Of a stretch of DNA of 64,000 nt, positions 1 through 64,000 are shown piece by piece. The DNA comes from Perna viridis (lineage: Eukaryota). Both the position numbers and the translations under genes were made by a program. The stretch lies in NCBI GenBank assembly GCA_037379345.1, contig CM074522.1, positions 26,350,001 through 26,414,000 of the forward strand, written 5' to 3'. Numbering within the stretch: the stretch's first letter is position 1; each line of letters opens with the position of its first letter. Below the pieces are notes generated by a model. That model did not search any database and was not told where the DNA came from. It saw only the letters and a list, made by a program, of their open reading frames with translations.

Positions 1-433
1 TTCATTTTAAGGGGTTATACATAAGAAAAATATTAAAATCAAAACATTGTTTCTATCAAAAATTGGATAAGAATAAGGAAAAAGTAATGCTTCAAGTTTT
101 GTTGGTTCGTAATTTATCAGTAATTAACTGTTTTATATTACATAATTAAGAGTATTGATAGACATCTCTCCTCTGTTAAAATACGAGGTGGTCGGAATTT
201 GCATTGAGCAATTTATCTTCATCAGGAAGTCATTATGACCGTCTTATCGCAACTTTTTTGTCTCAGGTTAAACAAGTACAGACTGTACACATGTGTTCGT
301 ATTAACAAAAAAAAAAGATACATAACAGGCAAAATCATGATATATACCGTGCATGATTGAATGAAAGGAGTATGTGAAACCTGAACCTAAATAAACACCC
401 TACGTATTCACAGACTTATTTACTTCGCCTTAC

Positions 434-527
434 CATCGTACAGTTACAAGAATGTCAAATGTTCAAGTCAATGATAAGGTGACCAGACGGCACACTATTT
501 ACATTTTCATTTGACCTGTAATTTATA
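434..527 (-). promoter_or_regulatory. Candidate TATA box + first exon ending in ATG|GTAAGG of a gene running off the left edge
   Basis: TATAAA at 522-527 and ACGATG|GTAAGG at 434-436. Layout and short motifs are shared with gene 1 exon 1. Confidence 0.35.
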
Positions 528-1112
528 CATGTATAAATGTTTCACGATATGTGATAACCATTCGAATTGTGTATTTAAAGCAAAAACTGTGATATTAAAC
601 CTTCTTGAACTCACGGGCAGCTACAGCTATATTATGTTAGGTGTTAGCGAATCTGATTCGTAATATGTACCAATACCGGGAACGATGCTGTTGATAACGG
701 GAATATTTTCCGCATAACCCATGTCGTTAAACAGTGCACATCGAACTGATTCTAATGACAGCTTATCAAAACATTAATAAAAATGTATTGCCACTCATAT
801 TTTAAAATATAGAATGCTTATAAAATTCATGCTCCGATTAAGATAATATAATTTGAGTTATATTCCTTTTCAAATGTGAGTTAACTTATCAAACAGCTAG
901 TAGAACTAATCAATTTACGTTTATTGATCCCGATCGACTGTGCGACATCTGTCAATTTCTTATTTTCAAATTCGAATTTTTTCCTGTTAAGGCTGCTTCT
1001 GCGAAAAACCGAACGCTATCCAGTTTGGCTAAAAACTTTCTTTTGACACAATTTAAAGAATATCTATTACACTGAGCATTCTTTTCTGTCATCTTGCTAA
1101 ATCATACAGATA

Positions 1113-2766
1113 TAGTTGCGATCACTTCTAACCTCTCTTAAATTCTGTGAGAATCTGTCAGGAAACCTGTTCTACGACAGTAGTTAGAACAGAAATCCTG
1201 ACAGATCCTGAGGGTCTGACAGAGGCTGTCCTGAGACACAATACCCTATTCCCTGACAGATTCTGATAGAAACTGTCCTTGGTAGTGACAAAGAATATAC
1301 GAAAAGATGTTCTAAACTGTCATATCCCTGGGCAATTCCTGACACTTAATCTTTCTATAATGTGTGACGTAATTTAGAACAGTAAGTCGGCGATTAATAA
1401 ACGAAACTGTGTGATTAATGTAAATTAGCAAATCCGATTAGGAAAAATTTACATTGAATTTCCAATTATGTAGAGCTTGTATCATCGTTCAAAAATTATC
1501 ATTGTTTACATGTGTAATTTTTTTACATTCTGTCATAGACCTGTAATTTAATTAAATTATTTAAATATAAAATTAAAGGTCTATATGTCAGTTCTAAGTG
1601 TAAAAACGGTAACCGATAACTTTCAGATGTTTGGTAATCCTAACGAAGTTCAAGATTAACAAAGTACTTTTTGAGTGTAAGCTACTTTTAAATAACATAA
1701 GGGTCACAAATTATTCTATAAAATGTTAAAATTGACAATGTTAGCATTAAAAGGGTGACTGATACCTAAATATTTCGGACAAAATTCTTCAAAATGCTAT
1801 TTGTAGCAACGAATATGAAAGTGAGCGCTTGCAATTTACCTATATGGTCTTATATGAAAAAATGTACAAATTATAAATATTAGTTTCATATTATTGACTG
1901 TGACACCTGTATTTAAGTAAAAATTATACAAACTCTGCAAAATGTATGAGTGTTAGTAGTTTTATTTTTCATAATGGTCTATAACTATTGACTAAAATGC
2001 TAATATTTTCAATGTAACTATCATGTAGGTGCTTGAGACACATTATTTTGAGTCAAAATTCTTATAAAATTACATAATCTTGCAAAATGTATGAGTGGGC
2101 ATACTTTTAATATCGAAAAGGGTCTAAAATCATGAACTAATATGTTACTTGTTTTCAATATAATTATCATGTGGGTCACTGCAACACATATATTGCAGTC
2201 AAAAATCTTCAAAAATGTCCTGTTCCTGCACATGTATGTGTGCGCACACTTATAATTTTCATGATAGTCTACTAATCATTTACTAAAAAGCTAGTTTTTT
2301 TAACTATAATTTTTTGGCATATATTTCAGTCAAATTCTTCAAAATGTATGAGTTTGACGTTTTGAATACTTTAAGTGTCATACAGGTCCAAACTTTCTGT
2401 ATGAAATGTTTAAAATTGTCAATATAGGCACTCTGTATCATAGTTTTTGTTGGTACTGCATGCCATACTTGGTGCTAAGACTTTTTTTCGGAATCACGTT
2501 CATGTACGCTATGCAATTCAGTCTGAGAAGTATTCTTGAGCTAGTGACTATCAGGAACTCTTCTAATCCACGTATCTATTCTACCTAGAAACGTTCCTGA
2601 CAGAAGAGAGTCAGGACGCATGACAGATTATGACAGAGCTTGTCCAAAGCTCTGACAGACCCTGACAAGGTAAGTCGTGGGTCAGAACAGTTTCTGACAG
2701 CTTAAAACTGTTCTATGACAGCGAATCCTGACAGAATCGAAGAGAGGTTAGAAGTGATCGCAACTG
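1113..2766. mobile_element. Non-autonomous TIR DNA transposon (Tc1/mariner-like ends), ~1.65 kb
   Basis: Perfect 26-bp inverted repeat AGTTGCGATCACTTCTAACCTCTCTT (1114-1139 / 2740-2765), subterminal CTGACAG motifs, internal diverged ~145-bp tandem repeats, no ORF. Confidence 0.8.
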
Positions 2767-4432
2767 CATATATATTTAATTAAATGATAGCGTTTATATG
2801 ATGTAAAAATAATACGTTTTAATTATTTAAAAATAGTTTTTTACATAAAATTTTTAAACCTATCATTACAAACATTAATCGTAAAATGCCTTTTATAACT
2901 TTAAAAAAAGATATTAAAATATTCGTACGATAAACTCGTGTTCTTTCACTTCCATACATTTTTTATGATAGATATCCATTTCTATCTGCAACTATTTCTA
3001 TTTCAATTGAAAAAGAAAATCACTAATACAATAATTAACATGTAATTATCAACCTTTTTGAGAATTAAGATATGGTTTTATTAATTAAGTTAATTAATTG
3101 TGGAATTCCTAGTTTAAATTTTGCTGCAAATTAATTTCTGCTGTAGGGTCTCTTATATCGTTATGGGATAATTGCAACCGACTCAGTAAGGAGACAGGAG
3201 TACAAAATGGCATCTAACAATAATTTGTCGAATTATGGTCTTCAACCCTTGAGTAAAAAGGGGAACCAAGTTAAGAGCAGAGCTCAACTCAATAGAATAT
3301 AATCCATTGACAATGACCACACGGTGAAAATAGTTACATAAAGCAAAGAACATGTAACGACTAAAATAACATGTACACAGAAACAAAAGCAAATGAGCAA
3401 CAGACTTGAAACATGGACCAGGTGTACCGGTAGGGTAAACGTCCCTTGCATTTTCTAGAAACACCGCCGAGTCATAAAATGGGAAGACCGTGGTTGACGA
3501 AAGTGGAAAGTTTCAAATCGGAGCGCGGTATTTGTTACTGAGCTATGCTCATTGTTATTTCAGTTTATTGTATAGTTGATTTGTTAATTCATAATCATAT
3601 TTTTCTTTACATTACCTACAAACTAATTAGTCAATGACACTAATTTTATAGATACTAAACACGTAATGAATTATTTGAAGTAAGTTCGTATATTGAGATC
3701 TCAGTGTTGCATATTAAACAAATTGCATATTATTAAACATTTTAACCAAAGTTGTCTATGTATATATCTCCAAAAAATGAAGTTATTTATGGGAAATAAC
3801 TGTATTTGTTTTCTTTTTTGTTGTGATTTATTCCTTTTATCTAGATTAACAAATATCTTAATAATCTTTGATGAAAATAAGATTATTGGCGCATTAAGTA
3901 ATAGTTCGAAAATAACACTGGTAAAATATTTGCACTACAACTTAAAATTGCAGTATATAAATGCCAATGCTTGGGTTTAATATCAATATTGGCATCTTGT
4001 CGGCCCAACTAGTTGTCAAAGATAAATGAAAATATTAAAAAAGCTCGATGTTATGCACTCAAAATAACAAAGCTGCATCTGGATATATGTTACATGCATT
4101 TATAATTTGGTATATAGGGAGACTTGTCTTTATAGTAGATTTGTCTTTGCAGAGCGATTTACACATAAAATAATTAATTGGTTTAGAAAATATGATAAGC
4201 ATTTCTGTGGTAAGTGGCAGCACTTACACAAAGTTCTCAATAGACTACAACACTTCATAGATGCTTGGTGATTGAAGCCAAGTATCAAAAATGTAACCAC
4301 CACTAGATACATATCAAGTAAAATAGAGGTTTATGAATGCTCAACAGTACATATGTCCATCTTAAGTTGTGTTGTGTTTTTTAAACAGCGAAAAACATCA
4401 TATAACAAAAGATCACATTCCTATTAGTTCCA

Positions 4433-4434
<2 letters not shown>

Positions 4435-4463
<29 letters not shown>
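4435..4463. repeat. (TTA)n microsatellite immediately after the gene 1 stop codon
   Basis: Read directly from sequence. Confidence 0.9.
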
Positions 4464-4550
4464 TCACCATTGTAGAACGTGGTAGTGAAGAGAATCTGGA
4501 CTGGTGACATTTTGTAAGGTAGGTATTCCACCGCACTGTTGTCTTACAAT
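4464..4550 (-). CDS. Gene 1 terminal exon
   Basis: tgtttag|[28 protein letters not shown]; AATAAA follows at 4434-4439 on the minus strand. Confidence 0.85.
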   Translation of the reverse strand: MVRQQCGGIPTLQNVTSPDSLHYHVLQW

Positions 4551-7500
4551 CTAAACAGATTAAAACAGAAGTAAATAGTATTCTTTTCATCTTAATGAAT
4601 TTGAAATTAAAGAGGCATTTAAACACCTTCATTTGCTGCGTTTCCAGACATATACCATTACACAGATAAAATTGTTAGTTTGAAAATCTAAACCTTATGA
4701 CAACCATGTGGTAAACTTTTCCTTTATTAAATACAATAAAACAGTACTTCCGGCATATGAAGTACACACATGATCTGCTCTGCCATGCAGGTTACTTGTA
4801 CATTGAATTTCAAGGTAAATCTATTATAACCTATTTCAGCAGGGGTTTTAATCAATTGGACAAACGCCTAAATATCGCCGTTGAAATCTGATTGAACGGT
4901 ACCAGGTTTTATTCTCACAGAGCAGAAAATATATCATTAACTTGCTTCAAGTCTTACCAGTATGCCAACCAAACAACGCCTAACGGATTATATACATTCG
5001 CAGTGTGACGGTTGTCACTGGCAGTTACATTGTAAACGTGCTTACCTGCTGGAGCCACTTTTCACAAAATTGAATTTGATTTCGTTGCCTGCAGTGTTAG
5101 TTGATCTTTTCTTTTCAGTGTTTTGCCATATCTTTAGCTTATGATATCTTTTAATTATTATGTTATTTTTTACTGTATTTTTGCTGATACACTACTTAAT
5201 GACCGTATTTGTTATTCATCTGCAATTTTACGCGTTTTATTTTAGTTTTGAAACGTTATGTTCAGAATTATTCTATGCTGATTGAATGGATAAATATGCA
5301 TTCAACATTTTAACTGAACAACTTTATAACAGGAATATTTGACAATTTTTACTAATAATTGATCGGATCAAACAGCTACAGGTCTTTGAGAAACTATATG
5401 AACTTTTTTTTTTATGTTTTCTTTTTTTGTTTGTTTTTTTTTTGTTTTATTTTTTGCATGTGCCTTGTATATTCAATGTTTATTTTATCTACTTATCATA
5501 TGTTGAATTTGTTTCATATACTTTTTTTTTAAAATGTTTGGTTTCAATCCATTCTCAAATCGCCTTTAAAACAGAGAAATAGTGTAAGAAAACATGCATG
5601 CACTGTAGATGAATATTCACCTCAATTTGACCGTTGTTATAACAACTAATTAAAACTCCTACATGATCTGTTAAGTGACCATTTCTCAGCTTACCAACTG
5701 GAATATATGATGGCAAACTGTGGCAAAGATTGGATACCTATTCAAATAAATATGTATATTTTATATACGTTTGGTACAAAGCTAATGAACAACAGAAAAA
5801 AAGACGCATTTACAGTTTTATCAACTGATCAATTCATTGAAAATTATACCTACAGTATACATCGGAATAATTATTCGTAGCTACATACATGTATCTGCCA
5901 AATTATGATGCCAAATATGAGGGTGAACTCCCTCATTCCAAAACTGAAATGAGGGTAATAGTCCGCAAGGACATTTATTTGATGTATACAAAAACATTTT
6001 TGACGCAACGACAGTTTTTAGCAATAAATAATAACGTCTTAAACAAGGTATCTGTGTCATTATTTAATTATCACAGACCCAATATGGTTCATATATTTGT
6101 GAAACAAATTTTAAAAAATGACACCATTTAACTGTTAATGTTGAATCTAAATACGACTTATAAGGGTTTGCAAGAATCATATTAAGCTTTGAAAATGACA
6201 CAAAAGATAATACAAATAATGAAAAGATACAACAAAGGACTATGGAGGTATTCGAATGCATGATTTGACTAAAAATTCTTGTCAATGTTTCTTCGATCCC
6301 TGCATCACGTTTACTGAAAAATCGGGCAAAATAACATCCCAAAATAGGTCGTATGCTGTTCGCTAATGAATTAAAATATTCCTCATTTTTTAAAAATTAC
6401 TTTTAAAAATATCGATGCCATGTTCTGAATTGACGAAAAATTCTCTTATGATGCTGTTTAAAAAAAAATAATAAAACAAAACAAAAACAAACAAACAAAA
6501 AACAACGAATTCGGTGCATTTATCTTGCATTTTGTGACTCCCGTCAGGGAGGGGCTGCATCATTGTAGCTAGATAATTACCAGATTACAGTCACTTGCAG
6601 TATGACGTATGTCGCTAGCGGTTCAGGACATACCGACCTTTTTGGGACACCTGATACATATATTACTCCCGGTTTTACGTGCGAGTTCATATTACCATAG
6701 TAGAGTTTTGTGTAAAGTTTAGTTTTCCTTTTTATATTTAATTTATTCTATTCGTTTCTCAGCATTATGAATGTAAATCATCTTAGTCTCCAGATTTCTG
6801 GCCATGTATTAGGGTTTTCATGTATTTTAATAGTCGCATTGTTCTCTATTTGCTATTTTGTTAGTGTCTCCGACTATTGTATAAATTAACCATTTCCAAA
6901 TTTACCTCAATACCAGGACTCCAATTCGAGATCGATGGAGCTCCACAGAGATTCATGATTAATGCATCTGCTGAATTTGTGCCATCTAAACATCCGTTCG
7001 ATGACACAGCTTGAAGGCTTTGACCCTTGGCAATGCTTGTAATGGTGCTGAACTTATTGCACTGTCTAACTTTTGGTACTTAAGAATCAGATACATACAA
7101 ATAATTGACTTAAACACGTATGATAAAAGACAACACAGCAGCAAATAACATCTCCAATAAGCATATGTATCATTTTGTGTTTGTTTTATTGTATCAATAA
7201 TATTAATATGATTTCAGGCTTTACCTATGACGGACAGAATCTATATATTAGTCAAATACCAAATTAGTTGATAATGCACACCAGTAATACGTCCAAGATA
7301 TACGAAAGGTGAAAACAAATATAAATAAAATGGTGAATAAATCAGTTTTAATTGTGCATATTGAAACACTATAACGACCCATGATTTCCTAATGACGACT
7401 ATAATATTTTTATGTAATGACTTTAATCTGGTAGCACCATCAACCGGATCCAGAAGCCTACTTGTTAGCAGTCTTGTATGGTTCGAAAGTTCTACGTAGT

Positions 7501-10500
7501 TAGGCGAGCTTTGGCATAACGTATGGGATACGTGATAGAAAAACTTTATACACATGAATACATGTCGGAAATTAAACACGTTTTCTATTCGGAAGGTATT
7601 ACTCTCTCGTATAGTTTGTTTTTCTTGTGTTTTCCCTTTTCACCCATCTCTATGAAAAGGTCAAACTAAGGAGCTGATTTCAGTCAGTAGTGTTATTTAT
7701 CTCAGGAGGTAAATGCAATCTATAAAATCTCCGAATTTAATTTGGTACATTAGAGACCAAACATAGACTATAAGACAAAAACTGGAATTAAAGGATCTTT
7801 CGTATATAATAAGATATAAATTCCTCGCAAGACTGAATGAATATGTCAGCGAGTAGCGGAGCATACGTTGCATTACCGACCGTATGTTGAACATCACGTC
7901 CATTGAATGGACAATTATGGTGTCCTTTTAAAATTCTAGCATTTTTACAACATCTTTTTTTAATACATTTTGAAAATGATGAGGAATCGATTTTTTACAG
8001 TTTGAAAAATCCCAGCTAGACACTCAGTACTATGTTTAAGCATCGAATTTATTCATCTGTCATAGAGTAACAACGATATTTATGCATATTGCATTTAAGT
8101 CGAGATTTCAAATGAGAATGGGGAATATTAGTATAAAAAAAAACAGATCTTGGTGCTTTTATTTTCCGATAATACAAATATAGATTTACCTGTTGTTGGT
8201 GTCTGTGTCGAAGTTGTTGGTATTGTTTTTGTATTTTGGGTTGTTGGGGCTAAAACGACAGAACATAAAATGTTTGATAATTGAATACAATTATTTATTT
8301 TCCAAATCATGCTGGACCATTGAGTTACAATGTCATTGAAATGCACTGAAAACAAAAATTTCAAAAGCAGATATCTCTGTCAAAAACCTGATTTTTCTAA
8401 CATTCTATTGAAAAATTTCTGAGCAAATTCAATGATGCAGAGGTAAAAAAAATGGTCCTTTCAAATAGAGAAAGCATCCTTGAGTGATCAGTTGGGTTTT
8501 GACATTCATGTTTCCCATTTTCCCCATTTTGCCATGATTCTTAGAATACTTACAATGTAATCCATTTTAAAAGACTACGAATAAAAACAGTTTATATCAA
8601 GTGTTAAATGTAATTCACTGTATGGTATAGATACAAATAACAATCATCGTCTCATAATGAACTATTTATTGGTATAAAGAACTTACATATGTATATAACA
8701 CTATTGATACATACACAAATATGTTCAAATGAATACACCGGAGTTTTATTTAACCACATACATTTATTTAGTAGTTAAAGTCCGTTGGTTATGTAAATAA
8801 GCGATAATTTTCTGTTACCATAAATGCAGTTATATCATATTTATTTATGATATTTCAGAATTTGAATTTAGTAAACATAAAGACAACAAATAACCAAGTG
8901 TTATATTTGTGTCTGTTAAAGCAATAATGAAAACTAAACATTTTTACTTTTAGAAATAGATAATGAGATAATGACGCCTTTGAAGATATGATGTTCTACA
9001 TTCAATCAATCAGCAGGTATATATTTGTTTAATAACAGTTGCCGCTTTCTGCTTATTAAATCTATTGGTATTTTTCTTGTTTTGTTTTTGCTTTTGTCAC
9101 GTTTTTCACTGATAATTTAAACTTCACATTCGTGACTTATCGGAACGTCTATCTACTGGTATTCACACGTTCTTATAAAATATTACATTTTAATAGCTTA
9201 CGTGGGGACGGTGTAGTAGTCGTTATCTCTATAATAAAAAGAAGTTAATACATATATAGATATGTATGTTCGAAGCATGCAAGAGTCTAATGAAACGTGT
9301 ATCTGCAATCATTGTCTTGAAATACAAATACAATTTGTCGAATACAGATGTGCTTAGTAAACATAAACATTGTCAAAAGACCACGCCCATAATGATCAAA
9401 CAATACACGTGAAGACTGTTATTCACTATGCATTCGGTGTAACAATACCTAATCAATTTGGCAGGGCCATATAGGAATATATCCAAATAAAACAAATTTT
9501 ACCTGTTTTAAAAAAAAACGGTTCTATCCTTTTTTTTTATTTCAGAACAAAATATAAGTATAGTATATGTATATGAGGCTAAAGAACAAGGCAAACTGCG
9601 TATATACATCGAAAATATATGGAAAAGTGATTATGGGTAGTTTATAACAGTTAAATGTATGGCAAGAACAACAAACCTAAATATATCGACAAGAACAAAA
9701 CCACATATTATGGCTGGATGAGCTGGTTTTTAGATACAAGTATAATTTTCTTCCCGAGAAACTGCTACAGATAATATTATGATTTCTTTATAAACTCTTT
9801 AAAATTAATTTTATTACTATAGTAACCATTAAATGTTCATATCCTTGACGTTCTCGAACAGATCAGTTCAGACAAGTAAACAACGAAAACTGTATTTACA
9901 TGTACATGTAAAAACTGTAACACAGATTTTATCGAACATTTAATATACACTGTGAAAGAGTTATTTACGGATTCGGACGAAAATCAAATGAATATATTCC
10001 AGGGATACAGACTACACAAGGAAAATATACACACACAAACTTGGGAGCATGAACCATGTACACCGACAGGGTAAGCATCCTACGCTTTTCTAGAAATAAT
10101 ATTTCTTTTCAAGAAAAGCTCTTTATTTTTTTAGTTTTTGACACAAGTCATCTATCTAAATAAAAATAAAAGTTCAAAATAAAAGTTGTTTAACGTTGTT
10201 TCTCATGTTTGGATACTGGTGTAGTAGAATTTTGTCCAGACACTTATGAAAGCTGGCGACTTCCGATTATGGAAAACAAATGAAAAAAGAATAGTATGTG
10301 CATGTACGTACATACCTGTCTGACACTGTACTCCTGTGTACCCAGACTGACAAATGCATGCGTAGGAACTTCGACTACTGACACAAAACCCATTGACACA
10401 TGGTTTCGAAAAGCAATCTGAGATAACAAAAAAAAATATACCAATACACACTTTCATATGATGTTATCTTAGAAAAAAAATATATTACTATATTATATAT

Positions 10501-13500
10501 GAGTGATTTACAATACCTGAACAAAAAAGATAATTGGATTTTTGTTACTTTTAGTCAGAAATATTTTGTGTATGAATGTAAACGCAAACATTCATTTCAA
10601 AACGGTTCGATGGAGACAATTTCAACTTCACTGTATATATTATCAGATATGAAAGTTCTCTAACTAGTATAACTTGATATTTATATATGAAATAAATTAG
10701 GTAATTCAACCTTAATTCAATCAAAACGTTAAAGCACTTTCTTTCTAAATAGGATAACCAAAATAAAAAATATAAGTATTCATACCACGAACGCTTGTTG
10801 GGAAACTAGTGCAGTCGTTCCGGGTTTTCTATATCACTCGTGATATTATTTTTATGTGTGTTATTCACATGTTTTGTAAATTAACAAAGTATTTTTCTTG
10901 TTCATAAACAATTCGATCAACAGATACTTACGATCAATTGCTGCAAAATAATAACAAGATTTTAAATATAACGCCATGTTTTCATATTTTTAAGATTTTG
11001 TTTATACGAATGGAGCTACGTGTACAGCGACGTCTTATATACATGAAGGTGTCTGAAATATCATTGGTTCAAATAGCTCTATTTTTAATGACATACGTTA
11101 TTTGCAATTGATTGTTTGGACATGTTACGCAATGTAAGTGGGTGCTCTTTGGAGTTCTGCATTTTTCCGTTAGTCGGAACTTTGGTGGTGTATCCTTAAC
11201 AATGTCAAATACAAAAAGCTCCGCCCCTCTTAGATCAGGCCTAAAATCATATAAAAAAACTTAATTCAAATTTAATATAAAGAAAGGAATATTCATATTT
11301 GTTATTTAAATCTAAAATAAAATATGCTTGCCTGTTTCGCAAAACATTCCTGTATACCCAATCATGCATGCGCATTCGGAGAGTCCGTTTACAGTATAGC
11401 ATTTTCCGCCATTTTTACAACTGATTCTCGCACAGGCTACCGATGTTAAATATTTTTAGTATATGCATATCATATAACATATTTGAAAACATATATATTT
11501 TTATTTAGTTTCGCAAATGTGAATTATTTGTAGATATTCGTTTTCGAATTGTAGCAGTATTGTTGTAGATCAATGCGTTTTTATGAAGCATCATGTTCCT
11601 TTTACGGGGTGAATGGGATCTTGTAATTGTATTGGCATTATTCAATTTTGTAAAATAATAAGCTAATATATTGATCTTTTTATAAAAAAGAATAAAGAAA
11701 AAAAAAGCAACGGTACAAAGTAAAATAAGCACACAAACCAGAGCAAAGAATATCAAAATGACAAAAGATATAGGAACATCAATTCAAACATGACCAAACT
11801 GAAAGTTAACGAAAAAATGAGCAGACTGTGTCTAAAATTGAAGGAAACACATGCATTATATTCAAGTTTAACATTTATTCAACCATTTATTTTTTTTATT
11901 TTGTTTCTGAGACCGCAGTGTTTTTTTAAATTCAGTTTCAGTTTGAAAAGGTAACTTATCTATGCGTTTCGTTTAATTTTGTTGTATGTTTGGTTAACAC
12001 ATATTTAACTGTCATTCATGTAAATATACTTACGATTTATTGCTGCAAAAAAGGAACAACAACAATGTTCTTAATATTCACATACGAAATATATATTTGT
12101 CAGAATATTCTATTTAACGATAGTATTGTGAATGTATTTGCTGCAGCACTTTAAATACTGTGCTGACTATGACAAACGATTTCACAAAAACCTATGTTAA
12201 GATTAGTACAATATTTGAATATTTTGCAATACATTTGCGTCAAATATGACATGAATCAGGAAAAAGTCTTCACATGTATAAGCAGCTAATTCTCGATACT
12301 TTTAAATGATAGAAACAAACAATATATGCATATAAAAATATATTTATTTATATTTTATTTTGTTGCATTTTTTTTCTATACGGCCAATTCAAATAATTAT
12401 CGCTATTTACTGAGGTTTCTTTTTTAAATACTTTTTAAATGCTGTCTAGAATTGATATTTTACTATCAATTACAGTTACAGCTCCAGTAAAAATGTCATA
12501 CTTTTTGCATCTTTCATTTTGCTGAATGATATATTCAGCAACGATTTAATTTCGCGGTTTTCAAAGCTCGCAAAATAAGCGAATAGAAGCTACACTATTT
12601 CTAAAGCTACAGTATACTTACGTTGGTCACAATATTGTCCTGTATACTGATGGTCACAAGAACACACGTAGGAAGTAGGTTCATTTATGCACTGTCCGTG
12701 TATACATTTAGAATGTGCACAATCTAGAAAAACAGGTTATACATTGATATATAAATAACATCAAGACTTTAAAAGTCATTAAGAAAAATCAACCGTTCGA
12801 GAGAAAATCAACAAATGAGAGAGTGATATTTTGTCCATTTGCTGATGTTACATGTATATTAGGGAAAGGGCTTAATGACCAATGACACTGCTATTGAAAA
12901 CCCTACACATTTATATTGAAATGTGACTTTGTCAGTCTACAAAAACACGTTTCTTAGTCGTAAATTATGTTGAAACGCGCAAATATATGGTGTAACTACA
13001 AAGTTATACAAGTACTTACATTTTCACAAGTATATTTTTCCATTAGTGTTAAACAGTTGTGAGATGGATTTTTTTTTCTACTCGTAGAACAAAGGATTGT
13101 TTTTTTAGAAACAAGATGCATAATATTGTAGAAGGTATCGTAAGGACTCAAACATGCCAATGCATTGGAAAGGTACCGTGCTGCACCGTCAATTTATCAT
13201 CAATTCACCTCTATATATACGACGGATTGTTTTAGAATCGTGCAAGAATGTTTAGTATAAATATTACTTACGATTTGTGACTGAAAATTAAAAAAAAAGA
13301 AAGAAATAAATATACATATATATATAGAGAGATTCGGCTTGAATATATATATGCTTTGTTATGAAAAATATATAATTGAAAGTAATCGTACAATACCTCT
13401 TTTCAATGCTTTGTAAAATATCCACAATGTTTGAATAATATGCTATAATTGAAAGAAAAAAAATGGATCTAATTAAAAAAGGGACCAACAGTGCCATTCT

Positions 13501-16500
13501 ATTTTATATACCGAAATGATGTATGGCTGCTAAATGTAAACATGTAATAGATGGAATGACAAAGACATTGCTCGTTCAACAGATGCATAGTTATTACGAA
13601 CCAAATGGAAAATAACACAAACGGAAAATCGGTTTTATATGGATGTTTTAAAAAAGTAGGTTATGTTCTTTTATGTATAAAAGCAATGGTGTATAGATAA
13701 AAAAACTCATATTATTAAAAACCAAACTGCATTAAAGTATATTTTATGTCAATGAACCTGTGACTCTTAAGTTTTTATAGTAATCATGCTAACCACATTT
13801 TGAGAGAAAATCAATACATAGTTTCCAAGTATAAAGAAAGGACAGGGAAAATAGAAACGTAAAAAAACCAAAAAACACGTGTACAAAATCAAAGTATATG
13901 AGCTTCCCGGATTCCATTAAAGATTAATGGAGTATAGTTTAGGTGCGCCGATAGTTTAAGGATACTCCTCTTTTCTAAAAACACACCCACGGAGTTGTTC
14001 ATACAATGCCACGTCTAGTGAAGAGAACAATAAATGGAAAACCATGCCACCATAAACAAAATCTTTTCATATTGTGCAGGGGGATACGTATACATCATGA
14101 CAATGCACGAGTTAATGATGACGATCATAAAACTTCTGCGGTGATAACGTTTATCTTATAGCTGCATAACCTTGTCTCAGAAGTCTTATTGTAAGAAGTC
14201 TAGCACGGTACAAAATGTTTTTTGATCGGCTTGAAAAATGGATGATTACTTTGATGTTCATATCAAAAAAACGATTCGGTCTTGACGTATTTTTTATTTT
14301 TATTTTTATCTTGTACCTTCCAATGAACAAGGGTTGTTCTTAAATTCATTTGAACCTACACTGTGCAAAGAAATGGACGGTGACATCTCAGGTTCTTTTC
14401 CCTTTTGAAATCATTAAAACTGGCTGGCTTCTTTCAGAAACATTAAATTAAATTTGTCTTACGTGTGTCACATTTTTGACCTTCAAATCCAGGTGAACAT
14501 ACGCACGAGTATCCATTATTATGGCTCACACATTGTCCATGAATGCAAGGGTTGTTTAGACAATCTAAGTATTATTAAGAACTGGCAATACTACACTGTT
14601 TTCATTATCTTTCTTTAATATTTAAAATATTAGAACGTGAATAAGACAGAAATATTAAAATCATTTAGATACAAGACACAAAAATACAAAAAAATACCAA
14701 AAAACAAACATTTATTTTTAGGATATATTTGGATGTATACATACGTGTGTGGTGGTGGGGTATGCGTTTTTCAAAGGAAACCATAAACACTTCAGACAAT
14801 GATCTATATTTTCCAGTAGGACCTCATCATTTGGAGTACAGTAAATTATTTTCATTTTTTTTTATTTCCTTTTAAGTATACTTAAACTACATATATGTGA
14901 ACCGTCAGTTTTCATAGGATGGATTTGATTTAGCAAGTAGTTTTTCCATACAACTTCATATATACATGAATCTGACAAAGGATTCATTTAGATATCACTT
15001 ATCCTATCGTACTTTTTTGTAATATGGTTATATCACATTGTTTTATGAAATAATTATGTGTTGACCCCAATAGAGTAGATCTGAACGACTGTGTGTGAGT
15101 GCGTGTATTGATTTTCTTTCTGACACATAATTAGAATCTTAACCACATATATTCATCCTTTGTTTGCTATATTAAACGTTAAAATGATTTCATTTTCGAA
15201 TATAATAACAAAAGTGTGAGATGCATATATAATATTAAATCTTATACCTCTCCAGTAAAATATAGAAATACTCACGATCTATAACTGCAATATAAATGTA
15301 AATAATTTTCAGGTTCCAGAAAAAAAATCATATCTTGACAACTTGATTTTAACCTCGTATTTTTAACTCATTCAAGAATTGAAGGCTAGAAGTGTATTGA
15401 TAAACTGTAGCAGATGAACTAGATGCCACAATTTTGTTCATTATTGTTACGGGATCATTTGAATCTTCAGTCGTTATCAATTTTATTTAGAGTCTTTCCA
15501 AGTTTCAGACAGGAGGTGATTCGTGCATGTGAAAAACACACAAAATTCACTTTTATTTCTAATTTAAATACAGTTTTATGTCACATAAGCAGTCTTATGA
15601 TGTCAATATGTTGTTAAAACTTAAGATCAATCATTTTATAATGTGTACATTAATTGGTACTTTGAAAGCGTTATCATTCTTGATTTATTGCTTTACGTGG
15701 TGTTGAATGCATGGTTTTCTACAAAGTATAGACATGTATACGGAAATGACTATAAATGTATGAATTATGTGTATTGAATATCATTGGTTTAAAGGGTTTT
15801 TCTTCACAAAGAAGCTCATCTGTCATCGGCGGTGTTTAGATCGTAAATGGACTAGTACTAATTAAAGTATTGAAAAAAATAAAGATCGACATAAAATTTA
15901 ATAATACCTCGATTACATATTGTGCCACCGTACCCTTTGTTGCATGTGCAGCTAAATCCGTTCAAAGTATTCTGACACGTTCCGAATACGCATGGATTTG
16001 ATAAACAATCTACATATACAAAAAACAACCATAATCTTTATTTCTTTATCTAATTAACTGTTGAAGTACAACATGTTACATATACAGAAACTATTTTTTT
16101 GTGAAAATATTCGATGTTTACCGACGCATACACAATTCCAGGAAATATGATTTTCATAAATAAATTAAGATTTAATGCAATAAGCAAACCAACCTGATCA
16201 TAAGTAACAAAATGAATTATAACAATTATATTATAAATTGAATACGACATTACTGAATAGAAGATAAATAGTATATAAGAAATGAATATATATATATATA
16301 TATATAACATCTCAGAATGTGACGACTCTATTCTCTACTCTGCTCCATCGGATCAAATTGATACAGGGAAGATAACGTAAACTTAATTCCCAACGATGTT
16401 AGAACTGTCAACTTTGTGAAGCAGAACTCGAACTCGAGCTTTCGCTGGCCGTGTCATTCCTCCTCGTAGGATTAATCTAGGGCTGTAACTTAGTACATGA

Positions 16501-19500
16501 TGTATGGTAGTACGGAACAGTTCATCTAGGTGATTATGTAGGATATAGTATCAAATTAATATATATTATATATATTTTATAAATTTACGTTATCTTTTTG
16601 TATCATTTTGATCCGATGGAGCAATGAGCGAAATGCAGTTGCCATACTGTGCAGTGTTCAGCAGAGCACGATGTCTGGATTTTAGCTAACCGTCAACATT
16701 CTGGGCGAACTAGGGTCATATCAGTTGTTTAAAATTGCTACATCAGAGTTCTGTACGTTAGAGACCGGATCGTGAATCAACAGAAACAACTCTGATACAC
16801 AGAGTCAAACACTATAAACACCGCTCGTTCCAGAGATGAAGTTTTGACATTACACATGCTGGCTGCAATGAACCTCCGTCGGGAAGTTCTTCAGCACGAC
16901 AACACTCCTTTGCACACAACTCTTGCAACTGCTAACACTATTATAAACCAGAACGTAATAGTGCTCCACCAAATGTGAACCCACTTGAACATTTGTGGGA
17001 CGGTTTTAATCGACGTGTTCCCAGACGGCAACCAAAACCATCTGGGATAATAGTATTCGTCGTTTGATCCAGTCTAAGGCGAAATAGGTCAATTCTGTTT
17101 TTCAGGTGCACAATAGATATTGAGTTTTGATGTTAGAATTGCTTAATTTTAACCTTTTAATCAATTCTTATACATGAAGAACCAGTGAGCCAAATTTCAG
17201 TGCAATGTTGTGCTCATGATTATATTTTATGTGTTGCGTTTCTTATTGTGATGAATATATTGGAATCAAACTACAGCCCTAAAAGCAGGGATTTATATGT
17301 GCATATAACACGTAACATATTACAAATCAATAAACAATACTCAATCAACGAAATGTAAACTGGTTTTTACTTACGCTCGGTTACTGTAAAAATAAAAGAC
17401 TCATAACATAAAAACTGAATGCTTTGCATCATTCAACAGTATTTTTATCTGTCGATTTTTCTCTATTTTATACAACATTTCTTTGTAATTGATATGAAAA
17501 CTGTACCTGTTTTGAGTGAGAAGGTAAAAAGCCATTACGCATAGTATACACGTGGCCTCTTGATAGTATGGAAACAGGTAATTTCAACAGTAGATTTAAT
17601 GCAATATTTTAAATTAAATGAATTAATTTTGAAAGGAATCCACTTACGAGAAAATTTATGCCGACAAAAACTAGAATGTTCCTTATGTAAAAACAAAAGA
17701 TAAGTATTTCTAATTCAACGCTTAATATGTCTAACGCAAATGCAGATTGTAATATCCGCATATCAAATGCATGGTGTTTACCAGTTTCACAACGTGTTCC
17801 ATTGTATCCTGTGTAACACTGACATGTAAACCCATATCGGTTGTCCAAACATTTTCCGTTACCATGACACGGATCAGGATAGCAATCTTTAAATTAAACA
17901 GACCATTATAAATCAGGGTAAGGTTTGATAAAAGAGATATATACACATTGTAACAAACCGAATAAAAATGCTTACACTTACCCTTACTTGAAAAGGGAAA
18001 CAAGACGTCACACGGACAAAAAACACTAGTTATATGAACTACCATAAAAAAACGGGAGCTGCGGAAGAGTTACCATCCAAGTGATTATAATCATGAAATA
18101 ATCTACCAACAATAATGAAACTCCCCGACATGTGTTTGTTTGAACAGAAATATATAGTCTTGTTTGTTTGTTTGTTTGTTTGTTTGTTTGTTTGTTTGTT
18201 TTCTTTTTCGCAAGCGATATGAATAATTAGGAAAACATTCAGTTCATTCTAAACACTTGCGGTAAAACAAAATAAAACAAAAAAAAAAACATTTAAAAAA
18301 AACAATATTAAAAAAAAATTATCAATTATTTATTGGTAACATATTTCTTTGGAATGACTGAATGATTTACTAAAACAATATAAGCTATCACTACAAAATA
18401 CAAAATTTTAACTATACTTACTATAGGCTACTATCAAGAAAATAGAAAAAAGAGTATGATATTAAGGATAGCGGAAACTGTTGTAGTGATTTATTTAGTT
18501 AAAACTCTGGAAAGAGTGTCTTATATATGTAGATGCTCTAGAGCATGAATAGTTGAAAATCGTTCCGTCGGTAATGACCTATTTCGGAAATGACGTATAC
18601 TGTTAGGAAGTAATTGTTTGAATTTTAAAAAAGACGCACAGCGCGTGTTTTAAATAGTTTGGAAGATTTGGTCGACAAATGTCGATTATAGCGGTGCATT
18701 ATCAACAACATAAAATATTATTTGAGTATGAGTCGATCTCTTCCTAACATGCAACCATGAAGTTTAATTTGCTAGGAGCTGATCTTCAAAAGAAATGAAA
18801 AAGAATAGATTTGTTAGTGAAATGCAAGAAAAGGAGCCGTGTATAACCTAAATATAAGACATAAATACTCTCAGTGATCAGCAATATGTCTTCACCAAGT
18901 CTACACAAAATTAAGTTAGCAGTTAGCTATGAAAGGCCCAAACAACAAAGGTACGATAACAGAACGATCATATTTTTCATAACAAACTAAAAAGAAAAAA
19001 TGACACTAAGACACATCAATGACTATCATCGCCTTACTGTGGACAGGTACTTGTCTGCAATGGGGGGTCATAATAAAAAAAAACAATTGTTAACTTGAAA
19101 TTTAAAGAGAACTCGAAACATCGGTTTCTGATTATTTCAAAATGCATGCATTATTTTTAGTAACAAGAATGAAATTGTGTTTTTGTAATTATATAGCTAC
19201 AAGAAATGTCCGAAAAAAATCCGTGTATCGTTTAAAATTTGATTTGATCCATATTTAAAGTAGTTCAATAGCAAATTTGTGTGTTTGCGTTGTATCCATA
19301 CAAACGTATTTAAATGCTTACAATTATTGGTTATCATATATTTAAAGGTTATTGTTAAATATTATTGTTAGTGTATTAAGCCCCTTTCTCCCCTATACTC
19401 GAGAAATATTTTCATTTTATAGGAAGAAACTGAAAATCACTGTAACTGACCCATAATGCCAGTCACCCATCACCCTTTTCTGAAACCTAAATCAGCCAAA

Positions 19501-22500
19501 ACAATTCCGCGGGTATAATGATATTGCTCAGAGCAATATCTGTCAATATGATTGCAAAATACAGTAATATCAGTACTTAAAATATGTTTATCAAATTCAT
19601 TTCAAGGATCAAATTTATCACCTTACTTTGATCACACTTTGTTCCTTGGTAACCATTATTACATAAACAGGAATAACCATGTAATTCATTCAGACATCTT
19701 CCATGCACACATGGGTTAGCAGGATTGCAATCTTCAAAGGTACAAAAAATATATTCATTTTATTTTGGTTACATGCATACATAATTCTAGAATCTATGAG
19801 GCAAGAAGTGCTATAGAATTCATAGAAAATTTCAATATTGTTCAAACGTCATGTATTGTTTAAGCGTGGTAATTTTAACAATTTCTCATCACAATCGACC
19901 ACATTTTGTTTCTTTGCTAGATAAGTGTAGGTTCTTAAGAAGTATAAATAGAATTACTTGCCATCATATATTTATTGTTTGTTTGTTTTTTTGTTGGGGT
20001 TTAATGTCCGAGCAGCAATATTTCAGCTATATTCAGACGATGAACATAAAATTGATAAATGAACATGAAATGATGATGAAATGAAAGAGGGATGGTACAC
20101 AAGGACAATGGGGTCGACAAATTTTGATTGCCACTGGAAACAGGGAGAGCACCACAGTAGGATTCTTTAACGTGCGAGGAACGTGGCATCTTTCCCAACA
20201 CGGGGCACCACTATGGTTTGCGGTCAGGTTTTCCGTATTATAGCCTGACAACCCTAGTATGTAACACGCCAGGGGTACCCCATTCCACCACCTGGGGCAC
20301 ACATCGCAGTTGCTCTGTGGGCAGAGCGCCCTAGCCCCGGCTATGGTTCTGAGCACTATTTAGTCGCCTTTTACGACAAGCTTAGCGCTGCTGCAGGCCT
20401 ATTCTTTTAACACCCGGACCTGCGCGGGGCCATCATATATTTAGAGGTTATTGTTAAATATTTTAATTTGATGAGAATCCTGCCATTTGATTGGTTTGTT
20501 GACAAATATCAACATTGTTTCCATTGTATAAACTAAATTGCTATTTAGGCAACGCCCATCTTTTACGGAACTACTTTTTGTTTGTCAACATCCGAAACAA
20601 CGTTTTTAGTCACATTGTAACGTTGAAACGTGTTCACGTTTTGACAGTAAATTATTAACAAACTTTATGTCCGCCGGGTTATGTCAAATTCCTGCTTTAA
20701 TAACTGTGTCTTCAATTTTGGAAAATAACTGAACATTTTCCAGTGATGAAATGACAGCGTCTTGCCGCTGATTTTAAAATGGCGACCACTTTGTTTACTA
20801 GAATCACTACATGGCGGGAAAATTAAAGTTGCTGTTTACTCAGTGTTAATAAAAGTGATGGATATTTAATTTTTTTTATTTAAGTAATATCGTTAGTGTG
20901 TTAAGCCCTTTTCTCCCCTATACTCAAGAAATGTGTTTGATTTTATAGGAAGAAACTGAAAATCACAGTAACTGACCCATAATGCCATTCGGAATTATTT
21001 TTTATGCAATATTTTTTGGGGAAATTGGGTCCTGTTTTGTTTTGTTTTTTGTTTTTTTTTTTTTGTTCGGCGTTTTTGTGGGGGACCTATTCACAAAAAT
21101 ACTCTATAGCAGGCACAAAAATGATGTTTTTTTTTTTGCATTTTTGTTCTTACTAGATTTTTACTGAAACAAATAGGACACTTTAAGGATACAAAATTTT
21201 GTTCACGGCGCGCGTACATTATAATCAAAACATTATATGAATATATTAATTCGGTTCTTTAAAAAAAATTCCAATATAAAACTTACCTAGGATTTAGACA
21301 AATATATTGTGTATATACCATCTTATATATTGTATAGAAACTATTGTTACTAAATATTGTTAAAAGACCTTACACAATAGCATAGAAATTATAAACGTAA
21401 AAATCAAGCTTACACTTGTGTTAATCCAATTCCTCTCTTTCAAAATGTAATATGACGCAAAATATACTTACGATTAACGTCTACAAAAAAGTATCGTTGT
21501 CAGCATTTGTTTAAAAAAGAAACAGTAATTATACAGGAATAAATGCAACAAATGTTTTCATATGTCTCAAAACATTTGGAAGCATATGACTAGTATTTTT
21601 TTCTTTGCACATTTAAACTCACGAACTGCACATTTTGCTCAAATGCAAATGAAAGGAAATATAAGAAAATAGATATGGTGAGTATGTCAAACAGACAACC
21701 CCAACGGGATGAAATATGTCAACTCAAGGCCACCCATGGGTCTTCAAATGCCTTTAGTGATTTAAATCATCTGAGAAACATTTGTCTTCTTATTAACATT
21801 TTGATAAAAAAAATATCATAGATTTATTTCTTAATTGAAAATATGTTTTTTATATGTTTTCGCGGTGGTCCTAAACATGTGATAAAGATATGTTGCAATT
21901 TTTCCGTTGTACGTGTACATCATCTGTTCAGACGATAAACGATTTCAAATCATTTTTTAAGGTTAATCGGAAATTAAGGCTATTATTCGTGTAATGAATT
22001 ACGGAAATTGCCTAAATATATTTATTTTAGATTAACTTGATTATGATAAAACGTCTAAAGCACTTGTTCCATAAAATGTTTAAGGTAAGACACATTTTTT
22101 TATTTATTATCAAGCATATAGTTTCATCTTAAGATATAACCAGTTAGTATTTTTATATGTATAGTACAGCCATTTGTATATTTAAAGCAGTCAATTTTGT
22201 TATTTAAGCGATCACTGTATGATATACTGCTGATGGAACAAAACATATACTTACATTTATCACATCTAATTCCACTGTATAGTCCTTCACATATACACAC
22301 AAATTCAGTATTCGTGTTCAAACAACTTCCATGAACGCACGGATTTGGGTGACAATGGTCATACACACGTGAAATTCCTACAAGTTATAATGTTTTATAG
22401 TGTAAGCTTTGCTAAATGTTTTTTCAATGTAGCAGTGTTTTCATGAAGATTTGCCGGCAATTGTTTTTGTGTTAAACATCTAAACGTCTTGTTTATAATA

Positions 22501-25500
22501 GAAATGCCTGAATTATTTAAATCTGCAAGTTATATCAATTGATTTTTTATCGGTCTTTATTTGCGCAATCCCTCTGGTTTCAATATTAGTTTCTAACTTG
22601 ATATGCTAACTTTCATAAAATATTTAACAAGTGCATATGACCAACTGTGCAACTCAATAAAGAGATAGGAAGATATTGACTTAAAGTAAAACTGTTAAAC
22701 GTTGATCGATGACTAAACGTTTTTTTCTGGCACATACATTTACAATTACAATGTTGACATTTTGTATGTTCATGGCTAATTCACATCAACTAAAAAGAAC
22801 AAAACGAAAAACACACACACACACACAAAACATAACCTAAAACAAAAGAAAAAGCATTTCGCCTGATCGTACAATACCACAAAAATGATCTTATTAAGAT
22901 ACTAACGCGTGTTCGTACTTAACCATTCAGTAAATTCATCAGCAAAACAAAAGCCAACCCTGAAACATCTCCTAATCTCCTAAAGCTTTTCCAATATAAA
23001 TAATCACAAAAAGAACATGTCAACAAAAACAAATTGTCCATAACATAGTAAAATGTATACATATAAAGACAAAGAATGTTTTATGGCATTAGTTTGTTTA
23101 TATGACGTCATAATTGCACCACAACGATACATCAGTTAACAAATATTGCTGGAATTTTTTTCAGTTTTTCGGACATATACACCCAAAAAATAACTTTATT
23201 TGTTTACCTAAGGCGAACCATATTATAATCAATATATACATTGAATATGACGATGTTCCATTAGTTTAGACACCATTTCCTTACACAAAATATGACCAAA
23301 AGGTGACCAAAAAGTATAAAATTGACATGATACGTGCATCTGTATTTTGGTCAACTTGAAGCAATTCTGTTTAGTCCTTAAAGCAAGAATTATCAAAACT
23401 CCTTAAGTTTTCCCATATGTAAAGGGCTCAAGTCGCGAAATTCACAATTAATTTTTCAACATTTCATGACTAAATTTAATAGAATTTTAGGCCAATAGAA
23501 GGCTATAATACTAATTAAGTACATACTAAAACAGCATTATTTACTAACACAGCATTTAATAGATTTATTGAAAAAACTTGCTATGATCAAAATTGAGTAT
23601 ATGATTAAGATTCCTATCGAAATGAAAATAGGGTGCTATAAATCTATTAAAAGGTTAATGGGAGAATTTTATTTGAATGGAAATTAAGGCCATTATAACA
23701 TTCAAGGTTTCAGTACATAAACATTATAGGAGAAGACCATGTTATTGTGCAGGTCATAAATATCGAAACTTATCTGTTAAATATTCATGAAAATTAAATT
23801 GGAACAACATAATTTCCTTTTCGTAATTAATTAATCGAGATTTATAATTAGGAAATTTAAATTCCCGCGCCTATGGGCGCCACCATGATCGGTTGAACTG
23901 TGACGTCACGAAGTCGGTTTGTAAAGTGGAAGTAAATAGGTAATTGGTTACGATGTCCGAAGAAATCGTAAATTTGGGATTTTTCCCCTATAATATCAAC
24001 CCAAAATTAATAGAAAAAGAAATTGAGGCACATCATGTCAGACATCATTGACGAACAACGGGATTTGTAGCCAGATGACTAGTATTTGTAAGAAAAATCT
24101 TAGGCTACTTCCGAAGAATGTTCGTGTTGCTGGTAAAAAAAAAACTTTTAGAACATTTCTCTTTTATCATTCGTGTAATCGTAAACTTGACAAGTCATCG
24201 TGTTATGGTGATTAGATAAACTTGATCGTAGAAATATTTACGGAATATTCTTTGTTTACATATTATTTGCAGTACTTGCATCAGTATCAAACCGACTTAG
24301 TGACGTCACGAGCCAATCGGAAACTATGGGTAAAAATCAATAAAATCTGACTATGATCTTCCTTCAGATAGGAGAGTTCTGCAAGATGGCTATCCACTTA
24401 TATTTCAAGGATTCCGAACTTTGCATAGTCTTGAGCATTTTATAAAAGTGCATTTTGTATTTAAGGTTATTTATTTTTGTTTACGTGGGTATGATTTATC
24501 ATAAGAGCCTAATTTAATGCAAAGGTGGTCTTTCCCTTTAAAATATACAAACTGGTTATAAGATGTTTAAATGAGACAAATTTGTATCTTGATAAAAATG
24601 AAAATTTAAATGTATTTTCAAATACATGAATTTATATTTGTTTGATCAAGACCATCTTCATTTTGGTCATACAATAGCCGTCATTGCTACGTATGATATA
24701 AAATCTTTGACAACAAACACATCAATGTAAAATATGTAACAAAAAAACTTACTTTTCTCACAATTTGTACCTTGGTAACCATGGTTGCATGTACATGAAT
24801 ATCCTTGCAATTCATTTTTACATGTTCCATACATACATGGGTTAGAAAAGCAATCTACAAAAATGGGTTAATCATTTGCCTGATTTGTTTTATGAAGTAA
24901 TACAATAAAACTGGTACACGATAAACTCATGACTTTATATTATATTGCTGCAGTTCTAGAATTTATGAGGTGAGATATGATAGTATAAAATAAAACGATA
25001 TAAATTTGATTTTGTAAATCTTAACAATCTTATCAATTGCATCATATCGAAGTTTAATCAATTAATCGGTTGAACCTGTTTGTTTACACACCAAATGTAC
25101 GGACGTTGCCATCAGGGCATAAATTAAGGTAAGTTTTCCATAATTTTAATATATTTTGCTCTTGTTTTTGTTTCAAAATTAAGTTTGTGTATTACTTTGC
25201 CTTGAACATATAACATACATTAACAATACAAATACATGAGCTAAATGATTTCAATCACACAACAATGAAAGATCGTTGTCATATTTTATTTCTTGACAAG
25301 TGAACCGTAAAATTAATTTTGGTAATTGTGTTGAAAAAATTGGTACCTCAAGACTCGTGCATTTTATTATATTCTTCATCTCATGAACAAATTTAGTGTC
25401 TATATGATAAATCAGTAAACACATTTACAATATAATTGAATCATAGTGACACTAACTGCAAGCAAATTTGATTAATCCACTTAAAATTGCAAAAATAAGA

Positions 25501-28500
25501 ATATACTTACGGTCAGTATCTACAAAATAGTTCAATTATCAGTATTTATCCGAAAGAAAAATTAAGGAGATATATAAAGTGAAACTATAGAAAAAATAAC
25601 TACCAATCTGCGGATACCGTAAGTGTTTATGGGTATATTCGTTTTTACCAGTTTGTGTCACTGTTGTGTAGTTACAATTTTAGCCTACCCACTAAAAGGA
25701 ATTATTTGCGAATATTTGTTTGACAGAAAACATAACTCGATCAAAAATGGTTTACCAGCTGTCACAGCATTTTTGTGCCAAAACAAAGTACATGTTCTAT
25801 TTAATTTTCAAAATATTATTACGATATTTGAAGGTTTCCTAGTAGATTTGCAATCGGGATATATTGGCTACATACTGCAACTTATTATTGAGTCAAAATT
25901 CACAATTAAATAATAGGCTGAAATGGCTGGAAAAAAAACACTCTCAAAAAAAGGAGAATGTCAGATATCAAATACTTTTCCACAGTTGAAGGAGGTAGGC
26001 CTAAGGTAAGGGACACAACTCCTAAAAATCATAGGAACGTTTGCATTCAGCATTTTACATCAATATTATCTAAGCATCTAATTAACTTAGATTGATTTTA
26101 TTCTGTTTCAAACAAAAGCTTGAGAGGCTTTGGTGAAATTGAATATGATAAAAAACATATCACTGATTTCAAGAGTTATATCCTTACCATAGGTCTACCT
26201 CCTTAAAAAAGAAAATTACAAGTTTTAGATCCATTTTGCAAGAAGGTCTCCATGACAGCATTGATGAAAAGCAAAACGTTTACTTCGAAGTAAGCACACA
26301 TTTAACCTAAGTATTATACAATTTCATACAAATTTGACTAATTAACATTTTTTAGGGTCGAATTTGATATAAATTGAACTAAATTCTTATATCAATAAAT
26401 GAATTTCAATGTAATAGTAACGACAATGATGCTTAGTAGTATACCTTACTAAGGAAACAGTAAATGTAATCAATTCTTGCACCATTTTGCAAGACGATTT
26501 AATTTTTGGTGTACTTATGTCGATTGAATTTCTTGAATATATCAAAACAATACTTACACTTATTGCATCTATGGCCACTGTAATGCCCTTTACATAAACA
26601 CAGAAATCCCGTATTTGCGTTTCTACAACTTCCATGAACGCATGGGTTTGATTGACAATAATCATACATCGGTTGTGATATTTCTATAACAAAAAAAAAC
26701 TTACATGTAAAGGGTTGCTTAAATATTTGTAACAAAACTCTATTATTATTAAAACATTACATTTGTTTAATATTATATATATATCTAATTATAGTTTGCT
26801 GTATCAAAACATGTACCTTATCTTGTATTATGGACAAGGGTATTTTTTCAAACCTTTAGGAAAATACACAATCCAAAACATCCTTTACTTTAAAGATGCA
26901 ACCAAGTAACTTTTGAAACAAGTAGGAAACTATTATCATCCGTAAATGAACCCAAACTTTAAGCAACTAAACTGTTAATCCTCGATAAATCTAAATGAAA
27001 ATTGTTTCCTAATGGGTAGCCATAGCGGGCCGATGAAGGTGCAGTTCCGGAATTGATCACATGCCACTTCGTCACTGTCCGGAAGCTTTCTGACAACCAT
27101 TAAGAGTAATTTCCGGAAAATTGGAATTATTTACAAATATGTTCCTAGTGAATAGCCGCAGAAGGCCGATAAAAGTACTTTTGGTATTTATTCTTTATTG
27201 TTCGGAGCTTTATCACACCCTTTCCGGTCAATACCGGGAAAGTTTGTATTGCTTACAAATATTGACACGTTTGAGAAAGCTTTATATGTTTAAAAGATGT
27301 TGACCTTATTTTGGAGTATATGACAGAGTTCTACTTATTGTTTATCGCAGCATATGCTTTATCGGCCTTCGTTAATGTTATCATCCCTCTAGTTTGACTG
27401 CTTTCGGACTGGACTTAATAACATGACATCTGACTGATAAAGCATATGATCTGAAACATGGTATATAATAATCTACATATATCCTATAATATTAAGTATC
27501 ATTTTACTAAAACACTGCACTGCTTATAAGGAACTTTAAAAAGATGTTGTGTTGAAATCGTTATGTCAGTCTTAACCATCTTTCACTTACGACAACAATC
27601 ATTTGTACCGCAATGACCATTGGTGCTTAAAACCCAGATTATCCCTTCAGTCTAAAAAAAACAAATAATTCACAACGTTTATCACACAATCGAAGCAAAG
27701 AAAAAAACACGCAAGCAATTGATGTTTGTATGAAGGGGTGGTAATAATTTGCAATGATACTGTTCCAGCTCAGTTTTTAGACACAATACCAATCTGATGC
27801 GTGTGGATAAGTGTAAAAAGATTTTCTATATTCCCAGAAACTACAGGTACATGGCTTGTTACAGATACCTGTCTCTGAAAGTATTACGATGTTTCTGGAT
27901 TTTTTACGCTTACATTTTGATACAAGTGGAGCTGTTTAAAAAGTACCTTCTCTCAAACATTATTCAATTCTGTAGAGTTAATGTGCGCTGTAAAACAACT
28001 CTGTTGTTACGTACCACTCCACATCAGAATCATGCTAAATGTGATTCATGGTTGGATAGCTTACATATTTTTTGTGATAATGTTTTTTAAAATATCATGG
28101 TAAACAGAAAGTAACATTTGGCTTTTCATATAACCTTTCTTCATAGGAGATACAAATATAGAATGTATAGTTGAATTCAAAATCAAGGAAGACAATCTGT
28201 AAATGCCACTTTAATAAAATAAAAATGTTTGATTTTCCATTTGGATAATCTCCTAAGAACAGTCAGATTGAAATGAACAATTACACATTTCATCATATAG
28301 ACCTATAAACAACTTAATTACAAAAACAAAAATATGTAACCTTTTAAGGGGTATCACATTTCACAGAAGTTGCACGAATCCTACAAAGACTGCCACTTAA
28401 GTCTCAAAACCTAATTTTACTTCGATTATTGTTCTGTGTCATACATGTGTTTTCTCTCAATACAATAATTTCATTTTGATCATCTACATACCAGCACTAT

Positions 28501-30151
28501 TTACCTGGTGAGAAACAAGAATGTAATGGCTCTGTCCCTCGTGGTAATGGTGTCCTGTGCTGGTACATTGTGTGGCGTGCAGGATATGGGAATGATGTTG
28601 GTGGTAGTTATAACTTGTATGCCTTCGTCTTCCCAAAATGAAAGTAATACTACTATGATTTCCACCCAACTGTCTTAAATGATGGTGGTAGTGTACTGGA
28701 AATTTACTTGATGTATACCAGTCATAGATAATTCCATGTTTCGGATAGAAATAACAATGTGTTGATGCAACACTTACATCCACCACAAACATCCATATTA
28801 GTATAGCTACATGGAATGAAATAGCACCCTGTAAATACAAAATAATTATGTTGTTTTATACTGCAGCTACTCATCTATAGAAATGCTTCTAAAATGACAT
28901 AATATGCATAATATAATAAAGATAAAAATTGTATGAATGAACTATCATTTAGTGAAGACAAGTATTAAGACTCGAATGGCAACGGAAAGGAGCGCCATTT
29001 AACATAAAAGTATGACTTGTAAAGGGGTAAGGGTTAAGAGAATTAAGTATTACCGACGGAGGACCTCGGGATGATTGTGGTCTCTGTCAAAATGTTTCAA
29101 TATATAAAGGAAAGGAGAGTGAGAAAAATCTAACAACTAAAGATCACATGTAATCTATCAAAACACAGCAGCTCTCAACATCAAATAGATGTTGCTTCAT
29201 TTTATTTTCTTATAATATACAAACATAAAACAAATTTCACGGTTTTCGTTTTTGGAATGAGAAAAAAATAAATATCCATTGTCTAGCGATGAAAACATTT
29301 ACATAGCTTTATTTGTTGGTAATGTAACCAACTCAATATTCGTTTAAAGTCATTCATCAATGAATTAAAAAAAACATTTCAATCAATCCGCTGTTCCTAA
29401 AAGTTTTAATTGCTTGCTTCATTTTTTTAATAATTCTAAGGAAATTCAAATAGGAGTCATGTTTGAAATTTACTTGAATTTCATAGGATTTTTTCAATTT
29501 TTATCATGGACTAACACATGCAATGTCCCAAATTATTTCTTATCTTTGAATACATCTTATCTATTTTAAGTGTCAATTTAGTCGTTGCAGAAATGGTTTG
29601 ATATTCTTGTAATAGAGTTTTATTAAAAGGTGAAAGCAGGAGGGAGGAACAAAGTAATAAGCTTATGTTGGAAACACTTTGGTGTAACTAACATGTGCGT
29701 TTTTTAAATGTCTTCTTATGATTAGAAATACAAAGCCGTCAGTAAGGGGGCAAGGCTAAATAATTCAGGGCAAACGAATTGCTTCTAGGCAATCTGATTA
29801 AATAAAAATCTTAATATGGAATAAGTGGAAATACTGAAGGTATAACGAGCGGATACTCGTTGGGAATTAAATACGGACAAGCCGACATAAGAAGTAATTT
29901 ACCACCAAAAAAAAACTTAAAAAAACACCAACACACCTTGCGCACGCGTACGCAAACAACATTAACAACCAGAGTGGAATGGGGTGCTAAGGAAGAAAGC
30001 CAATCTTCATTCAAATATAGCAATTAAAACTTATGCTACAATGATGGACAGACACATGGAAATTATAGCACCAGAAATGATTTTGATTAAGATGGTAAAG
30101 TATGTCAAGCAAAGACGTCAACGATTTAAGTTGTGCAATAAAACTTACCAT
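4464..30151 (-). CDS. Gene 1 model (26 coding exons, ~665 aa): secreted His-rich / 10xEGF / Thr-Pro stalk / Tae2-Dae2-like C-terminal domain protein
   Basis: Exons join with consistent phase and no stops from ATG (30149-30151) to TGA (4464-4466), 1998 nt in total. All introns are GT-AG except one GC-AG. Signal peptide [22 protein letters not shown]; no transmembrane segment. Confidence 0.85.
5621..5737 (-). CDS. Gene 1 C-terminal domain exon b
   Basis: [39 protein letters not shown], 117 nt, phase 0-0. Confidence 0.85.
6906..7078 (-). CDS. Gene 1 C-terminal domain exon a
   Basis: [58 protein letters not shown], 173 nt, phase 1-0. Confidence 0.9.
7370..7600 (-). mobile_element. Old Penelope-like RT C-terminal remnant
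   Basis: [29 protein letters not shown] resembles the family's C-terminal region. Other old pieces are at 3340-3470, 6590-6720 and 10040-10095. Confidence 0.6.
8190..8249 (-). CDS. Gene 1 mucin-like stalk exon ([20 protein letters not shown])
   Basis: gttttag|...|gtaaat, 60 nt, phase 1-1. Confidence 0.9.
9202..9228 (-). CDS. Gene 1 27-nt exon, Thr/Pro stalk (EITTTTPSP)
   Basis: ttattatag|...|gtaagc, phase 1-1. Confidence 0.8.
10316..10417 (-). CDS. Gene 1 EGF10 exon
   Basis: [34 protein letters not shown], 102 nt. Confidence 0.95.
10932..10940 (-). CDS. Gene 1 9-nt microexon (AID)
   Basis: ttttgcag|CAATTGATC|gtaagt. Confidence 0.85.
11332..11436 (-). CDS. Gene 1 EGF9 exon (GC donor)
   Basis: [35 protein letters not shown], 105 nt; donor ACAG|gcaagc. 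Confidence 0.9.
12034..12042 (-). CDS. Gene 1 9-nt microexon (PIN)
   Basis: ttttgcag|CAATAAATC|gtaagt. Confidence 0.85.
12622..12723 (-). CDS. Gene 1 EGF8 exon
   Basis: [34 protein letters not shown], 102 nt. Confidence 0.95.
13272..13280 (-). CDS. Gene 1 9-nt microexon (LTN)
   Basis: ttttcag|TCACAAATC|gtaagt. Confidence 0.85.
13870..14240 (-). mobile_element. Old Penelope-like remnant
   Basis: [20 protein letters not shown]...QKFYDRHH on the minus strand plus a diverged 3' UTR. Confidence 0.7.
14463..14564 (-). CDS. Gene 1 EGF7 exon
   Basis: [34 protein letters not shown], 102 nt. Confidence 0.95.
15276..15284 (-). CDS. Gene 1 9-nt microexon (VID)
   Basis: ttgcag|TTATAGATC|gtgagt. Confidence 0.85.
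15908..16009 (-). CDS. Gene 1 EGF6 exon
   Basis: [34 protein letters not shown], 102 nt. Confidence 0.95.
16307..16655. mobile_element. Family A (tRNA-head, TA-associated repeat), deleted and rearranged copy
   Basis: Near-identical blocks to 34331-34794; abuts (TA)n. Confidence 0.8.
16660..17260 (+). pseudogene. Tc1/mariner transposase fossil
   Basis: Broken frames give ...[12 protein letters not shown]... and [17 protein letters not shown], matching Tc1 motifs QDNARPH and SPDLNPIEHLW. TIR-like end GTGTTGCGTTTCTTATTGTGATGAATATA. Confidence 0.8.
17375..17383 (-). CDS. Gene 1 9-nt microexon (VTE)
   Basis: tttttacag|TAACCGAGC|gtaagt. Confidence 0.85.
17782..17886 (-). CDS. Gene 1 EGF5 exon
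   Basis: [35 protein letters not shown], 105 nt. Confidence 0.95.
18160..18201. repeat. (GTTT)n microsatellite
   Basis: Read directly from sequence. Confidence 0.9.
18422..18430 (-). CDS. Gene 1 9-nt microexon (IAY)
   Basis: ttcttgatag|TAGCCTATA|gtaagt. Confidence 0.75.
19627..19731 (-). CDS. Gene 1 EGF4 exon
   Basis: [35 protein letters not shown], 105 nt. Confidence 0.95.
19975..20429 (-). mobile_element. Family B non-autonomous non-LTR retroelement (SINE-like), copy 1
   Basis: TSD CCATCATATATTTA (19961-19974 / 20430-20443), A-rich/(AAAC)n tail, homologous to the copy at 62956-63456. Confidence 0.85.
21472..21480 (-). CDS. Gene 1 9-nt microexon (YVN)
   Basis: ttttgtag|ACGTTAATC|gtaagt. 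Confidence 0.85.
22255..22377 (-). CDS. Gene 1 EGF3 exon (linker included)
   Basis: [40 protein letters not shown], 123 nt. Confidence 0.95.
24753..24854 (-). CDS. Gene 1 EGF2 exon
   Basis: [34 protein letters not shown], 102 nt, phase 1-1. Confidence 0.95.
25511..25519 (-). CDS. Gene 1 9-nt microexon (YTD)
   Basis: ttttgtag|ATACTGACC|gtaagt. Confidence 0.85.
25991..26202. mobile_element. MITE with GGAGGTAG TIRs and TTAA-like target (Kolobok-like)
   Basis: GGAGGTAGGCCTAAGGTAAGG...CCTTACCATAGGTCTACCTCC|TTAA; second copy at 61862-62526. Confidence 0.75.
26558..26683 (-). CDS. Gene 1 EGF1 exon (linker included)
   Basis: [41 protein letters not shown], 126 nt, phase 1-1. Confidence 0.95.
27591..27651 (-). 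CDS. Gene 1 exon: [20 protein letters not shown]
   Basis: tttttag|...|gtaagt, 61 nt, converts phase 0 to phase 1 as required. Confidence 0.8.
28505..28828 (-). CDS. Gene 1 exon: signal peptide + His/Tyr-rich domain
   Basis: ttacag|GGTGCT...CAG|gtaaat, 324 nt, phase 0-0; [16 protein letters not shown]...HYHHHL...HQHHSH...ILVSHQ. Confidence 0.85.
30149..30151 (-). CDS. Gene 1 exon 1 (coding part is ATG only)
   Basis: ACAATCATG|GTAAGT: A at -3 and a perfect phase-0 donor. Joining to the 28828 acceptor creates a signal peptide. Confidence 0.65.
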
Positions 30152-30267
30152 GATTGTAAAGTCTAGATGTTTAGTATTCTGATAAGGCTGCACTTAATGA
30201 CATGACCTAAAATGATTGAAGGTTACACACACACTACTATGAATGTGAAAGCAATCAAAGTTGACAA

Positions 30268-30274
30268 TTTTATA
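30268..30274 (-). promoter_or_regulatory. Candidate TATA box of gene 1
   Basis: TATAAAA about 120 nt upstream of the ATG. An upstream UTR exon (donor near 30584) is an alternative reading. Confidence 0.35.
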
Positions 30275-30632
30275 CAAGATTACTGTAAGCCTTAGAATGG
30301 AAATTGACACATATATTATTATAAAAAGGATATGAAAACATGCAATTTTACACGAAGCCAAATCTTGCCAACAGTGATTCCTCCACATACATGTTTGATG
30401 AACCAAAGTCTGTATCATAAGTGGCTATTTAATGTTTTGTTTTCTTTTTTATCTTTATATCAATTAATATTCAAATTCGTATCAAGATAAATATGTAATG
30501 GAAATACCAGATGAACTTTCACTGATCAGAGCCAAGAACTTAATTCCCATTATGTCTGGCATTTATATAATCACGTTGCCTTACTTAAGGGCGCTGGGAT
30601 GAATATGGTTCTTACGAAAAAGTACTTACACT

Positions 30633-30729
30633 TAAGCGGTGTTGCCATAGATGTCAAGTTCGAGTTCCTCGGAGGCGGAGGGAACGCCCAAATATTTGCA
30701 TCGCAAATTCGACAGTTCTAACATCGTTT
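30633..30729 (+). mobile_element. Family A fragment running into the assembly gap
   Basis: GCGGTGTTGCCATAGATGTC...GAGTTC...CAAATTCGACAGTTCTAACATCGTT. Confidence 0.75.
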
Positions 30730-30869
30730 NNNNNNNNNNNNNNNNNNNNNNNNNNNNNNNNNNNNNNNNNNNNNNNNNNNNNNNNNNNNNNNNNNNNNNN
30801 NNNNNNNNNNNNNNNNNNNNNNNNNNNNNNNNNNNNNNNNNNNNNNNNNNNNNNNNNNNNNNNNNNNNN
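30730..30869. other. Assembly gap
   Basis: N run. Confidence 1.
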
Positions 30870-31165
30870 ATTCTCACTCTATGTAATGAGAAATTTATAT
30901 CGTACAAGAAATGAAATTTTAGCTGTTCACCATGGACATGAAAAGATCAATTGTTTAAAATGATTAATAAAATTTAACCACTCATGACCACAAGTTTAGT
31001 ACCTAGAGGTATACAAACTGCGATGAAATAATTCAACGACATAAGACATTATAAGTATAGGTATATATTACGCTTTTTTCTCTTTTTGAATATTTTTTAT
31101 GCCAACCCTAAATAATTAGGCTAAAAATGTTGACCACAAGTCCCACCTACACTTTCAAATGGAAT

Positions 31166-31222
31166 ATAATTGTCAAATTTACATTTATCAAGCAGCTATT
31201 TAAATGTAAATTTGACAATTAT
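31166..31222. repeat. Perfect 22-bp inverted repeat with 13-nt spacer
   Basis: ATAATTGTCAAATTTACATTTA / TAAATGTAAATTTGACAATTAT. Confidence 0.95.
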
Positions 31223-31328
31223 TTTTCGATTAGCTTAATCAAACTACATTTCGAAATTTAATTTGACATTTTAAAACTGCTGTAGTTCAGTCTAACTAAC
31301 GTTTCACTACTATTTATCAACTATAACA

Positions 31329-31401
31329 ATGATGACATATACTCGCTTTAGTACCACGTTATGCTTATTCGTTGAAGTATTGCTTATCATTTTCTTTAAA
31401 G
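31329..31401 (+). CDS. Gene 2 exon 1 (signal peptide)
   Basis: ACAATG; MMTYTRFSTTLCLFVEVLLIIFFK then G|gtaaga, phase 1. Confidence 0.8.
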
Positions 31402-34400
31402 GTAAGAATAATTTGACATGTACATTGTCATAACAATAGTCCATCTATGCACAGCAGGTAAATTGTAACAATGTGTAATTAAATTACATGTAAAACCGGA
31501 AAATAAGGCAAAGAAAACGGCACAGAGAAAAAACTAATGCGCCTGCAATATATACTCTCAGAAGAAAAGAAAATGAAACGGAAAACAAAAAACGAAAGTT
31601 TTCACCCGTAACAATTCAAGAGAGTTTAATCCGGTAAGCGTCAAATGGATTGTCAACCCGATATAATGATGTGATTTCGTAGTTTCTTATGACTTTTTAG
31701 ATACAGGTTCATCTTCTAATCCGGTGTTCGAAGGTTGTCGAAATTGTACAGACGGTTCATCGTGTGTGTATCGATGGTCTTTTTGTGATGGATGGAATGA
31801 TTGTTTAAATGGTGAAGATGAGGATGAAAACCTTTGCAGAGGTAGGTAAAATGGCTACGTACAATTTAAAATAAAATCATTCTTTTTGTGCAACAGAAGG
31901 GCGTGTGTTTGGTTTAGCCTATTTCCATACCCATGTGGAATTATGAATTATACTACCACCGCACTCATCAACACCTATATTATTTTCAGTTACCCATTTT
32001 TCTTTCATTTATGAACTGATGGGTCGCCAAAATATGAATAAATATTATTCTAAATCACATCCCCTTAAAATCACACCCTGATGGGACCCAAGTGCATTAA
32101 TTGTGAAATTCCTAAATTCTAAATTCTTTATTTGTGAGAGTACATATTGTGTATTAGTATCGTTTCTGTATACTACACCGATCTATTGCAAATACAATTG
32201 TGGACTGTTCATTCCTAAGAGGGGTTAATTTTGTCAACTAGCTATTAAAGAGGGGTCACTTGTTTATGTAGATCTTAAAAAGGGGGCGTTTTTTATTGAT
32301 GATGTTGATCAAGGAACTCATCTGATTTTGCAAAATAAAAACCTAAACAAAAGAAAAGCATCAAATAAGACTACATTTAATTCAAGTATACAAAATCGTC
32401 GCCCGTTACATGCATTATACGTATGCATCCCAGCTTATTAATCGGCGGTTTGTATAAAAATAAGATTTCATGAAGTGCGCATTGTATTGGGAACAGTATG
32501 TGGTGTAAATATGAAATCATGCCAGAAACAGCAGATAAGACATATTATACGTTACACCGTGCATGTAGATCTTGAGCTTCTGGATCGTTGGCTGCAATTA
32601 TACAAATGGCGGACCGAGATCCACCTGGAAAAGGAAAAAATCTTCAAGCATTTATTAGAGAGAGGCGAAATATTCATCACAAACACTAACCTCTAGATCC
32701 GCCTAGTGTATCATAAACTTTGGTCTTTATAAACAGTTGAAGAAAAAAACACAAATGCCTGTTTGTTTCATATACAATACAAGTTGGGATACCAGGCCTT
32801 ATTTTAAAGATACCCGAATGACGTAGTATTTTATCATATGATTTGTACCAAATACGGAGGTTTTTAATATCTGATCAAGCATTTGTTGTTCATCAGTTTC
32901 AGGCATTTTGAGGTCACAACCTTTACCTTTCATTACATACCTAACCTTTATCGCACACCCTTTTTCGCGCCCTTAATTGGATTTCTCAAATGTTATTTTA
33001 TTCAGCGTTTCTCGGGATTTATTCCCACAGTAGACTGTAATTATTATGTGGAAAAAAAAGATAAAAAGACAATTAAAGGCAGAAATACAACAGTTTTAAT
33101 AAAGAAAAATCAAATGTACTTGAGCATCAAAACTAGACCAAAGGAATAGCTATCAAAATATCACTATTATGTTCCTGTTTAAATACAAGTTAAAGCGTAT
33201 AATGCATAGCAAAATGACTCTCCGGCTGATATTGGTATCTCGTGATGATACTGCATAGGAATACAGATTTTGTCATGTATTATTTTCTATATATCTAGGA
33301 TATGTTTGCCTTTTTTCTAGTGCGAATATGTTCTGCATGAATCTGCCTATTACAGCGTGAACACATTCTTGCTGGTTATGGAGTGAAAATACTCTCCACC
33401 AAACCCTTTTACACCAGTTTCAGCTTACGGTGAATTCAAATTTCTTTCAACTCAATAATTGCCTGGTATGCACATTTTCAAAACAAAATTTCTTATACCA
33501 AACATACCAATGCCTGTAGATATGTGCCGTTTTATCAAAACGGTTTTTATAATTCAAAAGATAGTGAGTTTACTAATAATAAATAGCGGGGCTAAAGCAC
33601 ATGATATTTCTCCCCCTTATTAGACATAATAAATTGAATAAAATTAGTAGGATCCTAAATATATGTAAGTTATAGTAATGATGAAAGATTGGGGCACATA
33701 AAAGTATTCAACAACAATTACTTTCTCCAAGTCAGCTGTGTAAAATGTTTTAACAGACAGACACATAGCCAAAACAAAACTACTTGAAGGTACTTACCTC
33801 TACTAAGTTACATTTATAAATATACTGTCTTTCGTCAACAAACCAATAACCAAGTTTTATTCTACACCAAAAATGACGCTCTTTTAATCATATTCCAAGC
33901 ATTCAAATGTTACTCGGTTAACACACAGTATTAATAATATCACAATCGTAACATTAATGATAAAATTTCATGAAACTGATTTCAAATGCAAATTTTCTTG
34001 TGTCATTGAAATGAATTTGTGTTAATAAAGTGTTTTAGGGAATATTCTATAAAGCAACTTATACAGGATATGATGCATGTGTACGAAATCATTATTGACT
34101 TAATATGTGAATATACACTTAAAGTTGAATAAGAAAAGAGATTTATTATTTTGTGGAGATGAGATTGAAAAGCTGACTGGAGAACATCTAAACACACAAT
34201 ATTTTCAATGTAACATTTTGGAATGAATTTCAAAAACTAGTACTCGAATTAGCTAACACTACTCGGACGGTTACAAAGTTTTAAAGACAGTTGAACCTTA
34301 TAATACATGGAATTACATTATATATATATAACATCTCAGAATGTGACGACTCTATTCGCTACACTGCTCCATCGGATCAAATTGATACAGGGAAGATAAC

Positions 34401-34793
34401 GTTAACTTATAGAAGGGTCTGAAAAATTCCCAACGATGTTAGAACTGTCAAATTTGCGAAGCAAATTTTTTGGTCGTTCCCTCCGCCGAACTCGAACTCG
34501 TACTGCTGTGACATCTATGGCAACACCGCCTGCACTAAGTCCCGCGCCCTAGACCACTCGGCCAGCTATGCTATATATAAATATAGCTTTCGCTGGCAGG
34601 GTCTGAGACGTTGTATAATATTGATTTGTTGTGACATGCATCATTAATTTGATCCTCTATCCTACATAATAACACCTAGATGAACTGTCCCGTACTACCA
34701 TACATCGTGTACTAAGTTACAGCCCTAGATTAATCCGACGAGGTGCTTCGCAAATTTGACACTTCTAACATCGTTGGGAATTTTTCAGACCCT

Positions 34794-34887
<94 letters not shown>

Positions 34888-37696
34888 GAAGGGGCTCAAA
34901 TTGAACGTCAATAAGAATAATGAATAGGTGAATCAAAGCAAAGTTTATAAGGTAAAAATGAAACTAAATATGAATAAAACGTAAAAGTAAATAGACAAAT
35001 TTTAAAATAAAAATACAAAAAATATTTTTAGGTGGCTATCGTTCATTGGTCGTATAATTAATGACCTAGTGCGTTACCAAAGCCAACAAAATGTAAAACA
35101 ACTCTGCTAAGAAGACCAATGCATGTCCTGACTGGCATCACCGTTATACATTTTTCAGTATTAATGATGGCATATTCTGCTAAAACATGTCAAATCTAAA
35201 CATGCAAAATATATCATATGAAGCGAATAAATACAAATTAGCTGTTCATTTCTATATTTATGTTATTTTTTTTTTTATACAGTCAAAACTTAAATATTAC
35301 TAAATGTAGAAAACAAAATATTTGTAATGACCGCAGTCTGCAAAACTAGCTGAAATTTCGTTAATTACACGTATTATAACGCTTTTTTGTAAGATATCAT
35401 CATCTTAAAAAATCCGTCGTCACCGACATCATGAAGTCACTATACACTAAAACGCAGTTACCGTCATCTTTGGCTATCAATAGATCGTCGAATTAATCAA
35501 AGAAAGGGATTACGCTTCAGATTTCTTCCAATAATGAATATTCATGTGATTAATCCATTGAAGATGTAGAATAAAGAATATTAAAGAAATTGATCGTCTG
35601 TTTTTATACGCTATGTTGGGATGTCAGTAACTGCAGTCGACTTCATTTTTATTGTCCCTAAAAGTTACCTTCTATCCCCTTTTCCTCAAATGTACAGATT
35701 TACTTCCAAATATGATTCAGGAGGCCCCGTTTTTCGATTAAACCATGCCCAAATGCTTCCAATCAAAAGAGGCGATTCATTGTAGATTTTTAAATGTAGA
35801 AATGCTTGTGGAGAAATTTATGAAAAAGATGCTGAGTCGGGTTGCATACCGAATGAAAACTATATTCTGAACAGTTTCATAGTAAAATCAACACTGTTAA
35901 ATGTATTTTTTAAGTTATCAACTTATACAAATGTATATTAACATAAAATCCGTTTTTTTTTTTTTTTTGGTAAATTTGCAATATCAATTTTCTTTTTGTT
36001 TAATTGGCTTTGTAACATGAATGTTGTTTGACCGAAATTGCATTATGTTCAGACTTTTTGTTTGGAACACGATTCCCCTCCATAGATTCTGGATATACTG
36101 TCTAATTCTAGTCAATAACATGTGTTGAAAAACAATTAAATGATATTTGGACTTGAGGTGAAAACATCATTTTTGTCTCCGTACTTTAAACGATCAATTA
36201 GAACATTTGTTCTGCTTTGTAAAGGGAAATTTCTGTAGCACCTTGGATACGAAAGATACTGTCTACTAAATGATTCCAAGTGAACTCAAGCAAATACATT
36301 TTATTATCAAATCAATTAATTTTTCAAAGCATCATTGTTTTTTTTATTCTTTGTATAAGTTTTGGTTGTTGCTTTGTTTTTAAAATAGTAGTCAATGCAG
36401 AAAAAATATGCTTTCTTAAGTTTGGCGGAATGCTATGTTGTGCTCTGATTATTTTCATTTATCTTTTTGTTCTAAAAATTGTAAGTTCCTTTCTGAAATA
36501 AGACGTCTTGTTTTCTTACGTATTGTAGTATTTGTTTTTATTTTAAGTTTTGCCATGTTCTCGTTGGGAACTGAAGTGTCTTGATGAAATACAATGCTTT
36601 CCTAAATATTCTCTTTGCGATAAATACACGCAATGTAATGATGGTTCTGACGACAGCATAGAGATGTGTAAAGGTGAGAGCTTCTATTAAGCAAAACGCT
36701 TTTACAGCTTTTCACAAAATATACAATAAATATAGTTAATATTTTTTGTCATTTATTTCATTCATATTTTGGATGGAAAAAATAGCTCAACGCTATCTTA
36801 TTTTGTGCATAATCTACTCAGGAGTCCAGTTCATGTCAACGCAAATTAAACACTTTCCATCAAAAACACAAATAAAATAAAAGAAAACATGTACAAAATA
36901 AAAATAAAAAATGATATAAGGTGTAATTTATTTTCGTACTTATTGTGGTTATTTTAGTACTCATAATTTCCTTTTAAAACTTAGTTTTCAAATTAAGTAA
37001 CAGTCTTTATGAAAATCAGAGAAGAGGTGATTCATCCACGTGAACAAACCCACCGAATTCAGTTATATTTCTTGTTCACAAACAGTTACTGATCACATTA
37101 TAAGTCTTGATTTTTCATTTGGATGTTGCACTTTAGAGATAAAAAGTATACATATAATTGGGACTTTGCAAGTTATCGTTCTTGATTTGGTTTGATTTGG
37201 TTGATTTTAGTCGGCGATAAATGTTTGATTTTCTCAAAAGTGCGGGATCTGAATACAGAAATAGTAATTGTTATGTGAAAATATAGTACATGTTCTATAC
37301 AATGAATTACCAATGTCTGAAGTTTATATGTACTGGTATTTAATGTGTTTAAGATTTACAATGTGAGGAAGATATGGTCAAATGTAATGATCAAGTGGGT
37401 TGTGTGTATCCTAGAGAAAAATGTGACGGTGCTGTGACATGTAAAGATGGCTCTGATGAAGATCCCGAATTTTGTAAAGGTAAGAGATGTTGATAATAAT
37501 TACTACTAATATTTACACACATTTCTGAAATTAAATGCAATGAACTCCAAAACATGTCGCTTCATTGCACATTGACACCGCATGTATTTTAGCAACTGTT
37601 TGTTGTGTAGTGTAAAAAAGGACTTTTTGAGGGATGTTATTTCCTTTCAAATTACTCAGTCTAACATTTCGAATGGTTGTAAATTTTGTAATAATC

Positions 37697-37751
<55 letters not shown>

Positions 37752-40700
37752 AATTGTTTGTTTTCTTTTTTCGCATTTATTCTGTCAAATATTACTTCCT
37801 ATTTCAAATGCATGAAATGTACCGAAACCATGGCATTTGCAAATGTTTCTCAATTCATATAATGTTATACTCTGGACAGCTTAAATTTTAGTTTAATGTC
37901 TCGACACGAAAATAGCGGATATTCGGTTAATTTAGATTGCTTTATTCTATGCACCGACTTTGTCTAGAAAATGTTACAATTTTGTTGATGTGTGGTTTTA
38001 GATTACAAATGTAAAGATATCTACAGGAAATGTGATAACGGTGTAGAATGTGAGCTTCGGACTTATTTTTGCGATGGGTTTATTGACTGTATAGATGGTT
38101 CTGATGAAAATGAGAAAAACTGCAAAAGTAAGAATGTTGTATGCCTATATTCACTTTTGTTCTTGAGGAGTAGAATATTTATTCATTATAAACCTGCATC
38201 CTATTATTATGTTATAAGTATCATTCTGTGTAAGCTATGGGTGGCACATATTTTTTTCTCAATTTGGTCAAATACATTCAACAAATATAAAGAAAGCAAT
38301 TGCAAAAAATCATCCTGACGTAGATGTATACTGACTGTTTATATAAGGACACAGTGCAATTCAACTAAGATTAACCTACAAATATGTACCAACGCTTTGA
38401 TGCTTGTTTCTAGACTTCATCAGGTATTAACAAAATTTGGATAATGCCATAAAATCTATACGGGTTTTTTTTTCTTGTTGGTTAAGAAGTACTTTAAGAT
38501 GACTTGCCTTTCAATTATTCATATATATGTATTTAGATCTTAATGTATGTATATGTGATTCTTATGTTTCTGTTACAAGGTTACCCCTTGAAACCCGTGC
38601 ACATCGAAATTCGCATTATTTAATTCGCATGTATTTAACACCAATGGACAATGATATAAAATTTAGATTCTACTTATTTTTTGTAAATGCTGTATCAAAC
38701 AAATTACGTTTTACTAGATTACTCCTGTCCTGAAGGTCAAACAAAATGCAAAGATGGATTGCAATGTGTGAACAAGGATAACATATGCAACATTGGGCCG
38801 TACTCTTTTGACTGTAGGGATAAGAGTGATGAAGATCCAGAATTTTGTAAAGGNNNNNNNNNNNNNNNNNNNNNNNNNNNNNNNNNNNNNNNNNNNNNNN
38901 NNNNNNNNNNNNNNNNNNNNNNNNNNNNNNNNNNNNNNNNNNNNNNNNNNNNNNNNNNNNNNNNNNNNNNNNNNNNNNNNNNNNNNNNNNNNNNNNNNNN
39001 NTTTCGCGTCATTATTTATTTTAGTAATATGAAACTAGTATGATTTATCTAAGTATACAAAACAATAAATAAACCCACTATTTATTTCTCAACTCAGTTT
39101 AGTTCACACCACATACACACACTATTATTCCATTTCGTCGCTTCCGCCCAACCAAAAATATATTTTTCGGGGATGTAATTGGCTTGTACATTTATGTGTT
39201 TTACCAAGAAACAGTTTGATCTGACAGAAAATTGAAAACTTTCTTCCTGAACTTGTTTCTCTATCCAAAAGTTGTAACATATTATATTGGGTAATATTTA
39301 TTGAAGAATCAAATGTTTCATTTGTGATGTTTCATTATATAAGGGGTTACCATGGGCCGTTTTTTTAAGATGCACAAGCCTATAATTACATTTGATACAT
39401 TTTTTATCTCAAGGAACACATGGAAAATACACAATGATCAGTAAAATCTTATAATCAATAAAACATCTTAAATGTAAAATTGGCCTATACAAAGAGCTCC
39501 AGAAATGTGTTTCGTCACTCATGAAACTTCTTTTGTAAAGCGGGTTATCCAATGAAATTACGTATTTTGATGATATGAAGAGTAAATGTAATCATTGTTA
39601 TATTCTTTAATTATAACTAGTAGTTACCGTTTCATTAGAGCGCTGGTTATTTCATAGTTAAAAAAATATTAGCCTACTCTATACTTTTTTACGTTTTCTT
39701 CTAGCAATTATGGACGGTTTTTAATTAAATATTTCTACCAACTCCTGTCCTATGAATTTACAAGTAAAAAGGTTTGGAAGTCATTTTGATTCGATTATAC
39801 AGTTATGTTTTAAACATGTGATCTTAAATATGGTAATTCCATATCCGGAAAGGCAGAAAAACAAGTCCCAGCATTGATGAAATAGTGCTCCGATATTTTT
39901 TTTTATAATAACATTTTAGGCTATACCTGTCCCGATGGTAGTGTGAAATGTCGGAATGGCTTGCAATGTGTAGCTAAATACAAGTTATGTAATGGTGAGG
40001 ATGATTGTGTTGATCAGAGTGACGAAGACACTGATTTCTGTAAAGGTTAGTTTTTCCTGTATAACAGCGGTAGACTTTATAGAAAAGAAAGCGTAAAATT
40101 GTATAAAGTTATTCAAATTACAACTGCATATAAAAGAGCTAATCATTTATCCTTAACTTTCCTTTTTTATATATTATTTTTATGGAGGTATAATTATATA
40201 TCGTATATCGTCGGCCTAATTCACGCTTTCTCTGTATTTTTCTCCTACAGAAAGCCTAAAATACCTTGCAGTGAAAAAAAATCCAAAAACTGCTTATTTT
40301 AGGGTATATTAGACCAAAATAACACACGTCTGAATTTGTTATCATTTTGAAGGTATTTAAAAGGGCTCTTCGATTAAAGCCTGTCGTAGAAGATTTTCGT
40401 GTTGCGATTTTCATAATTCGAAGGCAATTGTCAAAGGCTCAAAAGGATAACATGATTTGTGCATAATTGTCGTTTTTGCAATCGCTTCCCTAAATTTGAA
40501 CATAGTTTTGCTTGGGCATTTCTGCGAAGTGTAAGATGGTCACACATTATATATTGTCTTTTTTACTCTTAATGTATGCCTCCACCGTACAGATCAACGA
40601 AATTTTATTAATAATTACTAGATTTTGCATTAGAAATACAGTCAATGGTTTGTTAAGATATTATTTGGAAAGTTTAAATGAAATCTTACAAAAACAAGGA

Positions 40701-43700
40701 CAAATGTGATAAAAAAAATCTTATCATGATATTACATGTTTTGTCTAAAACAGAGGTTTGCTTATGCCTCTCAGTTTTGGCATAATTTACAAAAGAGACG
40801 GATAAGAATTTATTACTTATTATCTTCATATACAGATATATTAAATCTTACAGTTCCATATTTTTTGTCGATAGTGGATGTATGACCTTGCATTCACCAT
40901 GTTAGATGTAGTAGCTATTTAATTGCTTTACTACTATCAAAAAAATCCTTACTCCTGGTAGATTTTATAGTATGAATGCCAGCTATACAGTCAGCTGGTC
41001 AGTAAATATAGAATTAAGATATAGAGGGTAGAGTAGTTTTCGTACGCACATAGTTTCAATTAAGTAAAAATAAGATGTGTATTCACTTCATCTAATTTTA
41101 TCTAAAAACTACATATTAAAAAAGTCAATCAATATGTTTTCCTGTACTGTTCAAAACAAATGTGTATCCATTATGGACTTGTTTTCCAATTGCATCTGTA
41201 ATAGTTCAGATCTAAAGCTAAAGCTCAGCTTATGATTAAAGTAATTCTTTAGTTACCATCAAAGTCTTTTCTTGTGGATTAAAATGCTAACACACCTACC
41301 TATGTCAAGTAAGAGAAACGACTGCTGTGAACTGCCGTCACCCAATTCTGCCTATACTCTATTCTTGGCTTTGTGGTAAAACCTATCTTTATCTACAAGA
41401 TGGAACGAATAATCAAGGGAACCAAGGTTATAGCGGTAATCAAAAGAATGTTATCAAGCAACAAAGACCATATATAGAAAACAGACATACACAACAAAAA
41501 ACATGAATTAACTAAAATCATACATACAAAGCAACAAAAGCAAAGGAGCAACTCGGACTCCATTAAAACCTGGGAGCATGGACCAGGTGCACCGGTAGGG
41601 TAAGCGTCCTCTGCTTTAATTCATCAATACATAAGTTTTATGGTCGTCATCCTGATCTCGTGGATCTTTACGGTGTATCAATCTGCACCATGAAAACTGA
41701 TTTGTTCAACAATTGTCCTGTCCTCTTTCGTACACCAAGACTTGACTTTATATGCAATTCTGTGTGTGATTCTAGGAAAGTAGAGGACGCGTACCAAATC
41801 GATTGCTATCGAGTGTAATATGTTTACCATTATAAAAATTAGTATCAATTGACAGCGACAGAATTGTTACTTTGGTTTCAGAAGTTTTAAGATTATTAGT
41901 CTTTGACACATACTTATTGTTGAGATATTTAAGCGTGTTCATTCAAACTTTCCACACAATCGTTTGATAAATATAATTATTTACATTGAAAATGAAAAAA
42001 ATAAAAAAGTTAAAACCAATGTTGATAGCTGTTAATACGTTTTTTTTTAAATTTCTGAATGTCTTTGGTTTACAAGGAGAAGGCATGTTTTAACAATAAA
42101 AAAATAATATTCGGCTATTTAACACACTTCGCAGAAAGGCCTTTATAATGCTACATTCGAAGTTCGAACGGATTCAAAGATAAAAATGCACAAATCTTTA
42201 AAAATATAGAAAATCATAATTTATTAAACAACCACGCACAGTACCATAATAAATTTCTGAAAACATTTAAAATATTTATATATTTGTTCTATGTTAATGT
42301 TATATAAGCCATTCCATGTGATGAAGGATATCAAAGATGTGTAGACGGTGGAGGTTGTTATTTTGAAGCTGACAGATGTAATGGTCATGCTCAGTGTTCT
42401 GATCGTTCAGATCAAAGTGCAGATATGTGTCAAGGTTCATGTATAAATACTTTAATTTATTTACTTATTTAGGGTGACTTTTAATTATGCAGACATTAAT
42501 GCTAGCAAACATTTTCTTGGTTGTCTAGTGGGTCAACATGTTGTCAACAAATCAATTCTAAATTTAGCTACAATAGCTGACAGGGCCTGGTGATCTTTGC
42601 AGTTACCAGGAGACCGTCATTATCTGTTAAGAATATTTTTCTTTCAAGCACATATGGTTGATAACATAATTCTTATGTCCAGTTTTATAAAAGATTTAAC
42701 CAAGTCATGGTGTGGTAATACACTATTAGAGAGCTCCACTAAAATGACAACTGTTACAGATTGCATGTTTTCTTAAGTCACTAAGACTGTAATTATAGCA
42801 GGAATAATACTTCCACTAGGTTTTGATGTTTTCTACATCATTGAAAATACATGTTACATAAGATAAATGTAATGGCTTTACAAACTGGGACTTTAATTCG
42901 TTTTTAGGCTGGAAATCAAGTAGTATCATATGTGCATACATTTATGTATTTTTCGTTCTGTTACGACGGTATATGATTCACTGAGATAATAAGAAAAATA
43001 TGGGAACATATTGAAAATGCCTTGTCGTTGCATCTATACACATAATCACAGTAAAGGGGTGATATCTACATCTTATTTAATGCACATCTGATTGAAACAT
43101 TTCGTTTTTGTCAACCGCAGAAATTTGAGAGAAATAAAATCGATCTGAAATGTAGACTAAAATTTTAACACCTTTGAAACATACAACATTCACACAATAG
43201 AACATTAATTCCTATTCACATTTTCTTCTATGGAGTTTTACAATGTATATGCTTAGATGAGAAATTTAGATAGAGTAGAGTAACAATGAAAAAAATTAAG
43301 GAAAATCTGCAAGTCTCTGACGTGAAATTGTAAAATCCAGGATTTATGCTCGCGATCAGCCTATCATAGACACAATATTTGAAGACAATGAGTGTGAATA
43401 AGGATAGTACAAGAGTTGTAGAAACACCGGGAAAACAGCATATTCAGTTTAAGGTCCAGTCGCAAAATGGCATTGCTGCCTTCTGGTGTTTTTTTTTTTT
43501 TTCTGCAAAAACAGTCTATATTTTTTTTTCAAAATGCTCCTACACGCGGTGTTTAAACTATTTGTTTTAATCTACGTATATAATTATATTTAGATATAAT
43601 AATCATAATTTATTGTGGAAATATCAAAACCTTTAGCATGCTAAAATGAAGATTATTTTGATTTCCTAACTTGGAAACTTCGCTTTCGTCCAGAACAGGC

Positions 43701-46700
43701 AAGGAAACCATTTATAAACAATATCCTATATCACACCTCTAGATCTTTATCGCATACCCTATATCACACCTCTAGACCTATATAGCATATCCTATACCAC
43801 ACCCCTAGACATATATTGAATACTTATAACGCATCCCTTCACAGATCATATTTGAAATACGGTTAAAATGTATGATATAATGAACATGAGATGTTAAAAT
43901 CAACCCTCGATCTATATCCCTCACGGGCCGGTGGCACTTGGGGTGACATTAGAGTCATCGGTTAATACAGCATGTTATACATATGTTGACATGTAACATT
44001 CAGTACATTGTGTATCTTCGGACGAAAAAGGTCATAACAAACTTATAAAATGGGCGCCTAATTAATATCCAAAACATTTATGCAATAATGAGTGATGTAT
44101 TCACATATCTTGACATAAACAAGCAGATGGTATATATTACTGATAACTCATCAGTATTATAAATTATTACCGCCATTTTGAATTTGATATATTCACTTCA
44201 TTATCCTGCTGAATTATTTATGCATATGTACCTAACATGTATATAATTAACCAAACAAATAAACAAACTAAGAAGAATAAGGAAAGAAAACTTGATTTTG
44301 ATTTGGCATATCATTCAAATATAACCACAAGCTCTAAGGAGCTTCAGACCAAATATAAAAACATACATTATGTAACAATATAAACTAGAATGAAAGGATG
44401 TGCACATAGAAAACAAAAAAAGGAATCCAACATAACTATGATATGCAAACCAATAATTTATTACATCTGGCAACCCTATTGTAATGCCTAAAACAAAAAA
44501 GCAGAATATAATTTCAACTGCACATTTGTATATCTAAAGTGTGCTTTCAGAATTATGTTATTTCCGGAACTTTGATCACAAGTACTAAAAGCTGCAGAAA
44601 CACAAAAAGATCTTCCATTTTATATAAAAAGGATATTTGAGACGGATTAATGCAAATAAACCTGCATGTTCTTAATAAAACACGAAAACAACTGTTCTAC
44701 AAATCATCTTATTGAGTTGGTTAATAAAATTATCAATAAATATGTAATTTGATATTGGCCCTGTTATAGGTTTTGGTCAATCATATTGGCCTCGACAGTC
44801 GTATTGGCCATCATGCCTCGGGACCAATACGACCCACTCGACCAATATGACAGACATCAAACCTATAACAGGGCCAATGTGAAATTATATATTTATTAAC
44901 ATATAATAATAACCGAAGTGTGGTTTCGTTGGTTTTTTTTTAACATTTGCATTAGATTGTCGTGTGAAACACAAATAAAACGTGTAGTTAATTTGAGCTT
45001 TCGAAACAAAATTGATAAAAACGACAAAACAAATTAATAATTACAACAAAACAAAAAGAAATGAATAATTACAACAAAACAAACAGCAAAATGGAAATTC
45101 AATCTACTGTTCATTGCATGTACACCTTAGACGAGTACTACGTCCACTGAACTAGGGCGGACACAATTGAATCAACAGATATTTTCCTACACCGTATGAA
45201 ATCAATACAAGATATACTGCATCTCTAAACTGAAACCTATCTTTTCCGTGATTCAAATATTGAAGAAAAAAGCAAAATCACCGATAAAAAAGGACGGACG
45301 TTATATTGCCTGGAAAGGTAAACCTGTATGTCCAAATATTGTGTTTATAACCCTGTACGACTGTATATTTTGTACATGTATGTAGACTAACAAATAACAA
45401 AGTGCAGACAAAAATATAAATCATTCCTCTCTTCCTTCGTTCTCTGTCGTATAAGGTTCTATTAGCGCGAGTTAAGTCGAGTTATGGCAATTTAGTGGAA
45501 AAAAGCTGTTCAAAGAAAATGAACATGTATGGTAAAGTATAACATTTTTGAAGTTTTTTCCTTTATAGTATGCCCCGCATCAGACAGAAAAATGTTTAAT
45601 TTGCTTTGTTGGGCTATTTTTCGCTTAATTTTGGTACGTTTTTATACTTATTCCATTGGATTTAAGATGACCCTTACACCAGAAGGGCACCAATTAACCG
45701 TTCTAAAATTAAACTAATAATTGAAACAATAACTTTCAATTGGGGTATGAGATACAGTGGCAAATTCAATTATGTTCGTCAAGTGAACAAAGTGACATCA
45801 AATACCCTTATGCAAACGAAGTGATTCTGGTGAAAAAAACCAAGGTTCAGATAAGCCACTTGCAAATAAATCGATTACAGGATGATTAAAACAAAACAAC
45901 AACGAAAGAGGCGAAAATAACTTTTTTTCAGATTTGCATATTGCATATCTATATTTTATTTTAAATGAATGTTGGGTTTATATTTATTGTGGTTAAATAT
46001 ATTCCAAGTCCGTGGTGTAGCAATGATAAAATGAAGTCTCCGTCAATTATCTCTGAAACCAGTTTAGAAAAACAACGATATATTCCGTATTTTAATTGCA
46101 CCCTTCATTACAACGAAATATATATCATGCGATTTCAACCATAATATATATCGTACCATTGCAGTTTTGAAGTCAAACAATAGTTGCAACATTTACGTGT
46201 ATCACTAGTCATTTTCGTTTTTAGGACATAACATTTAGTGACGTGAATTTCGAGAGGAACTTTTCCATTTGAGGCCTATATAATGAAATGCTTTTCGGTT
46301 GCAGTTCATTGCTAAAATGCTCATTCAGGAATAGAATAAACGATCAAAAAAATTAACAATTAGTCTTATTGTTGAAGTAAAGAAATGCGTAAACAAAAGC
46401 TAAAAGTATTTATCGCTTGAAGAAAGAATAGATTGGTTATTATATAATTAAATGATATGAACAATACTACATTTCGACATACTTCCTGTCAATACAGTGA
46501 TGTTTTTGTCTGAGAAAACTAAGTATACTTATTAGTTGATTTTAAATTTGAACTAGCTTGCAAAAAAGCGAGTAGTCTTTCGAGGTTGGTACAGCTTGTT
46601 GAAGTTTGTCCTATTTGCTAAGGTGTTGATATTCTGAATTGATCTCAAAAGTTCAAGATAAAAACTTCCAATGTTTTGCAGTATGATGCAATGGGGCAAT

Positions 46701-49700
46701 GGGGGAATTTAGTACTTGGCAATAGGGATGGAGCAATTGGAAATTGGGCAATGGGGGATTGGGCAAGTTAGAAGTTTATCCCATACCGGTATTGTAAATC
46801 CGCAATTGACCAATTTTTATTGTTTGTTTTATTGTTGTAATATCTAACCACTGTCCTATGTTAGGGGGGGTACGGAGCGCTTACAAACATGTTTAACTCA
46901 TCACCACATATTCGGGCTGCCCCAAGCTAGGAACCTGTAGTCAAGTGACCTGTAATTGTTAATTACTTGGCATTTGATAGATGACTATCTCATTGGCAAT
47001 CATTTCACATCTCCAATTGTATATGTAAACAATAAAAATGTTATTTTGTTTCCTTCAGAGTTCGTCTGCCAAGAAGGATATATAAAATGCGCTGATGGTT
47101 TACAGTGTATTTCGGCAGATATGATGTGTGATGGATATGCACAATGCAACGATGAATCAGATGAAGATGAACAGAAATGTTTAAGTATGTTTCTTGGAAC
47201 TGCAGAATGCTGATACCACAAAAAAACTTTTTTCTCATAAATAACAACTTTTTGTATAACATGGACAAAAGCATGGATGAGTCTGAAAATTCCCAACGAG
47301 GTTAGAACTGTCAAATTTGCTACACAAAGTTTTGGTCGTTTCCTCGGAGAGACTCGAACTTGTACCGCTGTTAAACATATGGCAACACCGCCTGCAAAAA
47401 GTGCAGCATCCCATATCCTATACCCTATATCACTCGTCTACGAGGCCCGTGGACGGAAGGAGTCTACATTCTGAGACGTATGAATAATATTGATTTCGTT
47501 AATATAATTCTCCATCCTACATAACAACAGATGAGCTGTCCCGTAATACCATACATCGTGTTCTATGTTACAACCTTAGATTTAGACGAGGAGAAATGAC
47601 CCGGCCAGCGAAAGCTATATTTTTATATAGTCTAGCTGGCCAAGGGGTGTAAGGCGCTGGACTTTCTCAAGGCGGTGTTGCCATAGATGTCTTAGCGGTA
47701 AGAGTTCGAGACCCGCAGAGGGATTTGCAAATTTGACAGTTGTAACACTGTTGGGAATTTTTCAGCCCCTCCTACGCTTATATTATCTTCCCTGTATCAA
47801 TTTGATCTGATAGTGTTTGATTTATGTGCGAACGATATGATTAAGAAATAATTAAAATGTTTGAAGTATTAATGTTCTTATATATAATATCAGTGCGGAG
47901 CTTTTGTATGACATATGGTCACAGTCATTTCATAGAACGAAACCATTACTTTGTAATAGGTTGCCAATGCAATAACGAAAAAACGTTTATGCTTTTTCTG
48001 ACCATCTAAATTATACAAAACACCAAAAAAACATATAATGGTCCATGTTATTTCCTTACCAAGATTTATGAAACTCGTGTACCAACGAGAACTATTAATG
48101 AATATTCTTTTCTTCAGGTTTTGAGTGCGGGAAAGGAAGAAAAAAATGCTCCGATGGAAAGCAATGTATTGATTTGTATCAGCTTTGTGATGGTCACGAT
48201 GGATGTAAGGATAAATCTGACGAAGATGAGACAATGTGTAGAGGTAGAACGCTATTATAATGTACACTTCCAATTTATACATAACGCCAAAATTTACAAA
48301 TGAAAACTTAAAATCAGAACACAAGATGCAACATGAAATTCCACAAAAGAAACAGAGAGCGACATCATGACTGTTATCCATTAACAATCGATCAATTCAT
48401 CATATATTCGTATTTCTATTAATATTATTATTGCTATCTGCGCATACAAATAAGTGTAAATGTATTGTCGAATCGTTTACAATCGTTTTTGTCATGAATT
48501 ACGTATCATAGAAATAAAAACGAACATATTCAATTCAAAATAATTTGCTTTCATTTGCTTTCTACTACGTCGGCTTACGTTATGTCAAAATGTATTATTT
48601 TTTCTGTTAGATATGATATGCCCTGATAATCAAATGAAATGCAGAAATGGACTTAAATGTGTAGACAAGTCAGAAATGTGCAACGGATACCTTGTTTGTA
48701 ATGACGGATCAGACGAAGACCCAGATGTCTGCAAGGGTAGGTGTTACTCTCGTAACGTTGTAAGGAAGTAAAGTAGTGAATTGATTAGTATATAATAGTG
48801 GATACTCAGAGATATTCTCTTATCTAAGTAGTAACTATAATTATACCAAATAATCTTGCAAATCAATATAGATTTACACGTTTTGTTATGAAACACCAGT
48901 CCATATGAAATTAAGGCACTACCAATGGTAAAGGTCGTTTGTAGTGTAGAAAAAACCCACAACAAACAATGGTTATTTGGTCTGCACATGCTATATTTTA
49001 ACGTAACAATAGTCCTTCCTGTATTCACATCTGTATTTTTGGGCAATCCATACGCCTCAAACTAAAATCAACCAAATTAAACAAAATCAAGAACGATATC
49101 TCTTCCAAGTGACGATTTCATACACAATCTGTATTAATTTTATCTCAAAAGCGCAACAACCAAATAAAAAACTATGACTGTTTATGTAGTGTGTAACTAT
49201 TTCTGAAAAAGTAATAAAAGAAAACTCAATGGGTATTTCATATGTATGAATCATCTCCTGTCTGATTTTCATAAGGACTACTACTTAAGTTACTTCATCT
49301 GCTGGCGATCAAATCCTACTACTTTGTAACGTTTTTTTTTTCTTATCAACGTTAACATAAACCGAAACATTCAAAAACGCAAAAAGTGTGATACTAAAGA
49401 CTCTTACTTTTCAAACTTTTTAAAGTTCGTATATCTTAAAGTAAAAAAGCGGAGATTTGGATGTAGTAGGTTTGGAAACTAACTTGTATTTGTATCCAAA
49501 CCCACTACATCTATCATATAACACCATCATGTTTGTTATCTATGATCGATTAAAGTACAGGTTATATATAGAATGAACCAATTAAGTCGATATTTTTTGC
49601 TGTGTATTAAAAATATTGGATATGTCCAGAAGGATTCGTTTAATTTCAAGAAGTTATAGATATACAGCAAAATTTCTTATACCAAACGGATGAGTCTGAA

Positions 49701-52700
49701 TAAATACACAAATACCTATTATATGATATTGTGAAATACGATTGGCTGTACACATGTTTCAGGGGGTTGCATCTCATGAGTAAGGTAGCATTAAAATAAA
49801 ATGTAGAGGAAGACCTAAATTAACATTATTTGTTTATAGAAGTACTCAAACACAAATATTGAAATAAGAAGCCAAATCTATCACTTAGAGGTTCTACCAA
49901 TACAAAGAACAAAACCTAAAGGATCTTAGTATTTTGCAATATTTTAATTGTGCCCATTCGTTAGGCGTGACCAATTTGTTATGTATAGATACCAGCAAAA
50001 TATTATTAATTAACGTGTGGCATATAACAAGCTTCTTACCACAAGACAGTTTCTAATTCATTCAATACGATCTCGAAAACGCTGATTTGTTGGACTAAGT
50101 ATATGATACTGAAAACTTAAAATAAGCCCATTATGGGTATGAACTAGAGTATAATTTATAAATGGGCTACTGGGGCCGAGAACGGATTTCTAAACGTAAC
50201 TGTATCATTATATAGATACCAGTGATTTACCGAAATGTTCCCTGTGTAAAAATTTTCGATCATTCACACTGTAAAATGAATCTCCGCTTGAATCGCCCGT
50301 TACGAAATGTTGTAATGGTAATGGCAAAATACAACTTAATGCAATTCGTTTTATTTTTCTATTTGGTCACAAAAACTAGTGACAGTCTGTTTCAACCATG
50401 TAATTACTGGGGACTTGAATTTTGATTAAACAAGCAAATATTCAGATTTTGTAATGAGAACTTGTGGGATATAAAACGGATTTTCAACTCCTTTGTTTAT
50501 TTTGTTTCTTTTCACAATATTTGGAATTGCAAGTACAGTACTTGTCTGGGCAAGCTTGCAATCAATTCTATGGAGGATGGGGAATGGTGTGGTTGAGAAT
50601 GGGGATGGTTAGTTTGAATGGGGATGATGCGGAAATAAATTTTGAAAGTATTTATTCATAAACATATCAAATTAAATTGAAAAAAAAACATTTTTTAATG
50701 TTGAAGTTCTTCAAAATAATGAAGTAAACATTTGATAAAAACAGTTTCAATGTGGATTCTATGGGGGTGGATGGGTAACGAGGAATTATCTATGGTGAAT
50801 GGGGAATGGTGCTAATGGATAGTTCATACCACTTAAGAGCTTCAGGTAGAGGTTTAATCATGGAATAACCTCAGTATGTTAAACCAACAAATTTGATCCG
50901 CTTATTAATTGGTTTAATTCATGGAATAGTGTACATATCCAATCATTTCATCAATTTAAAAGAAAGCCCTCAAAGACAAAATTTAGCATAATGTAACATG
51001 CTGTTTTGGCTCATTAAGATTATTTCTGTACAAACTTAAAAACCATATTTTCAAAGTAAGTGTAAAAAAAATCATAGGTTATTTTTAAATTCTGCTTGTG
51101 AATTTGCTCTTCTTAGCACGTGAATGTTCTGAACAGCGACAAAAGTGTAGAGACGGTATACAATGTGTTTATAAAGAGAATATGTGTAATGGAATTGCGA
51201 ACTGCAATGACAATTCTGACGAAGATCCAGTACTTTGTAGAAGTAAGAGCTAAGTGAATGAGTCAATGGTTGGTTTTATAAAAATGTAGTGCCAGTAAGA
51301 CATCGTTATTGGAAAAGTAGTAAACGGTTATGCGGTCATTATATCAATTTCCAAAGTAAATTATAAATAACCTATTGAAAAGGGTTTTTGTATCCTGAGT
51401 TAAGCACGTCGCTTCAAAAGTGCTATCGTCCGAAATATCAGCGCTTTACAGGTACAGCCGTCATTTGGAAAGATGATGTTTTTTTTTTTACTTTTTCAAC
51501 ATCACATTTCTCTATTGGTCTTGCAGAAAACGTGAAATACTTACATTCTTGAAGTACCTGATTTCATTCCGGCTTTCAATAATTTTCGTGCTGCTCGTGT
51601 CGTGTTGTTAAGTACCAGTCCATATGAAATTAAGGCACTACCAATGGTAGAGGTCGTTTGTAGTGTAGAAAAAACCCACAACAAACAATGGTTATTTGGT
51701 CTGCACATGCTATATTTTAACGTAACAATAGTCCTTCCTGTATTCACATCTGTATTTTTGGGCAAACCATACGCCTCAAACTAAAATCAACCAAATTAAA
51801 CAAAATCAAGAACGATATCTCTTCCAAGTGACGATTTCATACACAATCTGTATTAATTTTATCTCAAAAGCGCAACAACCAAATAAAAAACTATGACTGT
51901 TTATGTAGTGTGTAACTATTTCTGAAAAAGTAATAAAAGAAAACTCAATGGGTATTTCATATGTATGGATCATCTCCTGTCTGATTTTCATAAGGAGTAC
52001 TACTTAAGTTACTTCATCTGCTGGCGATCAAATCCTACTATTTTGTAACGTTTTTTTTTCTTATCCACGTTAACATAAACCGAAACATTCAAAAACGCAA
52101 AAAGTTTACGAATATGTTTATTTTCATACCGTAAAGATATATCCAAAGAATACAATTTCGGTTTGAACATGTGCATTCGTGTGTCACTTATCAACATTGA
52201 CTGTAGTAAAAAACTTTTTCTAGGCATATTAATTGATATAAGATCATATTTTGAAGATATGACTTGTCCAGTTGGTCATACGAAATGCAAAGACGGTCTG
52301 CAATGCGTCGATCAAATGAGTATGTGTTCTACCAGAAACGGACACCTTTGTCACGACGGAAGTGACCAGGACGTTGAGTTTTGTGAGGGTAAGTTATTAT
52401 TGGTTGTTCTTATAATTTGTTTGTTTATTGATGTAACTAATAAATTTGTTTTCACAGCAATATTGATACGGAGCAGACGCACACACACAACAAAATACTC
52501 TCCTTTTTAGTTTCGGTGGAAATACATTGTAATGAGGCTTTACCTATTTTGTCATATATCATAATTATATGATACAAATAAAAAACAGATTTTTCTAACC
52601 AGTCTTTTTTCAACCATCTGCAATTTAATGCCTAAGAATATATAATGGTTAATTTAACCTTTTCACTGATGTTCTTTACCTAGATTTTATTACATTCATA

Positions 52701-55700
52701 ATTAATTATATGATGCCAAGAAAAAAACGACACACAAAGCTTTTTTACCGATTATTATATTATTTAACAACCTGAAACTGATTGGCTTTTAAAAAAAAAT
52801 ATTAGTTCACCTTTTCACAGGTGTTCAAAAATTAGCTGACCTTTGGATAAATTTTAAAAATGCTATCAAATGATGAAAGTTGCAGCATAAAAATAACATA
52901 GCTTTCTTTTTGAGGACATATGTAGATGATTTTAACTTTCTAAACAATCTGTATAGTAACTTATATTCATATTCAATGTTTGATCAATAATATATACGAC
53001 TAATACTAGGTTTCATTTTAACATATGCAATGCATTCAATCTGAAAAGACTATTTCTTTTCTCTTATCTTTGTTTAACAGCAGATCTTCTTCTAGACCTT
53101 TAAACATTTCTCATGACATTCTTTGTCATTTATCAATTTCTAATAGTATTGCATGAATGTGTATCTCAATAACTCCATGAATACTTGTATTATTTCAAGT
53201 TATAGTTCCAAGCACCACGTGACACCATGTTGTGTAGACATTACGTCAACGTTTAAAAAAAACCCTTTATTGTTTGTTATTGTTGCATATTTATGCCAAA
53301 AACAAAAAAAACAAAGGCAGGAATCCGTAAATGATTTATTTCATTCACAGAAACTTACATTACATATAGATTTTAAGAAAGTAGCTTAGATTTCTTGCAG
53401 ACTATGAATGTCCTACGTATCATGTGAAATGCCGAAACGGTAAACTATGTACCGCAGTGATGACTCTCTGTGATGGTTTAGAGGACTGTAATGATGGTTC
53501 TGACGAGGATCCCAATTTCTGCAGAGGTATTTGCTTTTCAAAAACACAAAAACATACATATTATCATTATACTATAAGAATAAATTACTCTTTTAAAGGC
53601 ATCAAACACCCAACCCTAACAAACAAAGCAAACAGACAAACAGTAAAAACAAATCCTTGGAAAAACAAACAAATCCCCGCCACACAACAACAACGAAACC
53701 AACATTATTGAGATGCGTGATAATTTTCATATAAACAATATCGATATGATCAAATAATTACATTTACTGTGCACATCTTTAAGTATTTTATCTCACTGGA
53801 TAATGAGTTTTACAAATGATGTTTTGTGAGTAAATAAAACAAGACTTCTCTCTTTTATAGGCCACGCCCATAGTTAAATGAACTTTTTTATTGTCACTGT
53901 GTCTGTTTTGTGACAAAATGTTAACTAAAACAATGAATCGTTAATTTTGTCTGCGTATAAAATCGTTGATAGGTCGCACATATTAAACATAACTTTAAAT
54001 TCATAATAAACTTTAGTAATTTGTCTTCCAAATATCATTGCAACCGTGATAAAACGGACATATACTCAAGACCAACGTCAGATTATATGTGACAGTTTTT
54101 TCCCGATGCCTATGTTGTTCTATGTTCCAATGGTTGCTCATTTATATTTATGATTTGGTATTTTTTTGTATTTTAATTTCGTTTCTTTGTACCTGGTAAT
54201 TTGGCTATTTTATGTTTTTGTTGTGTGTGTCAATTTTCTCAGTCGTATCTTTATCCTTGGAATGTATTCTTTTGATTTTCGATCCAATCTTTGTTCCATT
54301 AATTACCCTTCCTCCATTTAACTCGAGACGGGAACCAAGATTATAGCGGAAATGAAAAGAATGCAATCCAGGGACAAAGACACTGCATGAAAAACAAACA
54401 TACACAACAACGAACAGAAAATAACCAAAATAATACAAAGTAATAAAAGAAAATGAGCAACTCGGACTCCACTAAAAAACGGGAGCTGACCACCTGCACC
54501 GGTAGTGTAAGCTTCTTCTAGAAACCTCTATTAACGGGATTTGGTCTGCTCAGCTAGTACCAGAAAACGATGCAAAAGATATCGCATTTGAATTGTGGCC
54601 TCAATCAAATATTTTGTATAATTTTCTTCACTAGACTGATGTAATACTTGACCATCTACTATTATAATGATGATAATATGGACACACAATTTCCTTTCAT
54701 AATTTACAAACTGCTACTCCTGCTTTCTCCAACACGATACAATTTGTTTACACGAAGATTAAAGAACAAGCTAAATGTGTCTGATGACTATTACCATATA
54801 AAGAGAACAATATATCAAGAACATCCTTTCATTTCATTGTACACATTATATGGACCGAGCATCAGCATTGTCATATATATTTATATAGCCTAGCTGGCCG
54901 AGTGGTCTAGGGAGCTGGACTTTGTGGAGCAGTGTAGCGAATAGACTCGTCACATTCTGAGACGTTTATATATATATACTGCTCCATCAGGATCAAATTG
55001 ATACAGGGAAGATAAGGTAAACTTATAGAAGGGTCTGAAAATGTTAGAACTGTCAAATTTGCCATGCTAATTTTTGGTCGTTCCCTCCGCGGGACTCGAA
55101 CTCGTACCGCTGTGGCATCTATGGCAAAACCGCCTACACAAAGGTCAGCGCCCTAGACAACTCGGCCAGCTAGGCTATATAAAATGAATAACTAACAAAT
55201 ATTCTGAAGGACGTGAGACGACATGGAAGTAGACGACTGCACAAGTGCAGAGGTGTCTTTTAATACGTCGATGGATACGATTTTATATTACTTATTTATC
55301 AATAATTTGCAAATTATTGGCTGTGTTGAAATGTATTAAGCTTTCCCTGAAGAAAGCCACACACATTCTCCTCAGCGAATGAGTTATCACCCATAATAAC
55401 ATTGCGATGCACCATAAACAGAGATTTAGATTTAACGGCCGTCAATATATGTTATTTTAGGGCACAACTGAGCACCGATCATCATAGGCATAGCCCTAAA
55501 TCACATTATTCATATTTTTAAGAATATTCAAGCGTAAAATTGTTTATTTATGATTTGATTTATATAGCGTTTCGTCAATAAAAGGAAAAATAATAAAAAG
55601 AATAAAAGTAAGATCAAAGTAAATCAAAATTTACATTTTAAGTCAGTTTAAATGAAATATATGTCTCTTACATACATTGACAATTCAGGAATAAGTAATT

Positions 55701-58700
55701 TTGTCTGAAGAGTTATAAGATTTTTGTGAATGTTGCAGGTTTCGGTAGTTGTGGACTTGGCTATCAGAAGTGTGACGACGGACTACAATGTGTATTTGCG
55801 TCATATTTTTGTAATTCTCACAAAGATTGCTTAGACGGATCAGATGAAAAGGAAGAGTTATGTTCAAAAAGTAACTCATAAATTTTACCGAAATGAAAGG
55901 GATCAACATGGTTCTTATTTGTTTCGGCAAAACTTAATTTTATCGAACATATAAAAGTGATACTGTATACGGTAACAAAACACTAGTGATCTAGAAAATA
56001 CATAAACAAGATAAATTACTATTCTGTTGTGGTTAAAAAATAAATGAGTACTATAAACACAAAGAATATCATTACTTGAAAAGATCATAATGTATTTCTG
56101 GAGGTAAATACACAGAAACAAAAGAGCCAGTAAAACAAGTATTTTTAACTTTTAAAATTAGAAATGAAGTGACAAAGCGAAGAACATGAAACAACATGGA
56201 ATTTTGAACCTTCTTTTGAATATGGCATGAAATGTCACGATTTATGTAATGTCAAAATTAATTATGATTCGTTGATAAGAAAATAAATTTTATAAATAAT
56301 TTCTCCGCTCTTTTACATTAAGACAGGGTTTGTCCTAAAGGTATGACAATGTGTAAGGAGAGTGCGCAGTGCATTTACAGAATACAGCAATGTACTGGAT
56401 ATCAAGATTGTTCGGATGGATCAGATGAAGACCCAGAATTGTGCACAAAAAGTAAGCTTTTTTTTAAATTCTCCGGGTACAACAATGTGCAGTATGTGTA
56501 AAGGACTGTCTTTCTTGTAGTCAATCATTTTTTCATTATAAAATTCCAAATCATCTTCAAAATTTACAGGAGAAAATGTTTCAAGATGCTGACTTTTTTT
56601 TTTATCGACGACATATCTGTCCAGTGCTTTGGGCGCGTTTTTCAACAAACCGTCGGCAATGATCCGAAAGAAAGAACTTCGTTTACTTACATCCTTAAGT
56701 CTCAGTTGTCGCTATATAGATGCCGTATTATCGTTAAATAATCCTAGTTTCGGGATTTCACACATCGCATTTACCTCAAAGAACTTGAGATAAAGTAAAC
56801 TACAGACAATGTGAAGTCAGCCTCATATATTGACCTACACTTAGAGATCGATGGTAAAGGAAAACTATTCACTACAAAAGTTTTATGCTTGTCATCATGA
56901 ACTCGTGGATCGTTATGGTGTATCTACACCATAAAACTGATTTGTTCATCGTGTCATAGTTTTCCTTTCCTCTTTTGTCTACCTCGAACTTGACTTTTTA
57001 TGAGCAACTGTTTCAAGCGGCTGATTCTAGAAAAGCAGAGGACACTTTCCCTACCGCTACATCTGGTTCATTTTCCCAGTTTTTAGTGGAGTCCGAATTG
57101 CTCATTTATTTTTGTTACTTTGTATGCATTATTTTACATGTGGTTACTTAATGTTCTTTGTTGTGTATGTTTGTTTTCTATTGGTGGTCTTTGTCCCTGG
57201 TTTACATTCTTTTATTTCCGCTAGAGCATTGGTTCCCTTAATTACTCTTTCATTTGTGGCAACATCCCTTCAGTACCTGTGTATGGAGTTGTCATAACTA
57301 CGCAGACTTTTTATATCGCGCTAAGCTTCTTTAAATTAGGCATCTGGAACAGAGTTATTTTGTTACAAGATTGAAGTCATCCCTACAAAAGTTTTATGCT
57401 CGTCAACATGAACTCGTGGATAGTTATGGTGTATCCATCAGCACCATGAAAACTAATTTGTTCAACGTGCCTTAGTTTCGTTTCCTCTTTTGTCTTCTTT
57501 TGCTTTTTTTTATTATTCTTTTTTTCTTGTATTTAAGTCTTTAATTACTTTGTGTTCATTATTTTCTTTGTCTGTATTCCATGTCTGGTCTTTGTCACTG
57601 GATTACATTATTTTGATTTCCGCTAGAACCTTTGGTTTCCTTCATTACTAGTTTGTTCTTTGTCAATAAAATTATGTATTTAAGTAGCATTCCGAATAAA
57701 AATCATGCAACATTATTATCAATTTCACACTTAATACTTCTTGTGAAACCGACGCCTTTGGATTAAACAAAACATGTTTTATACATGTATATTTATTAGT
57801 ATTTATCATTAGATAGAACATGTCCGTTGGGAATGTCAAGATGTGGTGACAGTTCACAGTGTAATTATGATATATGGTTTTGCAATGATCGAACTGAGTG
57901 TCAAAACAACGCAGACGAGCAACCTAGTATGTGCACCAATGGTAAGTTTTGATAAGCATTATACAGCTAACACATAATGTAATTGATTTTATATGGTACA
58001 TTGTACAGGTAATTATCGAGTAATATCACATATTCCTTAGTCAGTTTAGGATTAAAATTTATTCTTTATTTCATTTAAACATGGACACATCAAAAAGACT
58101 TTTTTTTCACAAAAAATCCTATCTACAGTAACGCATCATTTGTCAGTTAAGTGTATTTTTTTTAAATTGGAAAAATCAGCAACATACGTGTCAAAAAACT
58201 ACCGGTGACAAGAAAATTTCACTCAAGGATACTTTCTATATTCGCAAAGACCATAATTAGATCTCTGAATTACTGGTTTTGCTTAGGAGTTTTTTCAGTA
58301 TAATTGAAAATAGAGTTTTTGACAGAGTTATACTCTCTGAAACAATTAATTTGCTACAAGATTGAAGTCATCACTACAGAAGTTTGATGGTCGTCATCAT
58401 GAACTCGTGGATCGTTATGGTGTATCCATCAGCACCATGATAACTGATGTATTCAACGGGTCATAGTTTTCCTTTCCCCGTTTGTCTACCCCGGACTTGA
58501 TTTTTTATGAGCAACTCGGCGGGTGTTTCTAGAAAAGCAGAGGACGCTTACCCTACCGGTGCACCTGGTCCATGCTCCCAGTTTTTATTGGAGTCCGAGT
58601 TGCTCATTTACTTTTGTTACTTTGTATGTATGATTTTAGTTTCTTTATGTTCTTTGTTGTGAATGTCTGTTTTCCATGTCTGGTCTTTGTCCCTGGATTA

Positions 58701-59079
58701 CATTCTTTTGATCACCGCTATGCTATAACCTTGGTTCCCTTGATTACTCTTTCTTAGTTCCTTTCAATGGAATTGTACTCTCTGAAATGTTCATTTTCAG
58801 TGCATTTCAATGAAATAATAACTGTATTTACCAACATGATATGGAAAATCTTCCAATTTCTTTGATTCTGATTGTGCAAATAGTCAAATTATACTTTCAA
58901 AAATGTGGGTTTCATCATATCATTCTTCACCCTCTGCTTGATTCTTACAGAGATTTGCACTTAATTAATTAAAATAGTTTTAAACTACCTGGAAGAATAA
59001 TTGTATTTTTATTACTAGCACTTGCTTCTTATATTTTTCAGGAATAACAGGCTCATTAGAAGATCCAGAGTTTTTGTGA
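31329..59079 (+). CDS. Gene 2 model (18 exons, ~722 aa): secreted protein composed of 16 LDL-receptor class A repeats
   Basis: Signal-peptide exon, then 16 phase 1-1 exons with 6 Cys and a D-x-S-D-E-type motif, then a short terminal exon (2169 nt in total). The gap at 38854-39001 could hide more exons. Confidence 0.85.
31701..31841 (+). CDS. Gene 2 LDLa 1
   Basis: DTGSSSNPVFEGCRNCTDGSSCVYRWSFCDGWNDCLNGEDEDENLCR. Confidence 0.9.
34331..34794. mobile_element. Family A copy with inverted internal structure
   Basis: Minus-strand A box (TGGCCGAGTGG) and B box (GAGTTCGAG), then a plus-strand partial copy; (TA)n on both sides. Confidence 0.85.
34797..34883. repeat. (TA)n microsatellite
   Basis: Read directly from sequence. 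Confidence 0.95.
36548..36673 (+). CDS. Gene 2 LDLa 2
   Basis: LPCSRWELKCLDEIQCFPKYSLCDKYTQCNDGSDDSIEMCK. Confidence 0.9.
37354..37479 (+). CDS. Gene 2 LDLa 3
   Basis: LQCEEDMVKCNDQVGCVYPREKCDGAVTCKDGSDEDPEFCK. Confidence 0.95.
37698..37749. repeat. (GT)n microsatellite
   Basis: Read directly from sequence. Confidence 0.95.
38002..38127 (+). CDS. Gene 2 LDLa 4
   Basis: YKCKDIYRKCDNGVECELRTYFCDGFIDCIDGSDENEKNCK. Confidence 0.95.
38718..38852 (+). CDS. Gene 2 LDLa 5
   Basis: YSCPEGQTKCKDGLQCVNKDNICNIGPYSFDCRDKSDEDPEFCK; donor cut by the N gap. Confidence 0.9.
38854..39001. other. Assembly gap
   Basis: N run. Confidence 1.
39920..40045 (+). CDS. Gene 2 LDLa 6
   Basis: YTCPDGSVKCRNGLQCVAKYKLCNGEDDCVDQSDEDTDFCK. 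Confidence 0.95.
41405..41800. mobile_element. Penelope-like 3' ends in inverted arrangement
   Basis: Minus-strand 3' UTR (41405-41616) abuts a plus-strand KFYGRHPDLVDLYGVSI fragment. Confidence 0.75.
42309..42434 (+). CDS. Gene 2 LDLa 7
   Basis: IPCDEGYQRCVDGGGCYFEADRCNGHAQCSDRSDQSADMCQ; weak donor gttcat. Confidence 0.85.
43721..43830. repeat. 33-bp minisatellite, about 3.3 copies
   Basis: ATATCCTATATCACACCTCTAGA... repeated. Confidence 0.8.
44735..44897. repeat. Foldback hairpin (probable palindromic MITE)
   Basis: Arms include ATTGGCCCTGTTATAGGTTT / AAACCTATAACAGGGCCAAT and GTCGTATTGG / CCAATACGAC. Confidence 0.85.
46850..46960 (+). mobile_element. Old SINE core-domain fragment (Nin/Deu-like); a related reverse piece lies at ~61030-61130
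   Basis: CATGTTTAAC...CCCAAG..AGGAACCTGTAG resembles mollusc SINE central domains as I recall them. Confidence 0.4.
47059..47184 (+). CDS. Gene 2 LDLa 8
   Basis: FVCQEGYIKCADGLQCISADMMCDGYAQCNDESDEDEQKCL. Confidence 0.95.
47280..47810. mobile_element. Family A copy, inverted pair
   Basis: A minus-strand piece followed by a plus-strand copy with diverged A/B boxes. Confidence 0.8.
48118..48243 (+). CDS. Gene 2 LDLa 9
   Basis: FECGKGRKKCSDGKQCIDLYQLCDGHDGCKDKSDEDETMCR. Confidence 0.95.
48611..48736 (+). CDS. Gene 2 LDLa 10
   Basis: MICPDNQMKCRNGLKCVDKSEMCNGYLVCNDGSDEDPDVCK. Confidence 0.95.
48895..49387 (+). repeat. ~490-bp direct repeat, copy 1
   Basis: Nearly identical to 51614-52105. 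Confidence 0.95.
51117..51242 (+). CDS. Gene 2 LDLa 11
   Basis: RECSEQRQKCRDGIQCVYKENMCNGIANCNDNSDEDPVLCR. Confidence 0.95.
51614..52105 (+). repeat. ~490-bp direct repeat, copy 2
   Basis: Nearly identical to 48895-49387. Confidence 0.95.
52257..52388 (+). CDS. Gene 2 LDLa 12
   Basis: MTCPVGHTKCKDGLQCVDQMSMCSTRNGHLCHDGSDQDVEFCE. Confidence 0.95.
53401..53526 (+). CDS. Gene 2 LDLa 13
   Basis: YECPTYHVKCRNGKLCTAVMTLCDGLEDCNDGSDEDPNFCR. Confidence 0.95.
54325..54525 (-). mobile_element. Penelope-like 3' UTR fragment
   Basis: GAGCAACTCGGACTCCACTAAAAA...CACCGGTAG shared with the other copies. Confidence 0.75.
54880..55180. mobile_element. Family A copy, tail-to-tail inverted pair
   Basis: Outer arms TATATAGCCTAGCTGGCCGAG / CTCGGCCAGCTAGGCTATATA around a (TA)n core. 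Confidence 0.85.
55739..55870 (+). CDS. Gene 2 LDLa 14
   Basis: FGSCGLGYQKCDDGLQCVFASYFCNSHKDCLDGSDEKEELCSK. Confidence 0.95.
56323..56451 (+). CDS. Gene 2 LDLa 15
   Basis: RVCPKGMTMCKESAQCIYRIQQCTGYQDCSDGSDEDPELCTK. Confidence 0.9.
56590..57650 (+). mobile_element. Penelope-like retroelement remnant (RT fragment + tandem 3' ends)
   Basis: Degenerate RYIDAVLSLNNPSFG...KELEIK.TTDNVKSASYIDLHLEIDGKGKL (YIDD region) and RLKSSLQKFYARQHELVD, followed by a repeated 3' UTR. Confidence 0.8.
57813..57941 (+). CDS. Gene 2 LDLa 16
   Basis: RTCPLGMSRCGDSSQCNYDIWFCNDRTECQNNADEQPSMCTN. Confidence 0.9.
58343..58775 (+). mobile_element. Penelope-like 3' fragment inserted into an older repeat
   Basis: RLKSSLQKFDGRHHELVDRYGVSI + 3' UTR, flanked by direct repeat TACTCTCTGAAA (58331-58342 / 58776-58787). 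The interrupted host repeat also occurs at ~8300-8500 in reverse orientation. Confidence 0.8.
59042..59079 (+). CDS. Gene 2 probable terminal exon (GITGSLEDPEFL*)
   Basis: tttttcag acceptor, phase 1, stop TGA at 59077-59079, AATAAA at 59132-59137. Confidence 0.6.
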
Positions 59080-59739
59080 AGAATCTTAATTGTGTACACA
59101 AACTTACTTAAAATGTACAAACACATAAAATAATAAAGCAATACCAAATATATTGCTTTATTTGAGCAAAATCTAATGATAAGAAAGAGTCTCAATTCGA
59201 ATTTAAATTTACAGATTTAATTTTTTTCACCAAAAAAAAAACAAACAAAAACAAACAAAATACAGAATAAACGCAAAATAAAACCGAGGTAAAAGCGCTT
59301 TTAACATTATTTTCATAGCAAATTACAATTATGGTATGTTACAAAGATTCACTCTTCATGTTAAAATCGTATTATTGTTTGTCATTGTTTGATAAATACT
59401 TTAAAGGAAATTTTAATCCCGTGATAAATCTTCCGTTAATTTTTACCGGTAAGTGACTATTTTTGAGCAACTCTGTGGGTGTTTAAGAAACTATCGGTGT
59501 ATCTTGTCCATACTCACAGTTTTAGTCATGTCCAGGTCGGTCATTTACTGTTGTTTCTTTGTACGTGTTATCTTGGTTATTTAATTATCTTTGGTGTGCA
59601 TGTCTATCATCCCTCTTTAGTGTTTGTCACTGGAATACATTAGTTTGAAAAGTTCTCTTGATTATTTTTTATTTAGAAAATTTTCATTTTGTTAAGACAT
59701 TTATTATCCTAATAATGGCTATATTTTGCTTATAAAGAA

Positions 59740-59744
<5 letters not shown>

Positions 59745-59796
<52 letters not shown>
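59745..59796. repeat. (TG)n microsatellite
   Basis: Read directly from sequence. Confidence 0.95.
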
Positions 59797-59798
<2 letters not shown>

Positions 59799-61537
59799 GG
59801 AGAGACACAGAACTTCCGAACATTTTCTTTTTTATTCAATCAAAATATCTATGGAAAAAAAACGATATAAATTAAGGTAATTAATCACGAAGACTATAAT
59901 GAGGATAAAAGACCCGACACCATTACTAAAACGCAGCAATACAAAACATACATACCAGTCAATTGAACTTAGCATTTTCTACATTTATGTTGTCTTCAAC
60001 GAATACGATAACATGTAAACTGCACAAACATTACAATTTGTACAATAATAAGTATTATTTGACAGATAAAAAGGTCAAACAGCTTATCCATACGTGGTAA
60101 AATTCATTAACATGTTTTTGTAGAACCATTTTTGTTTTCTTTGTGTTGATTTATTTTTGATTGTTTTTCCTAATGTTTTGTGTTTTTTTTCTTTTTTGTT
60201 TTGTTTTGTTTTATTTTGTTTCTGTTTGTTTGTTTGTATGTTTGTTTGTTTTTTGGTTAGGTATAAGGGTTATTTATGTGACATTTATGGAAAATATCCC
60301 AATTTAGGAACAAATAGAATAATAACCTAAAACTTTAAAGCGAAATACAATACATGTCATAGATGAATTGACTGATACATATAGGGATATACATACCTAG
60401 GACAGGCTGCGTGTTAGTATTATCTTACTGTACATTAGGGACCTCTGATATTGTATCAGACCACCTACCCAACTTTTCATCTATAAACCACAGTTTGAAG
60501 TGCAAATTAGAAACACAATCATGTAATATCCTAATACTGTAATCCTGAGGCCAAACACTATCAGGCATACAATTCGATAATCATTATAACTGGAGCATAT
60601 CTGTACCTATATGTACACAAACTATTGAGAGCAATGCAAGTTTTAAGTATTTATTCAAATATTTCATTTTAATGTAACACAAAATAATATTAAAGAAAAA
60701 AGTTTGGTAGTAAGTACACGGACCTATGAATTTTATAATTGAATGATGCTGTTAATCAAAGCACTAAAACTTTTTGTTACATTAAGGGAGCAGTCTTTTT
60801 GTTCAAGCTGAAAATGGTATCTTCAATAAGATGAATTCTATAGACCAATGGAGTACACCATTTATTTGCTTGTCAAACATATTTTCCAAAGTCCACCAAA
60901 ACAGATTTCAAGAAATATTTGTATACAGTTGTTGAATATGAGTAACAACAAAATTATCGAACTCTAATCTGATCCATAATCATGTTAAGTCCAAAATAAA
61001 ACGGACAATATAGATATAACATAATAACCGGAGTAGCTGGTACAGCAATGGTCTTGCCTTGGTACAGGCATTTCAAACGAAATGATGGGTTAAATATAGG
61101 TTTTACAGCGCGTCAAACCTCCCTTCATCCATTGCGGCTTAAATATACCGGTGGTCATTAAATAGCATTTGCATGCTATAGTGTCATAATCGGTAAATCA
61201 GTGTGCATATCAGTACAAAGAATAAAAAGCAATCATTACTTATTCTTTAATAAGAAACAGAATATTTTTCAACAAAGGACTGATATCAGAATTGGAATTT
61301 GGTAAGGGACCTTTGAGACGCATTTCCTCATAAAACTGATTCAAGAGTCTTCTCACGCAGACATTTATGGCAATCAGCAATTCAGAGTAGTAAGTCTTTG
61401 CTATAGTGTGGCGAATGAATATAAATATCATATACAGGAGATGAAGGTACATTTTGTATATTGCTGCACAAAGATGAAAAAGTTATAATTTTAAACTAAA
61501 GCCGTCTCTTTTACCAAAAATCTTAGTTATGAGATTA

Positions 61538-61730
61538 TGCACCTAGTCCATGCTCCCATTTTTTAGTGTAGTCCGAGTAGCTCATTTGCTTTGGTTACTT
61601 TGTATGTATAATTTAAGTTACTCTATGTTCTTTGTTGTGTATGTCTGGTTTTTTTTCCATGTCTGGTCTTTGTCCTTGGATTACATCCTTTTGATTACCG
61701 CTATAACCTTGGTTCCCTTGATTATTCTTG
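61538..61730 (+). mobile_element. Penelope-like 3' UTR fragment
   Basis: Matches 58560-58750; a more diverged copy lies at 59450-59660. Confidence 0.75.
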
Positions 61731-61861
61731 TACAAACATTTAATAAGGAAGGAACAGAATACCTTGCATCCATTAATGATATAAGTGGTTAATAAAAAGA
61801 CATTTTATTAGAATACACTACGTGTATACATTTATGTAAGGTATATAGCCATTGTACTTAA

Positions 61862-62526
61862 GGAGGTAGACCTAGGGTAAGGGACACAACTCATTTGGAA
61901 CGTTTGTATTCAGCATTTCACATCAATCTTATGGTACCAGTATCGTATTGCATATCCCTGAGCGGGTGTACGTCAAAACATGGATGCCATAAAAATATAG
62001 TGCATTTTCTTTTTGCCTCTCTACAAACTAATGTTTTGTCAAAAGACATGAACAATGACTTAAAAAATAGAGCAAACATCACACTGTAAGATGAAGAACT
62101 TTTTTAAAAGAAAATCTAACATAATATCATAAAAATGTTCCACTGAAAAGGTTGGTTTGGTGAGTGCAAAACGAAAGTGAAAGTAGGGAAAATGGCTATT
62201 TATAGTTCAAGACTACTTTTCTGTCCAATCTTCGTGGACTCACCCTATTTTCTTTGCGGGAAATTATTTTTTCACATGTCCTTAGAAATGCTACATAAGT
62301 GAAAGTTTTATTGAATCAATTTACATATTTTTTAAAAAATCCTAAAAATATGCACTTCACTATAGAAGTCTATGGGAAAATTAATACGATACTGAGACCT
62401 TATGTAAGCATCTAATTCACTTTATTCTGTTTCAAACGAAAGCTTGAGAGGCTTTAGTGAAATTGAATATAATACAAACATATCACTGATGTCATGAGTT
62501 ATGTCCTTTACCCCAGATCTACCGCC
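61862..62526. mobile_element. Same MITE carrying a nested second MITE (61933-62399)
   Basis: TTAA flanks. The inner element has TIR GGT..CAGTATCGTATT and a TTAT duplication that is single in the empty copy at ~26066. Confidence 0.8.
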
Positions 62527-62955
62527 TTAATATCAAAACAAGTGTGATGATAAGTCATTTTATAACGGATAAATAAAATAAAAAGAGAATACCTGAGGCT
62601 TTTCGATGATGTCTCGACAATAAGGTTTGATACTTGTTTCAGATGACTACAAATCAAATTTTATGTATGTATAATATGTTGTAAACGTATTAATTTTCGC
62701 CTACTTTCACGGTGGACAAAAACAGCGAAAAATAATACCGCAAAATATTTTTTTACAATATATAACGGACTCCGAATGATCCTATAACTTGTCTAAACCA
62801 GACACTTAAGTCCTGTTATATCCATTCAAATGTATTCTATACCTTGGTAAACCAAACACCTGTCTAAACACAACCAATTTCAACTTCCAAAACGAGATTT
62901 GATTTCGATAGGTTTCACTTCACATTGTACGATAAGTTTTCTTGTACAACATTAT

Positions 62956-63456
62956 TTTTTTTGTTGGGGTTTAACGTCCGAGCAGCAATATTTCAGCTAT
63001 ATTCAGACAATGAACATGAAATGGATGATAAAATGAACATGAAATAAAAAAAGGGATGGGTCACAAGGATAATAGGGTCGACAAATTTTGATTGCCACTG
63101 GAAAAAGGGGGGATGGGTAAGGTCGGGCAATTTAGCCTCCTGTGGCGGAGCGCAAAGGTTCCTACTCCTATCGAATACCACAGCAGGGTTCTTTAACGTG
63201 CGAGGAACGTGGCATCTTTCCCAACACGGTGCACCACTATGGTTTGCGGTCAGGTTTTCCGTATTATAGCCTGACAACCCCAGCATGCAACACGCCAGGG
63301 GTACCCCATTCCACCACCTGGGGCACACATCCCAGTTGCTCTGTGGGCAGAGCGCCTAGCCCCCAGCTAGGTTTCTGAGCACTATTTAGTCGCCTTATAC
63401 AACAAGCTTAGCGCTGCTGCAGGCCTATTCTTTTAACACCCGGGCCTGCACGGGGC
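62956..63456 (-). mobile_element. Family B SINE-like element, copy 2
   Basis: TSD TGTACAACATTAT (62943-62955 / 63457-63469), oligo-A tail, same 5' end as copy 1. Confidence 0.85.
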
Positions 63457-63687
63457 TGTACAACATTATAATTAAAGCCTTAAACAAAGTATGAAACTGC
63501 ATTTCAAAATTTTGCCTGAAAATTTGAAATTTAATAAAACGTATATTTTTATAAGTTTGTTACATGAACTACAATGCCATGTACAATAAACAATTTGTAC
63601 ATGTACGTTCAAATGTTGAATAGGAACAACTTACGAACAAGGATTGTTCCGCTTTTCTCATGCATGTGTTGGTAAAAACTACAGGTA

Positions 63688-63999
63688 TTAAGTTATAATT
63701 TCATGCATAAATATCATTGTAGTCAGTATAAGAATAAAGGCGTCGTTCCCAATCGATAAGTTCATAGCCGAGTTGGTCAAGGTCTTGTGAGGAGCATCGG
63801 CCAAATAACCCGCTTCGTCAATGGCTGCTTTCCAAATGAACATATTTTCTCCAGAATTATCACTAAAGTTCATTGCACCAGAAAAAAATAAATTGATATT
63901 ATTTACTGTAAACCAGAGATCTCCCTTTTCGTCGATTGCGAAAGTGTCAACCCAGTTCATTTCCGGTTCGGTGCTGGTAAACAATTCCGTATCATTTTG
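63688..63999 (-). CDS. Yellow / major royal jelly protein (MRJP) family, 3' part (gene continues beyond the window)
   Basis: MNWVDTFAIDEKGDLWFTVNNINLF...MNF...NMFIWKAAIDEAGYL matches the last beta-propeller blade of Yellow/MRJP proteins. The frame is open to the window edge. Confidence 0.85.
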   Translation of the reverse strand, partial: QNDTELFTSTEPEMNWVDTFAIDEKGDLWFTVNNINLFFSGAMNFSDNSGENMFIWKAAIDEAGYLADAPHKTLTNSAMNLSIGNDAFILILTTMIFMHEIIT

Positions 64000-64000
64000 G

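What the first reader, a model, noticed from the sequence alone, without database searches (positions are those of the whole stretch)
10932..25519. Eight 9-nt microexons encode the inter-EGF linkers
Seen: every short (102-105 nt) EGF exon is preceded by exactly one 9-nt AG/GT-bounded exon with a strong donor (7x GTAAGT, 1x GTGAGT). They are 25511 YTD, 21472 YVN, 18422 IAY, 17375 VTE, 15276 VID, 13272 LTN, 12034 PIN and 10932 AID. All are phase 1-1 and fit the x-I/T-D/N linker consensus. I found none before the two long EGF exons, which already contain their linker; that is a good internal control. Inference: either constitutive serial microexons, or a combinatorial mechanism (up to 2^8 in-frame isoforms) that tunes EGF-EGF spacing and rigidity. 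Gene predictors would miss them.
Basis: seen in the sequence. Interest (0 to 1): 0.8.

Follow-up and report, generated by a model that had tools for sequence, protein, structure and literature searches.

The report
Serial 9-base exons between EGF exons
A mussel gene for a secreted protein with ten EGF domains has eight coding exons only 9 bases long, each the cut-off start of an ordinary EGF exon; the same design recurs in at least four sister genes, so the exons are almost certainly real, but I obtained no RNA evidence for how they are spliced.

Summary
All eight 9-nt AG/GT-bounded segments are at the stated places on the minus strand. Each lies in the intron before a 102-105-nt EGF exon, and all are phase 1-1. 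AG-N9-GTRAGT occurs 8 times on that strand of the 64-kb window, all in this array (about 0.2 expected).

They look like real exons. Four paralogous genes in the same genome carry 22 more such units. The flanking introns are no more alike than shuffled sequence, yet the splice signals and an Asp/Asn codon are kept (position 7 is A in 30 of 30). A model trained only on the paralogs ranks the eight as the top 8 of 355 candidates in the window.

Origin: ordinary EGF genes of this genome start their exons 11 nt before the Cys1 codon (44 of 45). The microexon is the first 9 of those 11 nt, cut off by an extra phase-1 intron, and the two-exon unit was then duplicated. Inclusion gives the usual six-residue Cys6-Cys1 linker.

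Not shown: inclusion in mRNA. Constitutive splicing is my preferred reading. The 2^8-isoform idea is untested, and UGC motifs are not enriched. This is a new variant of a known kind.

The parts
25511..25519 (-). microexon m1 (ATACTGACC; junction Y, then T-D, last base C starts a His codon)
   Evidence: paralog-trained score 19.7
21472..21480 (-). microexon m2 (ACGTTAATC; Y-V-N, then His)
   Evidence: score 21.4; the positional counterpart in the C12:20.27 Mb paralog is TTGTTAATC
18422..18430 (-). microexon m3 (TAGCCTATA; I-A-Y, then Asn), before the CYPDPC-type EGF exon
   Evidence: score 17.0; the paralog counterpart TTAAATACT also encodes Tyr at the third residue
17375..17383 (-). microexon m4 (TAACCGAGC; V-T-E, then His)
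   Evidence: score 25.6
15276..15284 (-). microexon m5 (TTATAGATC; V-I-D, then His), GTGAGT donor
   Evidence: score 29.0
13272..13280 (-). microexon m6 (TCACAAATC; L-T-N, then His)
   Evidence: score 32.5
12034..12042 (-). microexon m7 (CAATAAATC; P-I-N, then Pro)
   Evidence: score 34.1; the paralog counterpart AGATCAACC encodes the same I-N through two synonymous changes
10932..10940 (-). microexon m8 (CAATTGATC; A-I-D, then His)
   Evidence: score 32.2
26558..26683 (-). long EGF exon L1 (126 nt) with its linker in one piece (ISQPMYDYC...)
   Evidence: Pfam EGF 18.5 bits, below the 21.5 cut-off, six-Cys pattern present
24753..24854 (-). EGF exon 2 (102 nt), starts AT TGC
   Evidence: PF00008 28.8 bits against a cut-off of 21.5
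22255..22377 (-). long EGF exon L3 (123 nt) with its linker in one piece (ISRVYDHC...)
19627..19731 (-). EGF exon 4 (105 nt)
17782..17886 (-). EGF exon 5 (105 nt)
   Evidence: PF00008 34.1 bits
15908..16009 (-). EGF exon 6 (102 nt)
14463..14564 (-). EGF exon 7 (102 nt)
12622..12723 (-). EGF exon 8 (102 nt)
11332..11436 (-). EGF exon 9 (105 nt), starts CC TGT; its apparent donor is GC (gcaagc)
   Evidence: Pfam EGF 16.5 bits, below cut-off
10316..10417 (-). EGF exon 10 (102 nt)
28505..28828 (-). upstream His/Tyr-rich exon of the same gene, beginning with a hydrophobic, signal-peptide-like stretch (judged by eye); phase 0 at its 3' end
   Evidence: 39% identical over 123 codons to the C12:20.27 Mb paralog; no Pfam family
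27591..27651 (-). 61-nt exon (phase 0 to 1) linking the His-rich exon to EGF exon L1
   Evidence: best splice-model candidate in both the window and the paralog, with similar peptides

Best explanation
The eight 9-nt segments are real coding microexons of a minus-strand gene. The gene encodes a probably secreted protein with a His-rich N-terminal region followed by ten EGF-like domains.

Each microexon is the detached first 9 nt of what is a single EGF exon in ordinary EGF genes of this genome. There the exon reads AG|AT ATT GAT GAA TGT, which is D-I-D-E-C. Here an extra phase-1 intron sits inside the codon before Cys1. That intron was most likely gained once in an ancestral EGF unit. The two-exon unit (microexon plus 102-105-nt exon) then spread by tandem duplication within the gene and by gene duplication to at least five genes.

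The microexon supplies the middle of the six-residue Cys6-Cys1 linker: x, then I/T/V, then D/N, plus the first base of the His codon. Inclusion therefore gives the canonical linker length.

Recognition of so small an exon is inferred to rest on unusually strong intronic signals: a long pyrimidine tract and a GTRAGTA donor that pairs with U1 over seven to eight bases. This offsets a poor exonic side, since the last exon base is C or T and not G.

What is shown: the anatomy, the conservation and the homology to canonical exons. What is inferred: inclusion in mRNA, constitutive use, a single intron gain, and the splice-site compensation.
For: - Chance is excluded. There are 8 strict matches in the array against about 0.2 expected, and none elsewhere on that strand.
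- The frame fits. All exons are phase 1-1, and the microexon's last base plus the next exon's AT gives His, matching the unbroken Y-D-H-C of long exon L3.
- Paralogs keep the units. There are 30 units in five genes: the window gene, plus C12:20.27 Mb, C12:26.33 Mb, C12:36.53 Mb and C6:14.43 Mb.
- The 125-140 nt of intron on either side are no more alike than shuffled sequence: mean local score 11.8 against 11.4, and no pair above the null maximum.
- Coding constraint that was not used to pick the units: position 7 is A in 30/30, position 6 is A/G in 27/30, position 8 is T/C in 28/30, position 9 is C/T in 28/30.
- Positional counterparts differ by synonymous changes, for example ATA AAT against ATC AAC, both I-N.
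- A model of acceptor, 9-mer and donor trained on the 22 paralog units only ranks the eight window sites top 8 of 355 AG-N9-GT candidates. Their scores are 17.0-34.1; the next best is 4.2.
- Canonical EGF exons of this genome start 11 nt before the Cys1 codon in 44 of 45 cases.
- Family EGF exons cluster apart from canonical ones: 5 label changes against 30.4 in shuffles. A one-clade tree is not rejected, p-AU 0.79.
- Paralogs also have 6- and 12-nt versions that end in the same D/N codon plus C/T, so length changes only in whole codons.
Against: - No RNA evidence.
- No transcript-derived or annotated protein of this gene or its paralogs was found in the protein collections.
- Skipping any microexon keeps the frame, so the reading frame does not require inclusion.
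- The 30 units were picked using a GTRAGT donor and a pyrimidine-rich acceptor. The donor-strength comparison with EGF exons is therefore partly circular.
- The tree rests on 32 columns and is poorly resolved.
- No other species could be examined.
Confidence: 0.75

Rival explanations
1. The microexons are real but used alternatively, singly or in combination. Transcripts would then differ in linker length (3 or 6 residues between Cys6 and Cys1) at up to eight places, tuning the spacing and stiffness of the EGF array.
For: - All eight are symmetric (phase 1-1), so any subset can be skipped in frame.
- Paralogs tolerate 6-, 9- and 12-nt versions, so linker length can vary in evolution.
- There are precedents. 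Schistosome micro-exon genes use symmetric tiny exons for protein variation (PMC4350168). The plant invertase 9-bp mini-exon is skipped under cold stress (PMC3340406).
Against: - No RNA data were obtained.
- UGC motifs upstream are not enriched: 10/30 against 11/42 at EGF exon acceptors.
- Donors and pyrimidine tracts are stronger than those of the neighbouring EGF exons (with the selection caveat). PMC8831610's introduction reports this pattern for constitutive microexons.
- Inclusion gives exactly the six-residue linker of canonical EGF arrays.
- The Asp/Asn codon is kept in nearly all units.
Confidence: 0.2
2. The 9-mers are not exons. They would be chance or decaying splice-site-like intron sequences, or intronic decoy or recursive-splicing sites that never reach the mRNA.
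For: No transcript was seen here. The EGF exons alone already give an open frame. AG followed closely by GTAAGT resembles recursive splice sites.
Against: - Eight sites seen against about 0.2 expected.
- The sites are kept in five genes whose introns are otherwise unalignable.
- Codon-like conservation inside the 9-mer, including synonymous differences between positional counterparts.
- Length variants differ only by whole codons.
- The 9-mers are homologous to the coding start of canonical EGF exons.
- The flanking introns are only 0.4-1.7 kb, so recursive removal has no obvious purpose.
Confidence: 0.05

Closest known systems
One-exon-per-domain EGF arrays with phase-1 introns, as in the canonical EGF-repeat genes of this same genome at C1:71.68 Mb, C2:50.2 Mb and C15:2.56 Mb
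   Same: The domain boundary intron has the same phase 1 and the same position, 11 nt before the Cys1 codon. The Cys6-Cys1 spacing is the same six residues. The I/V-D/N core of the linker is the same.
   Different: Here a second phase-1 intron lies 9 nt further in, so the linker core stands alone as a 9-nt exon. The residue before Cys1 is mostly His instead of Glu or Asp, and the first Asp of D-I-D-E is lost.
The 9-bp mini-exon of plant invertase and fructosyltransferase genes, which encodes DPN of the WMNDPNG motif (PMC3340406)
   Same: A 9-nt exon encoding three residues of a conserved motif. It is kept across a gene family and normally included, with skipping reported under some conditions.
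   Different: There is one per gene, in an enzyme active-site motif, and in plants. Here there are eight per gene at a repeated domain boundary, multiplied by duplication.
Schistosome micro-exon genes, MEGs (PMC4350168)
   Same: Several very small symmetric exons in series in genes for secreted proteins. Skipping any of them keeps the frame.
   Different: In MEGs most of the coding region consists of micro-exons, and alternative splicing is documented. Here micro-exons alternate with ordinary domain exons, make up 72 of 1,146 nt of the array, and their splicing was not observed.
Neural, Srrm3/4-dependent alternative microexons of bilaterians (own knowledge; background in 10.1101/2024.09.17.613571, which I did not read in full)
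   Same: The size class (3-27 nt), in-frame insertion of a few surface residues, and strong 5' splice sites.
   Different: There is no enrichment of UGC near the 3' splice site. The gene looks like a secreted structural or extracellular protein. Tissue pattern and regulator are unknown.
Conserved small coding microexons that annotation misses, as in plants (PMC8831610)
   Same: Exons of 15 nt or less with conserved size, phase and flanking exon structure across a family. They can be found by modelling the microexon together with its flanking coding sequence.
   Different: Those are mostly single, ancient microexons in housekeeping domains. Here one microexon type has been multiplied at least 30 times inside one gene family.

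Membership tests
EGF-like domain (Pfam PF00008) | Six-cysteine pattern and a Pfam score above the curated cut-off | tested here: met
   All ten exons match the six-Cys pattern. EGF exons 2 and 5 score 28.8 and 34.1 bits against a cut-off of 21.5. L1 (18.5) and exon 9 (16.5) are below the cut-off when scanned alone. The other six exons were not scanned.
Calcium-binding EGF (EGF_CA, PF07645; D/N-x-D/N-E/Q ... D/N ... Y/F) | The N-terminal D/N-x-D/N-E/Q motif before Cys1, and a Pfam score above cut-off | tested here: not met
   With the microexon read in, the motif is x-[I/T/V/A]-[D/N/E/Y]-[H/N/P]. The first D/N is absent in 8/8 and E/Q is replaced in 8/8. EGF_CA scores 13.3-14.6 against a cut-off of 27 on single exons. 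The joined sequence was not scanned. The internal C-x-N-x(4)-Y/F-x-C part is present in several repeats.
Microexon (exon of about 27-30 nt or less that is part of the mRNA) | Small size with canonical AG and GT boundaries | tested here: met
   9 nt; AG acceptor with a pyrimidine tract and a GTRAGT donor at all eight
Microexon (exon of about 27-30 nt or less that is part of the mRNA) | Observed inclusion in spliced transcripts | not testable with these tools
No transcript-derived protein was found.
Srrm3/4 (eMIC)-type regulated microexons | [quoted passage not shown] | tested here: not met
   TGC within 40 nt upstream in 10 of 30 microexon units, against 11 of 42 EGF exon acceptors
Schistosome-type micro-exon genes (MEGs) | Most of the coding region is made of very small symmetric exons | tested here: not met
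   The microexons are symmetric but total 72 nt, against 1,074 nt of EGF exons in the array
Recursive splice sites / RS exons | An acceptor juxtaposed to a donor, serving stepwise removal of very long introns, with no coding constraint | tested here: not met
   The flanking introns are 391-1,740 nt. The 9-mers show codon-level conservation.

The most novel reading that the evidence does not exclude
The serial microexons are independently regulated cassettes. By including or skipping each one, the animal would make a graded set of proteins whose EGF-EGF linkers are 3 or 6 residues long at eight positions. That would be a splicing-coded way to tune the stiffness or spacing of an extracellular EGF rod, shared by a whole mussel gene family.
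Probability: 0.15. Interest if true: 0.75.

Novelty: new variant of a known kind. Interest (0 to 1): 0.45.

Why it matters
If transcripts confirm it, this gene family offers at least 30 natural, independently diverged 9-nt (and some 6- and 12-nt) exons of one common origin, all in the same sequence context. That is a useful natural series for asking how a spliceosome defines an exon too short to hold both splice-site complexes at once.

It is also a clean, datable case of a microexon being born by an intron arising 9 nt inside a domain exon, and then multiplied by duplication.

In practice, gene models that skip these exons would give proteins with 3-residue instead of 6-residue inter-EGF linkers, and would lack the conserved Asp/Asn. 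Annotations of this family in mussels should be checked for that.

Tried and rejected
**RNA evidence**
- The look-up of sequencing runs listed three RNA-seq raw-read runs of the same species label (X21-X23) and 15 runs only guessed to be RNA.
No junction was seen.
- Local scripts did read the whole window for pattern counts and for a local tblastn against paralog loci.
- The shares of words held by X1-X15 (0.12-0.34) exceed the exonic fraction of the stretch (about 5-8%). They therefore cannot be read as evidence of spliced mRNA.

**Protein collections**
- The representatives search with the His-rich exon found only a 96-aa genomic ORF, P0003.
- P0003 comes from a 1.5-kb Logan contig that is 99% identical to the paralog at C12:20.27 Mb, so it is the same species and unspliced. 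It is alone in its cluster.
- A word search with the stop-free segment around EGF exon 5 found nothing.
- So I found no annotated or transcript-derived protein, and could make no cross-species comparison.

**Spliced model**
Exons were searched one at a time by reference, and junction codons were read one by one in a script.

**Other checks**
- The Srrm-type UGC idea was tested and not supported.
- Pfam finds nothing in the His-rich exon or in five candidate C-terminal exons.
- Earlier scan notes hold no finding on microexons.
- Literature searches found no paper in the held library on microexons in EGF arrays or in mussels.
- The two runs of N (30730-30869, 38854-39001) were left as they are. 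No contig that I take for human was met.
Full report

Yes. On the minus strand each of the eight stated positions reads the same way: a pyrimidine-rich tract, then AG, then 9 nt, then GTAAGT (seven times) or GTGAGT (once). A search of the whole 64-kb window for AG-N9-GTRAGT gives exactly eight hits on the minus strand, all of them the claimed sites, and one on the plus strand. The background rate outside the array is 0.009 per kb. First-order Markov simulations of the 16.4-kb array give a mean of 0.27 hits and never more than 3.

A six-cysteine pattern scan finds ten EGF-like coding segments on the same strand between 10.2 and 26.8 kb. With their splice sites placed, the exon lengths in order are 126, 9, 102, 123, 9, 105, 9, 105, 9, 102, 9, 102, 9, 102, 9, 105, 9, 102 nt. 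All are multiples of three.

Only phase 1-1 gives the EGF frame. In that frame the microexons read Y-T-D, Y-V-N, I-A-Y, V-T-E, V-I-D, L-T-N, P-I-N and A-I-D. The two long exons carry an unbroken linker (ISQPMYDYC and ISRVYDHC) and have no candidate microexon directly before them. EGF exons 2 and 5 pass the Pfam EGF cut-off.

**2.

The last base of each microexon and the first two bases of the next exon form the codon before Cys1. This is C|AT, His, in six cases. The spliced reading ...GAC C|AT TGC (D-H-C) therefore matches the unbroken GAC CAT TGT (D-H-C) of long exon L3. The 9-mers fit the coding sequence on both sides, not just the frame.

**3. The same units in sister genes.**

Searching the window's own genome (723 Mb, 46 contigs; the window is C12:26,350,001-26,414,000) with one EGF exon gave 72 matches. 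Most belong to ordinary EGF-repeat genes. Four other genes have the short exon form:
- C12:20.27-20.305 Mb
- C12:26.33-26.343 Mb, the next-door neighbour on the same strand
- C12:36.525-36.54 Mb
- C6:14.415-14.44 Mb

In these, 22 more 9-nt AG/GTRAGT units lie in the introns before short EGF exons. That makes 30 units in five genes.

The intron sequence around the units (125 nt upstream of the acceptor region, about 140 nt downstream of the donor) is no more alike between units than shuffled sequence. The mean local score is 11.8 against 11.4, and no pair exceeds the null maximum. The units are therefore old. They are not being homogenised by gene conversion, and they have been kept while everything around them decayed.

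Inside the 9-mer, features that I did not use for picking the units are nearly invariant: position 7 is A in 30/30, position 6 is A/G in 27/30, position 8 is T/C in 28/30, and position 9 is C/T in 28/30. Together these spell an Asp/Asn codon followed by the first base of a His/Tyr codon.

The window gene and the C12:20.27 Mb gene are colinear, and their positional counterparts agree:
- ACGTTAATC and TTGTTAATC both encode V-N.
- ATA AAT and ATC AAC both encode I-N, through two synonymous changes.
- The only two units with Tyr at the third residue are the counterparts that precede the CYPDPC-type EGF exon.

Where no 9-nt unit was found in a paralog, the best splice-model candidates are 6-nt or 12-nt exons that end in the same D/N codon plus C/T. 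Length thus varies only by whole codons.

**4. A non-circular test.**

I trained position weight matrices for the acceptor, the 9-mer and the donor on the 22 paralog units only. I then scored all 355 AG-N9-GT candidates on both strands of the window. The eight claimed sites take ranks 1-8 with scores of 17.0-34.1; rank 9 scores 4.2.

**5. Where the microexons come from.**

In the ordinary EGF-repeat genes of this genome (C1:71.68 Mb, C2:50.2 Mb, C15:2.56 Mb and others), 44 of 45 EGF exons begin exactly 11 nt before the Cys1 codon. They read AG|AT ATT GAT GAA TGT, which is phase 1 and D-I-D-E-C. In the family studied here the first 9 of those 11 nt stand alone, and the next exon begins with the remaining 2 nt.

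The 5' boundary of the microexon is therefore the usual inter-domain phase-1 intron. Its 3' boundary is an additional phase-1 intron inside the codon before Cys1.

A tree of 90 EGF exons is weakly resolved (32 columns), but it clusters the family apart from the canonical exons: 5 label changes against 30.4 in shuffles, with 0 of 500 shuffles as low. A tree holding the family as one clade is not rejected (p-AU 0.79).

The simplest history is one intron gain in an ancestral EGF unit, followed by tandem duplication of the two-exon unit and then gene duplication. This history is an inference.

**6. What inclusion does to the protein.**

With the microexon, six residues lie between Cys6 of one domain and Cys1 of the next (for example N-K-Y-T-D-H). 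That is the same spacing as in canonical arrays of this genome, such as C-E-K-Y-I-D-E-C in a long uninterrupted EGF reading frame. Without it the spacing would be three residues.

The linker is not a canonical calcium-binding motif. The first D/N is absent, and E/Q is replaced by His, Asn or Pro. EGF_CA scores are far below cut-off on single exons.

**7. How a 9-nt exon might be recognised (inferred).**

Twenty-nine of the 30 donors read GTRAGTA. The exon side is poor, since the last base is C or T as the coding sequence dictates. Pyrimidine tracts are longer than at the EGF exon acceptors (14.4 against 12.6 pyrimidines in 20), and donors match GTAAGTAT better (7.4 against 6.0 of 8). This comparison is partly circular, because the units were picked using GTRAGT and a pyrimidine-rich acceptor.

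Strong splice sites are the reported signature of constitutive microexons, according to the introduction of PMC8831610.

**8. What could not be shown.**

There is no RNA evidence.
- The look-up of sequencing runs offered three RNA-seq raw-read runs of the species.
- Local scripts did read the whole window.
- The protein collections hold no transcript-derived or annotated protein of this gene. The only relative found is a 96-aa genomic ORF of the paralog at C12:20.27 Mb from the same species.
- No other species could be examined.

**9. The gene around the array.**

Upstream lie a His/Tyr-rich exon (28505-28828) that starts with a hydrophobic, signal-like stretch, and a 61-nt exon (27591-27651). 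Both are conserved in the C12:20.27 Mb paralog. Downstream of EGF exon 10 there are Thr/Pro-rich and further non-EGF coding segments with no Pfam match. Another note of this scan (s1-783074) reads that part as an amidase-like domain; I did not test this.

Earlier notes of the scan take the genome for a mussel. I did not verify the species.

**10. Comparison with what is known, and verdict.**

Small constitutive microexons inside conserved motifs are known: the plant invertase 9-bp DPN mini-exon (PMC3340406) and the conserved small plant microexons that annotation often misses (PMC8831610). Serial symmetric micro-exons are known from schistosome MEGs (PMC4350168). I found no paper in the held library on microexons in EGF arrays or in mussels.

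The new element is the periodic two-exon module, a 9-nt linker exon plus an EGF exon. It is repeated eight times in one gene and at least 30 times in a family, and its origin is clear.

My estimates are:
- about 0.9-0.95 that these are real exons;
- about 0.75 for the whole account, including mainly constitutive use;
- about 0.15-0.2 for regulated or combinatorial use.

Interest is moderate: a neat, well-supported architecture and a good natural model for microexon definition, but not a new principle, and still without transcript proof.

Noticed in passing
G000 C12:36.525-36.54 Mb, C6:14.415-14.44 Mb and C12:20.29-20.30 Mb (loci L032-L050): Where paralogs lack a 9-nt unit, the best candidates are 6-nt exons (TTGACC, TTGATT twice, CCAACT, TCAATC, AAAATT) or 12-nt exons (AACCAGTCAATT, CTCCAGTTGATT). 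They have equally strong splice signals and all end in a D/N codon plus C/T.
   Followed up: partly
G000 C12:20.295-20.305 Mb (loci L042, L033): Between the last EGF exons of this paralog lie candidate mini-exons of 15-33 nt that encode Thr-rich peptides (TTTTSTTTTP, TTTTMSTTP, TTTKS). They have strong GTAAGT donors, so a mucin-like linker seems to be built from tiny exons.
   Followed up: no
window 11330-11331 (minus strand): The apparent donor of EGF exon 9 is GC (gcaagc), a GC-AG intron. No GT donor keeps phase 1 at that place.
   Followed up: no
window 28505-28828 (minus strand): The upstream exon of the gene is rich in His and Tyr (runs such as HYHHH, HQHHSH, HHYH) after a hydrophobic, signal-like start. 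His is also the usual residue before Cys1 of each EGF. There is no Pfam family. Metal binding is a guess only.
   Followed up: no
window 4460-8380 (minus strand): Downstream of the EGF array lie a Thr/Pro-rich coding segment (about 8131-8379) and several non-EGF stop-free segments with no Pfam match. Scan note s1-783074 reads 4464-7078 as a dead Tae2/Dae2-like amidase domain. I did not test this.
   Followed up: no
window 49090-49284 and 51809-52003: A direct duplication about 2.7 kb apart. The two stop-free segments differ by one residue, and the 800-nt neighbourhoods are about 79% identical. There are related copies in other loci, so this is probably a repeat element and not a gene.
   Followed up: partly
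window 20004-20360 and 62996-63407: Two copies of a dispersed repeat that also occurs at C12:20.2957 Mb and C12:26.346 Mb, with 70-90% amino-acid identity in several frames. One copy lies in the intron between m2 and EGF exon 4.
   Followed up: no
G000 C12:26.331-26.343 Mb (loci L039, L046): The next gene downstream on the same strand, about 7-19 kb beyond the window's left end, is a tandem paralog. It has eight short EGF exons, each with a 9-nt unit.
   Followed up: partly
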